Made by a program: the position numbers and the translations under genes | Shown: piece after piece, positions 1 through 64,000 of the stretch | Layout of the letters: each line of letters begins with the position of its first letter | How positions within the stretch are numbered: position 1 is the stretch's first letter | Origin: Minisyncoccota bacterium | GTDB lineage: Bacteria > Patescibacteriota > Minisyncoccia > Moranbacterales > UBA1568 | DNA: 64,000 bases | Assembly (NCBI GenBank): GCA_051306005.1 | Contig: JBPPMJ010000006.1 | Span: 8,361 to 72,360 of the forward strand | Direction: 5' to 3' | The notes under the pieces: generated by a model | Databases searched by the model: none | The model's input: only the letters and a program-made list of their open reading frames with translations | Told to the model about the DNA's origin: nothing

Positions 1-297
1 TCAAAGCCTAATGTTCAAATTAAGAAAGTATTTTGTATGAACGGAAAGGTAAAGAAGGTGCAATTAATGGATGAGGGTTCGCTGGACGAATTACTTTTCA
101 AGGCCTAAGCTTTTCTGAGTATTCTAGCCCAGAGGTTCGAACTTCATCCAACAGGTGGAGCAGCTAAAAACATAGCTTAAATGAGCCTTTTTTTTACCTG
201 AAACAGGATTCGAACCAAGCATTGACTACCGACTCTAATTTTGAGAGACTAGTTCTGCAATAGTTTTTTCACAATCTATCAACAATGGGAGGCCAAC

Positions 298-612
298 ATG
301 GGGAAAGCATCTACTTGGGAAGATGTTAAGAGTAGAACCAGACGCATTGCAGATGTATCCAATACATTTGTGCTGAGTCACATTAAGGTTCTTGAAATGA
401 CAGGCGTCTCAATGCGCATATTCAGTTTTTCACTCGTGAGCTGGCTTGGGCCACAGAGTCCATTTATGTTCGTCTGGATATTCAATACGACTGATGCGGT
501 ATTATTATCCTGGTGTTCAATTTTGAAACGGGATAAGGCCTACTCTCTACTGAATATTTTCTGGATTCTTGTAGGCTTGGTTGGAATCGCTAGAGCGAGT
601 GGTCTCATATAA
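298..612 (+). CDS. hypothetical small membrane protein
   Basis: 104-aa ORF. GGGAGG RBS sits 14 nt upstream of the ATG. Hydrophobic C-terminal half. A hairpin plus T-run lies ~85 nt downstream at 697-727. Confidence 0.35.
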   Translation: MGKASTWEDVKSRTRRIADVSNTFVLSHIKVLEMTGVSMRIFSFSLVSWLGPQSPFMFVWIFNTTDAVLLSWCSILKRDKAYSLLNIFWILVGLVGIARASGLI

Positions 613-696
613 AAGATGTCTTGTTTCAATTTCGCTAGACATCTTGCCGTTCCCGCAAGCTAATAGTTCATAGCAGGCTGCTTCAATAGAAGCTAA

Positions 697-727
697 GACG
701 ACCCGCCATAAGAGGTCGTTTTTTTAT
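697..727 (+). terminator. intrinsic terminator (GACGACC...GGTCGTT hairpin plus T-run)
   Basis: Stem acgacc/ggtcgt followed by ttttttta. Several shorter hairpins precede it at 616-690. Confidence 0.4.
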
Positions 728-1446
728 CGCCCTTTTATTTTTTTAGAAATAGTGAGGAGCCGTGTTGGGTAAATCTTACTCATATTGCTCAACAAACTTT
801 TTCAAACAAAAGTAGTAGAACTTTGATTTTTTGTCTTCTTGTATAGAGGTTCTAACACTGTTCAGTAGGTGAGTATGAGGGGTTGTTGCTTGCGCAAAAT
901 TGTCTCAATACAGATGAGAAGCGTGATGCATTCGCTTCTGATTACAGTGGATTATCACATATGTAGGAGACGCTTTCTCCGGATCCGATTCTTGATGTGT
1001 TTCAGAGGGATTATACCTGGTCATCGCAGGTGTATAAATCTGTGCGCCCAGCGTCGAGTGATAATGACCTTGCCATGTCCAAATATATTCGCAGGTACTA
1101 ACGGCATATTTGACCAATCTATCTCTAACCGCAGGTCTGATTCGTGTTGTGGAGTAAAGCCCCGGATAGATGATCCGTCAAAATGAGAATGTCTTCAAGT
1201 TTCCCTCCTCAGCGCGTTCTTTCGCTTTGCTATTTAGTGCCTCAAGCTTAGTGTATGAAAGTTCCAATAAATCTTTCATTGACCCATTCTTATTATTAAT
1301 CATAAGTATATTATAATAATTCATGATTATAATATACTATAAAAAATCAATATTAATGGATTATTTGTCAAGTATGTGAAGGAAGTAATGAAAGAAAAAA
1401 GCCCAGAAATTTTTTTCAGGGCTTTTTAGTGTCAGTGTCATTTGTT

Positions 1447-1770
1447 TTATTTGATAAATTCGAACACGATGATATTTGTGCTGTTTTGGAGACGATGCAT
1501 ACCATGAATATGTAACAATTCTTTGATGGTGGTGATATTTGGACGGATTTTTTGGAGTACCTCCGTTTCGCCCAAAGATTGCAAGTCAGTATATTTTCGA
1601 ATATCTTTGATACGGACAGTCACACGCCATCCATTTACCGTAAAGATGATGGGTTCGTGTATTCTGATACGTTTGATTGACTCTGATCCTGGACGCACAT
1701 CAAGCGTTTTTTCACCTTTGAGAATACATTCAAAGTCTGTTTTACTCACGTTTAACTGCATCATTTGCAA
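1447..1770 (-). CDS. ASCH-domain (PUA-like) protein
   Basis: 107 aa. ILKGEKTLDVRPGSE ... EPIIFTVNGWRVTVRIKDI is typical of the ASCH fold. Hairpin/T-run at ~1405-1440. Confidence 0.45.
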   Translation of the reverse strand: MQMMQLNVSKTDFECILKGEKTLDVRPGSESIKRIRIHEPIIFTVNGWRVTVRIKDIRKYTDLQSLGETEVLQKIRPNITTIKELLHIHGMHRLQNSTNIIVFEFIK

Positions 1771-2263
1771 ATCCTCCTTTCCTTCGCCTTCGTATCTTAT
1801 TCTGGCAGAACAAGTATCATAATAGTGTCATTCCATAAATTTTGAAAGTACTATCAAATCTCAATATTTTGCAATTAAAATATGATAACATAAAAATATT
1901 TATTTATCAACATTTGTAGCACTGCAACATCAAATTTACACTCGCGTATTCAATCAATTTTTCTCTGGGAGTCTTCCTATCCATACCAAAGTCACGGTGT
2001 TTGTTCTGGTGGTTGTAGTAAGACAAGAACAGGTTCAAGCGGTATTGGCTACCTCCAGAGAGTTTCGTCGCCACGGACGTTACGGTGTCTTTCAGAGGAT
2101 TCATATGATGTAAGTTTACAAGAGGACTTTTTTTGTTTAAACCTTTGGGAGAAAGTATAAACCCTCTTGCGACAATATTAACAAGAAATGGTCTTCACAT
2201 ATCTTCATCTGCAGTGTAATTCGTCTCTCTTGTCAAAAAATTTACGTAGGTGTATGGTGACAG

Positions 2264-2842
2264 ATGTGCGAGAATAATCTGGCACAGGTTAGTTCTTTGA
2301 TTCAATATATGGAGAATTACGATATGTATTTTTTTCGGATAATCATTGAGACACCGCGGTTACGGCTGCTGTCAATTTCTCACGAGTATCAAGACGTCAT
2401 TTTCCAGGGATTTACGGCAAAAGTTGCCAGGTATCTTTCGGTGAAGCCGACGAATGATATCACGGATACCAAAGTCTTTATTGATACTGCGTTGCAACGT
2501 ATGCGACGCGGAGAAGAATTGCAATGTGCCGTTGTTATGCGAAAAACCAATGAATTCATTGGATGTGCAGGACTGCATGATGTTTATGTTAAACCAGAAA
2601 TCGGATTGTGGATCAAAGAGTCTTATTGGCACCAGGGTTTTGGAACTGAAACCGTTTCTGCATTACAGGATTGGGCAAAACGCTGTATTTCTGGACATCG
2701 GTGTTTTTATTATTCGGTGCATGTGGAAAATATCACCAGTCGCCGAATTGCCGAAAAAATTGGTGGGCGGTTAGTCAAACCATTGTTTTATAAAAATAAT
2801 GTTCATGAACAACACCACCCAATACTGACCTATCGTATTTGA
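2264..2842 (+). CDS. GNAT-family N-acetyltransferase (RimJ/RimL-like)
   Basis: ETPRLRL N-terminal motif. GLWIKESYWHQGFGTE matches the acetyl-CoA binding motif A. True start is probably an internal Met (2309 or 2324). Confidence 0.65.
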   Translation: MCENNLAQVSSLIQYMENYDMYFFRIIIETPRLRLLSISHEYQDVIFQGFTAKVARYLSVKPTNDITDTKVFIDTALQRMRRGEELQCAVVMRKTNEFIGCAGLHDVYVKPEIGLWIKESYWHQGFGTETVSALQDWAKRCISGHRCFYYSVHVENITSRRIAEKIGGRLVKPLFYKNNVHEQHHPILTYRI

Positions 2843-2866
2843 TTGTTGAAACGCAGGTATTTTATA

Positions 2867-2898
2867 CCAGCTTCTTCAATGAGAAGCTGGTTTTTTTA
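2867..2898 (+). terminator. intrinsic terminator
   Basis: ccagcttc-ttcaatga-gaagctgg followed by tttttttat. Confidence 0.6.
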
Positions 2899-2993
2899 TC
2901 TTCATATTGACAGTATCTATAGAAAAGGGTATAAAGATTAATTGTAGGCAAACACGCTTACAATGGTGAGTATTCCTAAGTGTTGGGAATACA

Positions 2994-3590
2994 TTGATAT
3001 ATAAGGAGAGGGTCATGTCTATCTTGTCTGCTACTCCCGGTACTTCACAGCAAGCTACCCGGAAGAAAAGGGATCCAGGATTGGTTTGGCCGAAAAAAGG
3101 CTGTTTGCTGAAAGCGGTAGATGCTATTCAGCTCCCAAAGAGCTCCCTCTTACAGGATCCACTCAATGCTTTGCATGAGATGCCGGATCTGGTTATCGGA
3201 GACGCTGTGTACGAGTTGGCAGATTTGTCAACGTACGCAGAAAAACGTTCTTTATCATTTTGCATTCGCGCTCACCTCATGTGCTTTGCGAGAGATTCAA
3301 CTATCTGTCAACTATTGCCCAAAAATTATATCATGCCATTTACACATTTATTGGCACTGATTAAAGCGCAACACTCTGAGACGGAACATCCTTTCCTTCC
3401 CATTGATGCCAAAAAAAGCAGTTTTTATGTTATGGGAAAAGGGCGATTCTCGAGAGTCGTCATTAGTCTCCAAAAAAATAGAAAACTTCATTATTGGGAG
3501 ATGGATGCTTGGGAGATGGACCATAGCGCATGGGAACCGGGTACGCAAATTGTTTTTTGCGCCAGCCATCAAGGCATCATGAACAACTGA
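2994..3590 (+). CDS. hypothetical protein
   Basis: 198-aa ORF with no recognisable motif. Start may be the internal Met at 3015. Downstream hairpin/T-run at 3697-3737. Confidence 0.35.
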   Translation: MIYKERVMSILSATPGTSQQATRKKRDPGLVWPKKGCLLKAVDAIQLPKSSLLQDPLNALHEMPDLVIGDAVYELADLSTYAEKRSLSFCIRAHLMCFARDSTICQLLPKNYIMPFTHLLALIKAQHSETEHPFLPIDAKKSSFYVMGKGRFSRVVISLQKNRKLHYWEMDAWEMDHSAWEPGTQIVFCASHQGIMNN

Positions 3591-3735
3591 TACACCATTG
3601 ATTGTTACTACAATGTAGTTTTTCTCATTAAGGTGTTTTGCAAAAACGTGTCCTTTTTATTGTGGAGAACCATCCGTGTCTATACTTAAACCCTTCCCCT
3701 GATTACTCTTCGTAGTTATCAGGGGTTTCTCTTTT

Positions 3736-4200
3736 TTACTCAACAATTAATGCGCCAAATTGTCCTTTGGCACGATGTCCTGGCTTGGAACAATAGTAGA
3801 CAAATTCACCCTTCTTATCAGCGGTAAATTCAATGATGGTGTCTTGGTTCAAGGGGAGCTCTTGGTAAATACTATATTCATCAAGGGTAAAATCATGCAT
3901 CCCTTTGGTATTGGTAATTGTGATGCGGACGGTATCTCCTTGTTTCACACGGATTTCTTTGAGGGAATACCAAACACCTGTTTCATCATAATATGCCGTC
4001 ATGGCAAATTCTTGTGGCTTGTTAATTTGCATCATGGCAGGCGCTGGTACCTGATTGATCTGTTTCTTGGTACCAGGCCAAAATATGTATGCGCCGATAA
4101 CAACAATAATAAAGACCACGATGCTAATAAATTTTTTCATAAAAGGTTGATTACATATAAGAAGCGTCTTCATTATATAAGCTTTCTGTTTTTTTGACAA
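3736..4200 (-). CDS. cupredoxin-like (plastocyanin/azurin-type) blue-copper domain protein, membrane anchored
   Basis: Signal anchor MKKFISIVVFIIVVIGAYIFW. C-terminal YYCSKPGHRAKGQFGALIVE with upstream GMHDF gives a H...C..H..Q ligand pattern (Gln in the axial Met position, as in stellacyanins). Alternative starts at 4173 or 4140. Confidence 0.5.
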   Translation of the reverse strand: MSKKQKAYIMKTLLICNQPFMKKFISIVVFIIVVIGAYIFWPGTKKQINQVPAPAMMQINKPQEFAMTAYYDETGVWYSLKEIRVKQGDTVRITITNTKGMHDFTLDEYSIYQELPLNQDTIIEFTADKKGEFVYYCSKPGHRAKGQFGALIVE

Positions 4201-4947
4201 AATGATGAATATTCTTTAGTATGCCTTGTTGGGAGCATTACTTCCAATGAGTTTTTTTAGACAGAGTTCTTTGTTATATTGCGCAAAGGAGACATGCCGT
4301 GTCAAGTGTCGTTATTGCAAACGCACCGGTTACTCACATGAGTTCATTGATAACAATCGATGAGTGTGATATTTGTACGCACATTGAGTCACCAAGCCTC
4401 GATTTACTTCTGGTACAATGGATTGATTGTTGTGTTGACAGAACATTGAGGAAATACTTTGTATCTGATACACCGTATACGCAATACGGCAAATATCGAC
4501 GTCATAGGATTTGTCAAATACAGCGCCCCCTCCCGTTTTCGACACTGACGCCATTATATGGCTCATCCGTCAAAGAAATTGTCTCGTTTTTAGCGAAACA
4601 CAAGTGTGGTCGTGGTTCATGGTTGTCAGCAAAAAAAGGGACACACAATATATTTTCGCTATTTGTGGGTGAGTCCTTCGATACGGCACCGGTGATTTTC
4701 ATCAGCGTGATATGGGATGCGCCTTATCGGCAGTGGGTGCTGTACCCCTGTTTTGATCAGTGCGCATTTCTTCTTCCGCAGGATCGCTACATATACCCTG
4801 TAGACAACACTTATGTCTCAGCGCCTCGATAAAAACAAGAGAACGCTGGCAGTTCCACCCCCTACTCAAAGAGTTGGGGGGTTTTCTTTCTCATTGTGCC
4901 TTGCTAAGATACAATTATCCGTCTATCAATTTATTTTATCAATATCT

Positions 4948-5694
4948 ATGCATGACGTTTTCATTAAAAATATTGAAATTACTCTTGATGATTTTGGTAT
5001 CAGTGAACTTGCCAATGACCGTATCATCGCACTTATAAAATCCGGCAATATCAGCCGTGTCTCCGTTATGATGAATGGTATTTTGCGTCAAAATGATATT
5101 ACGGAACTGTTGCACTCTGGTGTTTTACTCGATATCCATCTTGACCGTTATGCGCGTGTAGAGACGGAACGCTCATTGACTGCCGGTGCCGTAAAACGCC
5201 TGTTACTTTTTGTTAAGCAGTACCTTGGTGGCGAATTGAGTCCACGCATCATTGAAAAACGTTGGGAACAACAACTTCAATCTTTTCATGAAATATTTCG
5301 ACGCTTTCCTGATGGTATTAATTCACATGAGCATGTGCATTTTTTCCCACCATACTTGCGTATCGCCATCTGGCTGGCACAAAAATACGATATTCAGTAT
5401 ATGCGTTTTGGGCAAAGAACTGTTTCTCGGAGAGCTTTTATTGCATGGATTTTACACGGCTTACAATATTCTGGTCGACATATATTCAGGAAAAGTGGTC
5501 TTCTTTCGCCTGCCATATTGATCAGTTGGGATTGGCTCAAACAAGACACGGTTCCGCAATGGTCTACTCTGACCAAACCTTTCTTTATCACGGAAATTAT
5601 TTTTCATCCGGAGCGGAAAGAAGAATATATTTTGCTTCAACAGGCTCTTGGCATTCTTCCCATGGTAGATGAGAAAGGTGCAAAATATGAATAA
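4948..5694 (+). CDS. YdjC/ChbG-family carbohydrate deacetylase-like protein
   Basis: ITLDDFGIS ... RVSVMMNG ... HEHVHFFP resembles the YdjC family. Start chosen at Met46 of the 4813 ORF. Confidence 0.55.
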   Translation: MHDVFIKNIEITLDDFGISELANDRIIALIKSGNISRVSVMMNGILRQNDITELLHSGVLLDIHLDRYARVETERSLTAGAVKRLLLFVKQYLGGELSPRIIEKRWEQQLQSFHEIFRRFPDGINSHEHVHFFPPYLRIAIWLAQKYDIQYMRFGQRTVSRRAFIAWILHGLQYSGRHIFRKSGLLSPAILISWDWLKQDTVPQWSTLTKPFFITEIIFHPERKEEYILLQQALGILPMVDEKGAKYE

Positions 5695-5753
5695 GTCTGA
5701 ATACGGTAAAGGCGTGATATATATCACGCCTTGTGTTTGCAGTAAGGGTGTTT

Positions 5754-6371
5754 TTAGAAGCCAAGTACTTCATGAACGAAAATCACCGTGACTTTACGAT
5801 TCATAAAGGCTGGCTCTTGTTCGAGAAGCAGAATCTTGGCGAGCACACTTCCTCCCATGCCTGCGTTTTTCATCCGTTCATTTTCCAATGGAAACACATG
5901 CTCGCGAATACGCGTCAACGCATCCTGAATGGTTGGAACAATTTTTTGCGTTCCTACGACAAAAATAATGTTTGGTGAGGTAAATGCGATAGCAGGAAGC
6001 TGACTGCCAGAAGCGGAAGCAATCAAGATGTCACCCGTTTCTGTTACTGCGTGTACGCTCGATAGGGCATAATCAGCAAAGACTGATTGTTGACGCAACA
6101 TTGTTTGTTTCTCAGGATCCTGTTCAATCAAGACAGCTTCATGGAGATTGTTCCAGGAATGTTCGTTGCTTTTGAGGTAATCAATAAAGCCGATTTGCTG
6201 TAGGGTAGTAGAACTACCATTATTGATTGAAGCACCGACTGGAATCATTGTTTTGATGTGTGCGAGAGCCTCTTCTTTGTTGTTCACAACCACTGTTTCA
6301 AAATTATGTTTTTTGAGAGCATCAACGGTGATTTGTAATACCTCTCTGTTCGCCAATTCCGTGTATGACAT
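5754..6371 (-). CDS. LUD-domain protein (LutC/YkgG-like, DUF162)
   Basis: 205 aa. The fold pattern resembles lactate-utilisation LutC-family proteins. Confidence 0.5.
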   Translation of the reverse strand: MSYTELANREVLQITVDALKKHNFETVVVNNKEEALAHIKTMIPVGASINNGSSTTLQQIGFIDYLKSNEHSWNNLHEAVLIEQDPEKQTMLRQQSVFADYALSSVHAVTETGDILIASASGSQLPAIAFTSPNIIFVVGTQKIVPTIQDALTRIREHVFPLENERMKNAGMGGSVLAKILLLEQEPAFMNRKVTVIFVHEVLGF

Positions 6372-6520
6372 AGGGTTGTGTGTTATGATAATTATATTAC
6401 AGATATGAAACTACTCTCTTCTGCAATGTTACTCTGCTTTATCGTGTAAAGCAATATCATATGTGTTGACTTGTACCTCAAACCCTGTCAGAATAACAAG
6501 ATTTATTATCATCACTCTGT

Positions 6521-7249
6521 ATGTCTGAAATTTTGGAATTTCCAGTGCGTTTGAATCGTTATATGGCCATCCGCGGATTAGCTACTCGTCGTTTTGCGGA
6601 TACGTTGATTACATCTGGATTGGTGCTGTTGAATGGTAAAAAAGCGCAGTTGGGGGATCGGGTAGAAACGATCCATGATACTGTTGAGGTTCTCAAGACG
6701 ACCAAAAACAAACAAAAAGCTAGGACATATGTGGCATATTGCAAGCCTCAAGGGGTGATTACTCATTCTCCGCAATTTGGTGAAGCCTCTATCACGGAAA
6801 TTTCTGGATTTCCCGGACTTTTTCCGGTTGGGCGTCTTGACAAGGCATCAGAAGGACTTATTCTTTTGACGAACGATGGACGTGTAACAGACCGTTTATT
6901 ACATCCGCGTTTCGCACACGAGAAAGAATACATCGTGACAGTACGTGAGAAAATATTGCCCTCTGCCAAACACATCATGGAACGAGGCATCCAGAGTGAT
7001 AATGAAATATTGACCGCAAAAAAAGTGGAAATTATCGGTGTGCATACGATGCGTATTGTGTTGACTGAAGGCAAGAAACATCAAATCCGTCGCATGTCTG
7101 ATGCTTTGCACTTGACGGTTGAAAAATTGGTGCGCGTGCGTATTATGGGTATTCATCTCGGTTCACTGAAACCAGGACAATCCCGTGTGTTAAAGGGAAC
7201 AGCGCGCATTTCTTTTCTCAAGAGCCTTGATTTGCCTGAGGCAATGTAA
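6521..7249 (+). CDS. rRNA pseudouridine synthase, RsuA/RluB family
   Basis: N-terminal S4-like domain. PVGRLDKASEGLILLTNDG catalytic Asp motif. KEYIVTV and GKKHQIRRM motifs. Confidence 0.85.
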   Translation: MSEILEFPVRLNRYMAIRGLATRRFADTLITSGLVLLNGKKAQLGDRVETIHDTVEVLKTTKNKQKARTYVAYCKPQGVITHSPQFGEASITEISGFPGLFPVGRLDKASEGLILLTNDGRVTDRLLHPRFAHEKEYIVTVREKILPSAKHIMERGIQSDNEILTAKKVEIIGVHTMRIVLTEGKKHQIRRMSDALHLTVEKLVRVRIMGIHLGSLKPGQSRVLKGTARISFLKSLDLPEAM

Positions 7250-7271
7250 TGTTTTGAAAACAAGACGATAT

Positions 7272-7766
7272 ATGGATATCATATCGCATGGATTGTGGGG
7301 GTCGGTAGGTTTTGGGCGGAAAAATCGACGCAATTTCTGGCTTGCTTTTTTTCTGGGTATAGCACCAGATTTGTTTTCTTTTGGTATATTTTTTTGCATG
7401 ATGTTATTGGGTTTGATAGAAATGCCAGATTTTTCGGCATGGAAACCGCCGGAAGTGAATCAAATTCCTTTCTATGTATATCATGCTTATAATGTGACAC
7501 ATAGTTTGGTGATATTTGGACTTGTTTTTTTGGGTGTGTGGATTTGGCGTGGTACACCTTGGTTTGTTTTGTGTGCTTGGGGTTTCCACATCGTATTGGA
7601 TATTCCGACTCATTCACAACAATTTTTCCCTACTCCATTTCTTTGGCCTTTGTCCGACTATACCATTCATGGTACACCATGGAGTACCCCGATTATTTTT
7701 ATTCCCAATGTTATCTTATTAGGTTTGACATACACGTGGTTTTGGTGGAACAAAAAAAGACGTTGA
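7272..7766 (+). CDS. membrane-bound metal-dependent hydrolase-like protein (YdjM/DUF457-like)
   Basis: Polytopic membrane protein. N-terminal SHGLWG and later H..LDIPTHS His motifs. Confidence 0.45.
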   Translation: MDIISHGLWGSVGFGRKNRRNFWLAFFLGIAPDLFSFGIFFCMMLLGLIEMPDFSAWKPPEVNQIPFYVYHAYNVTHSLVIFGLVFLGVWIWRGTPWFVLCAWGFHIVLDIPTHSQQFFPTPFLWPLSDYTIHGTPWSTPIIFIPNVILLGLTYTWFWWNKKRR

Positions 7767-8180
7767 GCGATAGACATGGTGATTTCTGAGAAAAGATTGC
7801 AAAGAAAGACGCGGTGACAGCTATCTTTCTTGTCGTGATTGCGAAAAAAGAAAGTAATGGGGGCAAGCACGTACCACGCAGTGCAGACGGGAAGATTGTT
7901 ATAATGATTGGGAATACAGAGGAAAGCGCTACTGATTTGGTTGATGGACGTATTGATACCTTCTGTATACGTATCAATTGGATATATCTGAAAAAAAGAG
8001 GATTGCGTGAAAATGTGGACAAAGTTGTGCGAATCATGATTCACAAAGTGTCCAAAAATAGATTAGTGGTGTTAGTGTGTATACTGAAAAATACACATTA
8101 AGATTTAGGTCAAAACCACCACTGCGACGTGCGGAGCGTGCGACACCATTTGGCTTTGAAAAAGCCGTTAAGTTCCATTC

Positions 8181-8266
8181 TGGTGCCGTGGAAAGGACTT
8201 GAACCTTCACAGGGTTTCCCCTACCAGCTCCTAAGGCTGGCGTGTCTACCATTCCACCACCACGGC
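8181..8266 (-). tRNA. tRNA-Leu(TAG), class II, CCA encoded
   Basis: Minus-strand read GCCGTGG...CCACGGC-A-CCA. Anticodon loop CTTAGGA. Long variable arm. T-arm GAAGG-TTCAAGT-CCTTT. Confidence 0.85.
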
Positions 8267-8275
8267 ATAATGCCT

Positions 8276-8593
8276 CTATTCGGTCAAAATATGCGCATAT
8301 TCTCCCAAAAGAGCGGTTAATCGCAAGGCCTCTTCTTTAACTGGACCATCATTTTTATATTCTCCATGATGTCGTGTACCTTCTCCGTACGTATGTTGTT
8401 TGTGATCCAGATGCAAACTGAGATTGAGAGAGATTTTATTGAGTATAACATAACAGTGAAAGCGCGGGTATCCTTGACTTCCCAAGACACGCACAAAACT
8501 CATTTCATTATTTTCTTGTCGTTGAAACACATATCCAGCGCGACGTAACAGAGTGACCGGACTCTCTGCGATAATATCAACCACTATTTTCAT
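8276..8593 (-). CDS. hypothetical protein
   Basis: 105-aa ORF adjacent to tRNA-Leu and the CCA enzyme. No confident motif. Confidence 0.4.
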   Translation of the reverse strand: MKIVVDIIAESPVTLLRRAGYVFQRQENNEMSFVRVLGSQGYPRFHCYVILNKISLNLSLHLDHKQHTYGEGTRHHGEYKNDGPVKEEALRLTALLGEYAHILTE

Positions 8594-8610
8594 ACATGGA
8601 ATAACAATAT

Positions 8611-10113
8611 TTATTCTACCCAGTGACGTTTTTTGATTTGTTGATTGTCTTCGTTTTTTCGTTTCTCAATTTTTTCTTCTGCTTGAGCTTGGAGTATAGT
8701 GAGGTTACTTTCGTTCAAAACAATGGATCGTTTGAGGAGTATATCACGTGTGTTGCGTGTCGGATCCTCAATGACTTCTGCCAATAAGACGTTTAAGATG
8801 GCGCCAATTTTTGGTCCGGCAGGAATATGGAGCATCTGGAGTAAATCAGTTCCCTTGATAGCGAGCATTTTGACGGAGAGTGGATCATGAGATACTTTTT
8901 CAATCATGTATTCCAAATGGCGGAGTTTGTAGGGCTTCGCTTTTGGTACGCCCGATCCCAACCGATCACCGATACGTACCGCCATGAGATCATCCATATT
9001 TTCTAAACCAACACGCTTGATAAGGCGTCTGACTGAGGCTTCAGTCACTTCGCCAACATTGTAATAGAAGAGATGATTGTCAACAAGGAGCACCGTCTTT
9101 TGGATGATAGTTTTTGGATAATGAAGACGGGTCAACATCTTTTCAGCCATACGCGCGCCGACGTGGTCATGATTGTAAAATGTGGCATGAAGTCCTTCGC
9201 CACGTTTCGTTCGTGGCTTACCAACATCGTGTAGGAGACTAGCGAGACGCACTTCTAGTTTTGACGAAGGGCAGGTTGCAAGTGCCCGTAGATTATGTTC
9301 CCAGACCGTATAGATATGATGCAGATTTTGCGTCACCCCAATTCCTTCTTCCAATTCCGGTAACACAAAGGGTAGCAGATGTGTTTCCTGTAAGAGAGCT
9401 ATGCCTTCATTTGGACTGTCAGACAAGATAATTTTGGAAAGTTCATCACGGATTCTTTCTTGGGAAACAACTTTGAGATTGTGGGCAAGTTTTTTGATTG
9501 CTTGTAGTGTTGCTGGCTCAATAGACCATTGCGATGCAGTTTTTTGCGAGTGGCGTAATTCAGCAAAAAATCGAACAGCTCGCATCAAACGCAAAGCATC
9601 TTCACCAAAACGTTCTTCGGGAGTGCCAACGGCGCGAATCAGTTTATCTGTGATGTCTTGTTGTCCACTAAAGAGATCTATCAACTTCCATGAACCTGGC
9701 TTTTTGGCACCATAAGCAAGGGCATTTATGGTAAAGTCTCGGCGCGCCAGATCTTCTTCAAGGGAGAGTGTAAAGGAAATGTGGTCTGGTCGACGTAAGT
9801 CCGTGTACTCACTTTCTGTGCGATATGTGGTGACTTCAATGATATCGTATTCATGTGAAACGGGGGTCGTCGCCAGAAAGCGCGCTACTTTGACACCGAC
9901 AGTTCCAAAGATATTTTCATAAAAACTATCTGGAAAAAGCGCCATAATTTGTTCTGGAATGGCATTGGTCGTTATATCCCAGTCTTTTGGGGTGCGTTCG
10001 ATAATGAGATCACGCACACATCCACCTACCAAAAATGCCTCAAAACCAGCCTGAATAAGTGTGTTTACAACATGTTGTACCGGCAATGGAATAAGAGAGG
10101 TCATAGGTAACAA
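8611..10113 (-). CDS. cca: CCA-adding tRNA nucleotidyltransferase (polyA polymerase head plus HD domain)
   Basis: GGCVRD nucleotidyltransferase motif, RRDFTINA, and HD motif LLHDVGK. Confidence 0.85.
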   Translation of the reverse strand: MLPMTSLIPLPVQHVVNTLIQAGFEAFLVGGCVRDLIIERTPKDWDITTNAIPEQIMALFPDSFYENIFGTVGVKVARFLATTPVSHEYDIIEVTTYRTESEYTDLRRPDHISFTLSLEEDLARRDFTINALAYGAKKPGSWKLIDLFSGQQDITDKLIRAVGTPEERFGEDALRLMRAVRFFAELRHSQKTASQWSIEPATLQAIKKLAHNLKVVSQERIRDELSKIILSDSPNEGIALLQETHLLPFVLPELEEGIGVTQNLHHIYTVWEHNLRALATCPSSKLEVRLASLLHDVGKPRTKRGEGLHATFYNHDHVGARMAEKMLTRLHYPKTIIQKTVLLVDNHLFYYNVGEVTEASVRRLIKRVGLENMDDLMAVRIGDRLGSGVPKAKPYKLRHLEYMIEKVSHDPLSVKMLAIKGTDLLQMLHIPAGPKIGAILNVLLAEVIEDPTRNTRDILLKRSIVLNESNLTILQAQAEEKIEKRKNEDNQQIKKRHWVE

Positions 10114-10170
10114 AAAAATACAGACATAAGTGCGATGAAATATGCAGGAGATTTTTCAAGGTATCAGTCA

Positions 10171-11988
10171 TTATAGTACCCGTTTTTTCTCTTCCTCTTT
10201 GTAACAAATAAGTATATCTCCTACTTGGATTTTTGTAGTGCCATCAAAAACGACACCACACTCATTGCCTTGATTTACTTCATCAGCATTTTTCTTATTC
10301 TGTTGGAGATTTTGCATTTTACCCGAACCAATGATGGCATTGTCACGTTTGATTTCAATGAGTGTTCCCCGTAGCATTTTGCCTTCGCTGACACGTCCAC
10401 CAACAATCATATCGTGTTTACCAGTTTTGAAGATAGCGAGCACAGAGAGGCGTCCATAATCTGTACGGATGATTTCTGGTGGCAACATGGCAGAGAGTTT
10501 GTCTTTGATAGCTTCAACGAGTTTATAAATGATATTATAGGTTTCAATATGAATACCGCTATTTTGGGCCATACGACTAGCGACAGGTGTTGGCATACTA
10601 TTAAAACCGACAATGAGTGCATTGGCACCTTGCGCGATTTTAACATCGGATTCGGTAATGCTGCCGACACCGGAGGCGATGATGGTGAGCATGACTTCAT
10701 CCGAGGTGATGGAAGAAAGAATTTGTTCGATGGCTTCGAGGGATCCTTGCACATCAGCTTTCAAAATGATAGAAAGTTTAACCTTGTTTTCGTCTTCTTC
10801 TTGCGCACGTTGTATTTTTTTGGTCGATACTTCTTGAGAACGTGCGCGCGCGAGACTTTTATCACTTACCACTTGCACAATATCATTAACTTGCGGAGTA
10901 GTATTGAATCCGTAGAGTGTAGCGGGGACTGATGGTCCAGCCGTGGTCATATGTTTGCCGTTCCAATCTTCAATACTTCGAATCCTTCCGAAGGAGCTAC
11001 CGGCTACGATATCCTGACCAATTTTCAGGGTGCCTGTACGGATCAAGACAGTTGCCACCGGACCTCTTTGAGGATCCAAATGGGACTCCAGTACAATAGC
11101 GAGCCCATCTCGTTTTTGATCTGCACGGAAATCTTCCACTTCCGCAAGTAAAGTTATGTTTTCCAGCAAGGTATCAATATGAAGATTATTTTTTGCACTG
11201 ATTTCAGTGCACATAGTATCACCGCCCCATTCTTCAAAAAGGATGCCATGTTCCGCCAATTCTTGTTTGACACGTTCCGGCTTGGCATCAGGTTTATCAA
11301 TTTTATTGATAGCCACGATGGTCGGGAGTTTATGCTCTTTGAGATATTCAATGACTTCTTTGGTCTGTGGACGTACACCATCATCAGCGGCGACTACCAA
11401 AATGGCAATATCAGCAATTGAGAGTCCGCGTTTGCGCATGGCAGAAAAAGCTTCGTGTCCAGGGGTGTCGATGAAAGTCATGATAACACTGCGTTTTTTC
11501 GTTTGATAAGCGCTGATATGCTGAGTAATCCCGCCAGCTTCTCCCGTTGCGACACTGGTTTTGCGAATGGTATCCAAGAGCGTTGTTTTGCCATGATCTA
11601 CGTGACCCAAAATCGTGATGATCGGCGGACGTACAGCGAGATTTTTGCCAGAGTTTTTTTCTTCGGCGAGCAATTGATTGAGTGATTCCAACGAAAGGTA
11701 TCCTTCAGCGGATTTTTCTGCGACGGATTCTACCAGAAAGCCGAGTTCTTCAGCGATAATGCTAGCTGTGTCATAATCAATTTCTTCGTTGATGGTGGCA
11801 AGAACCTTGTTCTTCATCAATTCAGTGATGACGGCCGAGACTGGTAAGCCCAAAATTTCACTCAGTTTTTTGACAGTGACTGATGCGGGAATAGAAACGG
11901 ATTTTTTGGGTTGTTCAGTGGGAGTGTCGAGTAACATATGATTGTATGAAAATGAAAAATAAAGAGAGGCTGCGTAATCGCGAAACAA
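10171..11988 (-). CDS. infB: translation initiation factor IF-2
   Basis: [20 protein letters not shown] and NKIDK GTPase motifs plus IF-2 C-terminal domains. The N-terminal start is uncertain. Confidence 0.9.
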   Translation of the reverse strand: MFRDYAASLYFSFSYNHMLLDTPTEQPKKSVSIPASVTVKKLSEILGLPVSAVITELMKNKVLATINEEIDYDTASIIAEELGFLVESVAEKSAEGYLSLESLNQLLAEEKNSGKNLAVRPPIITILGHVDHGKTTLLDTIRKTSVATGEAGGITQHISAYQTKKRSVIMTFIDTPGHEAFSAMRKRGLSIADIAILVVAADDGVRPQTKEVIEYLKEHKLPTIVAINKIDKPDAKPERVKQELAEHGILFEEWGGDTMCTEISAKNNLHIDTLLENITLLAEVEDFRADQKRDGLAIVLESHLDPQRGPVATVLIRTGTLKIGQDIVAGSSFGRIRSIEDWNGKHMTTAGPSVPATLYGFNTTPQVNDIVQVVSDKSLARARSQEVSTKKIQRAQEEDENKVKLSIILKADVQGSLEAIEQILSSITSDEVMLTIIASGVGSITESDVKIAQGANALIVGFNSMPTPVASRMAQNSGIHIETYNIIYKLVEAIKDKLSAMLPPEIIRTDYGRLSVLAIFKTGKHDMIVGGRVSEGKMLRGTLIEIKRDNAIIGSGKMQNLQQNKKNADEVNQGNECGVVFDGTTKIQVGDILICYKEEEKKRVL

Positions 11989-12002
11989 GTTATGTAAAAA
12001 AA

Positions 12003-12521
12003 TTATACGAGGGCAGTTTTTCCAGAAATGGCTTCAACAATAGTAGCTTGTTCTTCATCTGTCAGGGGAAAGTTGCCAGCTTTACCCGCAATAACTGGCT
12101 TGGCATAGACGCGGGTGCCTTCACGTGTATGAAGGGAGGAAATAACGACGCCAGAATTCTTGCCATCCAAAAGTGCTACACAAAAACTTTGATTCCCACC
12201 GACATCTTTGAATGGATTGAAGCGCAACAAACTAGTCTTGTGAATGCTTTTCATCCCAATATCACGCAATCGGTTAGAGATTTCGAAAAGTTCCTGTATT
12301 TCTTGATCCAATGCTTTTGTGTCTTGGAGTTGGGTCAGGAGAACCTGTTCTAAATCTTGAGCCTTTTTGCCAGAGAAAAATACCGCTAGCTTTTGCTGAA
12401 AACTCTGGTTTTTCCGCCACAAAACAAAGGCGATACCCAATAGGATGATTTCCCCAAATACGAGAACGGCGAGACCTCCGTAGATGAGAGTGGGAGAAAA
12501 AGTGTAGAGAAAATCAAACAT
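12003..12521 (-). CDS. DUF4446-like membrane protein
   Basis: N-terminal TM followed by a coiled region. Architecture matches the DUF4446 proteins common in CPR and Firmicutes. Confidence 0.45.
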   Translation of the reverse strand: MFDFLYTFSPTLIYGGLAVLVFGEIILLGIAFVLWRKNQSFQQKLAVFFSGKKAQDLEQVLLTQLQDTKALDQEIQELFEISNRLRDIGMKSIHKTSLLRFNPFKDVGGNQSFCVALLDGKNSGVVISSLHTREGTRVYAKPVIAGKAGNFPLTDEEQATIVEAISGKTALV

Positions 12522-12925
12522 GTGTCACACCAATTAAGAGCATTTGTACAGATAGAATACCACATTTTTGGCTTATTGCAAACGCTTTCGTTGATACGTT
12601 GTTATGTTGAAGCTAACCTCGAGTCCGTGGCGTCAAATTTCCGAGACTATCGGATTGCGTTTCGCCATCCTGGATGGGGATTGAAAGGAGATTGAAATCT
12701 TCTCACCGTCTGCCAGATGCCGATCTCGTACCTGTCGGGAATGCTGGTTTCCAAGCGATCGGTGTTCTGCGGACGGAACTAGCATAAATCCAAGAAGCAG
12801 AAATATTATAACAAAGGTGGTGAAGCAACAGCTTCCCCCGTTTTTTATTATCTTTTCCACCTCTTTCTCACTTCAACTTTTGTTTCCGATACTAGTTATA
12901 TTATATCATAAAATTGTGATACACT

Positions 12926-13099
12926 ATGCCAAAGATCAGAGTGAAAAAAGGTATATCGCAGGGAGATGTTGCTCGAGACTTGGAAGTAAGTCGCTTGTTT
13001 ATTGGTACGATAGAAAATGGAAAAACTAATCCAACGCTCGCGACAATTGCAAAATTAGCGAAAGCAGTTGAGGTTCCGGTTGATGAACTTTTGGAATAG
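12926..13099 (+). CDS. XRE-family helix-turn-helix protein (57 aa, absent from the supplied ORF track)
   Basis: MPKIRVKKGISQGDVARDLEVSRLFIGTIENGKTNPTLATIAKLAKAVEVPVDELLE, a Cro/C1-type HTH. Preceded by an A/T-rich promoter-like region. Confidence 0.6.
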   Translation: MPKIRVKKGISQGDVARDLEVSRLFIGTIENGKTNPTLATIAKLAKAVEVPVDELLE

Positions 13100-13187
13100 G
13101 AAAGTAGCATTGATTTACCAAGAGTTTTCTGCTATACTAGAAAAATACTGAAAGTTCTATTTTTTATTAACTTACTTCCTAAAATCT

Positions 13188-14111
13188 ATGCTAACACCTC
13201 AAGAAGGACCAAAACTTTCGTCAGCAGAAAATATACATAGCAAGCCAGCTAGCGATCTTTCATTGGAGGAATTGCAATATTTATTAGCGCAAAAACAGAC
13301 GGGAGAAAAAACGACTGTTGCTCCAGAAGGCAATACTGAACAAATGGATACAAAAACTCCACAAGAAAATGCTGTAAATAATGAGAGGGAAATAACACCT
13401 GAACAGCTTCAAGAGAATATCAAAAGACTGGAATCAAATATCACAAAGATGGATGCCATTCCTGAGGCAGTTTTACAATCTCCAGAAGGACAAGAAGCAA
13501 CGCAGTCGCTTCAAGAAAAACTCATTGGAAAACTTGGGAGCTTCCGTAACGGACTGGTGGAAAAGCTTGCCACGCTTGATAACTGGAAAGGCACAGACAG
13601 AATGGTGAGTGTGCTTGGTGGGGCTACGGGGGCCGCCATTCTTACTCCTCTAGCCATTCAGCTTGCGCGCTCCAAATGGCCAGAAGTGGGAGTGGCTCTC
13701 GATATGGCTCCTGATATGCTTCAACAGTTTGTCCATATGGATGTCTGGGCAAAAATTATTGATATGCTGGGTAACGGTGACATACTCCAGAATGGAAGCG
13801 TATGGAAAGATGGTGGCATAGAGGTCAACAATCTTCTTGCAGATATCTCTTCGGGCAAAGAGAGTTTGTTAAACTTGCAACCGGATCAATTACAAATTTT
13901 AAAAGATGGTATGTCCGGTAATGAATTTGAAGTACTCACGAACCCGAAAGTTAATTCGGCTGATTATGCTAAATCCGTGGGGAATGTCACTACTGTAGTG
14001 CGCAACGTTTTTGGCAATATGGGGCCTATTATAGCGGGGGCGGCTGGGTTGGGATTTCTGATGAGTAAAATTGGATCCATGGCCAACAAATTTAAACAAA
14101 AACATGCTTAA
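13188..14111 (+). CDS. hypothetical protein with low-complexity N-terminus and Gly-zipper-like C-terminal hydrophobic segment
   Basis: 307 aa. Q/E/T-rich N-terminal 100 aa. C-terminal GPIIAGAAGLGFLMSKIGSM. Confidence 0.5.
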   Translation: MLTPQEGPKLSSAENIHSKPASDLSLEELQYLLAQKQTGEKTTVAPEGNTEQMDTKTPQENAVNNEREITPEQLQENIKRLESNITKMDAIPEAVLQSPEGQEATQSLQEKLIGKLGSFRNGLVEKLATLDNWKGTDRMVSVLGGATGAAILTPLAIQLARSKWPEVGVALDMAPDMLQQFVHMDVWAKIIDMLGNGDILQNGSVWKDGGIEVNNLLADISSGKESLLNLQPDQLQILKDGMSGNEFEVLTNPKVNSADYAKSVGNVTTVVRNVFGNMGPIIAGAAGLGFLMSKIGSMANKFKQKHA

Positions 14112-14322
14112 AAATATGGAAAATAATAACCCAACAGAGAAGCTGGAAGAAATCCAAAAGCGCCTTGAGGCATTAGAAGAAAGCTTAAGCGAGGAAGAAA
14201 AAGTCATAGCTCTCACAGAACTAAACACACTCATTTCAGAAATTAATGAAAGTGTCGAAGATCATCTCGACAAAATGAAGATCATTGAATTACAACAGAA
14301 ACTCAGGTCATCTGAGCAATAG
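14104..14322 (+). CDS. small coiled-coil protein
   Basis: About 72 aa, E/L-rich heptads. Overlaps the upstream stop by 8 nt. Terminator at 14352-14374. Confidence 0.4.
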   Translation: MLKNMENNNPTEKLEEIQKRLEALEESLSEEEKVIALTELNTLISEINESVEDHLDKMKIIELQQKLRSSEQ

Positions 14323-14351
14323 AGTTCACAACGACTTTGAGACTTGATAAT

Positions 14352-14374
14352 AAAAAGCGGCAATGCCGCTTTTT
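14352..14374. terminator. bidirectional intrinsic terminator
   Basis: aaaaGCGGCAaTGCCGCttttt palindrome with A-run and T-run on either side. Confidence 0.6.
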
Positions 14375-14394
14375 ATGCAACTACGTATATCTTG

Positions 14395-14797
14395 TCGGAA
14401 GCAAAGACTGTGCGTGCATGGAAGGGGGTGGGGCAAACACGTACAGGTTTGTCTGCGTCTTAGCACAATCCACTTGAGTGAGTTGCCATAAAACTCTCTC
14501 CAAGTCACCGAACGAATACGCGTAAGCGCCGAAGCAACCGGCGCGATCCGCGCCAACTGGCGGAGAGCGAGCTGTGTGAAGGCGGTTGCGTGTATTTCGC
14601 GGTCGGTTGATTTATTGCATTCTTGGCTCTCAGGCAAAACTTGAGAACGACAACCGAGAAGTGAAGGTGAAGCGAGGACTCCGGACGCGATGTGAGATGG
14701 GGATGTGGCCGACATGCACTCCGACCGGATATCTCAATGTCACATCGCCGAATGGCAGAGGACAAATCATCGTCGATTCAGATCGCGGACTACCCCC
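14395..14797 (-). ncRNA. GC-rich structured RNA, candidate tmRNA (ssrA)-like; 3' boundary unresolved
   Basis: Minus strand starts GGGGGTAGTCCGCGATCTGAATCGACGATGATTTG, which resembles the tmRNA 5' TLD (E. coli GGGGCTGATTCTGGATTCGACGGGATTTG). Possible P2 pairing TTTGTC/GACAAA with the 3' region. GC well above the flanks. No canonical T-arm or tag frame found. Confidence 0.35.
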
Positions 14798-14838
14798 TAG
14801 ACAAATTGTTTCGTCCTGCCGATTCTGATTTCCAATTT

Positions 14839-14928
14839 TGGCGGAAAGGGAGGGATTCGAACCCTCGATACTGTTTCCAGTATGCCGCTTTTCGAGAGCG
14901 GTGCCTTCGACCACTCGGCCACCTTTCC
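14839..14928 (-). tRNA. tRNA-Ser(CGA), class II, CCA encoded
   Basis: GGAAAGG...CCTTTCC-G-CCA. Anticodon loop CTCGAAA. Long variable arm ACTG/CAGT. T-arm GAGGG-TTCGAAT-CCCTC. Confidence 0.85.
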
Positions 14929-15052
14929 ATACTCATCGTTGTACAGGAAAACGACGAGAGAATCAAGATGTATCCTATGTTGCATATCTTTTCTTTTTGT
15001 AATATTTGTGGTATACTGAATTTAATAGTTGAAATAAAAAATTTTTTATTTA

Positions 15053-15607
15053 TTGTGCCGTATGAGTATGGTGTCCGCACTCACCTTTGCCGATCCATCG
15101 GCGATTATGAATCAGCTCAACATAGAGATGGGTTGTCAGGTAGCTGATTTTGGATGTGGATCAGGATTTTTTTCTTTTGAGTTGGCTCAGCGTGTGGGAT
15201 CTGGAGGCAGGGTATACGCGTTAGATATTTTGCCGTCTGCCTTGGAATCGGTGCGGAGTCGAGCCAAAATTCTCAACCTTTCCAACATTATCATCAAGCG
15301 CGCCAATTTGGAACGTCAGGGTGGGTCCGGTTTAGATTCGCAAAGTATGGATTGGGTCGTGACCAAAGATATTTTGTTTCAAAACAAAGATAAGCAGGTG
15401 ATTATTCAGGAGATGACCCGTATTCTTAAGCCCGGCGGACAAGCTGTATTGATGGAATGGAATCCGCAAGAATCTCTAGTAGGTCCAGATGTGAGTCTGC
15501 GTGTCAGTCCGAATGATTTGCGTCAACTCGTTGAATCAGCGCATTTGTCCGTCGCCAAAGAACTGCAAGTTGGGGGTTTTCATTATGCGTTTTTGGTGCA
15601 AAAATAA
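15053..15607 (+). CDS. class I SAM-dependent methyltransferase
   Basis: Motif I VADFGCGSGFFSFELA followed by GRVYALDI. Confidence 0.7.
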   Translation: MCRMSMVSALTFADPSAIMNQLNIEMGCQVADFGCGSGFFSFELAQRVGSGGRVYALDILPSALESVRSRAKILNLSNIIIKRANLERQGGSGLDSQSMDWVVTKDILFQNKDKQVIIQEMTRILKPGGQAVLMEWNPQESLVGPDVSLRVSPNDLRQLVESAHLSVAKELQVGGFHYAFLVQK

Positions 15608-15632
15608 ATAATTTCGTTTCATGTTTTAATTC

Positions 15633-17039
15633 ATGCTGTCCCGTTCCAAGAAGCAATACGGTGTTGTCTTACTGACATTAATCAGTATTTTTTTGTTATC
15701 CGGATGCGGTTTCAAATCTCGTACTCCCGAGACCTACCAAGTGGATTTGGAGGTATGGGGAGTATTTGATGATAGCGATGCCTACACGCAAATTTTTAGT
15801 GAATATCAGAAACTCAATCCGTATGTTGGCAAAATACAGTATCGGAAATTGCCGTTGGAAACGTACAAAGAGGATCTCTTGAATGCTTTGGCATCAGGAA
15901 CTGGCCCAGATATTTTTATGATACGCAATTCTTGGCGCGCGCCTTTTGAAGACAAAATCGTCCCAGCACCGACAACACTAATCACTGAGAAACAATTTCA
16001 CGATACGTTTGTCGATGTAGCAGGCACAGACTTCATCAATCAAGGACAGGTGTATGGACTGCCTCTTTCGGTGGATTCATTGGGGCTGTACTACAATAAA
16101 GATCTTTTCAACGCTGCTGGAATTGCTGGTCCACCGAAGACCTGGACGGACTTGATTGAAACGGCTAGGCAATTAACGAAAATTGATAATTTTGGCAATA
16201 TAACGCAATCGGGTATAGCTCTAGGGACCGCTTACAACATCAACCGTTCTACGGATGTTTTGACAGTTCTTATGTTGCAAATGAATGCTGGTATCAGTAA
16301 ATCTCAGACCGGAAGGTTTCAATTGTTGGATCAAAACAGTCAACGCGCCTTGGATTTCTATACGCAATTTGCATATAGTGGATCAAGCTCTTATGCGTGG
16401 AACCCACGACTTCACTACTCAATTGATGCTTTTTATGAAGGGACGGTTGGTATGATGATCAATTATTCTTGGCACGCAGCGACCCTGAAACAAAAGAATG
16501 CCAAGCTTAATTTTGCCGTTGCGCCTCTCCCGCAATTTTTGGATACCGCACCAGTGAATACAGCCAATTATTGGGGTTTTGTTGTTGCAAAAAATAAAGA
16601 TCTCCCTCAAAATGAGACACAACAGACACCAGCTAAAGCTGTTTTACAAGACCCAGTCAAAAAAAATATGCTTCGTGTACATGAGGCATGGCAATTGCTC
16701 GGTTATTTGACATTGCCACATTCGGAGAAGCAGGTGATGTTGCAAAATGGCTTGACGGGCAATACGGCGCTTTTCCCCCTGACTCTTGATCCGGCGAAGC
16801 GTTATTTGGAATTAACCAAAAAGCCAGCGGCACGAAGAGATTTAATTGAAGAACAAAAAAATGATTTACTGTTGGCACCTTTTGCACTGGGAAATTTGAT
16901 TGCCAAAAACTGGTATCAGGGCAACCCAGAAGCAGTGGAAGCTATTTTAGCTGAAATGATTGATGCAGTGAATATAGGTATCAAAACTTCTTATGATGCT
17001 TTGATGATAGCTGAACAGCGCATCAATGTTTTACAATAA
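15633..17039 (+). CDS. ABC transporter extracellular solute-binding lipoprotein (family 1, sugar-type)
   Basis: Lipobox LLSGCGF. Overall SBP_bac_1-like composition over 468 aa. Confidence 0.65.
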   Translation: MLSRSKKQYGVVLLTLISIFLLSGCGFKSRTPETYQVDLEVWGVFDDSDAYTQIFSEYQKLNPYVGKIQYRKLPLETYKEDLLNALASGTGPDIFMIRNSWRAPFEDKIVPAPTTLITEKQFHDTFVDVAGTDFINQGQVYGLPLSVDSLGLYYNKDLFNAAGIAGPPKTWTDLIETARQLTKIDNFGNITQSGIALGTAYNINRSTDVLTVLMLQMNAGISKSQTGRFQLLDQNSQRALDFYTQFAYSGSSSYAWNPRLHYSIDAFYEGTVGMMINYSWHAATLKQKNAKLNFAVAPLPQFLDTAPVNTANYWGFVVAKNKDLPQNETQQTPAKAVLQDPVKKNMLRVHEAWQLLGYLTLPHSEKQVMLQNGLTGNTALFPLTLDPAKRYLELTKKPAARRDLIEEQKNDLLLAPFALGNLIAKNWYQGNPEAVEAILAEMIDAVNIGIKTSYDALMIAEQRINVLQ

Positions 17040-17090
17040 CAAATCATATTTTTCAATGAGATACATGACAGTGGTTCAGCCTCTGTAAAA

Positions 17091-17119
17091 TTGACAACGC
17101 ACAGGAATGACAGTATACT
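17091..17119 (+). promoter_or_regulatory. near-consensus sigma70-type promoter (TTGACA-17-TATACT) upstream of typA
   Basis: ttgaca at 17091-96 and tatact at 17114-19 with a 17-nt spacer. Hairpin aaggcgt-tgtg-acgcctt plus T-run follows at 17134-17155. Confidence 0.45.
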
Positions 17120-17157
17120 TCAAAAGTATTCGGAAGGCGTTGTGACGCCTTTTTTAA

Positions 17158-18966
17158 ATGGAGGCGAACTATATCATTATGGAAATAAGAAATATCGCTA
17201 TTATTGCACACGTGGATCATGGCAAGACCACTTTAACTGATGCACTGATGCGTCAGACGGGTATGGTGATGGCAGGGGGAACCTCGATGGATTCCAATGC
17301 ATTGGAACAGGAGCGTGGGATTACGATTTACGCAAAGAATGCAGCTCTTTTTTGGAAAGAAACGAAGATTAATATTGTAGATACGCCCGGCCATGCTGAT
17401 TTTGGTTCGGAAGTAGAACGTGTTTTGCGTTCTATTGATAGCGTGGTCTTGGTAGTGGATGCACAGGAAGGGCCGATGCCACAAACACGTTTTGTGTTGA
17501 AAAAATCTTTGGAATTGGGCCTGAAGCCGATTGTTGTTATCAACAAAATAGATAAACCAGCTGCCCGTCCAGAAGAGGTAAAAGAAATGGTGTATGAACT
17601 ATTTTTGGATTTGGGGGCCAATGATGAGCAACTGGATTTCGCAGTGATTTATGCCATCGCGCGCGAAGGCATGGCCAAGTTGACGCTTGAAGAAGAGGGA
17701 ACAGACCTTGCACCGCTTCTTGATATGATTTTGGTAAAAGTTCCACCTGCCTCTCAGGATGTTGAAGAGGCATTGTTAGCACAGCCATTCAATCTTGGGT
17801 ATGATAATTTTGTCGGACGTTTGGCTGTGGCTCGTATGTACGCCGGCTCACTCAAAGTGAATGATATGGTCTTGATACGAAACCATACGGGTAAAGCTGA
17901 GTCTGGACGTATTGTGAAATTGTTCACTTTCCGTGGTTTGGAACGCGTGGAAGTGCCCATTGTGGAAGCGGGAGATATTGTCATGATTGCTGGATTGACG
18001 AATATTGAAATCGGTGACACGATTTGCGCGACGCCAGAACAAGCACTTTTGCCAGTGATTGCTATTGATGAACCGACCATCGCCTTGAATTTTTTGGTGA
18101 ATGATTCACCATTTGCCGGACGCGAAGGTAAGTTTGTGACCAACAAGCAATTGCGAGAGCGTTTACAAAAAGAATTGGAAATCAATGTAGGTTTGAAAAT
18201 TGATTTTTCAGACGATCATTATCGTGTCTATGGGCGTGGCGAATTGCATATTGCCATTCTTTTGGAAAATATGCGCCGTGAAGGCTATGAGGTTCAGGTG
18301 TCTCAACCCCAAGTTATTATCAAAGACGTCGATGGTATTAAGTCTGAGCCATTTGAAGAAGTAACGATTGAATGTCCGATGGCAGTGACGGGCACAGTGA
18401 TTGAAAAAATAGGAAAACGCAAGGGCATCATGACAGAAATGAAAGAAGGATCTGGTGGGTACTCTCGATTGATTTTTGAGGTACCAACACGGGGTTTGCT
18501 CGGATATCGTGGGGAGTTTGTGGTAGATACGCGTGGTGAAGGCACACTCTATACACGAGTCATTGGTTTTCGTCCGTATGTGGGGGAAATCAAGAAACGC
18601 GATGTGGGGTCGATGGTATCAATGGCAACGGGGAAAGCACTAGCATTTTCGTTGAATAATTTGCAGGAACGGGGTGTGTTGTACATCTCTCCTTCCACGG
18701 AAGTTTATGAGGGTATGGTGGTCGGCAATGTGACCAAAGGGACAGATATGGCAGTCAATCCCATCAAAGGTAAAGCGATGAGCAATATGCGCTCATCTGG
18801 CGCAGACGAGGCGATTCATTTGGTACCACCATTGGAGCTTTCTATTGAACGTGGACTGGAAATTATTTTGGAAGATGAATATTTGGAAGTGACGCCAGCG
18901 AATGTTCGTTTGCGTAAACAGCAATTGACAGAAGCGGAACGTGCTCGTCAAGGAAGAAAGAAATGA
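17158..18966 (+). CDS. typA: translational GTPase TypA/BipA
   Basis: [32 protein letters not shown], and the BipA C-terminal domain. Start may be the ATG at 17179. Confidence 0.9.
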
Positions 18967-19005
18967 TTTTCTCGCTCTGTTTTTGTGGTAGAAATGATAT
19001 CTAAA

Positions 19006-19038
19006 AACTGTCTCATTGTGCATGAGGCAGTTTTTTTA
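19006..19038 (+). terminator. intrinsic terminator after typA
   Basis: aactgtctcat-tgtgc-atgaggcagtt followed by ttttttt. Confidence 0.55.
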
Positions 19039-19130
19039 TACTCATCTTTACGAGGGAGAAGACCCTCTCTATTCGTTTCGTAAATCACCTGCTATACTAA
19101 GTGCATATTGAGTAGTTTTGTATCAATACT

Positions 19131-19601
19131 ATGTTCGTCTATTTTTCTCGCACTGTTTTTTTGGGTTTTGTCGTCTCGTCGTTTTTTATGATGGTAATGT
19201 CGACACCTGTGCAGTCCGCAGGATTGGTACCATGTGGTCGTACTATTGGCACCGCCGAAGAGCAACAACCCTGTACAGTGTGTCATATTGCAGTTGAAGG
19301 AAATAGGATCGTCGCCTATCTGTTGCGTATTATGACAATTGTGGCTATTACGGTTATTGTTGCCATGGCGATTCTCTATATTGTTTCGACGGGAGATGAT
19401 GGCATGATGAAAACCGCCAAGGGTGGAATGAAGGCAGCGTTAGTTGGATTTGCTATCATGTTGGGTGCGTGGCTTATCGTCAATACGACACTACGCATCA
19501 TGGCGATTGAAGAGACCCAGGAAACATCTCCATTGTATGGGTTGCGTCAGAATGGCGCTTTTGGTTTTTCGTGTGATACTGTTTCAACGACTAATCGGTA
19601 A
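19131..19601 (+). CDS. TrbC/VirB2-like pilin family protein (paralog 1)
   Basis: Signal/TM. C-terminal YIVSTGDDGMMKTAKGGMKAALVGFAIMLGAWLIVN matches the Y.L.A.GD...AK...GaaiaLigw motif shared by the five adjacent ORFs. Confidence 0.55.
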   Translation: MFVYFSRTVFLGFVVSSFFMMVMSTPVQSAGLVPCGRTIGTAEEQQPCTVCHIAVEGNRIVAYLLRIMTIVAITVIVAMAILYIVSTGDDGMMKTAKGGMKAALVGFAIMLGAWLIVNTTLRIMAIEETQETSPLYGLRQNGAFGFSCDTVSTTNR

Positions 19602-19605
19602 GTTT

Positions 19606-19893
19606 ATGTGGCGATTATTTTTTATCCCTCAGGCATTTGGTGCGGAAGGTGTCATTACCAGTGCACCCAGATTGGTATACATATTCACTAACGTGTTGAC
19701 ATTTCTCTTGTCTATTGTGGGTGTTCTTGGTATAATTAGTTTAGGTATTTCTGGAGTATTTTATTTTTTTTCCGTAGGAGATGAAAGGCGCGTTTCTCTT
19801 GCCAAGCGCGCCAGTCTGGCATCGGTTGTCGGTATGTTGATTGCTTTAGGCGCTTGGGTTATCGTGAATCAACTGACGATGTTTTTTCTTTGA
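19606..19893 (+). CDS. TrbC/VirB2-like pilin family protein (paralog 2)
   Basis: MWRLFF... FSVGDERRVSLAKRASLASVVGMLIALGAWVIVNQ. Start chosen at the in-frame ATG 19606. Confidence 0.5.
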   Translation: MWRLFFIPQAFGAEGVITSAPRLVYIFTNVLTFLLSIVGVLGIISLGISGVFYFFSVGDERRVSLAKRASLASVVGMLIALGAWVIVNQLTMFFL

Positions 19894-19952
19894 AAAGAGT
19901 GGAGAGCAAAAAGACAGGGTATAAAAATACAAACAGAAAGGAGGTGAGAAGT

Positions 19953-20321
19953 ATGAAACAAATCAAACAAATGTTCTATGGTATTTTTGCGATGACTTTG
20001 ACGTTGGCTCCAGCCATGGCAAATGCCCAGTGGTCTGCCGGTCAGCAAAATGCAGGATCAGCCGGATTGCCAGCAGACAGTATTTACAATATTATCGCGC
20101 GTACGATGGATTGGCTTTTAGCTATCCTTGGTTTCATCGGGATTATCGGATTCGTGATTTCAGGTATTCTGTATCTCACGGCTGCGGGAAGTGAGGATCG
20201 CGTTGAACAAGCCAAAAACGCCATGATGTATTCTATTATCGGGATTATTGTTGCGTTGATTGGCTTCGTCGTCATCAATGCAGTAGAAGGCTGGTTAACT
20301 GCTGGTACCACTGACTTCTAG
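19953..20321 (+). CDS. TrbC/VirB2-like pilin family protein (paralog 3)
   Basis: AAAGGAGGTGA RBS then ATG 19953. Signal peptide ...AMANAQW. YLTAAGSEDRVEQAKNAMMYSIIGIIVALIGFVVINA. Confidence 0.6.
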   Translation: MKQIKQMFYGIFAMTLTLAPAMANAQWSAGQQNAGSAGLPADSIYNIIARTMDWLLAILGFIGIIGFVISGILYLTAAGSEDRVEQAKNAMMYSIIGIIVALIGFVVINAVEGWLTAGTTDF

Positions 20322-20477
20322 AGTCTGTGTACCATCGATGGTTTACGTTGAAACCGCCTTTCTTGAGAATAAGAGGCGGTTTTTACGTGCTTTCTGATTG
20401 TATGTTTCTGGTATGTGATTGTTGTTTTTGATAAAAAAGAGTATGATATAAGGAGGGAGTATGGTAAAAATATAAAT

Positions 20478-20882
20478 ATGATACGCACTTTTTTTTTGAG
20501 TATAGTGTTGGTTATTAGCGGTATGTTATTTTCCGTACAGGCACCAATGGTTTTGAGTGCTACGGGTACTGATAGCACCGCTGATTGTGTTAATAAGAAA
20601 GCGGGTGTCTGTTTCCCGTCTGATACTGGTTTAGCAGAGACGCCCGTTGCAGAGTTATTAATGAGTCTGATGAACTGGCTCTTGGCTATAATCGGTTTTA
20701 TCGCTATTATCGCCTTTATTATTTCTGGACTTCAATATTTGACGGCGGTTGGAGATGAGAAACGTGCTGAAACTGCCAAAGATAATATGCGCTACGCCAT
20801 TATTGGCATCATCGTGGCGCTTTCTGGTTGGATTATTATTTCTGCTATCAATACATGGCTATCTGGTGGTACTAATTTTTAA
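20478..20882 (+). CDS. TrbC/VirB2-like pilin family protein (paralog 4)
   Basis: YLTAVGDEKRAETAKDNMRYAIIGIIVALSGWIIISA. N-terminal signal. Confidence 0.6.
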   Translation: MIRTFFLSIVLVISGMLFSVQAPMVLSATGTDSTADCVNKKAGVCFPSDTGLAETPVAELLMSLMNWLLAIIGFIAIIAFIISGLQYLTAVGDEKRAETAKDNMRYAIIGIIVALSGWIIISAINTWLSGGTNF

Positions 20883-20892
20883 TGTTTTTGTT

Positions 20893-21639
20893 ATGCGATT
20901 TTTGTCATATGCATCAAAAGTATTTTTATTCTTTTTTGTATTGAGTGTATTTCAGAGTATGCCTGCCTTTGCACTGGGTCCTGGCACAGATGCTCTGCCA
21001 GGTGGTCCCCTGGGAGGTAATAATAGTAATGTGCCAGGCTTGCCGGGGGGATTGGGCAATAATAATGGATCAGTCACGCCAAGTGGTAATGGATCAGTCA
21101 CGCCTCCATCATCAAACACTGCCATTAATTTTGCTAACCCTTTGCAGTATGATACTGTCGAAGGGGTTCTCGGTAGTGTCCTCGGTACTATTCAGGCGAT
21201 TATTGTCGTACTTTCTCTTGTATTTATCGTGATTGGAGCAGTGTTGTATATTACTTCCGCCGGAAATGACAAGCGTATGGAGACAGCCAAAAGCGCCATC
21301 ACCGCCTCAATGATTGGTCTTGCTCTGGGACTTGCGGCCCCTTCGTTTTTGAAAGAAATTGGTATGGTCCTAGGTTGGGGTGAAGTGGATGGGAGTGCAG
21401 TCGGTGGCGCGCGAACTTTATCAGAAATTGCTATGAGTGTCTTACAATTCCTCCTGTCTGTGGTTGGAGTTCTAGCAATTATTATGATGGTAGTGGGCGG
21501 TATCATATATCTCACCTCCGCTGGAGATGATAGCCGTATTGAAACAGGTAAAAAAATAGTTTTGTATTCCGTCATTGGTATCGCAGTCGCATTGGCTTCT
21601 TTGGTTATTGTGACGCAAATTGCTACATTTTTTGTATAA
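20893..21639 (+). CDS. tandem two-domain TrbC/VirB2-like pilin fusion with G/P/N-rich linker
   Basis: Two pilin motifs (YITSAGNDKRMETAKSA... and YLTSAGDDSRIETGKKI...). Linker ALGPGTDALPGGPLGGNNSNVPGLPGG with repeated NGSVTP. Confidence 0.55.
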   Translation: MRFLSYASKVFLFFFVLSVFQSMPAFALGPGTDALPGGPLGGNNSNVPGLPGGLGNNNGSVTPSGNGSVTPPSSNTAINFANPLQYDTVEGVLGSVLGTIQAIIVVLSLVFIVIGAVLYITSAGNDKRMETAKSAITASMIGLALGLAAPSFLKEIGMVLGWGEVDGSAVGGARTLSEIAMSVLQFLLSVVGVLAIIMMVVGGIIYLTSAGDDSRIETGKKIVLYSVIGIAVALASLVIVTQIATFFV

Positions 21640-21649
21640 AAATTTCTGA

Positions 21650-21690
21650 GATAAAAAAATGGACAGTCAGGCGATTATGCTTGACTGTCC
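21650..21690 (-). terminator. intrinsic terminator (perfect 9-bp stem GGACAGTCA/TGACTGTCC) for the minus-strand gene
   Basis: Hairpin at 21661-21690 with a T-run on the minus strand (aaaaaaat on plus). Confidence 0.55.
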
Positions 21691-21709
21691 AATGTTGTCC
21701 AACGTCTTT

Positions 21710-22300
21710 TTATTCTTGCCGTTGTAATTCTACAGGAATGAGTCCCCGGTTGAATTTGTAGGGCATTTCCAGAGCCACCAAATTCACTGTTACGGCAATT
21801 TCAGTGCCATCTTCTGTGACACTGAATATTCTGGGTGATCTTGATGAAGTAAGTGCTTCAATGAGATCAGCATCACCAATGCGCACCAGAAGGGCCCCGT
21901 AGTTATTACTTCCTTGTTTTTGCCCACTCTGATGAAATTCTTCAATAAACTCCTCATGTTGCTTCCAGTTGGCATAGATATTTATTCCATGAGGAGGCAT
22001 CAACACAAATGTGTTGTCACTTTGAAAGAGTTCCCACGTTTTGTAGCGTGGAATGACCCGATAGGTACCCTTGTTCACTTTAACAATAGGGCACCATCCA
22101 CGATCATTGTTCCACGTCGGTGAACAAGTGCTACGTTTTACGGTTACCCAGTTTCCGCTCCCTTTGATGGGCCATGATGGGACTACTTTCGTGATGAGAT
22201 TGGCGGACACTATTCCAATTATACCGATTACAATGAACAGGGGCCCCCACTTTTTGAGCAGAGGAATAAATTTTTCGAGTCTTACTGGTGTAGTAGCCAT
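21710..22300 (-). CDS. hypothetical membrane-anchored protein
   Basis: 196 aa. N-terminal TM (PLFIVIGIIGIVSANLI). Cys/Trp-containing extracytoplasmic domain. Confidence 0.45.
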   Translation of the reverse strand: MATTPVRLEKFIPLLKKWGPLFIVIGIIGIVSANLITKVVPSWPIKGSGNWVTVKRSTCSPTWNNDRGWCPIVKVNKGTYRVIPRYKTWELFQSDNTFVLMPPHGINIYANWKQHEEFIEEFHQSGQKQGSNNYGALLVRIGDADLIEALTSSRSPRIFSVTEDGTEIAVTVNLVALEMPYKFNRGLIPVELQRQE

Positions 22301-22303
22301 GAA

Positions 22304-23392
22304 TCATTCCTCGCGTGGTTTTTTTGCGCGCCTGCGCATTGATTGCGGAGTTTGAGGCGGTGGATCATTATCAGGATCTTGAGCAACAACTTTATTCCCC
22401 GATAGAATGGATCCTAGCGTTGCGCCAATCGCTTCAATTCCTGGAATTTCGTAAACGTTCCCCCTTCCTTCTCGCATCGATTTCCGACGGCGGATTTCTA
22501 AGATGCAATCATGAAGTGTCTGAGGTTCGTCCGTCTCCTGATAAGCTTGATATAACTGCCTGGCCTGTGCTATTTCCGTGTCTACTTCGTATAGCCCAGC
22601 CCTTCTTTGATACTGTTCTTTTACCTGTTCCTGAACAGTCTCTTGATCATCAGGACTTAAAGCAGGTTCTCCAATATTCACCTTGAATATCGTGATACCG
22701 AGGCCTTCAATATCCTGTTTTCCATTAGCCTTCATTTCTTTTTTAAAAATGTGTTTATCCTCTTCACTTAACATGTGGAAGTCTTCTTTGACGAGTCGCG
22801 AAAAAACGATTTCCACCAGTGTTTCGTTGCTACTCACCAATGCCTCAAAAGTGAGTTTTGCTCCTTCGATACGAAGTACTTGTCGAAACATGTCATCAAG
22901 AATGCTTTCAACACCACCTCTGTTTCCGTTGTCCATGAAGGCATCCAAGCGTGTGGGATCTGGTCTCCATGTGACGGAACTTGTCAGACTGACAGGGAGG
23001 CCTCCGCGAAAAGAAGTCTTAGTATTGGATTTTTGGGTGTTTTCTGTTTCATCAAGTTTGCACCAAAATTTAATGTCGGAACAATCTTGATTTACGCTCA
23101 CCATTTCCATTACAATAACATCAATAAACAGTGGGAAATAAGGTGCAAGGATATGGAGTCCTTCAGGTAACACGTGTTTGATACGTGTACCAGAAATAGT
23201 GACAAGACCCACTGAGGGGGGATTAGATGGTATTGTCGTTAGTCCATAGCCGTAGAGAGTCATTGCTAACCCTATAATAGCCAGACTAAGAAATACTGAT
23301 TGTAGCAGGGCGATTATGCCTAGTACAATAAGTACAAAAATGATGTTGCCCATTCCAATGCGAAACACAAGGTAGTTAAAATGAAACATCAC
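22304..23392 (-). CDS. SPFH/band-7 (stomatin/prohibitin-like) domain membrane protein
   Basis: N-terminal TMs followed by PEGLHILAPYFPLFIDVIVMEMVSV, as in SPFH family proteins. Charged C-terminal tail. Confidence 0.55.
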   Translation of the reverse strand: MMFHFNYLVFRIGMGNIIFVLIVLGIIALLQSVFLSLAIIGLAMTLYGYGLTTIPSNPPSVGLVTISGTRIKHVLPEGLHILAPYFPLFIDVIVMEMVSVNQDCSDIKFWCKLDETENTQKSNTKTSFRGGLPVSLTSSVTWRPDPTRLDAFMDNGNRGGVESILDDMFRQVLRIEGAKLTFEALVSSNETLVEIVFSRLVKEDFHMLSEEDKHIFKKEMKANGKQDIEGLGITIFKVNIGEPALSPDDQETVQEQVKEQYQRRAGLYEVDTEIAQARQLYQAYQETDEPQTLHDCILEIRRRKSMREGRGNVYEIPGIEAIGATLGSILSGNKVVAQDPDNDPPPQTPQSMRRRAKKPREE

Positions 23393-23581
23393 TTCTCTCC
23401 TTCAAAACAATTGTTAAGATACCTATGATGAGCGAACCCATCGATGTTGCAGTTTAGGTATCACCTAGATACTGTAACTTTATATTATATACCTAAAATG
23501 AAAAAAAGTCAATAGCACATACTGAGGTAATGACTCGATAATAAGGCTATTCAAAGCCACATCTTGATATCAGGTTTCTCA

Positions 23582-24607
23582 TTACCGAGAGAATAGGGAT
23601 CGAGATTGTGGTTCTGCTGTTCTGTTTGGCAGGTTTTGCAAAGGGTTGTCCACCCATTGTTTGTCATGATAAACTCCAGTTTTGACATCTGTCATGAAAT
23701 TTTTGAGTATTTTTTGTGAAAAGAGGCTGAGGTTGTCAAGATTAGCATTGGTACGCACAATAAAATCATTGTCATATCTTTCCAGGTTATGCAGTGTTTG
23801 ACTGGCAATTTGAAGTAAGGCTCTATCGCGATCATCCGAGCTAGGAAATTTACGAAAAGAAACATTGTCAAAAGCGTTTTTGAAAGAAGCAATTTCACGA
23901 TTAATTTGTGAGAGGTATTGTTGTTCAAAGCGTTCGTTCTCTCGGGATCTTTGAGTACCTCTGAATACTTCATTGATAGTGCCTGTGACGGCCCTATTGG
24001 TCTCTCTTTGTACTGCATTTTCTGTAGTTCTTTCAGCATTTCTCCATATTTTTTCTAACAAATCATCATTTCTACTTTGTGCTTCAGCTCTTTGTGGTAG
24101 AGCAGACAAACCAATGACAAGTGTCATGGCCCCCAATAAGGCTTTACCACCAGGAATATGACGCATTTTTTCGAGAAGATTGCCGAGCGCATCACTGTTG
24201 GATCGTTCGGACGCAGAGGAGACGGCCCGTGGTGTTATGGGAGATATTTCCGAATTACCGGTTGTCTGATGTCGTGTGTGTGCCGCTAGTTCTTCTTCAA
24301 ACATGTGAATCATTTGACGTTCCGCAACCAGAAATGTATCAAAATCTCGTTCATTTTCTCGAGCGTGTTGTTCTGCGCGAAGCTCCATGGCTTTGTCAAC
24401 AACCTCATCCAAGCGATCTTTTTCTTCCGAGGATAATATCTCAGGATTTGTAGAAGGCGTAAGTGAGGGTGTTATTTCGGGTTGAGTCGGTACCAAAGAC
24501 TCTGCTTCAATATATTCACGGGAGAATGGTGATGCAATATTAGAATCCTCTTCTTTTGCTTTTTCAGCCCGCGTTGTAGCAATTGGAAAAGCTTCTGGGT
24601 GAAACAT
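23582..24607 (-). CDS. hypothetical protein (central TM, charged coiled regions)
   Basis: 341-aa ORF. KALLGAMTLVIGLSAL TM segment. Confidence 0.45.
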   Translation of the reverse strand: MFHPEAFPIATTRAEKAKEEDSNIASPFSREYIEAESLVPTQPEITPSLTPSTNPEILSSEEKDRLDEVVDKAMELRAEQHARENERDFDTFLVAERQMIHMFEEELAAHTRHQTTGNSEISPITPRAVSSASERSNSDALGNLLEKMRHIPGGKALLGAMTLVIGLSALPQRAEAQSRNDDLLEKIWRNAERTTENAVQRETNRAVTGTINEVFRGTQRSRENERFEQQYLSQINREIASFKNAFDNVSFRKFPSSDDRDRALLQIASQTLHNLERYDNDFIVRTNANLDNLSLFSQKILKNFMTDVKTGVYHDKQWVDNPLQNLPNRTAEPQSRSLFSR

Positions 24608-24630
24608 ACCTCATCATGTTTGCAAGAGGA

Positions 24631-24930
24631 TTAAATCTGTGCGAGAAAATCACGTACGTATTCACGCTCTTTCTCGACGACATCAGTCAGTTGTGCGGTA
24701 TCAGTACCGGCCGTGATACGCGCACGTAAATCAGCCGTACAAAAACGTAACATCTCACCGTTGTTTTTGAAAATACTAACAAATATTCTTTGAATTTTTT
24801 CATCTGCAAACGCCAACTGGTCTTGCCACAGGGCCTGATCAGTTTCTGAAAGGTTTGATTCCATGAGAATCACTTCAATTTCTTGAAAATAAATCGTATC
24901 CATATGATTACAAGTATAGCAAAAAAACAA
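24631..24930 (-). CDS. hypothetical small protein
   Basis: 99-aa ORF. Likely start at the internal Met (24903). Confidence 0.3.
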   Translation of the reverse strand: MFFCYTCNHMDTIYFQEIEVILMESNLSETDQALWQDQLAFADEKIQRIFVSIFKNNGEMLRFCTADLRARITAGTDTAQLTDVVEKEREYVRDFLAQI

Positions 24931-25006
24931 CTAATGTGCAAACGCACGATGTCAAAAGATATTCTGAAAAAAAATAAGAAGTCTATTTTTTGTGTTTCTA
25001 GCAACA

Positions 25007-25035
25007 TTGACAAAAGACAATGTATCCGCTATACT
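25007..25035 (+). promoter_or_regulatory. consensus sigma70-type promoter TTGACA-17-TATACT upstream of nusA
   Basis: ttgaca at 25007-12 and tatact at 25030-35. Confidence 0.5.
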
Positions 25036-25057
25036 GTAAAGGAGTAATGATAGTTAT

Positions 25058-25084
25058 GGTTCGCGGAAAGCGGACCTTTTTTAT
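25058..25084 (+). terminator. leader hairpin plus T-run (possible attenuator) in the nusA 5' leader
   Basis: GGTTCGC-GGAAA-GCGGACC followed by ttttttatt, about 20 nt after the predicted TSS. AAAGGAG RBS and ATG at 25056 lie at its foot. Confidence 0.4.
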
Positions 25085-25161
25085 TGAGAGAATGAAGTAT
25101 AGAGTACAACATTTGACACGATGGCGGAAACGAATAAATTGTATACATAACATGTAGTATT

Positions 25162-26439
25162 ATGGCAAAGAAAAAGGTGGTGACTGAAGAAGTAAGTCAA
25201 GACGGTAGTTTGTCCGGTCGTTTGGGTGAATTTGGCAGTGCTGTTATGCAGATAGCGGAAGAAAAGGGTATCTCTAAGGAACGAGTGCTGGAAGTGGTCG
25301 AAGCGGCTCTTGCTGCCGCCTACAAGAAGGATTATGGGAAAAAAGGTCAGGTTATTCGAGCGAAATTTGATGAAGTGACCAAAGATGCAACATTTTTTTT
25401 AGTGAAAGAAGTGGTGGATGAGTCAATGCGTGAATTTATAGAAGATCGTGCAGATGAGACAGAGACCGCGATAGTGGAAAAAGATGAGCCTGGAATAGGA
25501 GTAATGAATGAAGATCGTTTGACTCGGTTTAATCCGGAACGGGATATGCCTCTGATAGAGGCCAAGAAAATCAACAAGAACATTACATTGGGTGAAATGA
25601 TTGAGTTACCATTGGAGGCACACGATGAATTTGGACGTGTAGCAGCACAGACGGCCAAGCAGGTGATTATTCAGCGTATTCGTGAAGCGGAACGTGAAAC
25701 GATGTTTGAGGAATATAAAGAAAAAGAGGGACAGATTGTGAGTGGTATTGTGCAACGCGTCGAAGGACGCAATGTCTTTGTTGATCTCGGAAAATCTGTC
25801 GGCATTCTTTTCCCTTCAGAACAAGTGGAAGGAGAAAACTATCGTGCCGGGCAACACTTGAAAGTGTATTTGGTTCGCGTGGACTCAGATACCAAGGGTC
25901 CGGGATTACTTCTTTCGCGTGTGCATCCAGAAATGGTACGCCATTTGTTTGAGTTGGAGGTACCAGAGATTTTTACTGGTACTGTGGAAATCAAAGCTAT
26001 TGCTCGTGAAGCAGGATCACGTACCAAAATCGCAGTTTTTTCCGCTGAAGAGGGAGTGGATCCCATTGGCTCATGTGTCGGGCAAAAGGGAACGCGCGTG
26101 CAGACTATCATTGATGAGTTGGGCGGTGAGAAAATTGATATTATTGAATGGAAAGATGATTCCAAGAAATTTATCAGTGCTGCGTTGTCTCCTGCCAAGG
26201 TTTTGAGCGTTGAAATCGTTGATGCGGAAAAACGAGCAGTGGTTACCGTACCATCTGATCAACTGTCACTGGCCATCGGAAAGCGCGGACAGAACGTACG
26301 TTTGGCGGCCAAGTTGACGGGGTATAAGATTGATGTAACGAGTGGTGAATCTGTGATGGAAGATATTGCGCCTGAGAATGATGTCGTGGGGGATGAGCAT
26401 ACTGATGTTATTTCTGATGATATAAAACAAGTAGAGTAG
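25162..26439 (+). CDS. nusA: transcription termination/antitermination factor NusA
   Basis: N-terminal domain (MQIAEEKGISKERVLEVVEAAL), S1 and two KH regions (SCVGQKGTRVQTI, LAIGKRGQNVRLAAKLTG). Confidence 0.85.
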   Translation: MAKKKVVTEEVSQDGSLSGRLGEFGSAVMQIAEEKGISKERVLEVVEAALAAAYKKDYGKKGQVIRAKFDEVTKDATFFLVKEVVDESMREFIEDRADETETAIVEKDEPGIGVMNEDRLTRFNPERDMPLIEAKKINKNITLGEMIELPLEAHDEFGRVAAQTAKQVIIQRIREAERETMFEEYKEKEGQIVSGIVQRVEGRNVFVDLGKSVGILFPSEQVEGENYRAGQHLKVYLVRVDSDTKGPGLLLSRVHPEMVRHLFELEVPEIFTGTVEIKAIAREAGSRTKIAVFSAEEGVDPIGSCVGQKGTRVQTIIDELGGEKIDIIEWKDDSKKFISAALSPAKVLSVEIVDAEKRAVVTVPSDQLSLAIGKRGQNVRLAAKLTGYKIDVTSGESVMEDIAPENDVVGDEHTDVISDDIKQVE

Positions 26440-26482
26440 TTTTATATCATCACTTTCAATAAATATTGTAAGAAAAAAACAT

Positions 26483-27013
26483 ATGAATTTATGGCATGAA
26501 ATTTCAGCTGGCAAAGATGTCCCACATAGTATCAATGTCATTATTGAGTGTCCTAAAGGTTCAAAAAACAAGTATGAAATTGATAAAGAAACCGGTTTGA
26601 TAAAACTTGACCGAGCTATGAAAACGTCTCAAGATTATCCCTTTGACTATGGTTTTGTGCCTCAAAGCTATTGGGATGATGGAGATGCATTGGATGTGGT
26701 ATTACTGACAACGTACCCCTTGGCTCCTGGTATTTTGGTGGAAGCACGCCCAATCGGTATCATGAATATGGTTGATTGTGGTGAGGGTGATGACAAGATT
26801 ATTGCTGTGCCCAAAAGCGATCCACGTTTTGATGATGTTTTGGATTTGGACGATGTGAATAAACATGTTTTGAAGGAAATGAAGCATTTTTTTGAAACAT
26901 ACAAGGTGATAGATAATAAAGTAGTTATCGTTAAAGGTTTTAAGAAAAAAGCGGCGGCTCTCGTGGCTATCAAGAAAGGGTTGAAGTTATACGCGGAAAA
27001 ATTTGGCAAATAA
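26483..27013 (+). CDS. ppa: inorganic pyrophosphatase (family I)
   Basis: KNKYEIDKETG, DYPFDYGFVPQ, DGDALDVVLL. Confidence 0.9.
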   Translation: MNLWHEISAGKDVPHSINVIIECPKGSKNKYEIDKETGLIKLDRAMKTSQDYPFDYGFVPQSYWDDGDALDVVLLTTYPLAPGILVEARPIGIMNMVDCGEGDDKIIAVPKSDPRFDDVLDLDDVNKHVLKEMKHFFETYKVIDNKVVIVKGFKKKAAALVAIKKGLKLYAEKFGK

Positions 27014-27026
27014 TACATATAACGCT

Positions 27027-28316
27027 ATGAATGTTACGGTGAAAAAATTACCAGCCTCACAGGTGGAAATACACATTAATGTACCTTGGGAAGAATGGCA
27101 ACAGGAGATTGAGCACGCGGTCGAGCATTTGGCACGGGGTATAAAAATCCCTGGATTTCGTGCAGGCAAAGTACCCCATGATGTAGTAGAAAAGCGCCTC
27201 GGTAAACCAATGATACTTGCGGAAGTGGCCGAACATATTGTGCAACACTCTTATCCGAAAGCATTGGCACAAGAAAAAATCGAAGCTATCGGTAAACCAG
27301 TGGTAGAACTGGGTACAGTGACCGAACACGAACCGTTTTCGTATCAGGTGGTAACAGCAGTGTTGCCGGTAGTGACTCTCAAGCCTTGGAAACCAGCGGT
27401 ACAAAAAATAAATGCAGAATATGCCAAGCAAGATGCAACGATTGACGAGCAAGAAATTATGACAGAGTTGGAACGCTTGGCGGAGATGCGCGCGAAGTTG
27501 GTAACCGTTAATCGTGAAGCACGCTTAGGAGATAACGTGATAGTGGATTTTGTCGTGTTACAAAATGATGTTCCCATCGAAAACGGAACGAGTAAACAAC
27601 ACCCGCTTGTTTTGGGAAAGGGTGCATTTATTCCCGGATTTGAAGAACAGTTGTTTGGCATGCAAGCAGAAGAGGAAAAAACTTTCACATTGACGTTTCC
27701 GGCCACCTATCATGTGGAGCATTTAGCAGGGAAACCAGCCACTTTTCAAGTAAAAGTAACATTAGTGCAGAAGCGTGAAGTTCCTCTCATAGATGATGTT
27801 TTTGCAAGCGGTTTGGGTAAGTTTGAGTCTCTGGAAAAACTCAAAGAAACTATGCGCAATGGATTATTGGAAGAAAAGAAACTGAAACTCAAAGAAGCAC
27901 ACCGTTCTCACCTGTTAGATACTTTGGTAGAACATGCGTCCGTAGAGCATCCGCATATTTTGATTGAAGAGGAAACCAAACGTATGGTGCATGAATTTGA
28001 AATGCGTATCAAATCCATGGGACTTGATATGACACAGTACTTGGAACAAGCGAAAAAAACACCGGATGAAATGCGCGCAGAATGGCAACCACAAGCTGAA
28101 AAGCGCCTCTCCGCCAATATGATTCTTGACTTATTGGCTCGGGAGGAAGAAATGGATGTGGAGAGCGTGTCTATTGAAGCGGAAATGAACAAAACACTGA
28201 TGCAGTACAAAGACGTAAAGGAGGCTGAGAAAAAAATTAATATGGAGCGTCTCTATGGAGCGGTACGGGAACATCTCTTGAATGAAAAAGTATTGACATG
28301 GCTGGAAACACTGTAA
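27027..28316 (+). CDS. tig: trigger factor
   Basis: N-terminal ribosome-binding region. GFRAGKVP motif. FKBP-type PPIase middle domain. Confidence 0.9.
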   Translation: MNVTVKKLPASQVEIHINVPWEEWQQEIEHAVEHLARGIKIPGFRAGKVPHDVVEKRLGKPMILAEVAEHIVQHSYPKALAQEKIEAIGKPVVELGTVTEHEPFSYQVVTAVLPVVTLKPWKPAVQKINAEYAKQDATIDEQEIMTELERLAEMRAKLVTVNREARLGDNVIVDFVVLQNDVPIENGTSKQHPLVLGKGAFIPGFEEQLFGMQAEEEKTFTLTFPATYHVEHLAGKPATFQVKVTLVQKREVPLIDDVFASGLGKFESLEKLKETMRNGLLEEKKLKLKEAHRSHLLDTLVEHASVEHPHILIEEETKRMVHEFEMRIKSMGLDMTQYLEQAKKTPDEMRAEWQPQAEKRLSANMILDLLAREEEMDVESVSIEAEMNKTLMQYKDVKEAEKKINMERLYGAVREHLLNEKVLTWLETL

Positions 28317-28369
28317 AATATCTCAAGAGTTTATGAAATGATTTATTTTTTTATCATTTATTCAAAAAT

Positions 28370-28957
28370 ATGATACACAATCAATATCTTGTTCCAATGG
28401 TTGTCGAAAAAACTAGTTTTGGGGAGCGGGCATACGATATTTACTCTCGTCTATTGAAGGATCGAATTATTTTTATTGGCTCACCGATTGATGATGGTGT
28501 CGCCAATGCAGTGATTGCACAACTTCTTTTTCTGGAATCACAGAATGCCAAAGATGACATAAAGATGTATATCAACTCCCCTGGTGGCTCTGTGACAGCA
28601 GCGCTCGCTATTTACGATACAATGCAATATGTCAAGCCAGTCGTGCAAACTATCTGTATTGGTATGGCAGCCTCAGCTGCAGCACTTCTATTGAGCGCTG
28701 GAGCGCGTGGCAAACGTATGGCCTTACCCAACAGTGAAGTGATGATTCATCAAGTATTGGGGGGTGCTCAAGGACAAGCAACAGATATTGATATTCATGC
28801 GCGCCATATTCTCAAGACACGTGATCGTTTGAATCGTATTTTGGCGCAACATACGGGGCAAAAATTGGCAAAAATTGAAAAAGATACTGAGCGAGATTAT
28901 TTTATGTCGGCAGAGGAAGCAAAAAAGTATGGTATTATCGACAAGGTAATCGCGTAA
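28370..28957 (+). CDS. clpP: ATP-dependent Clp protease proteolytic subunit
   Basis: Catalytic region [19 protein letters not shown] ... [14 protein letters not shown] ... HQVLGG. Confidence 0.95.
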
Positions 28958-28976
28958 GGCAATGATGAAGCAAAAA

Positions 28977-29015
28977 AGAAACGGTTGGGTTTGTATACCC
29001 GCCGTTTCTTTTTGT
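28977..29015. terminator. bidirectional intrinsic terminator between clpP and gpmI
   Basis: agaaacggttgggtttgtatacccgccgtttct with A/T runs on both sides. Confidence 0.55.
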
Positions 29016-29038
29016 AAGAGATGAATGAGTCTATGATT

Positions 29039-30607
29039 TCAGTTGGAGAGTGTTGAGATGAGACTAGTACCATTCATTTCGGGTGGCTTTGGAATATTTA
29101 AGATATCTAAAATAGTTGGTGCGACATCTGACAGAAGCCCATTCACCTCGTTTTGTTCTTGGGTCATTTTGGCTGGAGTTTTTTCATGATGATTGGTTGG
29201 TGTAATATACCAGAGAGGGACAGGGTTAGCAGAATGTTCCGTATCAATTTCTCCAGTTTCCGTTTTTTTGAGTTCTTCGGCATTGCCATGATCTGAGGTA
29301 ATGATCAGTGCCCCGCCTACTTTGAGTACTGCTGGAATTAAAATAGAAAGGCTTTTATCCGTTGCCTCTACGGCCTTTATAGAGGCGGGCTCATTGCCAG
29401 TATGTGCTACCATATCTGGATTGGCATAGTTCACAAGAATGAAGTCATATTCATTTGTTTCAAGGCTGGCAATCAATGAGTCTGTAATCTGAGGTGAACT
29501 CATCTCAGGCACTTCATCAAAATGCGAGGTGGTTGGTGATGGAATGAGGATACGATCTTCTCCTGGAAATGGCTTTTCTTTGCCTCCATTGAAAAAATAA
29601 GTGACATGAGCGTATTTTTCTGTTTCTGTGATGCGTAGCTGTTTTTTGTTGGCCTTGCTGAGGACTTCGCCCAAACTATTGTTAATATCACTGGGAGGAA
29701 AGGCGACATGAACAGGGAGGTTGGCTTCATATTCGGTGAATGTTGTAAAATAGATATTTAAAGGGATTCTCACGAAGCCATCAAAATTTGGTATGACAAA
29801 GGCTTTGGTCATTTCTCTGGCCCGATCTTCGCGGAAATTGAAGAAAATAACAGAATCCTGATTTTTGATGAGTGCGACCGGCGAGTCATTCTCCAACAGG
29901 ACAGTTGGTTCGATATATTCATCTGTTACTCCGCTTGCATAAGATTGCTCCAAGACTAACAACGGATCTTCTGCAGTATTGCCGACTCCTTCTGTCAACA
30001 TACGATAACTTTTTTCAATGCGATCCCAATTATTGTTGCGATCCATGGAAAAATTACGCCCTGATAAGCTGGCAATTTTTCCAATTCCAATAATAGCCAT
30101 TTCTCGCAATAAGTCTTTTATTTGGTGGATGCCATCCGTTGGTGCCGAGTCCCGCCCGTCCATAAAAGCATGTAGATAGACATCTTCTAAGCCCTCATTT
30201 TTAGCAAGACGTAATAAAGCTAGTATGTGGTCTTTATGAGAATGAACTGACCCGGAACTGACGAGACCCATAAGGTGGAGTTTTCCTCCTCTCGTTTTTA
30301 CGGTTTGTATTGTTTCTATCAAAACTGGATTGAGAAAAAAACTATTATCTCGGATTGCAAGTGAAATGCGGGGCATATTCTGATAGACGACACGTCCGGC
30401 ACCCATTGTCATATGACCGACTTCACTGTTGCCGGCCGTATTCCAAGGGAGGCCGACAGAAATACCTGATGCCTGAAGAGCGGTCATTGGATAAAAACGA
30501 TTTAGCTTGTCAAAAGTGGGGAGAACGGCCTCGCGAACAGGATTGCCCTGTACGTTGTTGCTTATACCCCATCCATCGAGAACAACAAGAATTAAAGGTT
30601 TGTACAT
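29039..30607 (-). CDS. gpmI: 2,3-bisphosphoglycerate-independent phosphoglycerate mutase
   Basis: LVVLDGWG N-terminal motif. Full-length iPGM of 522 aa. Confidence 0.9.
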   Translation of the reverse strand: MYKPLILVVLDGWGISNNVQGNPVREAVLPTFDKLNRFYPMTALQASGISVGLPWNTAGNSEVGHMTMGAGRVVYQNMPRISLAIRDNSFFLNPVLIETIQTVKTRGGKLHLMGLVSSGSVHSHKDHILALLRLAKNEGLEDVYLHAFMDGRDSAPTDGIHQIKDLLREMAIIGIGKIASLSGRNFSMDRNNNWDRIEKSYRMLTEGVGNTAEDPLLVLEQSYASGVTDEYIEPTVLLENDSPVALIKNQDSVIFFNFREDRAREMTKAFVIPNFDGFVRIPLNIYFTTFTEYEANLPVHVAFPPSDINNSLGEVLSKANKKQLRITETEKYAHVTYFFNGGKEKPFPGEDRILIPSPTTSHFDEVPEMSSPQITDSLIASLETNEYDFILVNYANPDMVAHTGNEPASIKAVEATDKSLSILIPAVLKVGGALIITSDHGNAEELKKTETGEIDTEHSANPVPLWYITPTNHHEKTPAKMTQEQNEVNGLLSDVAPTILDILNIPKPPEMNGTSLISTLSN

Positions 30608-30853
30608 TATCGTGTATATTGATTAACAATTCAGTATAATATGAGTATATCATTATTTTGCTTTTGACAACAGGTTTCTTTTTCTGTATCCTGGCAATAG
30701 GATTAATTGTTGAATTATTGCTCCAGTCTGATAGTTGAAGCCATGGCGAATTATTGAAATTATGACAAATCGTATATTCCAAAGCGTTTTCTTGCCAGAT
30801 GTGTTACAAGGCGTAATAATTTTGTTGTTTGGCAGTGTCGCTTTTTTTGTGAT

Positions 30854-32416
30854 TTGACTATCAGTTGCGTGCAGTGTACTCGTATGTCAATCAGCGTATT
30901 ATATTTTCTGTTGGCGGGTGTTTGTCTTGTTGGCGGAGCAGTGGGAGGGTATTGGTTACGGCAAAATATTGCTAAACGTCAATTGTCGACTGCAGAAGGA
31001 CAAGCAGCAAAACTTTTGGAAAAAGCCGAAGTGACTGTCAAGGAAATTACCATTGAAGCAAAAAACAAGGCTGTTGAAATTTTGGAAGAAGCTAAAAAAA
31101 GCGAGAAGGCACGAGAAGAAAAGATTCTGTTACAGGAACAGCGTGTCGAGAAGCGTGTCGAACAAACTGAAGCCTTGGCACAGGAAGTAGACGCCGAGAA
31201 ACGACGTTTGCTTCAAAAGGCGGAAGAAATCAGGGAAATTCATCGGGAAACAGAAGCAGTGCGTCAACAAGAATTGACACGCCTGGAATCGCTTTCGCAA
31301 CTTTCCAGAGAAGAAGCGGAAAAAAAGATTTTTGCGTTGGTAGAAGAAGAGAGTAAGGATGCTCTTGTGAAACGTATGTCCAAGCTGGAGAAAGAGGCAC
31401 ATGATGAACTAGAAAAACGCTCTTTGAATATTATGGCGACGGTGATTCAGAAATATTCCCGTTCCCATGTCTCTGAGTTTACGACAACCACCGTTCCCAT
31501 TCCTTCTGATGAAGTAAAAGGAAAAATTATTGGAAAAGAAGGACGGAACATTCGTGCTCTAGAAAAAGAAACCGGTGTGGAGTTTATTGTGGATGATACA
31601 CCAGAAACGGTGATTATTTCTGGTTTTGATCCAGTGCGTCGTGAAATTGCTCGCATTGCTTTGGAAAAATTAATTGCTGATGGACGTATTCATCCAGCTC
31701 GTATTGAAGAGGCTGTGGAAGAAGGGAAAAAAGAAATTGACATAAAAATCAAAGAAGCTGGTGAGACGGCTGCGTATGATGCTGGTATTGCTGGTCTGCA
31801 TCCGAAACTCTTGTATATTTTGGGACGGCTTCGTTTTCGGTATAGTTACAAGCAAAATGTTCTCTTGCATTCATTGGAGGTGTCATATCTGGCTGGGGCT
31901 TTGGCAGCTGAGTTGGGTGCTGATGTTGCTTGTGCCAAGAAGGCTGGACTGCTTCATGATATCGGCAAGGCGGTTGACCATGAAATCGAGGGAACACATG
32001 TCAAGATCGGTATGCGTATTTTGGAAAAATTTGGAATTGGGCAAAATGTGATTGATGGTATGAAGTGTCATCACGATGAATATCCTCATCAAACCATCGA
32101 ATCTTTCATTGTTACTGCTGCTGATGCTATTTCCGCTGCTCGTCCTGGCGCGCGCAAGGAAACGGCCGAGAAGTATATCAAACGTTTGGAAGAGTTGGAG
32201 ACATTGGTCAATTCTTATCCTGAAGTAGAAAAATCATACGCGATTCAAGCAGGGCGCGAAGTACGTATTTTTGTCAACCCTGAAAAGACCGATGATTTTG
32301 GGGCGATGAAATTGGCGCGAGATATTGCCAAACGTATAGAGGAAGAATTGAAATATCCTGGAGAAATCAAGGTGAATGTGTTTCGTGAGACACGAGCTAT
32401 TGAGTACGCACGCTAA
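30854..32416 (+). CDS. rny: ribonuclease Y
   Basis: N-terminal TM, long coiled coil, KH ([13 protein letters not shown]) and HD (LLHDIGKA) domains. Confidence 0.9.
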
Positions 32417-32628
32417 CTTTGAAATGCCATGTTGAGGCTGATACACCCAGTTTTTTTGAGGGGCTTATGAGTGAATATGGCAGGGAATGGCTTAGGTATT
32501 GCGCTTTTTTAAAAAAAGGCTTAGACTCAAGAATAGGAGGCAATAACTGGTATTTTTGTCGCTATTCTCCTGTTTTCAGTATGAATAGCTGATGAAATGC
32601 TTAACTAGAAAGGCAGGTGAAAGAAATT

Positions 32629-32910
32629 ATGAAAAATATCAATAAAGACACGCTTGTTCATGCGCTTATGAATAAGACGGAGCTTTCCAAGAAAGATGTT
32701 GAAGCAGTACTTGAATGTATGGTGGATGAGATTACGGCTGAGCTGAGTAGTGGAAACAAGGTCACTCTCACTGGCTTCGGAACGTTTAAGGTATCCGATC
32801 GTGCTGCCAGAGAAGGTATCAACCCACAGACAAAAGCCAAGATTACGATTCCAGCGATGCGCGTTCCTAAGTTTACTGCTGGCAAAACATTGAAAGAGGC
32901 AGTAAAATAG
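32629..32910 (+). CDS. hup: DNA-binding protein HU
   Basis: GFGTFKVSDRAAREGINPQTKAKITIPAMRVPKFTAGKTLKEAV. AGGTGA RBS upstream of ATG 32629. Confidence 0.85.
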   Translation: MKNINKDTLVHALMNKTELSKKDVEAVLECMVDEITAELSSGNKVTLTGFGTFKVSDRAAREGINPQTKAKITIPAMRVPKFTAGKTLKEAVK

Positions 32911-32982
32911 TAATAAGAGAATATTGGTCATCAGGTGTATCATGCATCAAACTGATTTTTCTTAGGCAGATCAAAAGATAGG

Positions 32983-33020
32983 GTTGCAATCCCGCTTTTG
33001 CGGGATTGCAACTTTGTTTG
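32983..33020 (+). terminator. intrinsic terminator (13-bp perfect stem) after hup
   Basis: gttgcaatcccgc-tttt-gcgggattgcaac followed by tttgtttg. Confidence 0.65.
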
Positions 33021-33048
33021 TAGAGTGTAGCTGATAACCATTGAAAAA

Positions 33049-33119
33049 CGGGGCATAGTATAGTGGTAGTACGAGTGGTTTGGGACCATTTAGTCTCGGT
33101 TCGATTCCGAGTGCCCCGA
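33049..33119 (+). tRNA. tRNA-Pro(TGG), CCA not encoded
   Basis: CGGGGCA...TGCCCCG-A. Anticodon loop TTTGGGA. T-arm CTCGG-TTCGATT-CCGAG. Confidence 0.85.
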
Positions 33120-33128
33120 CAATATTGT

Positions 33129-34151
33129 ATGAAAAAAGTAGTCACGATTGGTGGAGGGACAGGAAGTTTTATGTTGCTTTCTGGGCTCAAACAGTATCCT
33201 ATTGAGCTTTCCGCAATCGTTTCCATGGCTGATGACGGAGGATCAACGGGTGTTCTGCGTGATGAATTGGGAGTCCTGCCACCAGGTGATGTACGTCAGT
33301 GTCTTGTAGCTCTTTCGGATTCATCAGCGATGTTGCGTGAGTTGATGAATTATCGTTTTTCAGAAGGTGGATTGACGGGGCATAGTTTCGGTAATCTTTT
33401 TCTCTCTGCCTTGGAAAAGATTACGGGTGATTTTTCGGATGGAGTGCACGAAGCTGCCAAGATTTTGAATGTCAAAGGAGAGGTTATCCCCGTTACCAAG
33501 ACAGATACCAAATTAAAAGTGCATTTACAGGATGGACATACCTTGTCTGGTGAACATGAGATCAATACCAGTGATGCGGTAGGGAACATTGGTGTCAAAA
33601 AAGTGTTTCTGCATCCTCGTGCTATTGCGCATCCTCGTGCTATTGAAAAGATTCTTGAGGCAGACCTCATTATTATTGGTCCGGGCAATCATTATTGTAG
33701 TATTTTGCCAAATTTTCTGGTTTCTGGCGTTGCCGATGCTCTCTGTCGTTCCAATGCGACCGTGGTCTATAATTGCAACCTGGTCAATAAGCGTGGACAT
33801 ACGGATGGATTTACTTTGGATCGATATGTCGCAGAGATACATGCTTGTTTAGGTAGAGAGCGAATAGACTTTGTCACATGGAATGTGCGTCAACCAGCGA
33901 GTGCCTTGTTGCATCGTTATGCCAAGGAAAATGGTGAATTGGTACCTTTTGTATTAGCAGAAAATAAAAAACGTCAGTATCGGGTATTGAGAACGGATTT
34001 GTTGAGCCGTCAATTGGTAAAGCGTGACAAATCTGATAAAATTGCTCAAATGCGCTCTTTTATTCGTCATGATCCCAAAAAATTGGCGCAGGCGTTGATG
34101 ATGATTGCTGAGATACATGAATATGAAAATATTTTACGCGATATTGTGTAG
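33129..34151 (+). CDS. yvcK: gluconeogenesis factor YvcK / CofD-like (UPF0052)
   Basis: VVTIGGGTGSF ... IVSMADDGGSTGVLR. Contains an in-frame tandem duplication HPRAIAHPRAI. Confidence 0.8.
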   Translation: MKKVVTIGGGTGSFMLLSGLKQYPIELSAIVSMADDGGSTGVLRDELGVLPPGDVRQCLVALSDSSAMLRELMNYRFSEGGLTGHSFGNLFLSALEKITGDFSDGVHEAAKILNVKGEVIPVTKTDTKLKVHLQDGHTLSGEHEINTSDAVGNIGVKKVFLHPRAIAHPRAIEKILEADLIIIGPGNHYCSILPNFLVSGVADALCRSNATVVYNCNLVNKRGHTDGFTLDRYVAEIHACLGRERIDFVTWNVRQPASALLHRYAKENGELVPFVLAENKKRQYRVLRTDLLSRQLVKRDKSDKIAQMRSFIRHDPKKLAQALMMIAEIHEYENILRDIV

Positions 34152-34186
34152 ATGTGTGATAGTGACAGTGATGCATTGAGGCTTTC

Positions 34187-35011
34187 TTGAGGCAAGAAAA
34201 GATGACGATGTTTTTTGACAACAGGGAGAAAAAGAGTATAATAGAAAAACTACTTATGGCACAACATACCATTATTTTAAAGGAAAAACAGATAGTTGCG
34301 GATGGCACCATACTTTTTGTTTTTGAGAAGCCAGTGGGTTATCAGTTTCAGGCTGGTCAGTATGTGGCAGTAACGGTTTTCAATACCGCAAACCTTCCAG
34401 TAGATAGTAAAGGACTGACGCGTTCCCTCTCTTTATCTTCTGCTCCTTATGAACCGATGTTGTTTTTGGCAATGCGTTCAGGAGAAACTACTTTCAAAAA
34501 AATTTTTTGGCAGATGGTGCCGGGAGATATGATCAAAGTCACTGATCCAGTTGGCAATTTTATCGTTACGCCAGAAATCAAGAAACACCCTATCGTTTTT
34601 TTGGTTGGAGGAATTGGTATTACCCCGGTACGCAGTATTCTCAAACAAATGGAACATGATCAGGATTCAGTATCTTGCACGCTATTATATGCCAACCGAT
34701 TGCTTGATGACGCTTCTTTTCTAGAAGAATTAAGCACTTTGACTTTGGCTGGCTGTCGAACGGTTTCCATATTGAGCCAGTCAAAAGAACCTTGCCTGTC
34801 AATCAATGATGAACGAGGATATATCAATGAGACTTTATTGCGAAAATATGTTCCGAAAATTCAGGAAAGTTTTTATTACATTGTCGGGTCGCTAGATTTT
34901 AGCAATGCCATGGAAATGCTATTGAACAATTTGGGTGTTGCAAAGGAGCATCGTAAACAAGATTTGTTTACGGGATTGCGAGTGACACCAAAAAAAGAAA
35001 ATACTCTCTAA
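34187..35011 (+). CDS. FAD/NAD(P)-binding oxidoreductase (ferredoxin-NADP reductase-like)
   Basis: RSLSLSS (RxYS-type FAD motif). VFLVGGIGITPVRSIL NAD-binding motif. Confidence 0.7.
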   Translation: MRQEKMTMFFDNREKKSIIEKLLMAQHTIILKEKQIVADGTILFVFEKPVGYQFQAGQYVAVTVFNTANLPVDSKGLTRSLSLSSAPYEPMLFLAMRSGETTFKKIFWQMVPGDMIKVTDPVGNFIVTPEIKKHPIVFLVGGIGITPVRSILKQMEHDQDSVSCTLLYANRLLDDASFLEELSTLTLAGCRTVSILSQSKEPCLSINDERGYINETLLRKYVPKIQESFYYIVGSLDFSNAMEMLLNNLGVAKEHRKQDLFTGLRVTPKKENTL

Positions 35012-35025
35012 TGGAGAAAAAGAAG

Positions 35026-35097
35026 CGGGTATCGTATAATGGTTATTATATCAGCCTTCCAAGCTGAGGATGACGGTTCGATTCCGTTTACCCGCTC
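35026..35097 (+). tRNA. tRNA-Gly(TCC), CCA not encoded
   Basis: GCGGGTA...TACCCGC-T. Anticodon loop CTTCCAA. T-arm GACGG-TTCGATT-CCGTT. Confidence 0.85.
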
Positions 35098-35472
35098 AAA
35101 AATAGTGTGTTCTCTATACCCGGATGTGGATGTTTTTTACCGCCTTTGCAGGGAATGCCACTTATCTATCAGCAGTGTAGCGAAGGCGAAGCGAGAGAGA
35201 TGTTCAATTCTGTCGGACGATCGCGCTCATGGTTCTACATACTGAAAAATATAAACAGGTTATCTTTTATCTCTGCGCCAGGTTAAGCAAAGAGATGTGA
35301 GGAAAGAAGAAACGGCTGAAAGAGTAGTAGATATTTTCTAGTTGATGGGACGGTGGTATTATCACTGACTGAAAGATACGCATTGGATAGCTTTGTGAGG
35401 GGACTATTTTTTGTTTTAAAGAAAAAATGGTATACTGAAAGGTACTTTATAAATTATGATGCGGGAACGTTT

Positions 35473-36729
35473 ATGTTGCCAACATGGATGACGTGGCGTC
35501 CGCGGGCGTTACGTAAAAAACATCTTTTTCTTCTTGTATCGGGAACATGTTTGCTTATTGGGTCCGTATATTTTGTGATGTCGTTCTTTTTTTCGGAGCG
35601 TGTAGAGCAACATATGACACTGGCAAATACCCGGGATTTTACATTGACTGATTGGGTAGAAGAGAAGCCTGTCTTGGAACCAAGTGATATTCCTCAAAGT
35701 GAATCACGGGATGCTTTGACTGTGTTGCCACCACCACCGCCACCCAAGGTGAATCAGATGAAACGTCAGGGATGTGTGGCGGATGGGTTCTTGTCTGGAT
35801 ATGGCGGTGACGTCAATAGTTCTATCGCGCTTATAAACCGTTCACAGTGTTATTACCTGCACAGAGCATTGGAAACATGGCTCAAGCCACCAGATTTTGA
35901 GTTGGCTCGGGAGATACAAAAACGTGTGACGAAACCGAATACGGTATATGGCATGTTTTTAGCGGAAGCCATTAGTACCAAATCTGATTATTTTTATCCG
36001 GCTGAAAACCGTAATTTCGATTTTGAGGCGATGTGTCGACCAGGAACCAAAAATGATTGGGGGGAACACACCTGCAAACCATCCTTGCAACGGGAAGAGT
36101 ACCGGAAATATGTGCAATATATCGCTGAACAAGCTATGGATATGGGCATCCAGGTGTTTCTTTTTGGACAAGTATTTTATCAAGACAGTGCTAATATGAA
36201 GGAAACGCACATGCCAGATGTGATACAAGGAATGCGAGAATACGCATTGTTTCGAGGCATGGATATTTTGATTGGTGCTCAGACTAATGACATTACAGAT
36301 GAATCGTATTTGCGCTTGTTTGATTTTATTGAAGGCGGAGTGGGACTTAAGGATGACGGGGCTGTCGAACGTGATGCGTGTTTCTCCCGTTGGTGGAAAA
36401 GACCAGGGGACTGGTGTTGGGCGTTGTTATGGCATGATAATTTTTCCAAAAAAGCCAACAACGTTTTTGTGCATTTTGATTGGAGTGGAAAGGTGGGTGA
36501 TGATATGAGTGTCTTTACGCGTATGTCACCTGATGAACGTGCCGTTACCTTGAGCCGACTCCATAATTATTTCTTGAATCGAGATGTCGGTTTTTTGATG
36601 CCAGTCCTGGCGACCTTGCATCGGGACAATGGCGGTTGTCATGGAGCGAAAAAAGGTTTTTACTCAGCTAGTCGTAAATACTCCTGTCAGGATGAAGAGG
36701 TTATCAATGAAATCTTGATGAAAAAATAA
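35473..36729 (+). CDS. hypothetical membrane-anchored protein (Pro-rich linker, Cys/Trp-rich ectodomain)
   Basis: ORF opens at 35353. Plausible start MLPTWMTW. TM LFLLVSGTCLLIGSVYFVM. PPPPPP linker. Confidence 0.5.
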   Translation: MLPTWMTWRPRALRKKHLFLLVSGTCLLIGSVYFVMSFFFSERVEQHMTLANTRDFTLTDWVEEKPVLEPSDIPQSESRDALTVLPPPPPPKVNQMKRQGCVADGFLSGYGGDVNSSIALINRSQCYYLHRALETWLKPPDFELAREIQKRVTKPNTVYGMFLAEAISTKSDYFYPAENRNFDFEAMCRPGTKNDWGEHTCKPSLQREEYRKYVQYIAEQAMDMGIQVFLFGQVFYQDSANMKETHMPDVIQGMREYALFRGMDILIGAQTNDITDESYLRLFDFIEGGVGLKDDGAVERDACFSRWWKRPGDWCWALLWHDNFSKKANNVFVHFDWSGKVGDDMSVFTRMSPDERAVTLSRLHNYFLNRDVGFLMPVLATLHRDNGGCHGAKKGFYSASRKYSCQDEEVINEILMKK

Positions 36730-36806
36730 TGCTTTATCTGTATACATAGCGTAGCTCGTCTTTCGTGTTGTTTTTTGATATACTGAAAGTACATTGATGT
36801 ATTGCT

Positions 36807-37130
36807 ATGTTACGTAATTCAGATGCTATCTTGTTTCAACGGCGCAAAGAGAACTTCAAATGTGGATATTGTGGTTTTCAAATGACGGGAAACGGCTATA
36901 CCAATCATTGTGCCCGGTGTTTGTATAGTAAGCATGTTGATGTGTTTCCAGGGGATCGAATGGCAAAATGCCAGGGACTCATGGAACCGGTAACGGTGAC
37001 AGCATCAGATGCGGGATATCGTTTACAACACCGTTGCCTGTGTTGTGGATACGTGAAAAATAATAAAACGGATCCGAGAGACAGTTTTGAGGCACTGCTT
37101 TGTTTGGCCAAACGTCTCGTTCATGAGTAG
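36807..37130 (+). CDS. RNHCP-domain zinc-ribbon protein
   Basis: CGYCGF...NHCARC...CLCCGY cysteine pattern with the NHC motif. Confidence 0.5.
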   Translation: MLRNSDAILFQRRKENFKCGYCGFQMTGNGYTNHCARCLYSKHVDVFPGDRMAKCQGLMEPVTVTASDAGYRLQHRCLCCGYVKNNKTDPRDSFEALLCLAKRLVHE

Positions 37131-37176
37131 AATTTTCCACGCCGACTCAAAAAGAAAAATACAACTACTCTGATTT

Positions 37177-39735
37177 ATGATATGGAAAAAAATGGCTTCC
37201 CAGGATGGGGAGCAAGTATTGGCGGAAATAGGGAGTTTCTCTGTTGGTTTGTCGTCTGCGGAAGCGCGTCAGCGTCTACATGCTCAATCCCATCATTCTT
37301 TTCAGGAAACACGTTTTTCTATGTGGAGTCTTTTGGTAAAGAAATTGCGCTCAACTTTTTTGTATTTGCTCTTGACCGCATCCGCTATTTCTTATTTCCT
37401 AGGAGACCGTTTTGAAGCATTGCTTATTTTGCTCTTTGTCGTTATTAATATTAGTTTGGAAACGTATCAGGAGTATCATGCACAAAAATCATTACGTTTA
37501 TTGAAACAGTATCTGGTAACTCACACACGCGTGCGTCGTAATGGAGAAGTAATGATGATAGAAAGTCAGAACGTGGTGGTGGGAGATATTGTCATAGTGG
37601 AGGCCGGAGATCGCTTGTCAGCCGATATGCGTTTTTTGATAACGCAAGGATTGACCGTGGATGAAAGTTTGATGACTGGAGAATCAGTGGCAGTGACGAA
37701 AACAGATAGCATTCCCGAGGTTATGCCGACAGAAGTCTATGAGGCGAAAAACATCGGTTTTGCTGGTACGGTTGTGATGACAGGTCGTGGGGAAGGAGTT
37801 GTGTTTGCTCTTGGTGCTGAAACGGCATTGGGAGACATCGCCTTGTTGATGGAGGATAATGATCACAAAACAGAATTTGAAAAGGGCATCGTGGAATTCA
37901 GTCGTTTTGTTGTCAAGCTGGTTATATTCACTATCGCGCTCATGTTCATTGCCAATATAGTCATTCGTGGGAATGGTGTAGGTATCGGTGAATTGCTTGT
38001 GTTTTCTTTGGCACTAGCAGTTTCTGTCGTTCCAGAGGCTCTGCCAGTTATTGTTACAATGGCACTGTCACGCGGATCATTGCGTTTGGCGCATAAAAAG
38101 GTGGTAGTGAAACGCTTGTCGGCTATTGAAGATTTGGGCAGTATTGAAATACTGTGCACAGATAAAACCGGTACATTGACGGAGAATGTTTTGACAGTGA
38201 GTCAGGTACATGCTGATCATCCGAATCTTTGTTTGCAGTTGGCTTTTGCGGCGGCACTAGAGGCACCTGGTCACCACGGAGGATTGCACGACGCTTTTGA
38301 TATTGCTTTACAAAAAAAACTTTCATCAGAGGAACAACACAACGTTTCTCAGTGGGAACGTTTGAATACCATTCCTTTTGATCCGGAAAGAAGACGTAAT
38401 AGTGTACTTCTAAAAACAGCAACACAAAAGCAGTTGGTAGTGCGCGGAGCACCAGAAGATATTTTGAGGCTTTCAAAAAATATGACTGTTTATACGAAGC
38501 ATCGCCTTATGGAATGGATACAAAAGCGGGGTAACGCAGGAGAACGTGTCTTGGCCGTCGCTTGCCGTACTTTTTCCGGACATGTGCGTTACAGTCCATA
38601 TGAGGAACAGGAATTAGAATTTATTGGTCTTATTTCTTTTGTTGATGGTATCAAGCATACCGCTAAGGCAACAGTGGCAAAGGCACGTTCTTTGAATGTG
38701 CAGGTCAAAATCTTGACCGGTGATAGTCCGGAAGTAGCAGGTGCTGTTGGTTGCGCGGTCGGATTGTTGCAAAGCACAAAAGAAGTTGTCGTTGGGAAGA
38801 CACTTTTTTCAATGTCTGAAGCGACGCGACGTCAAACGATTGTTTCAGCAAGTGTCTTTGCTCGTGTGTCACCAAGGGAAAAATATGAGATTATCAAGGT
38901 TCTTCAAGAACATCGTTCTGTCGGTTTTTTGGGCGAGGGCATCAATGATGCGCCGGCACTCAAAATTGCTGATGTTGGCATTGTCGTGAAAGGCGCTGCG
39001 GATATCGCGCGTGAAGCTGCGGATGTGGTTTTGTTACAAAAGAATTTGGATACAATTATCGACGGTATCAAAGAAGGACGGGCTATCTTTGCCAATATAT
39101 TGAAATACCTCCGCATTACATTGACTTCAAATTTTGGTAATTTTTATTCAGTTGCCTTGGCATCTTTGTTTCTTCCGTTCATTCCATTGTTGCCCATTCA
39201 GATCTTACTTCTCAATCTTTTGTCTGATTTCCCGATGATTGCCATAGCGACTGATACCGTGGATGATAATGATATTGCTCAACCGAAAACGCATAATATA
39301 CACGCTATTATTTTGATGGCGACTTTGTTTGGGGGAGTAAGTTCTTTATTTGATTTTATGTTATTTGGTATTTTTGCTAAAGTATCACCGGAAACTTTGC
39401 AGACAGCCTGGTTTTTATTGAGTGTGATTACAGAGGTGTTCTTGATCTTTTCTTTACGCACCAGATTGGTTTTTTTCCGCGCTCAGAGACCATCATGGCT
39501 ATTATTATGCCTTTCTTTTATTGCATTAGGCACTGCTTTTCTTACTCCTTTCCTTATACTTGGACACGAAGCTTTTCATTTCATTCAACCAGACCAGACA
39601 TTCTTTATGACCATTGCTTTGTTGGCTATTGGCTATTTCTTTGCCACGGAAATTACTAAATTCCTTTATTATCATCATTGGAATGGTACGAATCTGCATC
39701 TTGGGAAAAATAAGAAACGTCATTTGGCAGTGTAA
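37177..39735 (+). CDS. cation-transporting P-type ATPase (P2/P3-type, Mg2+/Ca2+-like)
   Basis: DKTGTLTEN phosphorylation motif, TGDSPEVA, GEGINDAPALKIADVGI, and 10 predicted TMs. Confidence 0.85.
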   Translation: MIWKKMASQDGEQVLAEIGSFSVGLSSAEARQRLHAQSHHSFQETRFSMWSLLVKKLRSTFLYLLLTASAISYFLGDRFEALLILLFVVINISLETYQEYHAQKSLRLLKQYLVTHTRVRRNGEVMMIESQNVVVGDIVIVEAGDRLSADMRFLITQGLTVDESLMTGESVAVTKTDSIPEVMPTEVYEAKNIGFAGTVVMTGRGEGVVFALGAETALGDIALLMEDNDHKTEFEKGIVEFSRFVVKLVIFTIALMFIANIVIRGNGVGIGELLVFSLALAVSVVPEALPVIVTMALSRGSLRLAHKKVVVKRLSAIEDLGSIEILCTDKTGTLTENVLTVSQVHADHPNLCLQLAFAAALEAPGHHGGLHDAFDIALQKKLSSEEQHNVSQWERLNTIPFDPERRRNSVLLKTATQKQLVVRGAPEDILRLSKNMTVYTKHRLMEWIQKRGNAGERVLAVACRTFSGHVRYSPYEEQELEFIGLISFVDGIKHTAKATVAKARSLNVQVKILTGDSPEVAGAVGCAVGLLQSTKEVVVGKTLFSMSEATRRQTIVSASVFARVSPREKYEIIKVLQEHRSVGFLGEGINDAPALKIADVGIVVKGAADIAREAADVVLLQKNLDTIIDGIKEGRAIFANILKYLRITLTSNFGNFYSVALASLFLPFIPLLPIQILLLNLLSDFPMIAIATDTVDDNDIAQPKTHNIHAIILMATLFGGVSSLFDFMLFGIFAKVSPETLQTAWFLLSVITEVFLIFSLRTRLVFFRAQRPSWLLLCLSFIALGTAFLTPFLILGHEAFHFIQPDQTFFMTIALLAIGYFFATEITKFLYYHHWNGTNLHLGKNKKRHLAV

Positions 39736-39849
39736 GAATTTTTTGAAAAACTCAACGGAAAGAAAAAATGAAACCAAACCTCCCCAACGATTGATTAAAC
39801 CAAAAAACAGACCTTTTTGAGTCTGTTTTTCGTAAGATCAGAGACTAGT

Positions 39850-41592
39850 CTATTGCTTGGTACGAATAGCTTGCAAGATGATATCCAGTGCTTTGTCTTG
39901 TGTCTGTACGCCAAATGTTTCTCCATCCCGTTGTTCTAGTGTGACACTTTTTGTTTCAACTTCCTTGTTTCCGATGACGAGTAGGTACGGAACCTTATGT
40001 ATTTTGGCGATGCGAATACGTTTGCCCAGAGATTCATCTTCGGCACTCATTTCTGCACGGATGGCATTTTTTTGTAAAAGTGTGAGTATATCTCTGGCAT
40101 ATGCTCGATGTTGTTCACCGATAGGCAGAATAATTGCCTGAACGGGTGCAAGCCATGCCGGAAAGGCGCCGGCGTAGTGTTCTATGAGAATACCCATAAA
40201 ACGTTCTAAGGAACCAGCAATAGCCCGATGAATGACGACTGGTCTTTCTTTTTCGCCCTGTTCATTGATGAATGTCAAATCAAAACGTTCCGGAAGATTG
40301 AAATCACATTGGATGGTAGCCAGTTGCCATTCGCGCCCAATAGCATCACGAAACATAAAGTCAAGTTTTGGTCCATAAAAAGCCGCTTCACCCTCAATAC
40401 GCTTATAGTGTAATGCATTTTTTTGAGCCACTTGATCCAAAGCATCTTCTGCCTGTTGCCAGAGGGTATCGCTTCCGAGAAACCCTGTCGTATCATGGCC
40501 ACGCACAGAGAGAGATACCCAGTATTGGTCCATGAGATCAAAAGTAGTATAAAATGTTTTGATAACCTGCACGATAGCTGATACCTCATCTTCAATTTGT
40601 GTTGTGCGACAAAAAAGATGCCCATCGTCCTGTGTGATGGCGCGTACACGTGTAAGCCCGCTCAACTGTCCAGATTTCTCATCACGATAGACGGTCGCTG
40701 GTTCAAAATATCGAATCGGCATATCTCGATAGGAGAATTGATTATCCGCAAACAACTGCATATGATGGGGACAGTTCATTGGTTTCATGATAAATTTCTC
40801 TTCTTTCCCCTGAACACGAAACAATTCGTCACCGAATTTTTCTGCATGTCCAGACGTAGTATAGAGGTCTTCTTTGGCGATATGCGGTGTCCATACTTGC
40901 GAATAGCCAATGTGTTGATGTAATTCCCAGAGAAAATCACTGATGCCTTTGCGCACTATCATGCCTTTGGGTTGCATCATAGGTAGCCCAGCACCGACTA
41001 GGGAAGAAAGAGTAAAAAGCCCGAGCTCTTTACCGATTTTTCGGTGATCCCGTTTTTTTGCCTCTGCCTGCTGTGTAAGATGTGTTTGCAATTCTTCGGC
41101 AGTTTCGAAAGCTAAACCATAGATACGCGTAAGCATCGGGCCTGTTTCATTACCACGGAAATATGCACCAGCCACATGTGTGAGTGTAAAAGCCTTATCA
41201 TCCAAGGTGTTGGTGTTGTCAATATGACCGCCTTCACAGAGGTCTATAAATTCACCAGTAGCGTAAAGGCTAATAGGTTTAGCACTCTTTTCCAAATCAT
41301 CGAGAATTGCCATTTTGTAAGGATTGTGTTGAAACAATTCTCGTGCCTCATCTAGAGACACTTCTCGACGTGTGAAGGTGAGGTTTTTACGTATCAATGA
41401 CCGCATTGTCCTTTCCAAATCCTTGAGTGTGTCAGGTGTTGGATTTTTTTCTGGTGAGAAGTCGATGTCATAATAAAACCCGGTCTCAGTAACGGGACCG
41501 ACAGAAAGTTTGGCGGATGCATCATACTGAAGGACGGCACTTGCTAAAATATGAGCCAAAGAATGGCGAATATTATACAGAGATACTTCCAT
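39850..41592 (-). CDS. thrS: threonyl-tRNA synthetase
   Basis: Class II motifs, HRAIAGSLERF, and C-terminal anticodon-binding domain. 580 aa with no N-terminal TGS domain. Confidence 0.9.
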   Translation of the reverse strand: MEVSLYNIRHSLAHILASAVLQYDASAKLSVGPVTETGFYYDIDFSPEKNPTPDTLKDLERTMRSLIRKNLTFTRREVSLDEARELFQHNPYKMAILDDLEKSAKPISLYATGEFIDLCEGGHIDNTNTLDDKAFTLTHVAGAYFRGNETGPMLTRIYGLAFETAEELQTHLTQQAEAKKRDHRKIGKELGLFTLSSLVGAGLPMMQPKGMIVRKGISDFLWELHQHIGYSQVWTPHIAKEDLYTTSGHAEKFGDELFRVQGKEEKFIMKPMNCPHHMQLFADNQFSYRDMPIRYFEPATVYRDEKSGQLSGLTRVRAITQDDGHLFCRTTQIEDEVSAIVQVIKTFYTTFDLMDQYWVSLSVRGHDTTGFLGSDTLWQQAEDALDQVAQKNALHYKRIEGEAAFYGPKLDFMFRDAIGREWQLATIQCDFNLPERFDLTFINEQGEKERPVVIHRAIAGSLERFMGILIEHYAGAFPAWLAPVQAIILPIGEQHRAYARDILTLLQKNAIRAEMSAEDESLGKRIRIAKIHKVPYLLVIGNKEVETKSVTLEQRDGETFGVQTQDKALDIILQAIRTKQ

Positions 41593-41600
41593 AAAAGAAA

Positions 41601-43031
41601 TTATTTTTCAACGGTTTGGATGGAGAAATGTAAATCTTTGAGAAGATCGGCATTGTAGACGTATTCTTTTTCTTTGGTCTTGAGGGTGACGGTTACAGGA
41701 ATAGTGCCGACACCGGATTGTTTTTGAATCAGAAGTTTGTAATCATCCGCTTTTACCGTTTCTGGCAATTCGTATTTGAGGGTTGTACGCACGTCGCTTT
41801 GTCCAATTTCAACGTCTACGAAACCGCCAAAATATGTTTTATTGAAATCTTCGTTGGTAATAACCGCATTGATCATGGAACGTTCGAGAAACTTGGAGCC
41901 TTGTGGGACAAAAGCGCGCAAATACGTATGATAATCACTCGTGCGCCAGTCTCCGCGCGGAGCAGTATTGGTGTACGTATATACGACGGTTCCAATGGGC
42001 TTTTCGCCAGTAAAATCCGCTGTGTATTCCAATGTGCGTTTGATATAAAAATCAGTTTTCAGAGCACCCATATTCGCATCAACGAGCATTAGGTAATCAC
42101 TGTCCACATTCTTATTGACACTGCCATCCCAATGTACACTCTCAACGAGAGCCTGTAAGGAAGGATCTTTGAAGTAGATCATGACATCTTTGTTGCGCAT
42201 TTCGGTTTGAGCAAATGTCGCCAAACGAGGAATATTGGATACTGTGAAAGCGCGTGCCACGATCTCCGTCGCCAATTTTTTCATAATGGCCTTACGATTT
42301 TGTTTCAGTTCTGCCGGGACATCTTCCCCGAGATAAGCTCTCTCTACTCGGTCTTCCAGTTTTTGAGCGCCATCGGTACTTGTGTAAACATTGGTATCAC
42401 CTGGTATTTGAATGGGACCGGTAATTTCTAAAATACGATTAAAAGTCAAAGAGTTAACGCCGATGATACCATCAAATTTTTCACGTCCTCCTGCTAAGTG
42501 ATAGAAGTATTCCGCTTTTTCAGCGTTGGTTGGAAAATCTGGAGAAAAATTGGAATCACGAAAACCCCATTTCTTGAGCTGAAGTTTTCGTAGAAATGGA
42601 TAAGGAGGAGTGATACGCGTTGTGATACGTTGATCAAGAAGGTTAGCATCTTCCACAAAGGTAGAAACCACGGCGCCATTCTTGATTTTGATAATGGCGT
42701 ATTGTCCTAAAAAGCCTCCTCCTGGACGCAATTCATCACTATTCTGCAGGAGAATGAAAAAAGTGCGCGTCACATTATCCTGACGTGTGAATGTCTCCAC
42801 TAACGTATTGGTAACCTCAATTTCTTTTTTTGTATCAGGATCAATAGGAAGAAGCACGGACACCTTTTGAAACAGATTGAGAGAATTGGAGGCAAATTCA
42901 CTAGTATGAGTTTTTGCATAACGAAATGCAAACCATCCTCCTACTATGAGTAAGAGTAGTATGATTACAATGACAAGTCGCTTCTTCTTTTTTAGTTTGA
43001 GCATAAGGAAGAAAAAATAATGTACTTTCAC
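41601..43031 (-). CDS. DUF4012-domain membrane-anchored protein
   Basis: N-terminal TM. ELRPGGGFLGQYAIIKI signature of the DUF4012 family. Confidence 0.55.
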   Translation of the reverse strand: MKVHYFFFLMLKLKKKKRLVIVIILLLLIVGGWFAFRYAKTHTSEFASNSLNLFQKVSVLLPIDPDTKKEIEVTNTLVETFTRQDNVTRTFFILLQNSDELRPGGGFLGQYAIIKIKNGAVVSTFVEDANLLDQRITTRITPPYPFLRKLQLKKWGFRDSNFSPDFPTNAEKAEYFYHLAGGREKFDGIIGVNSLTFNRILEITGPIQIPGDTNVYTSTDGAQKLEDRVERAYLGEDVPAELKQNRKAIMKKLATEIVARAFTVSNIPRLATFAQTEMRNKDVMIYFKDPSLQALVESVHWDGSVNKNVDSDYLMLVDANMGALKTDFYIKRTLEYTADFTGEKPIGTVVYTYTNTAPRGDWRTSDYHTYLRAFVPQGSKFLERSMINAVITNEDFNKTYFGGFVDVEIGQSDVRTTLKYELPETVKADDYKLLIQKQSGVGTIPVTVTLKTKEKEYVYNADLLKDLHFSIQTVEK

Positions 43032-43194
43032 AGTGTATCAGGTAATAAGTGGTTTGAAAAGTCATTGAAATTGCGCTACAATGATTGTGTTAAAATAATG
43101 ATGGGTGATTGTATAGCTGATAAAGGACAACATTATAGAAGCATCAGTCTGAGACGATATAAGTATGATTGCGCCATCGCGTATAAGTGAGACA

Positions 43195-43268
43195 GTGGGT
43201 GTAGTACAATGGTAGTACACGACCTTCCCAAGGTTGAGACGAGGGTTCGATTCCCTTCACCCGCTCCA
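43195..43268 (+). tRNA. tRNA-Gly(CCC), CCA encoded
   Basis: GTGGGTG...CACCCGC-T-CCA. Anticodon loop TTCCCAA. T-arm GAGGG-TTCGATT-CCCTT. Confidence 0.8.
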
Positions 43269-43276
43269 TAATGTGT

Positions 43277-43502
43277 CTATACCGTACCGCTCGAACCTAT
43301 TTTGTCCGCAACGGCTGAATGAAACCATACTAAGGAAGTCAGCTCCGCCACTGCGACCCGCCCAAGCGGGATCGCCACCTCCCAGAAAAACTGCCTTTGC
43401 ATTCCGGATTTTGCGCGCGCCCGATTTTTTCTTTCAAAAAGGAAAAGTCAGTTTTTCTGGGCTGTTCTGCTCTTTGGTGCAGAGCGGCGGGGCTGTTTGC
43501 TG
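43277..43502. repeat. left copy of ~226-bp GC-rich imperfect inverted repeat with internal nested stems
   Basis: About 88% identical to the reverse complement of 50271-50497. Internal stems cccagaaaaactg/cagtttttctggg and cagcYccgcc/ggcggggctg. Confidence 0.75.
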
Positions 43503-43566
43503 TTTTTTACCTTACCACAATATCTAAACTTTAGATATTTGCTTTCTGTATATATGCTGATACTAT

Positions 43567-43788
43567 ATGGACAAGACAATACGAACAAAAGAATACGCTC
43601 GATTTATTGAGAAACTGCGTAAGGCACGGCTTGAGGCAGGATTGAGGCAAATTGATGTTGCCAAGAAAATCAAGCGCCCACAATCTTATATTTCCCGCGT
43701 GGAATCTGGGGAATATCGGTTGGATATTTTGGAAGTCAAGCGGTTCGCCAAGATTTACGGAAAGAGCGTGGATTATTTCGTGAAGTAA
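43567..43788 (+). CDS. XRE-family HTH transcriptional regulator
   Basis: ARFIEKLRKARLEAGLRQIDVAKKIKRPQSYISRVESGE is a Cro/C1 HTH. First gene of the island. Confidence 0.7.
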   Translation: MDKTIRTKEYARFIEKLRKARLEAGLRQIDVAKKIKRPQSYISRVESGEYRLDILEVKRFAKIYGKSVDYFVK

Positions 43789-43793
43789 ACCAT

Positions 43794-44486
43794 ATGAAAA
43801 AATGTTCATTTTGCGCGGAAGAAATTCAAGATGGCGCAGTTAAGTGTAAGCATTGTGGAGAATTTTTAACATATGCAACAAAAACAGAAGAGAATCATGT
43901 TTCAGTAAAAAATGATAATGTAAAAAAGTTTAGAAAAATTTCAATAAACGTCGCAAAATTTGTTCTGCGAGTAACGTTGTTTCTTGTTTTTATAGCCTCT
44001 ATTTTTATAGTCAGTCTTCTTCCAATTGGAGGATATGGTCTTTTGGATAGAGCTACAGCTTTTTTACTGATATCGGTGCCATGGAGCTTGCTGTTGGTGA
44101 TTGAATATTTCAGCATAAGAAAAAAACCTGTAGAAGAAGATTACAAAGGATTGAAAGGAATTGGTGGTTGGTTGGTGTTACCAATCATTGGTATGTTGGT
44201 ATCTGCTGCTACGGTAGTTGAAGGCGCTACTTTGATTGAAGGTGCTTCGCTACTGCTAAAGATTGTTGTTATACTATTTTTTGCGCTCTGGATTGTCTTA
44301 TTGGTCGCTTTCTTCTCTAAAAAGAGGGTAACTCCCGTTCTATTTATTTGTTTTTTGTTTCTAAACTTGTTCATTGAATTACTTGGTTTGCAGGAGGGAG
44401 GCTTTGTTACGGCATCTATACCATTGGTAATATGGTCTATTTATTTTATAAGATCAAAAAGAGTGAGGCTTACATTTATTGAGTGA
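43794..44486 (+). CDS. zinc-ribbon (CxxC...CxxC) polytopic membrane protein
   Basis: CSFCAEE...CKHCGE N-terminal ribbon then about 5 TMs. Start 6 nt after the XRE stop. Confidence 0.55.
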   Translation: MKKCSFCAEEIQDGAVKCKHCGEFLTYATKTEENHVSVKNDNVKKFRKISINVAKFVLRVTLFLVFIASIFIVSLLPIGGYGLLDRATAFLLISVPWSLLLVIEYFSIRKKPVEEDYKGLKGIGGWLVLPIIGMLVSAATVVEGATLIEGASLLLKIVVILFFALWIVLLVAFFSKKRVTPVLFICFLFLNLFIELLGLQEGGFVTASIPLVIWSIYFIRSKRVRLTFIE

Positions 44487-44762
44487 ACAAAAAAATGGTC
44501 AGACTGTTAATTTCTTAGTGAAAAAAGTATGAATATCGTGAAGAAAAAAAGAACATTGATTTGCGATGAAGCTGAGAAAAAGTGGCAGCAAGCGGGACCA
44601 AAGACTAGGATAGTCAGGTTTTTTTGGAATGGGGTTGCATTCAAATCTACCCTTACTCTTTGCAGGGTGCTTGTTGAAAGCGTAGATGGGAGAATAAAGG
44701 TTTGTCGATATCATCGCTGATAAGGTTTTTATTATCTTCTTTGGGTCTAATACCTCGTGGCT

Positions 44763-44805
44763 TGCGAAGATTTACGGAAAGAGCGTGGATTATTTTGTGA
44801 AGTGA
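44763..44805 (+). repeat. 43-bp direct repeat duplicating the 3' end of the XRE gene (43746-43788)
   Basis: 40/43 identical (tgcgaagatttacggaaagagcgtggattattttgtgaagtga). Not part of an intact ORF. Confidence 0.65.
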
Positions 44806-44827
44806 TAGCTTTAAGAAGAATAATTTT

Positions 44828-45316
44828 ATGAAAGAAACGAAAAGCTGGTTACGTTGGATTGCTGTACTTCCTGGGGCTTTAATTTTTGGCATTCTTGCTA
44901 CCTTCCCTTTGCATTGGCTAATCTATTTGGCATTTGCTCATGATGGCGCTACTGTATTTGGGATTGTGGAACTTAACGATGATGATTGGAGATATATTGA
45001 ATATTATCTCTACCCGTTTGTGATTGCGGTTACTTTCATTTATGCAGGTTATAGGATTGCGCCAAAACATAAGTTAAAAACAGCCGTCGCTCTTTTTGTA
45101 ATATACTTCACCGTGTGGCTGATTGCCAGTTATATTTCTCTATCCAAGGGCGATATTTACGGGTCATATTTACACTTCTCAGGAAGAACTATCTTCGCAT
45201 TGATAGGCGCTATTCTTGGAATATATATTGTAAAAAAGATTGACTCGAACGTGACGAGAGGCATTTCCGTAGAGAATTCCCAGGAGCAACACGATGAGAA
45301 TTCTACAGAAAATTAG
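44828..45316 (+). CDS. hypothetical 4-TM membrane protein
   Basis: 162-aa ORF with four hydrophobic segments and an acidic tail. Confidence 0.45.
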   Translation: MKETKSWLRWIAVLPGALIFGILATFPLHWLIYLAFAHDGATVFGIVELNDDDWRYIEYYLYPFVIAVTFIYAGYRIAPKHKLKTAVALFVIYFTVWLIASYISLSKGDIYGSYLHFSGRTIFALIGAILGIYIVKKIDSNVTRGISVENSQEQHDENSTEN

Positions 45317-45352
45317 GAAGGATATTGGTCAGAAATAGAAGAGATATTTGAT

Positions 45353-45820
45353 ATGAATAATGACTTAAGTTCTGAAAATAAAACAGAAGAACAAATAGAA
45401 ATCAATCCAAAAAGGACAGGGAATTTCTGGGAGTATTCGAAAACTATGGATCGAGAAGAAGCTTTGGATGTCTATAATATGTGGTTGTTGCATGTTAGAT
45501 ATTATCACCCTAAATTAGATGTTTTATTTCAAGGTGTGAGTATTCCTACATTTTTTCTTCCTGTTCCAATGGAATTATTGCAAGAAGTACCTAAAATATT
45601 AAAAAAATGCAAAAACGAAGATGGAACTTATGAAAACGAAGAATCTATAGAGAATAACATCGGGAAATATGCACATAGATATTATCCAAGAACTGGAAAT
45701 GACGAAGAAATTATCGATGGGATGGGTAGTGCTATAAACAGCAGACATTCTTTTGAGTTAATGCTTTCAAAGATTAAAAAGAATAAAGATGATTGGTATT
45801 TTGAATACAAAGAAATTTAG
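45353..45820 (+). CDS. hypothetical acidic protein
   Basis: 155 aa. Stop codon abuts the ATG of the next ORF (TAGATG). Confidence 0.45.
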   Translation: MNNDLSSENKTEEQIEINPKRTGNFWEYSKTMDREEALDVYNMWLLHVRYYHPKLDVLFQGVSIPTFFLPVPMELLQEVPKILKKCKNEDGTYENEESIENNIGKYAHRYYPRTGNDEEIIDGMGSAINSRHSFELMLSKIKKNKDDWYFEYKEI

Positions 45821-46141
45821 ATGAAACCAAACAATAAAAACATTTTAACAATTATAACCACAGCTTTTCTTGTTGTAGCTTTATCTGACGGATTGCCTTA
45901 CGGATATTTTACTTTATTGCGATTTATTGTATGTATAGTTGGTGTTTATCTTGCATACAAAATATATGAGGACAATAAAAAATCATTGCTGGTTTGGGTT
46001 TTTGGTTTTATAGCTATTTTGTTTAATCCAATTATTGTTATTCAGTTACAACGAGAGCAATGGTGGGTTATTGATCTCGTTGTTGGAATATTTTTTGTTT
46101 TATCAATTTTTCTAGTTAAGACAAAAATACGTAATGATTAA
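45821..46141 (+). CDS. hypothetical small 3-TM membrane protein
   Basis: 106 aa. Translationally coupled to the upstream ORF. Confidence 0.45.
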   Translation: MKPNNKNILTIITTAFLVVALSDGLPYGYFTLLRFIVCIVGVYLAYKIYEDNKKSLLVWVFGFIAILFNPIIVIQLQREQWWVIDLVVGIFFVLSIFLVKTKIRND

Positions 46142-46175
46142 ATTTTGTGAAGTAAATTAGTAAAATAGTAGGATT

Positions 46176-46703
46176 ATGTTTACATTGATTGCTGTTGTAT
46201 TAGCTGGAGTACTGTACTTTTTTGATCAAAATACAGGTGCGCTTTTAGTAGTTGTTGGAGTTGTTGCGAAGAACCTCGCTCCATTTATTTGTCTTTTGGT
46301 GAGCGCTCCTGGATTTTTTGTAATATTTCCTGACGATTCTAATAAGCGTAGCATGGCTAGATTCATTGTCGGTATAATAATCGCAACGTTTTTACAGGCG
46401 ATTTTATGGTTTTTTTATGTAGTATTTGTAATTAATCTAGTCTTGTCAGTAGGCACGGATGGAAATGTAGCTTTTTTAATCTGGGGTCTTACATTTTTTA
46501 CTATAAGTATTCCATTTTACTTTACTACACGTGAAATCAGAGAACATGCGGAGACAACGGGGCGTGCTGCTGATAACATGGAAGATGCTACGTTTATGAA
46601 ATCATATACAACGGATGATATGAAAAAAATAGAAACGAATCTTTGGTTTGTAAGGATATCATTTTTATTAGCAATTATTCTGGCAGGATTTTATTATCTA
46701 TAA
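46176..46703 (+). CDS. hypothetical polytopic membrane protein
   Basis: 175 aa with about 4 TMs. Confidence 0.45.
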   Translation: MFTLIAVVLAGVLYFFDQNTGALLVVVGVVAKNLAPFICLLVSAPGFFVIFPDDSNKRSMARFIVGIIIATFLQAILWFFYVVFVINLVLSVGTDGNVAFLIWGLTFFTISIPFYFTTREIREHAETTGRAADNMEDATFMKSYTTDDMKKIETNLWFVRISFLLAIILAGFYYL

Positions 46704-46925
46704 TGAATCCAAGCTCTTTTAATTAAGAAAATGTGCCAAATATCGATAACGTATTGAAATCGTCTACAATAATCGGAGTTTTATTAGTGGTACTTTCCTT
46801 TGCTTATTACTTTATAGTAAGACCTATATCTAAAGATGCATCTTTAGATAGTTGTCTTAAAAATGTTAAATGGGCATCCCAGAAAGATGAATGTTATAAG
46901 AGGTACTAATTTCTAGAGTCGAAAA

Positions 46926-47453
46926 ATGGGTCAGGTAAAATATCAAATCCAGTCCGATTTCATGGTGTTATGTGTATATATGGATGAATCAGATCAAATT
47001 AAAGAAGTTTATGCCAGGTTTGGTTTGGCAGTATATTCCGCCCAAGTACTTGAACTCCAAATGATTAATATGATTGTTGCATTAACATTGCCGGAAAGGT
47101 TTCAGATTAAACGAGATACCATTGACAATCTTTTTGATAAGCTTTTTGAAAAAACAATGGGAGGGTTAATGCAAGATTTCAAAAAAAGATTTGAATTAAC
47201 TGAAAAAGAAAATTTGTTATTAGATAAAAGTTTAGAGCAGAGAAACAGATTAGCTCATAGATATTTTCGAGAAAAGGCTGTGGATTTCATGAGTTTTGAA
47301 GGTAGATTAAAAATGATAGATGAGCTTATCATAATCAATGCTCACTTTGAAGAGTTGGATAAGATATTGACATACAGACACAGAGAATATACCAAAAAAT
47401 TTGGAGTTACTGAGGATGTCATAGAAGAAGAAATTAAAAAATTGTTATTATGA
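46926..47453 (+). CDS. hypothetical protein with HEPN-like Rx4H motif
   Basis: LEQRNRLAHRYF (R106-x4-H111) in an alpha-helical, K/E-rich 175-aa protein. Confidence 0.4.
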   Translation: MGQVKYQIQSDFMVLCVYMDESDQIKEVYARFGLAVYSAQVLELQMINMIVALTLPERFQIKRDTIDNLFDKLFEKTMGGLMQDFKKRFELTEKENLLLDKSLEQRNRLAHRYFREKAVDFMSFEGRLKMIDELIIINAHFEELDKILTYRHREYTKKFGVTEDVIEEEIKKLLL

Positions 47454-47644
47454 CTCAGCCCTCTCTATTTGCCCATTCCCGATATTTCCAAGAAATCCCA
47501 GAGCGGCTTGATTTCTCAAAGTTCTAGAGCGATTGTACTATTAACTAGCCATCCTCATCGGAGAAATGGAGAATAAAAATTACGAAGTTTGTTGTTCCCA
47601 AGGCGATAGCAGCCTATTCTGATTGCTATTAAGAAATTTATCTT

Positions 47645-48142
47645 TTGAAAATATATATGGAAAAACAACAAGGTAAAACTTTTTTTAAAGAGAGTTTGAA
47701 TTGGAGCGCTGATCATTTATTCTATATCTTTATTATCGGGGTCATAGGATTTTTACTAATATCTCACATATGGGGGAAAAAAGATCCCGAGGCTTTATTT
47801 GAGGCAACAACCCCATACAAGGCAGATTCGCGGTATTTTATCTATTTATTCCCGGATAGTAATTCGCCAAAAAATTATAGGCTTTCAGCCGATATTCTTA
47901 TAGGAGAGGGACCTGATCGTAACGATATTCAAGTAGAAGATATTTATCTTGAGGATGGGCGTGGCATATATTTTGGATGTGCCGTTCAGCTTAAAACTGA
48001 GAATTTCTGCAAGGATCAAGATGGGAAAGAGTGGATGATTGTTTTGAGTGATTGGGAAAAAGCGAAAACGATAAAAGAGATTCAAGATTCAAAGAAAGAG
48101 GTAGATGATATTGTTAATAGCATAATGAATGAAATTAATTAA
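47645..48142 (+). CDS. hypothetical protein with N-terminal TM
   Basis: 165-aa ORF. LFYIFIIGVIGFLLISHIW. Confidence 0.4.
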   Translation: MKIYMEKQQGKTFFKESLNWSADHLFYIFIIGVIGFLLISHIWGKKDPEALFEATTPYKADSRYFIYLFPDSNSPKNYRLSADILIGEGPDRNDIQVEDIYLEDGRGIYFGCAVQLKTENFCKDQDGKEWMIVLSDWEKAKTIKEIQDSKKEVDDIVNSIMNEIN

Positions 48143-48177
48143 TCACCACCCCAATTTTTCTTTTTGAGAAGAATGGT

Positions 48178-49053
48178 ATGTTTGAAAGAAGTTTGCTCAT
48201 ATTGATTTTGATCTTACAGGCCATATTCTCTGGCTTAGTTTTTGCTGGCAATGAGAGCTCTTTTAACTGGGAATCCCTGTTTTCTTTTTTGCAAATAGCT
48301 GTTGTTGTCTTGGGTTTTTTTTGGGGGTATTATCTCTTAAAGAAAGAAATCTCCTTCAAAAAGAAGTTGGAAATCCATGCGAAACTGACCAATATGCTTG
48401 TCAAAGGATTGCATGAATCTTTCTATTGGTTGGCTCCTTTTTTAATGAATCGCTTTTTTCTAGAAAAAAGTAATCTGAAAGATGGGAATGATTATTCAAC
48501 AAAAAGTCTTAGGGACAACAGTAAGGAGCTTGGTAAAAAAATAAGTGATTTTCAATCCGATTTTCTGAGATTTTACGAATTCTTCCAACTTTGGAAAGTC
48601 ATATTTTCTGAAAAGCTAGATAGGGAATCAAAATTTCTTTTGGATCTGGAAAATATTTTTTGTGAAGAACTTCGCACATATCAAGGGAAACTAATGGATT
48701 ATTCTATGCTGAGTCTTATGAAAGATGAAGCAACCATAGAGAAGGAAAGAAAAGAACTTTTAGACTTGGAAGAAAAGATTTCCAGGAAGAGGACTGCGTT
48801 AGCTAATGGTCTTGACAAATTTGTTTCAGATATGAGTAGAGAAGTTTTTAGTGGGCTATTTGATCGAAAGAAAAGTGTAGAAAGAGGATTGTTTGATCCA
48901 GAATTAGAAAATGCAAACAACGGCGATTCAGCGGTGATTTTGACGGACAAAGGGTTTGTTCGTCAGTCTTACCAGAAGACTGCTTTTCAAAAAGAATTTG
49001 GTGGTTTTAAAGAAAGACAACGAACGCTGAGAGAATTCTTGGAAAAAAATTAA
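48178..49053 (+). CDS. hypothetical membrane-anchored coiled-coil protein
   Basis: 291 aa. Two N-terminal TMs then K/E-rich helical region. Confidence 0.45.
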   Translation: MFERSLLILILILQAIFSGLVFAGNESSFNWESLFSFLQIAVVVLGFFWGYYLLKKEISFKKKLEIHAKLTNMLVKGLHESFYWLAPFLMNRFFLEKSNLKDGNDYSTKSLRDNSKELGKKISDFQSDFLRFYEFFQLWKVIFSEKLDRESKFLLDLENIFCEELRTYQGKLMDYSMLSLMKDEATIEKERKELLDLEEKISRKRTALANGLDKFVSDMSREVFSGLFDRKKSVERGLFDPELENANNGDSAVILTDKGFVRQSYQKTAFQKEFGGFKERQRTLREFLEKN

Positions 49054-49117
49054 CAATAACGAGCGTATTGGTTTGTATAAAACTTTCTTATTGTTTAGCT
49101 GAGTAAAAAGCTATATA

Positions 49118-50005
49118 ATGTCATTAATGGAACAAGAAACTCTCACAATAAAATTTGATGGCCAGAACCATCAGGTGGATGTTCAGACTTTTGTGTACTC
49201 CGTGCTCAATTTTACGACGGTCGTAAAGGAAGCGAATAAGAGAAACGGAGGGAACCCGATAAATATAAATATTAAGGCACCTGAAAAAGGGAGTCTTCTT
49301 GTCGATCTTGTAACGAACGCTGTCAATAACCCGACCCTGCTGAATGGCACGACTATTTTAGCGAGTACGATAGTTATCGTTGGCGGAGTTTATCAACTTC
49401 ACAAATTTATAAGTGGGAGAAAGACTAAAGAAGTAAAGACTGAAAATAGTGAAACTACTATTACGCTTGAAGACGGCTCAATTCTTACTATTGCGGAGAA
49501 TATTTACAATATCTACACGACAACTCCGGCTATACCGGATAGTATTTCTAAAAACTTTTCCGCTTTAAGCGAGGATCCAGCGGTAACAAACTTTGAAGTT
49601 TCTAGGAATGGAACAGAAAAAATTATTGAAGTATCAAAAGAGGATTATGCAAGAATGGCTATTAAGCAGCAGATCGAGACAGAAAATTCAAGAACTATTG
49701 TTGAGTCTGCAAACCTCTACATTTACAAGGTAGTTTTCGAAAAAACCGATCGAAAGTGGGAATTCTATCATAACGGTGATAAAATTTCTGCCAATATCTT
49801 TGATGAAGATTTCTTCAAGCTGATTGATAGAGGAGAGTCTTTTTCAAAGGGGGATCAACTAAAAGCTGATCTTCAAGTCACCCAGATTTTTGATGAATCC
49901 ATTGGTACCTATGTGAATCAATCCCATGCTGTTTTGAAAGTCTACGAGCATATTAAACGGTCAGAACCGATGGAATTGCCTTTTAATAAAACTATTGAGG
50001 ATTAA
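49118..50005 (+). CDS. hypothetical protein
   Basis: 295-aa ORF. Last gene of the island. Followed by hairpin cccgcga-ttcctttct-tcgcggg. Confidence 0.45.
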   Translation: MSLMEQETLTIKFDGQNHQVDVQTFVYSVLNFTTVVKEANKRNGGNPININIKAPEKGSLLVDLVTNAVNNPTLLNGTTILASTIVIVGGVYQLHKFISGRKTKEVKTENSETTITLEDGSILTIAENIYNIYTTTPAIPDSISKNFSALSEDPAVTNFEVSRNGTEKIIEVSKEDYARMAIKQQIETENSRTIVESANLYIYKVVFEKTDRKWEFYHNGDKISANIFDEDFFKLIDRGESFSKGDQLKADLQVTQIFDESIGTYVNQSHAVLKVYEHIKRSEPMELPFNKTIED

Positions 50006-50270
50006 GGGAGTCCCGCCCGCGATTCCTTTCTTCGCGGGCTGGGATGTGTGCGCACGGGTGGGTGGGGCAAGCACAACAAGATTTGCTTGTGCTTTAGCAC
50101 AAACCACTTGAAAGGAGTTACCACTAACCATACCGAAACGGTGAGCAACAGAGCTACTGCCAAACGTGGATATTGCGCCGACGCGAGGATGAAGAAATGA
50201 GTGAACAAAATATTGCCTGATGTGGTAAAATAATCATAAGCTCATTCTTTCAGCCTTCGCGACGGACTCA

Positions 50271-50497
50271 AAAGCAGACAGCCCCGCCGCTCTGCACCAA
50301 AGTGCAGAACATCCCAGAAAAACTGACTTTTCCTTTTTGAAAGAAAAAATCGGGCGTGCGCAAAATCCGAAATGCGAAGATAGTTTTTCTAGGATGGAGC
50401 GATCCCGCTTTAGCGGGTCGCAGCGGCGGGGCTGGCTCCCTTAGTATGGTTTCATTCAGCCGTTGCGGAGAAAATAGGTTTGAGCGGTACGGTAAAG
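50271..50497. repeat. right copy of ~226-bp inverted repeat (reverse complement of 43277-43502)
   Basis: See left copy. Internal stems conserved, with wobble-compatible substitutions. Confidence 0.75.
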
Positions 50498-50516
50498 TCA
50501 CTCATTAAACTCTCTT

Positions 50517-52667
50517 TTATAAGGTTTGGCTTTTTTTGTTTAGCCATTGGTTGAATGCGCTATTGAGATGTGCCATAGATGCTTTGACGAAGGTGACGGC
50601 ATAGTGTTCCGTGGGAGTGAAGGTATAGGTAGGAAAACGCATATCTGTCAGTGTAATGGTATCTGGAAGTGAGGCATGTGTGCCAGATGCAAGAAGAGTG
50701 CGTATCATCATTTCACGATTTTTCTGATGGACGTTTGAACTCATCGGTGAAAGGGGCGTTGTATGCGTTTGCGTGGACAATGGGATATCTGATGATGTAG
50801 CAGATGTATCGGTAGTCGGAAGAATGGTATCAATAGCTGGAGTTGGTTGTTCCAGATCCACATTCTCTATTGGCTCGACGGATTCTTCTGTGGTTGGATC
50901 AATATCGGTCACGACGTCGATAGAAGACATTTTTGTTGGTTCATTGATTGTTGTCCATATCCATCCACCCTCTTTCATTTTCTGATAAACGGCATTTTCT
51001 TTAATGGGTGTATCCGTTTTATATTTTATTTTTTGCAGAATTTCGCCATTCGGTGCACGTAGCTCTATTTTTCCTTTCTGATTGGGCAAACTGAAGTGAG
51101 CATGTTCACGGGTCAGTGTAAATTTTTGTTTGGGCTTGAGGATGATATCTTGATTAATCGGATGATTGATGAGTTTTTTCCATCCGGTTGTAATGCCAAA
51201 ACCGCGGAGATTAACTGCTTTTTTGTGACGATTTTCTAAGATGAGCCATTCGTTGTCTGTGTCTTTGCCGACAGGGTTGGCAACGAGTGCGATGATACGA
51301 ATTTTCGGAGGATCATAAGATTCTATTTTCACAGTGAAAGTTTCGAGAGTATCATCTTTACCATCAGTTGTTTTGAGTGTAACGTTATAGCGCCCGTTTT
51401 TTTCATAGGTATGTGTCGTATTTTTCAAATAACTCTTGTGTCCATCACCGAAATTCCAAGTATATTTGAGCGTATCGCGATCGACATCTTTACCACGCGC
51501 ATAAAATTGAAGAGCTATATTACTAAAACCTTTCTTTGGAATTTTTTCACGTGTTTCAGGCAGATTGTTGAGGCTATTTGGCGCGCCAGGAGTCGGTGTA
51601 CCGCCTCGCCATTCTGTTGCGGTATAGTTGAGCGACACATCATCTTTACTGGTAGCGTATTGCGCGGTATTGATGAGTATGTTCTGCGCATCGAAGAGTG
51701 ACAGTGTTTCTTTGGTGTTATTAAGGGCAAAGGTAAAGTCTGTGTCTGAAATGAGCAAATAGCCATTGGGTGTGATGAATGTCTTATTCGGAAAAACATA
51801 TTTACCCGATTTGGTGGCATCACGGATACTCCAGCCACTGATGTCTTGCTTTTTTTCTCCTGCGTTGAAAAGTTCAATAAATTCTCCCATGTCTTGTTTC
51901 GCTTTTGGATTAGGGAATATTTCATTGAAACGGATAGCGGACGGAGTCAAGGATGCGTTGTCGGCTATTGGTAGCGTACCGGGTAATGAAGGCGATGCTG
52001 AACAACGATTCTCCGTACTGGCAGTTGGAGTAGGCGTGAGAGCAAATTCTGGCAACCAATTGCCAGTAGAGGTATCACGTACTAGACTCGTACCTTCTTC
52101 CGGATTATTTTCAATCATTATCTGAGAAAAACTATTTTTAGGTAGAAAGCAGTCAGTAATCTTTGGAGGGACACAAACACCCCATGTGACACTGTCAATG
52201 AGCTTCTCCTTGTCATCAAAGATGGCAAGGCTGTTGTTGTTAGCTAATATCGGTGACACTTCATTTTTATTTTGGACGTCAAATAGAGAGATAAAAGAAG
52301 CCTTACCACCTTTGTTGGTCCATAGAAGAAATCCATGTGGCTCAATGGTGTCTGTTTTGTGAAACGGGTGTGGTGTATCACAATCAAGTGTTTCAAATTC
52401 ATGTAAAAGTGTGCCACGTGGTGTTTTGTCACCTTTAGTTTTTTTCCGTAACTGCCAATCAGAGATATTAATTGCATGATCGGTAGTGTTATAGAGTTCT
52501 ATAAAATCATCGTTTGTATCTTGACCAACGATTTGCACCTCGCTGATAATTACTGGCGGAAGGGTCTGGGCATGGACCGATGTTTGAGGGTGAGCAAGGA
52601 AAAGGGGACAGAGAATTATAGTATGGAAAACTATTTGTAGGGGTACATTGTTGATTTTAACGCGCAT
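50517..52667 (-). CDS. secreted protein with two lamin-tail (LTD) domains and a PKD domain
   Basis: Signal peptide. LTD-like IISEVQIVGQDTNDDFIELYNTTDHAINISDWQL and IRFNEIFPNPKAKQDMGEFIELFNAGEKKQDISGWSI. PKD motif YTWNFGDGHKSY...HTYEKNGRYNVTLK. Confidence 0.65.
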   Translation of the reverse strand: MRVKINNVPLQIVFHTIILCPLFLAHPQTSVHAQTLPPVIISEVQIVGQDTNDDFIELYNTTDHAINISDWQLRKKTKGDKTPRGTLLHEFETLDCDTPHPFHKTDTIEPHGFLLWTNKGGKASFISLFDVQNKNEVSPILANNNSLAIFDDKEKLIDSVTWGVCVPPKITDCFLPKNSFSQIMIENNPEEGTSLVRDTSTGNWLPEFALTPTPTASTENRCSASPSLPGTLPIADNASLTPSAIRFNEIFPNPKAKQDMGEFIELFNAGEKKQDISGWSIRDATKSGKYVFPNKTFITPNGYLLISDTDFTFALNNTKETLSLFDAQNILINTAQYATSKDDVSLNYTATEWRGGTPTPGAPNSLNNLPETREKIPKKGFSNIALQFYARGKDVDRDTLKYTWNFGDGHKSYLKNTTHTYEKNGRYNVTLKTTDGKDDTLETFTVKIESYDPPKIRIIALVANPVGKDTDNEWLILENRHKKAVNLRGFGITTGWKKLINHPINQDIILKPKQKFTLTREHAHFSLPNQKGKIELRAPNGEILQKIKYKTDTPIKENAVYQKMKEGGWIWTTINEPTKMSSIDVVTDIDPTTEESVEPIENVDLEQPTPAIDTILPTTDTSATSSDIPLSTQTHTTPLSPMSSNVHQKNREMMIRTLLASGTHASLPDTITLTDMRFPTYTFTPTEHYAVTFVKASMAHLNSAFNQWLNKKSQTL

Positions 52668-52773
52668 ATTTTTTTATCTCTTTTTCTTTAGCATACCGAA
52701 CTTGATAAGAATTGCAAAGTGTGCTATACTAGAAGAAACAATAGTATTTTATAGATGATGTATCCTAGTTTAC

Positions 52774-53085
52774 ATGACTGAAAAGAGAAAAAAAACCGTG
52801 AATTTGACAGCCTTGCTTGTAGAGAGCGTTTTTGGTAATCTGCAGATCTTTTTGGATGGGATTTTGGCTGGTGCTTCTGAAGCGACACGTGCATTAACCA
52901 CAAAAATTGCTTTGCATGCCTCACTTTTCGTACTGGTTTTGCTGGGCATTATTTTTGCTTTGGTTGGTGTCGCTCAATTTATAGAAGCTCATTATCAGCT
53001 TGCGGGTATTGGAGCAATCGTCGTGGGGAGTGCTTTGTTGATACTAGTCTTTCTGATACGTCTTTTCTCTCGGGAAAGTATATAG
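52774..53085 (+). CDS. YqjE/DUF1469-like (holin-X-like) two-TM membrane protein
   Basis: Amphipathic N-terminus then two TMs (LHASLFVLVLLGIIFALVGV, LAGIGAIVVGSALLILVFLI). Confidence 0.4.
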   Translation: MTEKRKKTVNLTALLVESVFGNLQIFLDGILAGASEATRALTTKIALHASLFVLVLLGIIFALVGVAQFIEAHYQLAGIGAIVVGSALLILVFLIRLFSRESI

Positions 53086-53134
53086 TGTGTAGAGCTACCT
53101 ATTCAATAAAATAATTATTTTCATACAAAAACGT

Positions 53135-53389
53135 ATGGCAAAGAAAAAAATACTCGATACGGTCAGGGCAACGGTAATGGATACCCTAGATGATAGTCGT
53201 ATGCAGGCTGAAAAAGAATTAGCAAAGGCGAAACAGTATTTTGATGCTTCCCTGAAAAAAGTGAGTGAGTATGTGAAGAAAAATCCGAAGCAGGCGACGG
53301 CGGTATCCGCGGGTATCGGTGTGGCCTTGGGTACGGCCTTAACTCTTTTGACGGGAAGCAAGAAACCGAATTCGAAAAAGAAAAAATAG
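53135..53389 (+). CDS. YqjD/ElaB (DUF883)-like protein
   Basis: Helical N-terminus. KKNPKQATAVSAGIGVALGTALTLL C-terminal anchor then basic tail. Typical DUF883 layout. Confidence 0.45.
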   Translation: MAKKKILDTVRATVMDTLDDSRMQAEKELAKAKQYFDASLKKVSEYVKKNPKQATAVSAGIGVALGTALTLLTGSKKPNSKKKK

Positions 53390-53500
53390 GCCAGAATAAG
53401 AACGAGTGGGCCATGTCATTTTACAAGAATTCGTCTCGTTTGGGGCGAATTTTTGTTCATAGTCGAGAGATTTTAGCATTGATGTGGCATTAGGGATGAT

Positions 53501-54268
53501 ATGAAGTACTTCATTATCACATCGTTATTGAGTGTTCTCGTAGTATCTGGTTTCGGATACTGGTTTTTATGGAGTCATGATCAATCTTTCATATTGTCTA
53601 ATACGAATCGTCCTTTCATAGAGGCAAAGTGGGCACAGAAAGATATATCCACAGAAGGGTTGGTTGCATCACCCACGACAGATACCGTTTCGATACCGCC
53701 TCAGACTCATACAACATCACCAGAGACAACAGGTACACCAAATGCATCTGCCGTGACTCCTCAATCGGTACCCGCATCTTCACACTTAGAGGATGACCAA
53801 ACAATAACCATAGTCAATCGTCTCATGCGGAGCGGTTTTACAATACCGGCAAAACCTCGCAACATTGATACGATTGTTCTGCATTCGTCCTATGATGCTA
53901 TGGGGCCAGATCCTTTTTTAGTCAGTGGCATTATCAAGGAATACGAAGCATATGGAGTGAGTGCGCACTACCTGATTGATCGTGAGGGTATCACTTACCA
54001 GCTGGTGCGAGATGAACATATCGCATACCATGCAGGGGTGGCTGTGGCACCTGACGGAAGAAAAAATGTTAATGATTTTTCTTTAGGCATTGAAATTGTT
54101 AACACGCAAACAGGAAAAATGACGGATGATCAGTATCGGGCGGTAAACGCGCTTATTGACATGCTTAAAAAACGATATACGATTAAGTTTGTGGTGGGGC
54201 ATCGAGATATTGCTCCGGATCGTAAGACTGATCCATGGAATTTGAATTGGCAGAAAATTCATGAATGA
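53501..54268 (+). CDS. N-acetylmuramoyl-L-alanine amidase (amidase_2/PGRP fold)
   Basis: N-terminal TM. IVLHSSYD ... AHYLIDREG ... AYHAG ... GIEIVN ... VVGHRDIAPDRKTDP. Confidence 0.75.
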   Translation: MKYFIITSLLSVLVVSGFGYWFLWSHDQSFILSNTNRPFIEAKWAQKDISTEGLVASPTTDTVSIPPQTHTTSPETTGTPNASAVTPQSVPASSHLEDDQTITIVNRLMRSGFTIPAKPRNIDTIVLHSSYDAMGPDPFLVSGIIKEYEAYGVSAHYLIDREGITYQLVRDEHIAYHAGVAVAPDGRKNVNDFSLGIEIVNTQTGKMTDDQYRAVNALIDMLKKRYTIKFVVGHRDIAPDRKTDPWNLNWQKIHE

Positions 54269-54272
54269 GTAG

Positions 54273-54593
54273 ATGACATTGGTACGTATGGGTTATTCTT
54301 GGCACCTCATTATCGGAGAAAAACACCACCGCCTCCTCTTGCGACAAGCGGAGCGGACGATAACGATGCGTGAATGGACAGATCAGCGTGATCTTGGACA
54401 AAAAGTATTTCAGGCATTGACTGATATGTTCGCGGAGCAAAAGCTTCATCCGGAACAAGTCAGTGAGTTTTTTGTGGAATCTTTTTTGCCAGATACGTAT
54501 ACGTCGTCGCGTATTGCCGAAACTTTGAAAAGAGTGTATATTTTTGGTACGGTTGCCTTGACGAATGTCAATGGAAATGGAACGTCGTTATGA
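54273..54593 (+). CDS. hypothetical small protein
   Basis: 106-aa ORF with no motif. Weak hairpin/T-run at ~54684-54705. Confidence 0.3.
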   Translation: MTLVRMGYSWHLIIGEKHHRLLLRQAERTITMREWTDQRDLGQKVFQALTDMFAEQKLHPEQVSEFFVESFLPDTYTSSRIAETLKRVYIFGTVALTNVNGNGTSL

Positions 54594-54933
54594 GTTGTAT
54601 TGAAAGCGTGCCGTACACTATCCGAAACATATTGAAGTGTTCATTCTGAATACAAAAAATAACGAATAGTTTTTCTTTACAAAGGCTTTTAAAAGCCATT
54701 TTTTTCAGTGGATTTGACAGAGAAAAAGAACTTTGTTACACTACTCGGTATTCATATTGAAAGTTGAAGACTTTCAGACTTCTCCCGTCTGAAAGGTAAT
54801 GTTTTTATAAGGGAATGGAGTGCAATATCGCCATCGTTACAACGCAATAGTGTTATTTATCCGATAATCTCATTTGTCCTACTTGTTTCAAGAGTCTGGT
54901 TGAAGCAAGGAGTGTCCATATGAGTGTCTTTTT

Positions 54934-57900
54934 ATGTCCAATGAAGAGAAGGTGTTACGGGTGAAAGGTTCTTTTGGGAAAGAATCATCTTTGTCGAAAC
55001 GAAAGTTCTTCAATAATCGGATCATGGTGTCCCTGCCAGACCTGATTGAAGTGCAAACAGATTCTTACAAATGGTTTTGGGAAAAGGGTTTGAAAGAGCT
55101 TTTTTCTGAAGTGAACCCGATTACAGACTTCACGAGCAAAGACTTGGAATTGTCTATCAATGAGTACTATTTGGACGAGCCAAAATACAGCGCTTTGATT
55201 GCCAAAAACAAGAATATTTCTTACGAAGCTCCGTTGCGTGCCAAGGCGACCCTATTGATGAAAAAAACGGGCGAGGTCAAGGAACAAGAAATTTATCTGG
55301 GAGACTTTCCCGTCATGACGGAACGAGGTACATTTATCATCAATGGTGTTGAGCGAGTGGTAGTCAATCAACTCATCCGTTCTCCAGGTGTGTTCTTCAC
55401 GATGAGCTATCAAAAAGGCAAGAAGCTGTTTGGTGCAAAAATCATTCCGAATCGCGGTGCTTGGTTGGAAATAGAAACGGATTTGGATGGTGTTCTTTCA
55501 GTAAAAATTGACCGAAAACGTAAACTCCCGATTACCGGGCTTTTCAAGGCGTTTGGCTTTGATGATAAAAGTTTGCGCACGGCTTTTGCGGATATTGATA
55601 CAGGTGATCACAAATATATTGAAACGACGTTGCTCAAGGATCCGGCGCATAATCAAGGTGAAGCGTATCGAGAAGTGTATAAACGTTTGCGTCCGGGTGA
55701 TCTGGCAACGGAAGAGAATGCCCGCCAGATGATTAACGCTATGTTTTTCAATTTTGAACGGTATGATTTTGGTTCTGTTGGACGGTATCGCTTGAACCAA
55801 CGTCTATCTGTGGAACGTGAAGATACGGAAGAAAATCGCATCTTGAACACGGATGATTTGATCTTGATTGTGCAGGAAGTCATCCGTTTGAACAATGACC
55901 CCAATGGACAGGCTGACGACATTGATCATTTGGGCAATCGTCGCGTGCGTGCGGTAGGTGAACTGATTCAGAACAAATTGCGTGTCGGTATGTATCGCAT
56001 GGTGCGCAATATCAAAGATCGCATGAGTACCTGTGATCCGGAAACGGTGGTGCCTGGACAACTGATTAATCCGCGTCCAGTAGCGGCTTCTGTTAAAGAA
56101 TTTTTCTCAAGCTCTCAACTGTCTCAGTTTATGGATCAGGTCAATCCGCTGGCTGAGTTGGAACATAAACGCCGTTTATCAGCCATGGGACCAGGTGGGT
56201 TGACTCGTGAACGTGCCGGATTTGAGGTGCGCGACGTACACCATTCCCACTATGGACGTATTTGCCCCATCGAGACTCCGGAAGGTCCGAACATCGGTCT
56301 AGTTGGTCACTTGGCAAGTTATGCTCGTGTAAATGAATTTGGTTTTTTGGAAACACCATACTTGATTGTCAAAAAATCCGTGCCAGCCGAAAAAGAGGTA
56401 TTGTTACACCGTATCATTAATGAAACGATCGCCGGTGTTGTGAAAAAGGGCGATACTATTACCGAAGTCAATGTAAAAAAAATCATAGAACACAAGAAGG
56501 GCGAAATGGTACACGTACATCCCTTTGTGTCTTTGGAAATTGAATACTTGAATGCTATTGTGGAGGATCGTAAAATTATCGCGCATGCTGGCGTGGAATT
56601 GGATGAGCATCGGAATATTATTGGTTCGATGGTGGAGGCACGCGTGAAAGGCCATCCGGAAACCATTGAGACGGACTCTGTTGATTTCATGGATGTGTCC
56701 GTGAAACAATGTATCTCGATTGCCACTTCACTTATTCCTTTTGTGGAACATGACGATGCGAACCGTGCGTTGATGGGTTCAAACATGCAACGTCAAGCAG
56801 TCTCTTGTGTGGTACCCGAGGCACCAATCGTCGGTACTGGTATCGAAGACAAGGCGGCGCGTGACTCTGGTCAAGTGGTATTGGCCAATATGGATGGAGA
56901 AGTCATTACTGTTGATGCCAATCATATTATCGTTCGTTCTAAAGCGCCAGCGGGTGCCAAGAAAGATTGTTTGGACACGGAGTACCTCTTGCAGAATTTT
57001 GAAAAGTCCAACGCCTTTACCAGTATGAATCAGGCACCGCGTGTCACCAAGGGTCAGCAAGTGCAACGTGGAGATCTTTTAGCGGATGGTGCTTCGACGG
57101 ATAATGGGGAATTGGCACTTGGACAAAACATGGTTGTGGCCTTTGTTCCGTGGAACGGCTATAACTATGAAGATGCTATTATCGTTTCCGAACGGGTGGT
57201 ACAAGCAGATCGTTGGAGCTCTATTCACATTGAAGATTGTTCCATCGATGTGCGTGATACCAAGCTTGGACCGGAAGTCATTACCCGCGATATCCCAAAT
57301 ATTGGTGAGGATCGTTTGAAAAACCTGGATGAAGGAGGGATTATTCGGATTGGTGCGGAGATCTCTTCTGGAGACATTCTTGTCGGTAAAATCACACCAA
57401 AAGGAGAAGGTGATCTTACCGCGGAAGAACGCCTGTTACGTGTGATTTTTGGTGAAAAATCTCGCGATGTGAAAGATTCGTCCATGTACCTGTCACATGG
57501 TGGGCATGGCAAAGTGGTCGGTGTAAAGATTTTTTCTCGGGAACGTGGTGACAAGTTGCCGATGGGAGTTTTTCAGCAGATTCAAGTTTCTATCGCACAG
57601 ATGCGCAAGATTTCCGTTGGTGACAAACTCGCCGGACGTCATGGAAACAAGGGTGTGATTTCCTATATCGCATCCGCAGAAGATATGCCCTACTTGCCAG
57701 ATGGAACGCCAGTGGATGTTGTATTGAACTCGCTTGGTGTGGCCTCTCGTATGAACATTGGACAAATCTTGGAAACGCACTTGGGTTGGGCAGCCAAAAC
57801 ACTGGGATACAAGGTGGCCAGTATGGCACTTGATGGCGTGTCTGAAAAAGATATCAAGGGAGAACTCAAGAAAGCCGGTCTACCAGAACACGGAAAAATC

Positions 57901-58344
57901 AGGCTCATTGACGGTAAGACCGGACAACCATTCGATAATGAATCTACCGTCGGCGTGATGTATATTATGAAACTCAATCACTTGATTGAAGACAAATTGC
58001 ATATGCGAAGTATCGGTCCGTATTCACTCATTACCCAGCAACCGCTTGGCGGAAAAGCACAGTTTGGCGGTCAGCGTTTTGGAGAAATGGAAGTATGGGC
58101 GTTGGAAGGATATGGTGCTGCCTATACGCTACAGGAAATGTTGACAATCAAGTCGGACGATGTGCTTGGGCGTTCTAAGGCTTATGAATCTATCATTAAG
58201 GGTGAGCCAATCAAGAGTCCAAATTTGCCTGCTTCATTTCACGTTTTGGTGAATGAATTGAAAGGTCTCTGTTTGAATGTCGAGCTCAAAGGGGCTCGCA
58301 CGGAATCAGAAGATGACGTGCCGGAAAGTATTGATACCGTCTAA
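54934..58344 (+). CDS. rpoB: DNA-directed RNA polymerase subunit beta
   Basis: 1136 aa with conserved beta-subunit blocks (GDKLAGRHGNKGV, NMQRQAV, etc.). Promoter-like TTGACA-17-TACACT at 54713-54741 in the leader. Confidence 0.97.
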   Translation: MSNEEKVLRVKGSFGKESSLSKRKFFNNRIMVSLPDLIEVQTDSYKWFWEKGLKELFSEVNPITDFTSKDLELSINEYYLDEPKYSALIAKNKNISYEAPLRAKATLLMKKTGEVKEQEIYLGDFPVMTERGTFIINGVERVVVNQLIRSPGVFFTMSYQKGKKLFGAKIIPNRGAWLEIETDLDGVLSVKIDRKRKLPITGLFKAFGFDDKSLRTAFADIDTGDHKYIETTLLKDPAHNQGEAYREVYKRLRPGDLATEENARQMINAMFFNFERYDFGSVGRYRLNQRLSVEREDTEENRILNTDDLILIVQEVIRLNNDPNGQADDIDHLGNRRVRAVGELIQNKLRVGMYRMVRNIKDRMSTCDPETVVPGQLINPRPVAASVKEFFSSSQLSQFMDQVNPLAELEHKRRLSAMGPGGLTRERAGFEVRDVHHSHYGRICPIETPEGPNIGLVGHLASYARVNEFGFLETPYLIVKKSVPAEKEVLLHRIINETIAGVVKKGDTITEVNVKKIIEHKKGEMVHVHPFVSLEIEYLNAIVEDRKIIAHAGVELDEHRNIIGSMVEARVKGHPETIETDSVDFMDVSVKQCISIATSLIPFVEHDDANRALMGSNMQRQAVSCVVPEAPIVGTGIEDKAARDSGQVVLANMDGEVITVDANHIIVRSKAPAGAKKDCLDTEYLLQNFEKSNAFTSMNQAPRVTKGQQVQRGDLLADGASTDNGELALGQNMVVAFVPWNGYNYEDAIIVSERVVQADRWSSIHIEDCSIDVRDTKLGPEVITRDIPNIGEDRLKNLDEGGIIRIGAEISSGDILVGKITPKGEGDLTAEERLLRVIFGEKSRDVKDSSMYLSHGGHGKVVGVKIFSRERGDKLPMGVFQQIQVSIAQMRKISVGDKLAGRHGNKGVISYIASAEDMPYLPDGTPVDVVLNSLGVASRMNIGQILETHLGWAAKTLGYKVASMALDGVSEKDIKGELKKAGLPEHGKIRLIDGKTGQPFDNESTVGVMYIMKLNHLIEDKLHMRSIGPYSLITQQPLGGKAQFGGQRFGEMEVWALEGYGAAYTLQEMLTIKSDDVLGRSKAYESIIKGEPIKSPNLPASFHVLVNELKGLCLNVELKGARTESEDDVPESIDTV

Positions 58345-58382
58345 ACACGTTTTCTTCATTCTTTACTTCTTCAAGCAACATT

Positions 58383-61300
58383 ATGGAAAATATTACCAAA
58401 GTCAGTGATTTCGATAGCGTGCGTCTGACACTCGCCAGTCCGGAGCAGATTGCCGAATGGTCACACGGTGAAGTGACCAAACCAGAAACTATCAATTATC
58501 GTACGCAACGTTATGAACCAGATGGTTTGTTTTGCGAGAAAATTTTTGGTCCGTCCAAGGATTGGGAATGTTATTGTGGCAAATACAAACGTATTCGTTA
58601 TAATGGTATCGTTTGTGATAAGTGTGGCGTTGAAGTAACACGTGCCATCGTGCGTCGTGAACGCATGGGACATATCAAGCTGGCAACACCAGTGTCACAC
58701 ATTTGGTTTTTGCGAGGTGTTCCATCTAAAATTGGTTTGGTATTGGGTATTTCACCGCAAGACTTGGAACGTGTCATTTATTTCTCCGCATATATCATCA
58801 TGGAGGTTAATGAACCGCTCAAGGCACAAGCAATCGATCAACTGGAAAAAGAATACAAAACGAAGCAGAAAGAGTTGAAAACGCAAGAGCGTGATGCAAA
58901 AGCTTACGATGCAGTGTTAGATGAATTGAAAGAACAGTACCGCACAACCAAGGAAGAGATGCGTAGTCTGCGTCCACACCAGATTCTCTCAGAGGTGGAT
59001 TATTTCAATCTTTCGAGTCGTTTTGGACAAATTTTTACCGCCGGCATAGGCGCGGAAGCAGTGCGCAAAATTTTGGAAAAGATTGATATCAAGAAACAAC
59101 TGGAAATTCTCAAAGAAGAGCTGACAAACGATGAAAGCGTTGATCAAAAGAAACTGTTGCAACGCTTGAAAGTTTATCAGGGATTTGACAAAGCGAAACT
59201 TGGTTTGGCGTGGATGTTACCGACAGCTATTCCGGTTATTCCGCCGGATTTGCGTCCGATGGTTGCTCTGGATGGGGGGCGTTTCGCTACCTCTGATCTC
59301 AATGATCTCTATCGTCGTATCATAAATCGCAACAATCGTTTGAAAAAACTGTTGGCGATTGGGGCACCAGAAGTGATTACGCGCAATGAAAAACGTATGT
59401 TGCAGGAAGCGGTAGACGCCCTGTTTGATAACAGTGCTCGTCGTGGACAAGCCTCAACTGCAGCATCAACTGGTCAGCGCCGCCCCCTGCGCTCCTTGGC
59501 GGATGCTTTGAAAGGCAAGCAGGGACGTTTCCGTCAAAATCTTTTGGGAAAACGTGTCGATTATTCTGGACGTTCCGTTATTGTCGTCGGTCCGAATTTG
59601 AAACTGCATCAGTGCGGTCTGCCGAAAAAAATGGCATTGGAATTGTTCAAGCCTTTTATCATCAACAAGTTGATTGACAAGGAATACGCTCATAACGTAC
59701 GCACCGCAGGACGTATGGTGGATGGAGAAACGGAGGAGGCATACGAAATCTTAGATGAAATAATTGGACAGCACTATGTGCTTCTGAATCGTGCTCCGAC
59801 TCTGCACCGCCTCTCTATTCAGGCTTTTCAGCCGGTCTTGATTGAGGGTAAAGCTATTCGTTTGCATCCGATGGTATGTTCTGCGTTTAATGCTGACTTT
59901 GATGGTGACCAGATGGCAGTTCATGTGCCTTTGACGGATCAAGCGCGTCATGAAAGCGCGACTATTATGTTGTCTTCTAAAAACCTTTTGAAACCAGCAT
60001 CTGGAGAACCGATTGTAACGGCAACGTTAGATATGGTATTGGGTGCCTATTATTTGACCCATATCAAACCAGGAGGCAAAGGAAAAGGAAAAATTTTTGG
60101 TTCGATGGATGAAGCTATTCTGGCGCATCAAAATGAAATTGTGGACATCAACACAGCAGTGAAATTATCTTTCCGGGGAGAAATTATTGATACCTCTGTC
60201 GGACGAATTTTGTTGAATGATATCTTGCCAGAAAGTTTGCAATTTATCAATACTGAAATGATCAAAAAAGATCTTAAGGTCATTATGTCGCGTATCCTGG
60301 AAACACTCGGACAAGATGAAGCTGCCAAGTTTGCTGATCGTCTGAAGGATTTGGCTTTTCGTTCCGTCTCTCGTTCGGGTATCAGTTGGGGAATGGATGA
60401 CTTGATCGTACCGAAAGAAAAAGTAGGATACATCACCGCTGCAGAAATTCGTGTAAAAGAGGTAAAGGAGCAGTATAATACGGGACTTCTCACTAATGAA
60501 GAGCGTCGCAATCGTGTGATTGAAATCTGGAATGAGACGAAGAATCAGATTACTGATGCCGTGCGTTTGCACTTGGACAAAGAAGGACCAGTACATGCTA
60601 TGGTGTATTCCAAGGCACGCGGTTCCGAATCTGTCGTGGTGCAGATGACTGGTATGAAAGGATTGATGGCGGGACCGACGGGAGAAACGATTGAATTACC
60701 GGTCAAAAGCTCATTTAAAGAAGGTTTCAACGTGTTGGAATACTTCATTTCTACTCATGGTGCTCGTAAAGGTATGGCTGATACCGCTTTGCGTACGGCG
60801 ACTGCCGGTTATTTGACACGTCGCTTGGTGGATGTGTCACAAGATATCATCGTGCGTGAAGAGGATTGTGAAGATACTGAAGGTGTGTATCTTTATCGTG
60901 ACGATTCCGATGCCATCGGACAAAGTTACGCTGTTCGTGTGGAGGGGCGTACCGCAATAGAAACAGTGAAAGATACGGAAACGAAAGAAATTATTGTGAA
61001 AAAAGGAAACCTCATTTCTCAGGAACAGAGTCGACGTATCGAAGCGAACAAGAATTTGCTCAGAGTGAAAATTCGTTCTCTGGTGACTTGTAAATCTCGT
61101 CGTGGTGTCTGTCGCCTTTGCTACGGCATTGACTTGGGACGCAGTGCCTTGGTAGAACTGGGTGCTTCCGTCGGTGTCGTTGCCGCTCAGGCAATCGGTG
61201 AACCAGGAACACAGTTGACAATGCGCACGTTTCACGTTGGAGGTGTTGCTGGATCGGATATTACGCAAGGTTTGCCTCGCGTTGAAGAAATTTTTGAAGC

Positions 61301-61976
61301 GCGTATTCCAAAAACTGAAGCGATTCTCGCCGATATGGACGGACAAGTGACTCAGATTACCAAAGAAAGTGGCAAGGTGGTGAAAATAACCGTGGAAGGA
61401 AGTGACAAAAAGTCCTATGAATATCAGGCGCCGGCCAATGTGGCTCTACGAGTCAAAGAAGGTGATCTCATTGGTGTCGGTTCTATATTGTCCGAAGGCC
61501 ATCTGGATCTTCACAAGTTGTTTACAGTGATGGGTCAAGAAGCTGTTCATCGCTATATCGTGCGTGAGATTGAAGAAATTTACGCTGCCCAGGGTGAAGG
61601 TATCAACGACAAGCATATCGAAGTCATTATTCGCCAGATGCTCTCCCGTATCCGTGTGACTGATCCGGGTGATACGATGTTGCTCCCGGGTGATATCGTC
61701 GAAAAAGACCAGTTCTTGGAATCGAACGAAGAAGTGCTCGGTACTGGTGGGCGTGAAGCAACTGGTGAAGCGATGGTGCTTGGTATTACCAAAGTGGCAT
61801 TGTCTACGGAATCTTTCCTCTCTGCCGCGTCCTTTATGGAAACTGCTCGTGTCCTTATCAATGCTGCCATCGCCGGCAAAGAAGACCGTCTGCGTGGTTT
61901 GAAAGAAAATGTTATCATCGGACGCCTCATCCCGGCTGGTACCGGCTACCGCGGACCGAAGACAGAAAAAGTATAG
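58383..61976 (+). CDS. rpoC: DNA-directed RNA polymerase subunit beta'
   Basis: 1197 aa. Zn-binding [20 protein letters not shown] and catalytic [14 protein letters not shown]. Confidence 0.97.
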
Positions 61977-61997
61977 TCACTTGCATGTGCTTAGCTT

Positions 61998-62036
61998 CAA
62001 ACAACCTCGCCACAAGGTGGGGTTGTTTGTTTGTGA
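61998..62036 (+). terminator. intrinsic terminator after rpoC
   Basis: caaacaacc...ggttgtttg stem with inner ccac-aa-ggtgg, followed by tttgtttgtg. Confidence 0.55.
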
Positions 62037-62266
62037 GCAAAGGGTTGGAGTGAGAGAATGTGTGTAAGGAGTTGCGTGACTGGTAACTATTCATAACACA
62101 ATAATATGCTAAAAAAACAGCGGACAACAGCGTGCACACAAATCAGAAGAGGAAAGGTCCATCTGTTATCCAGGAGCGACGTATATTATCTCGGTGAAAT
62201 GAATCAGGAACAACAGTGAGGATAATGAACTGAATCAGCGGAGTTTCTGGCACTGGGCTCTCAGAT

Positions 62267-63064
62267 ATGTCCCTGGTGTATACTGAATTGATGAAGAGAA
62301 ATGCGATCATTATGGTTGGTATTTTGGCGCTTGCGTTGGTGAGCGTGGCAGGTTTTGTGGTGTTCGGAAAGAAATCGACGATACAGAGAGGGTGCACGAT
62401 GGAGGCGAAGCTGTGTCCGGATGGATCAGCGGTGGGACGGAGCGGACATCGGTGTGCGTTTGCGCCGTGTCCTGACGGAGGAACATCACAGAATGGGAAT
62501 GATGATGCGAGCGAGGAACAACCACAATCTCAACCACAGCTACGAAACAGTGATGTTCTTGCCTTGCCACTCAGCCGTGCGGACGAGCGCGTGACCAAGA
62601 AACAATTTGGCATTTTTATTGATCCGGAGACGTCTCCGATCCAGCCCGAGCGATTCCGCGGGTATCATACTGGGGTGGATTTTGAGACGTTTGCCGATGA
62701 GGCATTGGCGGATGTACCAGTTGTGGCGATATGCGGTGGTGAAGTGATTGTCAAACAGAGAGTTCCTGGTTATGGAGGTGTCTTGGTGACACGCTGTACA
62801 TTCGGAGGTGAGCCGGTGACAGTCGTCTATGGACATCTCGCGCTCGACAGTGTCAGCGTGAAAATCAAAGAGAGCGTGGCGCCAGGAGAACAGCTGGGCA
62901 TTCTTGGCACGACAGGGAGCCGTGATACCGATGGTGAGCGCAAGCACTTGCATCTTGGTATTCACCTTGGGAGCGTTGTCAATATGTTCGGTTACGTTGC
63001 TGACAGAGCGAGTCTCTCGGACTGGATCGATGCCTGTCGCTTCGTCTGTGCCAGACCGGAATGA
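62267..63064 (+). CDS. M23-family peptidoglycan metalloendopeptidase (N-terminal TM)
   Basis: YHTGVDFE, VYGHL and HLHLGIHLG match the M23 HxxxD/HxH zinc motifs. Confidence 0.8.
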   Translation: MSLVYTELMKRNAIIMVGILALALVSVAGFVVFGKKSTIQRGCTMEAKLCPDGSAVGRSGHRCAFAPCPDGGTSQNGNDDASEEQPQSQPQLRNSDVLALPLSRADERVTKKQFGIFIDPETSPIQPERFRGYHTGVDFETFADEALADVPVVAICGGEVIVKQRVPGYGGVLVTRCTFGGEPVTVVYGHLALDSVSVKIKESVAPGEQLGILGTTGSRDTDGERKHLHLGIHLGSVVNMFGYVADRASLSDWIDACRFVCARPE

Positions 63065-63169
63065 TGATAGAAAGGTGGTCGGCAAGCATGTCTCTCCCGC
63101 TTTGAATGATGATGGCTTGGTGTGATATACTGATGGGTATTGGAACAAAAATTAACGGGCTGATTTTTT

Positions 63170-64000
63170 ATGGGACGGAAGAAAAAAGCAGAGGAGAAAG
63201 ATAACGGGTTCATGTTTGAAGATATTTTGCACAGTGATGCCAAGCGGAGCATCATGGCAGTTTTTTTGTTCGCACTTTCATTACTTTTTCTCTTGGCGTA
63301 TTTTGATACCGCTGGGGTGCTAGGCGAGTGGTTGGATATGGGACTCGGGATGTTGCTCGGCTTTGGAAAATGGCTTCTTCCATTGCTTCTGATCATTGCC
63401 GGTCTGCTGTTTCTGAAGCGACGGACGACAACACTGGCGGACGCGGTCAAGTTCATCGGATTGGCCATGAGCTTCATTTCTGTACTGGGTATTTTGCATG
63501 TGTATAGTGGAGATGAGACATCCGAGCTATGGGAAGTTGTCAAGTCTGGAGAAGGCGGTGGGTTTATCGGTTTTGTTTTAGCGTATCTGTTGGTCAATTT
63601 TACTGGCAAGATTGCGGGAACAATTTTATTGTTGGCATTGTGTGTGACGGGTGTTATAGCAGCTTTCAATATGTCACTCATTCATTTTATCGAGCGTCTG
63701 CAAGCGCGTTTGTCAGTGTTGCGCACAAAACAAAAAGAAGAACAATCCATACAAGGGCATGAAGAGACGGGTATTGAGACCAATGAAAAAGCGGAACCTG
63801 TCGTAATAAAATCACCAGCGATAGTAGAAACAATTGAAGCTATCGACTCCTTGGAGGCACATAATATCCGTAAGATGAATTTTCAGAACGATGTATCAGA
63901 TGATGAAAAGCAAAATGATGGTCAGGTGCGTCAAAAACCAACGCGCCCAAAACAGATGAAGAAACACCGAGTGACGACGCAATGGACATTACCATCAGTC
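63170..64000 (+). CDS. ftsK: DNA translocase FtsK, N-terminal membrane domain (partial; runs off the window)
   Basis: ATG 63170. Four TM segments typical of FtsK_4TM then a charged linker. No stop before the window end. Confidence 0.7.
   Translation, partial: MGRKKKAEEKDNGFMFEDILHSDAKRSIMAVFLFALSLLFLLAYFDTAGVLGEWLDMGLGMLLGFGKWLLPLLLIIAGLLFLKRRTTTLADAVKFIGLAMSFISVLGILHVYSGDETSELWEVVKSGEGGGFIGFVLAYLLVNFTGKIAGTILLLALCVTGVIAAFNMSLIHFIERLQARLSVLRTKQKEEQSIQGHEETGIETNEKAEPVVIKSPAIVETIEAIDSLEAHNIRKMNFQNDVSDDEKQNDGQVRQKPTRPKQMKKHRVTTQWTLPSV

What the first reader, a model, noticed from the sequence alone, without database searches (positions are those of the whole stretch)
43195..50520. tRNA-Gly-adjacent, AT-rich 6.7-kb island of ten small genes bracketed by ~226-bp inverted repeats
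Directly 3' of tRNA-Gly(CCC) is a 226-bp GC-rich element at 43277-43502. Its near-identical reverse complement at 50271-50497 closes a block of ten tightly packed plus-strand ORFs. The block opens with an XRE regulator and a zinc-ribbon membrane protein; six or more of the ten are small membrane proteins, and one carries an HEPN-like motif. Base composition inside is visibly more AT-rich than the flanking housekeeping DNA: 45.3-49.0 kb is dominated by A/T runs. There is no integrase, transposase or phage structural gene, so this is neither a standard prophage nor an IS. The layout (regulator first, then membrane effectors plus a putative RNase-fold protein, with terminal structured repeats) would fit an uncharacterised mobile defence or host-interaction cassette, but the function is unknown.
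Basis: partly seen in the sequence, partly recalled or inferred. Interest (0 to 1): 0.8.

Follow-up and report, generated by a model that had tools for sequence, protein, structure and literature searches.

The report
Recombinase-less cargo cassette beside tRNA-Gly
The repeat-bracketed island is real, and it is the gene-carrying half of a mobile element family common in tiny "Patescibacteria" bacteria that normally travels with a large serine recombinase gene, which is missing here.

Summary
tRNA-Gly(CCC) is followed by a 232-nt arm, whose inverted copy (90% identical) closes a block of 11-12 plus-strand ORFs. The block has 35% GC against 43% outside.

The arms are not IS ends or a mis-join. 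Each arm consists of:
- the last 14 codons plus stop of a large serine recombinase (LSR) gene, which is the P' half of an LSR attachment site;
- a ~190-nt conserved four-helix palindromic core (14 of 27 pairs covary).

Homologous arms occur in at least 12 metagenomic or genomic loci of Patescibacteria. Where contigs are long enough, the layout is the same: tRNA | LSR module bounded by inverted copies of the LSR 3' end | cargo module bounded by inverted arms, usually opening with an XRE gene. Cargo varies and includes restriction-modification genes, HEPN proteins and membrane proteins.

Homology breaks at the same nucleotide (5' of TGTCT) in both window arms and in host-joined arms elsewhere. 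The window lacks the LSR module. Distant relatives keep the flanking synteny but hold other genes in the slot.

Verdict: an LSR-less cargo cassette of a poorly described LSR element family. A defence role is plausible but unproven. What the structured core does, and how two inverted P' ends arose, remain unresolved.

The parts
43195..43268 (+). tRNA-Gly(CCC). Its encoded CCA end is the host side of the left junction.
   Evidence: ARAGORN and Rfam. The same tRNA sits next to DUF4012 in relatives L064 and L066.
43269..43273 (+). Left junction spacer TAATG, between the tRNA CCA end and the P' half-site. The right junction has TAATGAG in mirror image.
   Evidence: Read from the sequence.
43274..43318 (+). 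P' half-site, which is also a remnant of the last 14 codons plus stop of an LSR gene (CLYRTARTYFVRNG*).
   Evidence: tblastn hit to the LSR C-terminus. Aligned with intact LSR 3' ends in L045, L023, L044, L022 and L067.
43324..43512 (+). Left copy of the ~190-nt conserved four-helix palindromic core.
   Evidence: Covariance-model hit of 209 bits. Fold z-score -3.8. Covariation statistics.
43520..43538 (+). Perfect palindrome ATATCTAAAcTTTAGATAT. It is the presumed XRE operator, just upstream of a weak TTGCTT-16-TACTAT promoter and an apparently leaderless ATG.
   Evidence: Unique in the window; 0.05 matches expected by chance. The promoter was read by eye and was not picked up by the consensus scan.
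43567..43788 (+). XRE-family HTH regulator (73 aa).
   Evidence: Pfam HTH_3 at 1.8e-12. An XRE gene follows the arm on the same strand in the window and 7 other loci.
43794..44486 (+). Zinc-ribbon plus DUF2569 polytopic membrane protein (230 aa).
   Evidence: Pfam. 90% aa identity to a gene in the different cassette of L054.
44529..44720 (+). 63-aa ORF conserved with L054.
   Evidence: 82.5% aa identity to L054 1468-1659.
44764..44802 (+). Remnant of the last 13 codons of a second XRE gene, marking a cassette-fusion scar.
   Evidence: Direct repeat D1. tblastn at 100% over 13 aa.
44828..46909 (+). Five small ORFs: 162-aa TM protein, 155-aa soluble protein, DUF6804 TM protein, 175-aa TM protein, and 58-aa single-TM protein.
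   Evidence: ORF list. Pfam DUF6804 at 1.4e-26. Hydropathy scan. The 58-aa ORF resembles L054 4755-5078.
46926..47453 (+). HEPN-like protein. The true start is probably Met19 at 46980.
47645..49053 (+). Two ORFs (165 aa and 291 aa) with N-terminal TM anchors and no family assignment.
49118..50005 (+). 295-aa protein of the PDC-S42 / LAPAL / phrog_3243 family.
   Evidence: PADLOC PDC-S42 at 1e-32, full length. phrog_3243 at 9e-44. NCBIfam LAPAL_fam at 3e-56. No PDB relative.
50006..50269 (-). Conserved non-coding, hairpin-rich region just inside the right arm.
   Evidence: 82-84% identical to L054 331-656 and L051 1426-1853. Aligned at 82% mean column identity with 1-nt indels, so it is not coding.
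50262..50450 (-). Right copy of the structured core.
   Evidence: Covariance-model hit of 208.5 bits. Fold z-score -6.8.
50456..50500 (-). Right P' half-site and LSR-tail remnant (*LYRTAQTYFLRNG*).
50501..50519 (-). Right junction: 16 nt of host DNA ending in TAATGAG, then the LTD/PKD gene stop codon (50517-50519).

Best explanation
The block 43269-50516 is the cargo module of a large-serine-recombinase (LSR) integrative element of a family widespread in Patescibacteria. It sits at the CCA end of tRNA-Gly(CCC) and has no recombinase module of its own.

Shown:
- Each arm begins with the P' half of the family's attachment site, which also encodes the last 14 codons of the LSR reading frame.
- A ~190-nt core follows, whose four-helix pairing is maintained by compensatory changes.
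- In autonomous relatives the order is: tRNA CCA end | LSR module bounded by 120-137-nt inverted copies of the LSR 3' end (P arms) | intact inverted P-P' site | cargo module bounded by inverted P' arms | host DNA.
- Homology breaks at one and the same nucleotide in every copy.

Inferred:
- The cassette arrived by LSR-catalysed site-specific recombination at the tRNA end. It is now either mobilisable only in trans or a fossil.
- The XRE protein represses its own leaderless promoter through the palindrome at 43520-43538, and so controls the downstream operon of membrane proteins, a HEPN-type nuclease candidate and a PDC-S42/LAPAL protein.
- This cargo is most simply read as phage- or competitor-directed (abortive-infection-like), as in sister cassettes that carry restriction-modification genes.
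- The hairpin-rich cores, one facing each incoming gene (the tRNA and LTD), most likely act as strand-symmetric terminators or insulators that seal the cassette off from flanking transcription. A role as accessory recombination DNA is not excluded.
For: Arms and junctions:
- The arms are homologous to LSR 3' ends. A full LSR with Resolvase, Recombinase and Zn_ribbon_recom domains runs into the arm in L045, and the tail peptide is conserved.
- Junction line-up: the intact P-P' site is present in L022, L023, L044, L045, L063b and L067prox. Host DNA is joined directly to P' in WL, WR, L063a and L067dist, with the break exactly 5' of TGTCT.
- The three-site comparisons S1/S2/S3 in L067, L078, L079, L063 and L077 share a core GAG or GTG. 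This is the reverse complement of the tRNA discriminator plus CCA.

Recurring architecture:
- The two-module layout next to a tRNA recurs in L052, L063 (twice), L067-L076 (at least 8 assemblies), L078 and L079. L077 has only the LSR module.
- An occupied/empty pair exists at tRNA-Ser: L052 against L034.
- The cargo varies while the arm-XRE polarity is conserved.

Structured core:
- 94.8% of cells form canonical pairs.
- 14 of 27 pairs show changes on both sides.
- The covariation score is 0.357, against 0.150 in shuffles (0 of 500 reached it) and at most 0.10 when partners are slid.
- Arms of other lineages that lack this core still fold into GC-rich hairpins.

Context in the window:
- Synteny is conserved but the slot content differs in relatives.
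- There is no intact LSR in the 64 kb.
Against: - Both window ends are host|P' junctions in inverted orientation. Canonical serine recombination with a non-palindromic overlap (the shared core looks like GAG/GTG) cannot produce this in one step, so the route to the present structure is unexplained.
- No empty site could be recovered. The nearest relatives share only 46-49% LTD identity.
- No evidence was found for a circular form, an inverted form, or an LSR elsewhere in this genome.
- The defence role rests on a candidate family (PDC-S42) that NCBI names a putative phage structural protein, and on a HEPN assignment whose fold match is unspecific.
- The terminator/insulator role of the core is inference only. 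The U-tracts are weak, and the fold is far more elaborate than a terminator needs.
Confidence: 0.7

Rival explanations
1. The island is an invertible (phase-variable) segment. The two arms are recombination sites in inverted orientation, and an LSR, or homologous recombination, flips the 6.8-kb block.
For: - Inverted arms with site-specific tips.
- In relatives the LSR module is bounded by 96-100% identical inverted repeats, as expected if flipping or gene conversion is continuing.
- L023 and L045 differ by the orientation of the LSR body relative to its own 3' end, arm and XRE gene.
Against: - The window arms are only 90% identical, so they have not been homogenised recently.
- There is no LSR in the window.
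- Both flanks read inward and XRE appears to have its own promoter, so flipping would change nothing obvious.
- Only one orientation is seen in the available contigs.
Confidence: 0.12
2. The arms are two copies of a structured non-coding RNA gene, or of a long 3'-UTR/terminator element, that happen to flank acquired genes. The repeat matters as RNA, not as a recombination site.
For: - Strong, covarying structure.
- Both copies are sense to the incoming tRNA and LTD transcripts and end in U-rich tails.
- The sense strand folds slightly better than the antisense in 13 of 17 copies.
Against: - No Rfam family matches, even at E<=1.
- G-U cells (11) equal A-C cells (12) and make up only 2% of cells, which is not the signature of a one-strand RNA.
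- The structure is always fused to an LSR half-site and found in LSR elements.
- LSR-element arms in other lineages have different sequences.
Confidence: 0.1
3. The block is a non-autonomous DDE-type transposon, or a mobile insertion cassette bounded by MITE-like terminal inverted repeats.
For: Long terminal inverted repeats around passenger genes, with no transposase inside.
Against: - There is no target-site duplication. The flanks read ...CCATAATG and ...TTTAATGAG, which mirror each other rather than repeat directly.
- The tips are homologous to a serine-recombinase gene end, not to IS ends.
- There are no other copies in the 64 kb.
Confidence: 0.03
4. The block is a remnant of a prophage or phage satellite.
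For: - An XRE repressor comes first.
- Two products match PHROG families (phrog_3243, phrog_12893), and one matches the NCBIfam family 'putative phage structural protein'.
Against: - There are no capsid, terminase, portal, tail or replication genes.
- The four arm sequence patterns tried gave no real match in IMG/VR contigs.
- The cargo is mostly small membrane proteins.
Confidence: 0.05

Closest known systems
SCC/SCCmec-type cassette chromosomes and their recombinase-less tandem cassettes, mobilised by CcrAB large serine recombinases (PMC11470126; PMC6222049)
   Same: - LSR-dependent genomic cassettes inserted at the 3' end of a conserved gene.
- They accumulate side by side.
- Some lack their own recombinase and are moved in trans.
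- Their cargo is enriched in anti-phage defence genes.
   Different: - The target here is a tRNA CCA end, not rlmH.
- SCC cassettes are delimited by short direct and inverted site sequences, not by 130-370-nt inverted arms.
- SCC has no internal inverted attP copy, no LSR reading frame running across the crossover, and no conserved four-helix core.
LSR-encoding prophages and integrative elements with attP next to the integrase gene (phiC31, Bxb1, TP901-1 type; from my own knowledge)
   Same: - Resolvase, Recombinase and Zn-ribbon domain architecture.
- A short common core.
- attL-like and attR-like junctions.
- The attachment site lies at the integrase gene end.
   Different: - Known attP sites are about 50 bp and occur once per element.
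- Here the element carries a second, inverted, intact P-P' site.
- Both modules are bounded by long inverted repeats.
- The window copy has two P' ends and no integrase.
Invertible segments with long inverted repeats and crossover sites at their outer edges (phage P1 C segment/Cin, Mu G/Gin; from my own knowledge)
   Same: - A segment of several kb bounded by inverted repeats of hundreds of bp.
- The recombination sites lie at the outer tips.
- The serine recombinase gene sits next to the segment.
   Different: - Those use small serine invertases plus an enhancer.
- They switch the C-termini of tail-fibre genes.
- No alternative coding outcome is visible here.
Tycheposons of Prochlorococcus (10.1101/2020.12.28.424599)
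   Same: - Cargo-carrying integrative elements at tRNA genes in streamlined genomes.
- The integrase is at one end, and a minority carry an LSR.
- They build variable islands.
   Different: - Most tycheposons use tyrosine recombinases.
- They carry replication modules.
- The paper does not describe inverted-repeat-bounded modules for them.
Integron gene cassettes with attC sites (from my own knowledge)
   Same: - Promoter-poor cargo units delimited by structure-conserved, sequence-variable palindromic sites.
- A recombinase gene lies beside the array.
   Different: - Integrons use a tyrosine recombinase acting on folded single-stranded attC.
- Each cassette has one attC.
- There is no tRNA target.
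C-protein (XRE)-controlled restriction-modification cassettes and other XRE-led defence operons (capH-type; PADLOC hits)
   Same: A small XRE regulator with a palindromic operator comes first, followed by potentially toxic effectors. Sister cassettes are literally XRE-RE(-MTase).
   Different: The window cargo contains no recognisable restriction-modification system or other validated system.

Membership tests
LSR-mobilised integrative element | Encodes a large serine recombinase (Resolvase + Recombinase + Zn_ribbon_recom domains) | tested here: not met
   None of the ten island products scanned has these domains. tblastn of two family LSRs against the 64 kb finds only the 14-codon tails in the arms and a ~64-aa fragment at 14598-14789. 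The feature is met in relatives L045, L023, L049, L052, L054, L063, L067, L077, L078 and L079.
LSR-mobilised integrative element | Ends are junctions between host DNA and attachment-site half-sites that occur joined (attP-like) elsewhere | tested here: met
   Both arms start at the same nucleotide of the P' half-site. The intact P-P' site is seen in six loci. However, both window ends are host|P'; no P|host end is present.
LSR-mobilised integrative element | Insertion at a specific conserved target (here a tRNA 3' CCA end) | tested here: met
   The window arm starts 5 nt after the CCA of tRNA-Gly. In relatives the elements abut tRNA-Leu, -Lys, -Ala, -Arg, -Gly and -Ser ends.
LSR-mobilised integrative element | Occupied and empty alleles of the same site | tested here: inconclusive
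   For the window, only distant relatives were available (46-47% LTD identity). They keep the synteny but hold other genes and no arms in the slot. A clean occupied/empty pair was found for a related element at tRNA-Ser, L052 against L034.
DDE transposon / composite transposon / mobile insertion cassette | Transposase gene, or IS-type ends, plus a target-site duplication | tested here: not met
   No transposase domain. No direct duplication at the flanks. The tips derive from an LSR gene end.
Invertible DNA segment (serine invertase type) | Inverted sites, an adjacent recombinase, and both orientations observed | tested here: inconclusive
   Inverted sites are present, but there is no adjacent recombinase. 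Only one orientation appears in the available contigs. Reads could not be examined.
Prophage / phage satellite | Capsid, terminase, portal, tail or replication genes | tested here: not met
   Only family-level hits to phrog_3243, phrog_12893 and LAPAL_fam. The four arm patterns tried gave no real match in IMG/VR contigs.
Known or candidate anti-phage defence system (PADLOC) | All component HMMs of a system are present | tested here: met
   The single-gene candidate PDC-S42 matches at 1e-32 over its full length. This is a candidate family only. No paper in the library mentions it, and NCBIfam names the same family a putative phage structural protein. No other island product hits PADLOC except the generic XRE.
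HEPN superfamily (for 46926-47453) | Conserved R-x4-6-H motif in an all-helical bundle | tested here: met
Any Rfam RNA family (for the arms) | Covariance-model match | tested here: not met
   Only tRNAs reach the gathering threshold. Nothing matches at E<=1 across 43000-50800.

The most novel reading that the evidence does not exclude
Patescibacterial LSR elements are built from symmetric modules: one recombinase module and one or more cargo modules. Each module is bounded by long inverted repeats whose tips are attachment half-sites, so neighbouring modules are separated by attP-like sites of alternating orientation. This would let a single LSR flip, stack, exchange and leave behind modules independently. 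It would be a serine-recombinase cassette system with features of both shufflons and integrons. The ~190-nt four-helix core would be a new structured nucleic-acid motif required for it. The window would then show a normal 'parked' cargo module rather than a decayed element.
Probability: 0.3. Interest if true: 0.8.

Novelty: new variant of a known kind. Interest (0 to 1): 0.6.

Why it matters
Patescibacteria (CPR) have tiny genomes, and their mobile elements are poorly characterised. Searches of the paper library for serine recombinases in this group returned nothing relevant.

The LSR family found here is very large: 7995 of the 8000 candidates scored had E<=1e-30, at 70-88% identity across several candidate classes. 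Its elements appear to be a main route by which these organisms swap restriction-modification, HEPN and membrane-protein cargo at tRNA genes.

The architecture offers three things:
- compact, naturally modular LSR/att pairs with tRNA-end targets, which are of interest for genome engineering;
- a testable case of recombinase-less cargo cassettes;
- a strongly covarying 190-nt motif of unknown function.

For annotation, recognising the arm (a P' half-site plus hairpins) gives a simple way to delimit accessory cassettes in CPR MAGs.

Tried and rejected
Searches that led nowhere:
- Rfam at gathering and E-value thresholds found nothing for the arms.
- A genome-contig scan with an 18-mer from the arm returned only 16 chance hits, which blastn confirmed as chance.
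- Four viral-contig scans gave no real hits (checked).
- My first homologous-protein run used only the first 45 aa of the LSR by mistake. It showed the Patescibacteria affiliation but wasted a search.
- Exact look-ups of the DUF4012 and ThrRS products found nothing.
- Literature searches for PDC-S42 and for serine recombinases in CPR found nothing relevant.

Ideas rejected:
- The ORF that runs through each arm (97 aa and 77 aa) was considered as a gene. The only conserved frame is the LSR tail, so it was rejected.
- The arm as a 5' leader of XRE was rejected. The XRE gene has its own operator and promoter-like sequence downstream of the arm, and many arms are not followed by XRE.
- A target-site duplication was looked for and not found.
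- A palindromic crossover dinucleotide would explain the two inverted P' ends. The three-site comparisons point instead to a GAG/GTG core.

Inconclusive results:
- The 217-nt inversion between L067 and L070/L075 has no obvious flanking repeat and was not pursued.

Full report
**Observation.**

ARAGORN and Rfam place tRNA-Gly(ccc) at 43195-43268. The repeat finder, MAFFT and blastn agree on the inverted repeat. Its arms lie at 43273-43504 and 50270-50501, 232 nt long, 90% complementary, with 23 differences and no third copy in the 64 kb.

GC is 0.352 between the arms, 0.426 outside and 0.50-0.53 in the arms. Eleven to twelve tightly spaced plus-strand ORFs fill the interior.

Independent Logan contigs from two sequencing runs reproduce the interior and the LTD side and break inside the arms, as a k-mer assembler does at a repeat. 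A mis-join is unlikely, because each arm is uniquely linked to its flank by its 23 private differences.

**What the arms are.**

No Rfam family matches them. One metagenome scan with an 18-mer from the arm returned real homologues in a dozen contigs. Three things then emerged.

1. In its own orientation, the arm is followed by an XRE gene on the same strand in the window, L022, L023, L037, L045, L049, L055 and L054.
2. In L045 a complete large serine recombinase gene (Resolvase + Recombinase + Zn_ribbon_recom) runs into the arm and stops inside it. L023, L049, L052 and L054 carry LSR genes beside the arms.
3. The first 45 nt of each window arm are therefore the last 14 codons plus stop of an LSR frame: CLYRTARTYFVRNG* on the left and *LYRTAQTYFLRNG* on the right. 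The peptide is conserved across the family (CLYSLARTYFIRNP*, CLLDKVRNYFEQNPND*).

**The remaining ~190 nt.**

This part folds into a closing stem with three internal hairpins. A covariance model built on 17 copies retrieves 18 sense copies at 113-216 bits. On that alignment:

- 94.8% of cells form canonical pairs.
- 14 of 27 pairs show changes on both sides.
- The covariation score is 0.357, against 0.150 for shuffles (0 of 500 reach it) and at most 0.10 for slid partners.
- Insertions sit at hairpin tips and are themselves palindromes.

G-U cells (11) equal A-C cells (12), and together they make up only about 5% of cells. The pairing constraint is therefore strand-symmetric. This argues against a classic one-strand ncRNA. 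It fits either DNA-level palindromes or hairpins that must form on transcripts of both strands.

**Architecture of the family.**

Longer contigs give a consistent picture.

L067 is reproduced in at least eight independent JGI and ENA assemblies (L068-L076). Its order is:

- host gene
- arm(+) 5871-6240
- six minus-strand cargo genes ending in XRE
- arm(-) 9480-9817
- 137-nt inverted copy of the LSR 3' end (9813-9949)
- LSR(+) 10001-11533
- CCA end of tRNA-Leu

The same two-module layout occurs in several other loci:

- L063, twice, converging on tRNA-Lys and tRNA-Ala.
- L052 at tRNA-Ser, where the cargo is XRE, a 263-aa protein without Pfam match (presumed restriction enzyme) and a cytosine methyltransferase recognised by its GGPPCQ motif.
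- L078, Pacebacteria.
- L079, Staskawiczbacteria.

L077 has the LSR module alone.

The LSR module is always bounded by 120-137-nt inverted repeats at 96-100% identity. Cargo arms are 149-370 nt at 90-96% identity. In L078 and L079 the arms lack the window-type core but still fold into GC-rich hairpins.

**Junctions.**

I aligned all arm tips. In L067, L078, L079, L063 and L077 I also compared the three sites of each element: host|P', the internal inverted P|P', and P|tRNA.

- Homology breaks at the same nucleotide, 5' of TGTCT (TATAT in L078 and L079).
- The only sequence common to the three sites is (TG)GAG or (TG)GTG, which is the reverse complement of the tRNA discriminator plus CCA.
- The window's left end reads tRNA-Gly...GCTCCA-TAATG|TGTCTATACC, and the right end reads LTD-stop-16 nt...TAATGAG|TGACTTTACC.
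- Both are host|P' junctions of the same kind as L067 5871 and L063 ~910.

This pattern is the signature of site-specific recombination, not of a random duplication.

A related element gives an occupied/empty pair. L034 has tRNA-Ser joined directly to an arm, while L052 has a 4.3-kb LSR-plus-RM element between them, with the 12-nt core CCGCCAAAATTG present at the junctions.

**Is the island an insertion?**

The LTD protein is identical to an NCBI 'Minisyncoccota bacterium' MAG protein. The next relatives are only 46-49% identical.

Two of them, L064 and L066, keep rpoBC...Amidase_2...LTD, then a slot, then tRNA-Gly(ccc), DUF4012, ThrRS and the cation ATPase. Their slots hold 2.9 kb and 1.1 kb of other genes, with no arms. 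So the block is not ancestral core DNA, but a precise empty site was not recovered.

By subtraction, the empty site would put the tRNA CCA end about 21 nt from the LTD stop codon.

**Cargo.**

- XRE (HTH_3, 1.8e-12) is preceded by a unique perfect palindrome at 43520-43538 and a weak promoter read by eye, with an apparently leaderless ATG.
- The Zn-ribbon/DUF2569 protein and the 63-aa ORF are 92.5% identical in DNA to a block inside the otherwise different L054 cassette.
- A 13-codon XRE remnant at 44764-44802 marks a fusion scar. The island is therefore a mosaic rather than one designed operon.
- 49118-50005 matches PADLOC PDC-S42 (1e-32), phrog_3243 (9e-44) and NCBIfam LAPAL_fam (3e-56, 'putative phage structural protein'). 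It has no PDB relative.
- The other products are small membrane or anchored proteins without informative matches.
- Sister cassettes carry MamI-type restriction enzymes, a cytosine methyltransferase with its presumed restriction enzyme, an AbiU2-like HEPN protein, a sigma-70 region-4 protein, and VKOR and cupredoxin-like proteins.

A defence or exclusion role is thus plausible for part of the cargo, but it is not demonstrated.

**Mechanism.**

Shown:
- The arms are LSR half-sites plus a structured core.
- The family integrates at tRNA CCA ends.
- Modules are bounded by inverted repeats.
- The window lacks the LSR module.

Inferred:
- The cassette entered by LSR recombination and is now dependent on a recombinase supplied in trans, or is inert.
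- XRE autoregulates the operon.
- The cores insulate the cassette from read-through by the tRNA and LTD transcripts, and from its own operon reading outward. This would explain why pairing is kept on both strands and why unrelated arms in other lineages are also hairpin-rich.

Unresolved:
- With a non-palindromic overlap, canonical serine recombination cannot create two inverted host|P' ends or excise the LSR module. It would only invert it, which may be why L045 and L023/L067 differ in LSR orientation.
- I could not determine the overlap dinucleotide or find a circular junction.

**Comparison and novelty.**

The closest known systems are:

- SCC-type cassette chromosomes, including recombinase-less tandem cassettes that carry defence genes and are moved by CcrAB (PMC11470126);
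- LSR prophages with attP beside the integrase gene;
- long-repeat invertible segments such as the P1 C segment;
- tRNA-targeting tycheposons (10.1101/2020.12.28.424599).

None of them combines a tRNA-CCA target, an LSR reading frame that crosses the crossover point, an internal inverted attP copy, inverted-repeat-bounded modules, and a conserved four-helix core.

The paper library holds nothing on serine recombinases in CPR beyond a passing mention in two versions of an inovirus survey. I therefore rate the element a new variant of a known kind. The window's copy is an ordinary, recombinase-less member of that family.

Noticed in passing
window 12926-14928: A second, decayed LSR element lies in the same window. 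Its parts are:
- an XRE-like ORF at 12926-13099 (45% identical to XREs of sister cassettes);
- a 307-aa ORF at 13188-14111 with no Pfam match;
- a ~64-aa LSR fragment at 14598-14789;
- a P-arm-like AAATTGGAAATCAGAATCGG at 14809-14838, abutting the CCA end of tRNA-Ser(cga) at 14839-14928(-).

The junction is homologous to the L052/L034 tRNA-Ser junction.
   Followed up: partly
window 44764-44802 and 43787-44734: A 13-codon remnant of an XRE gene 3' end (100% aa identity to the island's XRE) sits upstream of the third membrane-protein gene. The preceding Zn-ribbon/DUF2569 plus 63-aa block is 92.5% identical to L054 1454-2395, which lies in a different cassette. The island is therefore a mosaic of at least two cassettes.
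   Followed up: partly
window 50006-50269: A ~250-nt conserved, hairpin-rich, non-coding region lies just inside the right arm. It is shared with L054 and L051 at 82-84%, and its terminal hairpin shows compensatory changes. Its function is unknown and it has no Rfam match.
   Followed up: partly
L052 124-243/1643-1762; L067 9813-9949/11400-11536; L077 9792-9928/11391-11527; L078 9697-9833/11388-11524; L079 9660-9794/11390-11524: In five independent loci the LSR gene is bracketed by 120-137-nt inverted copies of its own 3' end at 96-100% identity. This suggests that the recombinase module itself flips or undergoes gene conversion. L023 and L045 differ in exactly this orientation.
   Followed up: partly
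L067 8069-8285 versus L070 2198-2414 and L075 835-1051: A 217-nt stretch inside a cargo gene is present in inverted orientation at 100% identity in other samples of the same population, which changes the ORF structure. No obvious flanking inverted repeat was found. It may be an intragenic inverton or an assembly variant.
   Followed up: partly
L034 3881-4535 versus L052 1-4934: This is an occupied/empty pair at tRNA-Ser(gct). A 4.3-kb element (LSR, XRE, a presumed restriction enzyme and a cytosine methyltransferase recognised by motif) sits between the tRNA CCA end and a pre-existing arm. The core CCGCCAAAATTG is present three times, in alternating orientation.
   Followed up: yes
one search hit list (P0004, P0055, P0074, P0077, P0082): Many 40-79-aa N-terminal LSR fragments are called as genes in the middle of long Patescibacteria contigs. 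Some are due to frameshift-rich long-read assemblies, as L063 shows. Others may be genuinely split or decayed LSR genes.
   Followed up: no
window 39850-43031 and 50517-61976: The flanking backbone is syntenic with Moranbacteria-like relatives at only about 46% protein identity. It comprises the cation ATPase, ThrRS, DUF4012 and tRNA-Gly on one side, and LTD/PKD, two small ORFs, Amidase_2 and rpoB/rpoC on the other. The slot downstream of tRNA-Gly(ccc) is therefore a long-lived variable hotspot.
   Followed up: yes

What the first reader, a model, noticed from the sequence alone, without database searches (positions are those of the whole stretch)
43277..43502. The 226-bp repeat units are themselves nested-stem structures with wobble-compatible divergence between copies
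Within each copy, cccagaaaaactg pairs with cagtttttctggg 60 nt downstream. Further out, cagcYccgcc(r)ctg pairs with cagagcggcggggctg, enclosing about 130 nt. A local hairpin cccgc-NNNN-gcggg sits inside. Between the two copies (about 25 substitutions), several changes keep pairing through wobble (a T·G wobble in place of C:G in the aaaaactg stem and the ccgcc stem), and the tetraloop changes (CCAA versus TAAA) while its stem is kept. Two arbitrary six-frame ORFs over the repeats (43234-43527, 50268-50501) pick up mostly non-synonymous changes. This argues for selection on nucleic-acid structure (RNA, or cruciform DNA such as a recombination site) rather than on a protein.
Basis: seen in the sequence. 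Interest (0 to 1): 0.6.

Follow-up and report, generated by a model that had tools for sequence, protein, structure and literature searches.

The report
Structured end-repeats of a tRNA-linked recombinase island
The two 232-base repeats are inverted, hairpin-rich end modules of a mobile gene island next to a tRNA gene, and the same module sits beside a conserved serine recombinase in many candidate-phyla-radiation (CPR) bacteria, an arrangement I could not find described.

Summary
The two copies (43273-43504 +, 50270-50501 -) are 90% identical inverted repeats. Their 3' ends point inward, around a 6.7-kb AT-rich cargo that starts right after tRNA-Gly(CCC).

I call the unit E. Each copy folds into the nested stems described. 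In 13 copies from three subfamilies, 12 base pairs keep pairing through changes on both sides (0 of 500 shuffles reach this).

E has two parts:
- A ~65-nt 5' module, conserved in every lineage examined.
- A lineage-variable, G+C-rich hairpin domain ending in a T-run.

In every CPR locus examined where the sequence reaches that far, the layout is: flank | E> cargo <E | <tail LSR> tail> | <tRNA. LSR is a large serine recombinase, and "tail" is a 135-137-nt inverted repeat of its own 3' end. The window has the same layout minus the tail-LSR-tail unit. E begins exactly at the recombinase junction.

Best reading: E is the island's boundary module, a recombinase junction arm plus a terminator or insulator hairpin domain. 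A functional RNA, or a DNA-level role in recombination, is not excluded. No Rfam family matches, and no conserved reading frame exists.

The parts
43195..43268 (+). tRNA-Gly(CCC). Its 3' CCA end abuts copy A of the element.
   Evidence: ARAGORN and Rfam tRNA, 64.4 bits. In L022/L023 the LSR module sits at the 3' end of a tRNA with the same anticodon.
43269..43338 (+). E copy A, 5' module (TAATG-TGTCTATACCGTACCGCTCGAACCTATTTTGTCC...CTAAGGAAG). It is conserved in all lineages. It begins where the LSR tail or the tRNA is joined in other genomes.
   Evidence: Alignment of 18 copies. An nhmmer profile of this module finds it only at E positions. Junction table.
43340..43495 (+). E copy A, structured 3' domain. 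P1 is 43340-43354 with 43479-43495. It encloses the P3 hairpin (43355-43373), the long stem P2 (43381-43393 with 43449-43461), the P5 hairpin (43423-43449), an invariant loop TTGCGCGCGCC (43411-43421) and the P6 hairpin (43466-43483).
   Evidence: Folds, coordinates, compensatory changes.
43496..43508 (+). T-run (TTTGCTGTTTTTT) following the closing stem P1. A T-run is present after P1 in all three subfamilies.
   Evidence: Alignment A3, columns 313-326. The terminator-like scan hit covers 43482-43498 plus the T tail.
43520..43538 (.). Perfect palindrome ATATCTAAAcTTTAGATAT between E and the first cargo gene. Likely the operator of the XRE regulator. It shows the cargo has its own control region.
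   Evidence: Read from the sequence. A related palindrome lies at 46818-46859.
43567..50005 (+). Cargo: an AT-rich block (28-41% GC against 40-45% in the flanks) of small + strand ORFs. The first is an XRE helix-turn-helix regulator (43567-43788). Membrane and zinc-ribbon proteins follow. No recombinase.
   Evidence: ORFs, Pfam, composition, tblastn with LSRs.
49996..50269 (-). Conserved non-coding spacer between the cargo and copy B. It is shared with L007 (about 79-84% identity), although L007 positions 1-1425 gave no match to the window.
   Evidence: blastn, alignment and six-frame translation.
50264..50507 (-). E copy B, reverse strand. 5' module 50436-50507; P1 50420-50434 with 50279-50295; P2 50381-50393 with 50313-50325; P3 50401-50419; P5 50325-50351; P6 50291-50308. 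It lies 10-16 nt downstream of the stop codon of the LTD/PKD gene (50517-52667, - strand).
   Evidence: Flanking gene.
14586..14828 (+). Decayed fragment of the same LSR family (matches aa ~115-187), 10 nt from the 3' end of tRNA-Ser(CGA) at 14839-14928 (- strand). This is the same LSR> | <tRNA geometry as in intact loci.
   Evidence: tblastn with 8 LSRs, E = 3e-5 to 5e-4. ORF translation, sequence.

Best explanation
The 232-nt unit (E) is the boundary module of a tRNA-linked genomic island. The island belongs to a mobile-element family of CPR/Patescibacteria built around a large serine recombinase (LSR).

Full layout, shown: flank | E> cargo <E | <tail LSR> tail> | <tRNA. The window carries tRNA-Gly(CCC)> | E> XRE-cargo <E | flank. 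That is the same island without the tail-LSR-tail unit.

E has two parts.
1. A ~65-nt 5' module that starts immediately after the 5-nt overlap TGG(A/T)G, the complement of the tRNA's NNCCA end. It contains a T-loop-like GCTCGAAC. I infer that this is the arm the recombinase recognises and joins.
2. A G+C-rich hairpin domain closed by a long stem and followed by a T-run. I infer that it acts as a transcription stop or insulator. It would stop read-through from the tRNA, the LSR gene or the flanking gene into the cargo, and possibly read-through in the other direction.

The nested stems are kept by compensatory substitutions, and new palindromes are tolerated only at hairpin tips.

Shown: the architecture, the junctions, horizontal spread and stem compensation. 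Inferred: recombinase binding, termination, and how the tail-LSR-tail unit was lost from the window.
For: Architecture:
- Six independent loci show the full layout: L008, L009 (L010-L016 are the same organism), L017 (no tail repeat detected), L019, L020, L022. L021 and L026 show it except for the distal E, which lies beyond the contig end.
- In these loci an E pair, 88-100% identical, flanks variable cargo. L017 is the exception: its distal copy is only a 72-nt, 82% remnant.
- A 135-137-nt tail repeat, 96-100% identical (77% in L026), flanks the LSR gene.
- The outer tail end abuts the 3' end of a tRNA: Arg, Leu, Gly or Lys.

Junctions: in 7 loci both tail arms end in the same TGG(T/A)G or CGGAG. 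The next base starts either E or the reverse-complemented tRNA. E's TCGAAC lies 4-5 nt further out than the tRNA T-loop.

Association: the 5' module is conserved in all lineages and occurs nowhere else in the held DNA. The module and the tail end change together with the LSR clade.

Window: rc(L009) reads tRNA> | <tail <LSR tail> | E> XRE> cargo <E. The window reads tRNA-Gly> | E> XRE> cargo <E.

Mobility: E copies 83-95% identical occur in unrelated metagenomes, while the host's ThrRS has no relative above 72%. The LSR family is 70-88% identical across Parcubacteria classes.

Structure: 92.4% of cells are paired. 12 pairs changed on both sides (0 of 500 shuffles; slid controls 0-2). 8 of the 15 pairs of stem P2 are compensatory. 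The three subfamilies fold independently into the same architecture.

Terminator-like features: a T-run follows P1 in all subfamilies. In the simple-hairpin lineages the E hairpins score as canonical terminators, for example L022 9566-9596, a 14-bp G+C stem followed by ATTGTTTTTC.

Insertions sit at hairpin tips: a 20-nt palindrome in L006, and 29 and 62 nt in L009.
Against: - No recombinase lies in or next to the window's island, so any recombinase role is historical or acts in trans.
- The window junction reads CCA-TAATG-TGTCTA. It lacks the TGGAG overlap seen at occupied sites, so it is not a pristine empty site.
- Dyad symmetry between the tail end and the E 5' module, which might be expected for a serine-integrase site, was not above shuffles.
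- A 150-nt multi-branch domain with an invariant loop (TTGCGCGCGCC) is far more elaborate than the simple terminators elsewhere in this genome. This hints at an extra function.
- The simple terminator scan finds only a weak local hairpin at the 3' end.
- There are no transcript data.
- All LSR loci were reached through one LSR that was itself found via E, so sampling is not independent of the association.
Confidence: 0.5

Rival explanations
1. E encodes a functional structured RNA of about 170-240 nt. It would be made as a 3' extension of the tRNA, the LSR mRNA or the flanking gene, and would end at its own P1 stem plus U-run. The RNA would regulate or assist the element, for example by controlling LSR or cargo expression or by acting as a recombinase cofactor.
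For: - Compensatory changes in P1, P2 and P6, together with an invariant unpaired loop TTGCGCGCGCC.
- Three U.G pairs in P4 and P5 are invariant in 10-11 sequences. They would be C.A mismatches on the other strand.
- A T-run follows the closing stem in all subfamilies.
- Insertions occur only at hairpin tips, like the expansion segments of RNAs.
- In every context E lies just downstream of a transcribed gene in the same orientation.
Against: - The structured domain is not conserved across the LSR family. L008, L019, L020 and L022 carry unrelated simple hairpins behind the same 5' module.
- At variable stem positions A.C cells (21) outnumber G.U cells (12).
- P2 is a perfect 13-21-bp Watson-Crick duplex in every subfamily, so it is equally good on both strands and as DNA.
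- No promoter-like site was found for E next to the LSR.
- No Rfam match.
- No expression data.
Confidence: 0.2
2. The stems act at the DNA level. They would extrude as a cruciform or fold in single-stranded DNA, and serve as an architectural or accessory element for recombination, synapsis or inversion. This would be analogous to structured integron attC sites or to accessory sites of resolvases.
For: - E abuts the recombinase junction.
- P2 is strand-symmetric and perfectly Watson-Crick.
- G.U and A.C intermediates are about equally frequent.
- Hairpin-rich sequence also occurs in the LSR tail on the other side of the junction, for example GGCGGCGC-TTT-GCGCCGCC.
- E pairs and tail pairs are homogenised within a locus, 88-100% and 96-100% identical.
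- L001 and L006 show the LSR body in opposite orientations relative to tail+E.
Against: - Large serine recombinases are known to act on about 40-50 bp of duplex DNA without accessory structures. This is from general knowledge and was not tested here.
- The domain starts about 70 nt from the junction.
- The domain's sequence and architecture differ between lineages whose LSRs are 73-88% identical.
- The conserved U.G pairs in P5 would be C.A mismatches on the other DNA strand.
Confidence: 0.15
3. The hairpin domain has no function of its own. It would be an accretion of G+C-rich palindromes that insert into, or grow at, existing hairpins in an AT-rich genome. Arm-to-arm correction would keep the arms complementary, and the domain would be carried along passively with the recombinase arm.
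For: - Palindromic insertions nest inside hairpin loops: CCTGCCTGCCGGCAGGCAGG in L006, and a palindrome within a palindrome in the distal L009 copy compared with the proximal one.
- Domain content turns over quickly between lineages.
- Similar G-tract loop motifs recur in different hairpins: GGGGTGTGGGG, GGGGGTGAGGGGG, and CCCCCCACACCCCCC (the complement of such a G-tract).
Against: - The same multi-branch architecture and the invariant loop persist across three subfamilies that differ at about 30-40% of positions.
- Substitutions between the window copies are depleted in paired columns: 8 of 27, although 51% of columns are paired.
- No such palindrome family occurs elsewhere in the 64-kb window.
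Confidence: 0.1

Closest known systems
Integrative elements driven by large serine recombinases (serine integrases such as phiC31 and Bxb1; TnpX of Tn4451; Ccr of SCCmec)
   Same: - The partner gene has the Resolvase + Recombinase + Zn_ribbon_recom architecture.
- It aligns over aa 17-472 with phage serine integrases.
- Junctions are sharp, with a short shared overlap.
- The element sits at one specific kind of target.
   Different: - Only about 26% identical to phage integrases.
- The target is the 3' end of many different tRNA genes, a habit typical of tyrosine integrases (general knowledge).
- The gene is flanked by a 135-137-nt, nearly perfect inverted repeat of its own 3' end.
- The cargo is flanked by a second inverted repeat, E.
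- The window's island has no recombinase at all.
Tycheposons of Prochlorococcus (Hackl et al., bioRxiv 10.1101/2020.12.28.424599; known to me from the abstract listed and from memory)
   Same: tRNA-linked islands with highly variable cargo in streamlined genomes that lack classic transfer machinery. They also leave recombinase-less cargo remnants next to tRNAs.
   Different: As I recall, tycheposons mostly use tyrosine recombinases and are bounded by direct repeats of tRNA fragments. Long structured inverted repeats are not a described feature.
Serine-invertase systems with long inverted repeats (the phage P1 C segment with Cin; Mu G with Gin; Salmonella Hin). From general knowledge.
   Same: A serine recombinase gene lies next to, or inside, a segment bounded by inverted repeats, with the junctions at the repeat ends. 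Two orientations of the LSR body relative to tail+E are seen in nature (L001 against L006).
   Different: - The enzyme is a large integrase-type recombinase, not a ~190-aa invertase.
- No cargo was seen in both orientations.
- Inverting either segment would not change any reading frame in an obvious way.
Intrinsic terminators and insulators at the borders of mobile elements
   Same: G+C-rich stems followed by a T-run, just inside the element ends and just downstream of the tRNA whose own terminator the insertion displaced.
   Different: In the window-type E the closing stem encloses about 125 nt with three inner hairpins and an invariant loop. Canonical terminators are single short hairpins.
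Integron attC sites
   Same: Recombination-associated elements whose secondary structure is conserved while the sequence varies.
   Different: attC sites are 57-141 nt, lie in direct orientation one per cassette, and are recombined as folded single strands by a tyrosine integrase (general knowledge). None of that was found here.

Membership tests
Element driven by a large serine recombinase (LSR) | Encodes a recombinase with an N-terminal resolvase catalytic domain, a recombinase domain and a zinc ribbon | tested here: not met
   Not met for the window's island: tblastn with 9 LSRs finds nothing between 43269 and 50507. Met in the homologous loci L006, L008, L009 and L017-L026, which carry PF00239 + PF07508 + PF13408. 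The window holds only a decayed LSR fragment, at 14586-14828.
Element driven by a large serine recombinase (LSR) | Sharp, site-specific junctions that share a short core with the target | tested here: met
   In 7 loci both tail arms end in the same 5 nt, TGG(T/A)G or CGGAG. This is the complement of the tRNA 3' end. E or the tRNA follows immediately.
Element driven by a large serine recombinase (LSR) | Attachment sites with imperfect dyad symmetry around the crossover | tested here: inconclusive
   Local alignment of rc(tail end) against the E 5' module scores within the shuffle distribution in 8 loci. A TCGAAC motif is shared by E and the tRNA arm at a 4-5-nt offset.
Element driven by a large serine recombinase (LSR) | Catalysed integration and excision at these sites | not testable with these tools
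   Needs an in vitro or in vivo recombination assay, or reads spanning excised circles.
Known RNA family (Rfam 15) | Covariance-model match at or above the gathering score | tested here: not met
   No match at the gathering threshold in the window. At E <= 10 in 43150-43650, only chance-level hits besides the tRNA. Nothing over E in 7 related loci.
Intrinsic (Rho-independent) terminator | A G+C-rich stem immediately followed by a T-run | tested here: met
   P1 is followed by TTTGCTGTTTTTT in copy A and CTGCTTTTGA in copy B, with T-runs in L009, L017 and L026. Scan hits at 43482-43498 and 50290-50278.
Intrinsic (Rho-independent) terminator | A single short hairpin (stem about 5-14 bp, loop 3-8 nt) | tested here: not met
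   In the window-type E the closing stem encloses about 125 nt with three inner hairpins. The simple-hairpin E types (L019, L020, L022) do meet this.
MITE / insertion-sequence terminal inverted repeats | Terminal inverted repeats, plus a target-site duplication and a DDE transposase (or derivation from one) | tested here: not met
   Inverted ends are present. The flanks (...CTCCA| and |TCATTAAA...) show no direct duplication. No transposase lies in the cargo.
Invertible segment controlled by a serine recombinase | The same segment found in both orientations between fixed flanks | tested here: inconclusive
   The LSR body is inverted relative to tail+E in L001, compared with L006. These come from different samples, and L006 could instead have E on both sides. 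Among the 8 P0005 places shown (L009-L016), those that include the cargo show it in one orientation.
tRNA-like or tmRNA gene | A cloverleaf or tRNA-like domain detectable by ARAGORN or Rfam | tested here: not met
   ARAGORN finds nothing in E on either strand. The reverse complement of the 5' module has TTCGAG and a ...CTCCA end, but 20 nt (not 16) separate the loop from the end, and there is no T-stem (read from the sequence).
Protein-coding gene | A reading frame conserved in register among homologues | tested here: not met
Indels of 1, 4, 13, 16, 20 and 62 nt shift the frame between subfamilies.

The most novel reading that the evidence does not exclude
E and the LSR tail together form a previously undescribed, CPR-wide mobile platform. 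A tRNA-targeting large serine recombinase is bracketed by two nested pairs of inverted sites (tail/tail and E/E). This would let it flip its own gene and swap or flip whole cargo blocks, a natural counterpart of recombinase-mediated cassette exchange. The structured part of E, as RNA or as folded DNA, would be an active component of that reaction or of its control, rather than a passive terminator.
Probability: 0.15. Interest if true: 0.8.

Novelty: new variant of a known kind. Interest (0 to 1): 0.55.

Why it matters
CPR/Patescibacteria are a large, mostly uncultured part of bacterial diversity (general knowledge). As far as I know, little is known about how they exchange genes, and they have few genetic tools.

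This finding points to one recombinase family that is 70-88% identical across several Parcubacteria classes. The window host's ThrRS, by contrast, has no relative above 72%. The family sits at the ends of many different tRNA genes and always lies next to a recognisable boundary module that brackets highly variable cargo.

If the inferred sites are right, two things follow:
- They define candidate attachment sites for an integrase that works in these organisms.
- They give a simple sequence signature for finding accessory-gene islands in CPR metagenomes: a tRNA 3' end followed by the E 5' module. This would also find islands such as the window's that have lost the recombinase.

The structured domain is a well-supported new conserved nucleic-acid structure with no Rfam counterpart.

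Tried and rejected
- **Known RNA family.** Rfam at the gathering threshold on the window, a permissive scan of 43150-43650, and 7 related loci: nothing over E.
- **Protein-coding.** Rejected because of frameshifting indels and stop codons in homologues.
- **tRNA-like or tmRNA gene on either strand.** ARAGORN is negative. The 5' module only mimics a T-loop and a CCA end.
- **MITE or IS ends.** No target duplication and no transposase.
- **More copies inside the window.** blastn, nhmmer and a 5'-module profile find only the two.
- **Phage or plasmid origin.** Two exact-pattern scans of viral contigs found nothing. There is no plasmid match. The LSR is only ~26% identical to phage integrases.
- **Dyad symmetry of tail end against the E arm.** Not above shuffles, so I do not claim a palindromic site.
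- **Strand test by G.U against A.C.** 44 against 21 cells overall, but 32 of the G.U cells are three invariant pairs. At variable sites the count is 12 against 21, so there is no decision.
- **Promoter for E next to the LSR.** None found by the consensus scan.
- **Looking for an island-free version of the same host locus.** An exact-protein look-up of the neighbouring DUF4012 gene found no record.
- **Literature.** Four searches found no description of this recombinase/tRNA/inverted-repeat arrangement in CPR.
- **L002.** The second genome hit was a chance 21-mer match.

Full report
**What is in the window.** The two repeat units are inverted copies: 43273-43504 on the + strand and 50270-50501 on the - strand. 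They span 232 nt, are 90% complementary, and lie 6765 nt apart (alignment). I call the unit E.

- Both copies point inward with their 3' ends.
- Copy A starts directly after the CCA end of tRNA-Gly(CCC) at 43195-43268.
- Copy B lies 10-16 nt past the stop codon of an LTD/PKD-domain gene on the - strand.
- Between them is an AT-rich block (28-41% GC against 40-45% outside) of small + strand ORFs.
- The first ORF is an XRE helix-turn-helix regulator. A perfect 19-nt palindrome (43520-43538) precedes it, so the cargo has its own control region.
- No recombinase or transposase is present.
- The host is an NCBI MAG labelled Minisyncoccota, a CPR/Patescibacteria phylum. Its ThrRS has no relative above 72% identity in the protein collection.

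- As RNA, the copies fold to -85.7 and -101.6 kcal/mol, with z-scores of -4.1 and -7.0.
- The fold is a closing stem P1 around a small hairpin P3, a long A/T-rich stem P2 that contains P4 and P5, and a hairpin P6. A T-run follows P1.
- The two copies differ at 27 of 238 positions. Only 8 differences fall in the 122 paired columns.
- Of those 8, four switch between Watson-Crick and G.U. The other four are a mismatch in copy A against a pair in copy B.
- This is suggestive, but not decisive on its own.

**More copies.** Exact-pattern scans found homologues that are 83-95% identical.

- L001 is a small contig binned to a 'Rhizobiaceae' MAG, probably misbinned. L003-L007 come from JGI metagenomes.
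- Contigs often end inside or at E, as expected for a repeated element.
- A non-coding element this similar across samples indicates horizontal spread, given that the host's housekeeping proteins have no close relatives.

**The recombinase link.** In L006 a 538-aa large serine recombinase (LSR) runs straight into E.

- L001 equals rc(L006 1-1455) followed by L006 1445-1830. The LSR body is therefore inverted relative to its last ~140 nt (the 'tail') plus E.
- The LSR belongs to a very large Parcubacteria-wide family. Hundreds of clusters are 70-88% identical, with the Resolvase + Recombinase + Zn-ribbon architecture.
- It is only ~26% identical to phage serine integrases, and is alignable over aa 17-472. 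The tail therefore lies beyond the canonical fold.
- I fetched 19 contigs for 11 family members. Self-comparison and tRNA scans gave one recurring layout:

  flank | E> cargo <E | <tail LSR> tail> | <tRNA

- The tail repeat is 135-137 nt and 96-100% identical within a locus (77% in L026).
- The E pair is 88-100% identical within a locus (L017 keeps only a 72-nt, 82% remnant of the distal copy).
- The abutted tRNA varies: Arg-GCG, Arg-CCT, Leu-CAA, Gly-TCC, Gly-CCC, Lys-TTT.
- The cargo is different in every lineage. Examples: a Vut_1 transporter plus a methyltransferase; XRE plus VKOR; Mrr, PIN and a protease; surface proteins.
- Read on the other strand, L009 is tRNA> | <tail <LSR tail> | E> XRE> cargo <E. 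The window is tRNA-Gly> | E> XRE> cargo <E. That is the same island without the tail-LSR-tail unit.
- The window genome also keeps a decayed LSR fragment (14586-14828) next to tRNA-Ser(CGA). A possible tail remnant (8108-8185) lies next to tRNA-Leu(TAG).

**Junctions.** In seven loci both tail arms end in the same five bases, TGG(T/A)G or CGGAG. This is the complement of the tRNA's last bases.

- The next base begins either the reverse-complemented tRNA or E (alignment).
- E therefore starts exactly at the recombinase junction.
- Its first ~65 nt read T(G/A)T(C/A)T(T/A)TAC...GCTCGAAC.TA.TTTATC..AAA. They are conserved in all lineages.
- A profile of this module finds it nowhere else in the held sequence.
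- The module and the tail end change together with the LSR clade.
- The module contains a T-loop-like TCGAAC, 4-5 nt further from the junction than the real T-loop in the tRNA arm.
- From memory, serine-integrase attP and attB half-sites differ by about 5 bp in the spacing of one recognition motif. I offer this only as a lead.
- A direct test for dyad symmetry between the tail end and the E module was not significant.

**The structured domain.** Behind the conserved 5' module the content varies by lineage.

- There are one or two simple G+C hairpins in L008, L019, L020 and L022. Several of these score as canonical terminators.
- The nested multi-stem domain occurs in the window, L009, L017 and L026 types.
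- For the latter I aligned 13 copies from three subfamilies. Each subfamily folds on its own into the same P1/P2/P6 architecture.
- Using the structure derived from copy B, 92.4% of cells are paired. 12 pairs show changes on both sides, which 0 of 500 shuffles reach. Slid controls give 0-2.
- P2 is the clearest case, with three different sequences that each pair perfectly:
  - CCCAGAAAAACUG / CAGUUUUUCUGGG (window)
  - CCCAGCAAAAAAGUUUUCU / AGAAAACUUUUUUGCUGGG (L017)
  - CACCACAGAAAAAUACUCUUU / AAAGAGUAUUUUUCUGUGGUG (L026)
- The loop TTGCGCGCGCC is essentially invariant. The only change is G to A in window copy B.
- Insertions (20, 29 and 62 nt, all palindromic) sit at hairpin tips.
- A T-run follows P1 in all subfamilies.
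- So the secondary structure is under constraint.

**RNA or DNA.** This remains open.

- G.U cells outnumber A.C cells 44 to 21. However, 32 of the G.U cells are three invariant pairs.
- At variable positions the count is 12 G.U against 21 A.C.

**Interpretation.** The best-supported reading is that E is the island's boundary module. Its 5' part would be the arm joined by the recombinase. Its 3' part would be a transcription stop or insulator. Such a stop is needed because the element sits directly on a tRNA 3' end and next to convergent genes.

- The steps 'LSR binds here', 'transcription stops here' and 'the window lost the LSR unit' are inferences.
- The elaborate, conserved architecture and the invariant loop leave room for a functional RNA or a DNA-level role in recombination. 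I give both as rivals.
- L006 can be read in two ways. It is either an inversion isomer of the LSR body, or an LSR unit that has E rather than a tRNA on its right side.

**Comparison and novelty.** The system works like a serine-integrase island.

- It differs from described ones in four ways: the tRNA-end target, the inverted repeat of the recombinase's own 3' end, the second inverted pair around the cargo, and the structured boundary module.
- Four full-text searches found no description of it. Tycheposons are the nearest concept.
- I rate it a new variant of a known kind.
- The specific finding, a structured repeat, is real. It is explained in outline but not in mechanism.

Noticed in passing
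window 14586-14828 (+), next to tRNA-Ser(CGA) at 14839-14928 (-): A decayed fragment of the same LSR family (matches aa ~115-187, 28-36% identity) sits 10 nt from a tRNA 3' end. It is preceded by ...CTGATTTCCAATTT-TGGCG, which resembles the tail end. This looks like a scar of an LSR unit at a second tRNA in the same genome.
   Followed up: partly
window 8108-8185 (+), next to tRNA-Leu(TAG) at 8181-8266 (-): Weak similarity to LSR tails (P0014 aa 491-523, 44% identity, E = 0.01), ending in ...CCATTC-TGGTG at the tRNA 3' end. Possibly a third scar. The evidence is thin.
   Followed up: partly
window 50045-50111 and 14409-14477; L007 about 1475-1545; L017 1425-1474: A conserved non-coding motif, TGTGTGCGCACGGGTGGGTGGGGCAAGCACAA.AAGATTTGCTTGTGCTTTAGCACAAACC, occurs in four places: in the spacer inside copy B, upstream of the LSR scar, and in two other contigs. 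One of those sites is far from any LSR. Function unknown.
   Followed up: partly
window 43520-43538 and 46818-46859: Two related palindromes (ATATCTAAAcTTTAGATAT, and TAAGACCTATATCTAAAGATGCATCTTTAGATAG...). They are likely operators for the island's XRE regulator, one upstream of the XRE gene and one inside the cargo.
   Followed up: no
window 43742-43786 and 44759-44803: A 45-nt direct repeat (91% identical) corresponding to the 3' end of the XRE gene (...FAKIYGKSVDYFVK). The second copy has no matching ORF of 50 aa or more. It is probably a degraded second XRE gene.
   Followed up: no
window 35229-35312, downstream of tRNA-Gly(TCC) at 35025-35097: An 84-nt match (87% identical) to the start of a cargo gene of L005 (1682-1765). 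It lies in non-coding DNA just after another tRNA that carries an LSR unit in L017 and L020. Possibly a remnant of another island.
   Followed up: partly
L022 5810-5932 (+): An Rfam LOOT RNA (RF03000, 73.6 bits against a gathering score of 46.4) lies about 60 nt inside the distal E copy, within the cargo.
   Followed up: no
L019 about 9860-10000, L020 about 9850-10000, L021 about 220-370, L022 about 9850-10000: In the more distant LSR clades the gene is preceded by a strong promoter-like TTGCTTTT...TGGTATAAT and a ~110-130-nt leader with long complementary segments (for example GTTGCGACAAACAGACC...GGGTTTGTCGCAC and GGCCGTC...GGGCGGCC). This may be a regulatory 5' leader.
   Followed up: no
L024 3512-4954; L006 2162-3157: A diversity-generating retroelement pair (bAvd + reverse transcriptase) lies downstream of the LSR in L024. 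An IS30-family transposase is inserted just after E in L006.
   Followed up: no
L026 2124-2267: The LSR tail abuts a truncated tRNA-Arg(GCG) copy, which is followed 4 nt later by a full tRNA-Arg(GCG). L019 has a degenerate tRNA-like sequence (GAATAGAACC) at the same place. These are partial tRNA duplications at the junction.
   Followed up: no

What the first reader, a model, noticed from the sequence alone, without database searches (positions are those of the whole stretch)
50050..50150. About 100 nt just inside the right inverted repeat is homologous to the 3' portion of the 14.4-kb structured RNA locus
50050-50150 (ggggcaagcacaacaagatttgcttgtgctttagcacaaaccacttgaaaggagttacca...) aligns at roughly 75% identity with 14425-14520 (ggggcaaacacgtacaggtttgtctgcgtcttagcacaatccacttgagtgagttgcca...). 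This includes a conserved hairpin with compensatory stem changes (caaacac/gtttgtc versus aagcacaa/ttgtgctt) and the block TTAGCACAAnCCACTTGA. If the 14.4-kb locus is an ssrA-like gene, a duplicated fragment of its 3' end at an island boundary is the classic footprint of elements that integrate into small-RNA genes. Here the fragment lies 35 kb from the intact locus, so a rearrangement or a second related att remnant would have to be invoked.
Basis: seen in the sequence. Interest (0 to 1): 0.55.

Follow-up and report, generated by a model that had tools for sequence, protein, structure and literature searches.

The report
Conserved end-piece of invertible island cassettes
The 100-base similarity is real, but it is not a leftover of a small-RNA gene: it is a conserved non-coding piece near one end of gene cassettes that insert next to tRNA genes in tiny 'CPR' bacteria (one relative is assembled in both orientations), and the supposed RNA gene at 14.4 kb is the wreck of one such element.

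Summary
The similarity is real: 14409-14488 matches 50045-50123 at 73% over 81 nt (E 2e-8), and it is the only significant match between the two regions.

The interpretation does not hold.
- The 14.4-kb locus is not ssrA-like. ARAGORN and Rfam find nothing there.
- It is absent from the same site in related Moranbacteria.
- It contains a fragment of a large serine recombinase (LSR) pseudogene at 14598-14804 (profile E 1e-5).

Both copies lie inside strain-specific islands that start within 15 nt of a tRNA 3' end.

Homologous copies occur in two other CPR cassette families (L070; L092-L098). These share one layout: long structured inverted repeat, XRE regulator, cargo, PDC-S42-like gene, hairpin, the block, an outward promoter, inverted repeat. 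An LSR gene sits next to them. One family is assembled in both orientations, so it probably inverts.

The first 32 nt of the block are 94% identical where synonymous sites are only 51-67% identical, so this part is under selection.

Best reading: a cis-acting sequence element of the cassette's right-end module. Its exact function is unresolved.

The parts
50045..50140 (+). Block, copy B. Block I is 50045-50076 (TGTGTGCGCACGGGTGGGTGGGGCAAGCACAA). Block II is 50094-50123 (TTAGCACAAACCACTTGAAAGGAGTTACCA). ACCGAA is at 50132-50137.
   Evidence: Block I is 30/32 identical to L070 and to L093.
14409..14516 (+). Block, copy A. Diverged block I is 14409-14440. Block II is 14460-14488. ACCGAA is at 14507-14512.
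50013..50041 (.). GC-rich hairpin right after the stop codon of the last cargo gene, 1-4 nt before block I. The sequence is not conserved among homologues; the presence is.
   Evidence: hairpin identity 39-61% between homologues
14350..14378 (.). Bidirectional intrinsic-terminator hairpin after the last gene of island A, about 30 nt before the block.
   Evidence: sequence read directly
50141..50269 (+). 'Mid' segment between the block and the right inverted repeat. It holds an outward-reading sigma70-like promoter at 50202-50231 (TGAACA-18-TAAAAT with TG at -15). The promoter is kept in L070 (CAGACA/TAGGAT) and in L093 (TGGACG-17-TATGAT).
50270..50508 (-). Right arm (Y-R) of the long structured inverted repeat. 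It ends 8 nt from the stop codon of the LTD/PKD gene.
43269..43504 (+). Left arm (Y-L) of the inverted repeat. It begins directly after tRNA-Gly(ccc).
43195..43268 (+). tRNA-Gly(ccc). Island B starts within 6 nt of its 3' end.
43567..43788 (+). XRE-family HTH gene, the first gene of cassette B. It is 96% identical to the first gene of the L070 cassette.
49118..50005 (+). Last cargo gene, 295 aa. It matches PADLOC candidate defence family PDC-S42 (1e-32) and phrog_3243 (9e-44).
14598..14804 (+). Large-serine-recombinase pseudogene fragment. It matches LSR residues about 120-190 (..KRGLRTRCEMGMWPTCTPTGYLN..) and points toward the 3' end of tRNA-Ser.
   Evidence: tblastn E 1e-4, 4e-4, 1e-3 and 0.12 with four LSRs. 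A profile HMM of those LSRs gives its best hit among the window's 1492 six-frame peptides here, E 1.3e-5. Pfam finds no domain on this 80-aa ORF even at E<=1.
14839..14928 (-). tRNA-Ser(cga). Island A ends 15 nt from its 3' end.
12926..13099 (+). XRE-family HTH gene, the first gene of island A. It is 61% identical to the HTH next to LSR1 in L070 and 50% identical to the HTH of the L093 cassette.

Best explanation
The block is a conserved non-coding sequence element. It marks the inner edge of the 'right-end module' of a family of mobile cassettes in CPR bacteria (Moranbacteria and relatives).

The cassette layout is: long structured inverted repeat (Y), XRE regulator, variable cargo, PDC-S42-like gene, hairpin, block, outward promoter, Y inverted. 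In other genomes a large serine recombinase (LSR) gene and a tRNA gene lie next to the cassette. One such cassette is assembled in both orientations, so the segment probably inverts between its repeats.

Island B (43.27-50.51 kb) is such a cassette without its own recombinase. The 14.4-kb locus is the wreck of a related LSR element at tRNA-Ser. What survives there is the block and about 70 codons of the recombinase. The segment that lies between block and recombinase in the intact relatives is not detectable there (no repeat-like sequence), most simply because of an internal deletion.

Shown: homology, island context, selection on block I, absence of coding, and absence of a supported RNA fold.

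Inferred: block I acts in cis through its primary sequence. Most likely it is recognised by a conserved protein or by host machinery at the junction between the cargo operon's 3' end and the outward-promoter/repeat module. There it would delimit and insulate the module that reads out toward the recombinase gene when the cassette is flipped. The two copies in this window are paralogous parts of two related elements, not a target-site duplication.
For: Homologues and shared layout:
- L070 has block, mid and both Y arms in the same order, next to an LSR gene and tRNA-Ser(tga).
- L092-L098 have block I after the homologous gene, 190-nt inverted repeats and an LSR fragment beside them.
- The distance from the block to the right repeat is about 225-240 nt in all three.

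Selection on block I:
- Block I is 30/32 identical for X50-L070 and for X50-L093.
- Third codon positions of the adjacent gene are only 67% and 51% identical.
- The hairpin is 43-61% identical and mid 46-63%.

Not coding: stops and non-triplet indels in all frames.

Both islands are strain-specific insertions at tRNA 3' ends.

LSR relic in the 14.4-kb locus.

The island A regulator is related to the regulators of L070 and L093.

Both orientations in assemblies: flank F is on the block side in L093 and L095 but on the regulator side in L094. Flank G (LSR) is on the regulator side in L092 but on the block side in L094.

The outward promoter is kept in three diverged cassettes.
Against: - Only four independent block variants exist, so the conservation statistics are thin.
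- The function is untested and the acting strand is unknown.
- Island B has no recombinase gene in the 64-kb window, and its repeat arms are only 90% alike.
- Island A has no detectable repeat. Apart from the recombinase fragment, the rest of its non-coding stretch matches nothing.
- PDC-S42 homologues in other contexts (L073-76, L077-79, phage L080-85) lack the block, so it is not needed by that gene.
- Inversion is inferred from contigs of different metagenome assemblies, not from reads. Assemblers can mis-join across inverted repeats.
- Block II is much more alike between the two copies of this genome (25/30 with one gap) than between X50 and L070 or L093 (15/30). The model does not explain this.
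- The recombinase-fragment assignment rests on marginal tblastn and profile scores, and Pfam finds no domain on that ORF.
Confidence: 0.6

Rival explanations
1. First reader's model. The 14.4-kb locus is an ssrA-like RNA gene, and the 50-kb copy is the duplicated 3' end left by an element that integrated into it or into a paralogue. A later rearrangement separated the two.
For: The similarity is real. Both copies are in islands next to RNA (tRNA) genes.
Against: - No tmRNA or other RNA family at 14.25-14.95 kb, even at E<=10.
- The locus is absent from the syntenic site in L060, L062 and L063, which keep tRNA-Ser and both flanks.
- It contains a recombinase pseudogene fragment.
- The block is not at either island junction and does not overlap a tRNA.
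- The block occurs in other genomes at the same internal cassette position.
Confidence: 0.03
2. The block is part of an RNA that matters as RNA. One option is the 3'-UTR of the cargo operon. The other is the 3' end of a minus-strand transcript that reads in from the flanking gene or tRNA and stops at the hairpin. In the second case the C-rich complement (GCCCCACCCACCC) would act as a pairing seed or a Rho-loading site.
For: - Fixed position and orientation just after the cargo operon's hairpin in all four variants.
- In all three cases where the flank beyond the block end is known (LTD gene for X50, 189-aa gene for L093, tRNA-Ser for X14), it is transcribed toward the block on the minus strand.
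- The two copies in this genome could pair with each other's antisense at about -40 to -45 kcal/mol. This would fit the genome-specific similarity of block II.
Against: - No conserved secondary structure or covariation.
- No promoter next to the block.
- The hairpins lack U-tracts in three of the four variants.
- There is no expression data.
Confidence: 0.22
3. Block I is a recombinase half-site (pseudo-att). It marks where the right-end module is joined to different cargo, so it is a recombination junction rather than a regulatory site.
For: - Homology between cassettes with different last genes starts exactly at TGTG of block I.
- Homology of PDC-S42 genes in other contexts stops at the stop codon.
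- The outer ends of the inverted repeats also begin TG(T/C)G.
- The conserved length (about 30 nt on one side only) is what a hybrid serine-recombinase site would show (established knowledge of attL/attR anatomy).
Against: - Beyond the first 4-6 nt, block I does not resemble the repeat termini (read).
- Block I is far more conserved (94%) than the recombinases (49% between the L070 and L092 LSRs), which is unusual for a cognate site.
- No inverted partner copy exists in any cassette.
Confidence: 0.12
4. A short dispersed repeat (MITE/REP-like), or a chance similarity, with no link to the islands.
For: Only two copies are visible in the window. The rest of the genome could not be searched.
Against: - E 2e-8 for the pair.
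- No terminal inverted repeats or target duplications.
- Exact-motif scans of viral, genome and metagenome collections gave only chance, CIRCE-promoter or human-repeat hits.
- All true homologues are at the same position of homologous cassettes.
Confidence: 0.03

Closest known systems
Invertible DNA segments controlled by serine recombinases (Hin/hix, Gin/gix, Pin; with a recombinational enhancer inside the segment). From established knowledge. A recent example of a defence-linked serine invertase is PinQ, PMC12529663, abstract only.
   Same: A segment bounded by inverted repeats with a serine-family recombinase gene beside it. It is found in both orientations. An asymmetrically placed conserved element lies inside the segment. 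A promoter inside the segment reads outward.
   Different: The recombinase here is a large serine recombinase with Recombinase and Zn-ribbon domains, not a ~190-aa invertase. The repeats are 190-240 nt and highly structured, not ~26-bp crossover sites. Nothing shows that the block is an enhancer. The cargo is 3-7 kb of regulator plus a candidate defence gene.
tRNA-targeting cargo islands with site-specific integrases, e.g. tycheposons of Prochlorococcus (bioRxiv 10.1101/2020.12.28.424599).
   Same: Cargo-carrying elements at tRNA 3' ends that build variable islands. A minority use large serine recombinases (27 of 937 elements). Decayed copies and rearrangements cluster at the same tRNAs.
   Different: Tycheposons are defined by a lineage-specific tyrosine integrase and replication hallmark genes, neither of which is seen here. 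They are not described with long structured inverted repeats or invertible cassettes.
Integrase-made duplication of the 3' end of a tRNA or tmRNA gene (the classic att footprint; established knowledge).
   Same: A short repeat associated with island ends next to RNA genes.
   Different: The repeat here is not part of any RNA gene, is not at the junction, and is an internal component of the element conserved across genomes.
CIRCE operator (TTAGCACTC-N9-GAGTGCTAA).
   Same: Shares the half-site TTAGCAC. Several database hits to the 18-mer were CIRCE-like sites overlapping TTGACA promoters (L008, L014; L054).
   Different: There is no inverted partner half-site at the right spacing in either copy (read). 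The TTAGCAC motif is not kept in L070 or L093.

Membership tests
tmRNA (ssrA) | tRNA-like acceptor and T-arm domain plus tag reading frame, detectable by ARAGORN or Rfam | tested here: not met
   ARAGORN finds only five tRNAs in the window. The Rfam scan of 14250-14950 at E<=10 gives no tmRNA.
tmRNA (ssrA) or any housekeeping RNA gene | Conserved at the syntenic locus in related genomes | tested here: not met
   L060, L062 and L063 keep tRNA-Ser(cga), the methyltransferase and the SBP gene, but have unrelated DNA in place of 12.5-14.8 kb.
att duplication by integration into an RNA gene | The repeat equals the 3' end of the intact target gene and sits exactly at the distal island junction | tested here: not met
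   The block does not overlap tRNA-Ser or tRNA-Gly. The copies are 323-430 nt (island A) and 368-463 nt (island B) inside the island ends.
LSR-linked inverted-repeat cassette (family defined here from L070 and L092-L098) | Long structured inverted repeats flanking the cassette | tested here: met
   Island B: 232 nt, 90%, homologous to the L070 arms. Island A: no repeat found.
LSR-linked inverted-repeat cassette | Large serine recombinase gene adjacent to the cassette | tested here: inconclusive
   Island A: pseudogene fragment at 14598-14804, with no Pfam domain detected. Island B: none in the window. L070 and L092: intact or partial LSR next to the repeat.
LSR-linked inverted-repeat cassette | Order: XRE regulator, cargo, hairpin, block, outward promoter, right repeat | tested here: met
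   Island B matches L070 and L093 throughout. Island A keeps regulator, cargo, terminator and block only.
LSR-linked inverted-repeat cassette | Segment present in both orientations | not testable with these tools
   Seen for L092-L095. For island B, reads of SRR22508361/62 would be needed. The Logan contig L017 simply breaks inside the repeats.
Hin/Gin-type invertase switch | Small serine invertase, ~26-bp crossover sites, Fis-bound enhancer | tested here: not met
   The recombinases carry Recombinase and Zn_ribbon_recom domains and are 536-563 aa. The repeats are 190-240 nt. Enhancer function was not tested.
MITE/REP dispersed repeat | Many copies, terminal inverted repeats, target-site duplication | tested here: not met
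   Two copies in 64 kb. No extra copies in any other fetched locus. No terminal repeats or duplications. The rest of the genome was not searched.
Any Rfam family | Covariance-model match | tested here: not met
   No match at either locus or in L070, L093 or L094, apart from tRNAs.

The most novel reading that the evidence does not exclude
The cassettes are phase-variable defence switches of CPR bacteria, driven by a large serine recombinase. Flipping between the ~200-nt structured repeats would place either the regulator end or the block/outward-promoter end next to the recombinase gene. Block I would be the conserved accessory (enhancer-like or insulator) site that makes the switch work. That would be an accessory-site-dependent inversion system for a large serine recombinase, which is not described to my knowledge. 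The genome-specific similarity of block II would then reflect cross-talk (shared factor or antisense pairing) between an active cassette and a relic in the same cell.
Probability: 0.12. Interest if true: 0.7.

Novelty: new variant of a known kind. Interest (0 to 1): 0.45.

Why it matters
CPR/Patescibacteria are thought to have few mobile elements and small, static genomes. This window shows two, possibly three, tRNA-adjacent relics or cassettes of one recombinase-linked family. The family carries a candidate anti-phage gene and is shared between Moran-, Shapiro- and Nomurabacteria and a CPR phage. One relative is assembled in both orientations.

A 32-nt non-coding motif kept at 94% while synonymous sites are saturated is a concrete handle. 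It can be used to find these cassettes in metagenomes. It can also be used to test how a large serine recombinase might run an inversion switch.

For the scan itself, the lesson is that a GC-rich 'structured' intergenic stretch next to a tRNA can be a decayed element rather than an RNA gene.

Tried and rejected
- tmRNA, RNase P, other RNA gene: rejected by ARAGORN and Rfam at gathering and E<=10 thresholds.
- Exact 18-mer scans of viral, GTDB genome and metagenome collections. They returned only chance hits, CIRCE/promoter sites and a primate repeat in contaminant contigs.
- Gapped and block I patterns in viral contigs: chance hits or none.
- Phage GenBank blastn: no match.
- Small ORF or toxin peptide in block/mid: rejected, no frame is conserved.
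- Homology of the two genes upstream of the blocks: none.
- Covariance model of the repeat Y searched in the 14.4-kb locus: nothing.
- Inverted repeat for island A: none.
- Similarity of 14517-14838 to mid/Y of the other cassettes: not detectable, but the test is insensitive, since even X50 vs L093 fails it.
- Pfam on the recombinase fragment: no domain hit, too short. The assignment rests on tblastn and a custom profile only.
- Trans-pairing partner for block II elsewhere in the window: only the two copies themselves.
- Considered by eye and dropped because not consistent across the four variants: G-quadruplex, dif/Xer site, boxA, tRNA-half, CRISPR-repeat and group II intron 5' end (GUGYG).

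Full report
**Observation**

The two segments are homologous and lie on the same strand.
- MAFFT aligns them.
- The repeat finder reports 14426-14477 vs 50060-50111 at 77%.
- A sensitive blastn between 12.4-14.95 kb and 43.15-50.6 kb gives one significant match only: 14409-14488 vs 50045-50123, 73% over 81 nt, E 2e-8.
- TTAGCACAAnCCACTTGA occurs exactly twice in the window.
- The 50-kb copy lies 130-225 nt inside the right arm of a 232-nt, 90% inverted repeat. Its arms are 43273-43504 and 50270-50501, and the left arm starts directly after tRNA-Gly(ccc).

**What the 14.4-kb locus is not**

- ARAGORN finds five tRNAs and no tmRNA.
- Rfam finds nothing at either locus, even at E<=10.
- Folding of 14400-14838 is no better than shuffles on either strand.

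**The organism**

It is a Moranbacteria (CPR) MAG. The window's own DUF4012 and SBP proteins are NCBI entries on a 178,651-nt contig.

**Synteny**

- In a relative with an 82% identical DUF4012 protein (L056), tRNA-Gly(ccc) is followed by a terminator and one unrelated gene before the LTD/PKD gene. There is no repeat, no island and no block. Nucleotide homology with the window stops 6 nt after the tRNA.
- Three relatives (L060, L062, L063) keep tRNA-Ser(cga), the methyltransferase and the SBP gene. Each has different DNA downstream of the tRNA 3' end. Homology with the window stops in the DUF4446 gene at 12386 and resumes at 14824.
- So both copies of the block lie in strain-specific islands that begin within 15 nt of a tRNA 3' end: island A about 12.5-14.82 kb, island B 43.27-50.51 kb.
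- Island B is low in G+C (0.32-0.37). All its called genes are on the plus strand. They start with an XRE regulator and end with a 295-aa protein.

**Homologues elsewhere**

The 295-aa protein has 65 homologues at 97-31% identity. They occur in Moran-, Shapiro- and Nomurabacteria and in a roughly 38-kb CPR phage (L080-85: SU10 adaptor, CHAP, Rad52). The protein matches PADLOC candidate family PDC-S42 (1e-32) and phrog_3243.

Two of the fetched contexts carry the block.

1. L070 (NCBI CAYUIR010000022.1). The order is: tRNA-Ser(tga), large serine recombinase gene (minus strand), Y arm, XRE regulator (96% identical to the window's), cargo, 292-aa homologue, hairpin, block, mid, Y arm inverted.
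2. L092-L098. The order is: XRE regulator, two genes, 301-aa homologue, hairpin, block I, mid, with 190-nt inverted repeats at 99-100% identity. These repeats are a diverged Y. The flank of L092 encodes the N-terminal 343 aa of a large serine recombinase.

The distance from the block to the inner edge of the right repeat is about 225-240 nt in all three cassettes. Other homologues of the gene (L073-76, L077-79, L080-85) lack block and Y, and their similarity to the window stops at the stop codon. The block therefore belongs to the right-end module, not to the gene.

**Selection**

| Segment | X50 vs L070 | X50 vs L093 |
|---|---|---|
| Block I (TGTGYGCGCACGGGTGGGYGGGGCAARCAC) | 30/32 | 30/32 |
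| Third codon positions of the adjacent gene | 67% | 51% |
| Hairpin | 61% | 43% |
| Mid | 63% | 46% |

- Block I is therefore under purifying selection as primary sequence.
- No reading frame is conserved, and the indels are 1, 2 and 10 nt.
- Neither of the two possible hairpins is supported by the four variants: 59% and 64% of cells paired, and 285/500 and 168/500 shuffles do as well.
- Folding z-scores of the block are about 0 on both strands.
It is 25/30 identical with one gap, against 15/30 for X50 vs L070 or L093. Block I shows the opposite pattern. I cannot explain this mosaic.

**The relic at 14.4 kb**

- tblastn with four recombinases hits 14598-14804 on the plus strand..KRGLRTRCEMGMWPTCTPTGYLN.. 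against LSR residues about 120-190, with E 1e-4, 4e-4, 1e-3 and 0.12.
- A profile of the four recombinases, run against all 1492 six-frame peptides of the window, ranks this peptide first at E 1.3e-5.
- Pfam finds no domain on this 80-aa ORF even at E<=1, so the assignment rests on tblastn and the custom profile.
- The fragment points toward the 3' end of tRNA-Ser. The intact recombinase genes of L070 point toward tRNA-Arg and tRNA-Ser in the same way.
- The island A regulator is 61% and 50% identical to the regulators of L070 and L093.
- The 'structured RNA locus' is thus: block, about 80 nt, about 70 codons of a recombinase, tRNA-Ser. This is what an internal deletion would leave of an element whose block end faced the recombinase.
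- No intact recombinase is in the window.

**Inversion**

- L093 1-3577 is colinear with L094 576-4153.
- L093's right repeat plus flank F (3387-4068) is the reverse complement of L094 1-682.
- L092's flank G plus left repeat (1159-1399) is the reverse complement of L094 3962-4202.
- So F and G (the recombinase side) swap ends between assemblies of different samples, as expected if the cassette flips between its repeats.
- L096 shows a third flank.
- This is an inference from contigs, not from reads.

A sigma70-like promoter with an extended -10 lies in 'mid' and reads outward through the right repeat. It is kept in three diverged cassettes:
- window: TGAACA-18-TAAAAT;
- L070: CAGACA/TAGGAT;
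- L093: TGGACG-17-TATGAT.

In the L094 orientation this promoter points at the recombinase gene.

**Verdict**

The similarity reflects two paralogous pieces of one family of recombinase-linked cassettes that insert next to tRNAs and probably invert. It is not a duplicated 3' end of a small-RNA gene.

What block I does is not shown. I favour a cis-acting site read through its sequence, at the boundary between the cargo operon and the outward-promoter/repeat module. The rivals are an RNA-level role and a recombinase half-site.

The kind of system (serine-recombinase islands and invertible segments) is known. The combination of a large serine recombinase, 200-nt structured repeats, a candidate defence cargo and a conserved 32-nt motif in CPR bacteria appears to be a new variant.

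Noticed in passing
window 43269-43504 and 50270-50508; L070 5893-6118 and 10136-10375; L093 1-107 and 3387-3577: The long inverted-repeat arms (Y) are themselves highly structured: a closing stem, two side hairpins and a long central hairpin. By eye, the stems differ between the window and L070 in ways that keep pairing, but RNAalifold on three sequences scored only 2 of 58 pairs as compensatory, with a positive (unfavourable) covariation term, and the MAFFT alignment is poor around the first hairpin. The arms are 99-100% alike in L070 and L093 but only 90% alike in the window. They match no Rfam family.
   Followed up: partly
L092 1159-1399, L093 3387-4068, L094 1-682 and 3962-4202, L095, L096 1-175: The same cassette is assembled in both orientations relative to its two flanks in different metagenomes. 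In L096 it has a third flank. The recombinase gene is on flank G.
   Followed up: yes
window 7877-8209 (+), next to tRNA-Leu(tag) 8181-8266 (-): A second possible recombinase relic. It resembles the C-terminus of the L070 LSR1 (..LALKKPLSSILV..): tblastn E 1e-4 with an internal stop, profile E 0.019. It overlaps the 3' end of tRNA-Leu, just as LSR1 overlaps tRNA-Arg in L070. Part of the match may simply be tRNA-to-tRNA similarity.
   Followed up: partly
window 43742-43786 and 44759-44803: The last 45 nt of the XRE regulator gene are duplicated (91%) 1 kb downstream, after two inserted genes. This looks like a scar of cargo exchange at the 3' end of the regulator gene.
   Followed up: no
window 50202-50231; L070 ~10040-10070; L093 ~3295-3325: An outward-reading promoter with an extended -10 is conserved in function-like form (-35/-10 hexamers and spacing) despite sequence divergence.
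   Followed up: partly
window 46926-47453: A 175-aa cargo protein with an R-x4-H motif (..EQRNRLAHRYF..) reminiscent of HEPN nucleases. It matches phrog_12893 (5e-11) only. The HEPN assignment is from memory and was not tested.
   Followed up: no
L024, L028, L031, L035, L045, L053 (metagenome contigs): A primate interspersed repeat in contaminant contigs shares 25 consecutive bases with copy A (TTAGCACAATCCACTTGAGTGAGTT). I judged this a coincidence: the contigs carry CA microsatellites and mammalian repeat sequence.
   Followed up: partly
L080-L085: An 83% identical homologue of the 295-aa PDC-S42-like protein sits inside a roughly 38-kb CPR phage genome (SU10 adaptor, CHAP, Rad52). The candidate defence gene therefore also travels on phages.
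   Followed up: no
window 14460-14488 vs 50094-50123: Block II is far more alike between the two copies in this genome than between either copy and its homologues elsewhere. Block I shows the reverse. This could be gene conversion, or a shared genome-specific partner.
   Followed up: partly
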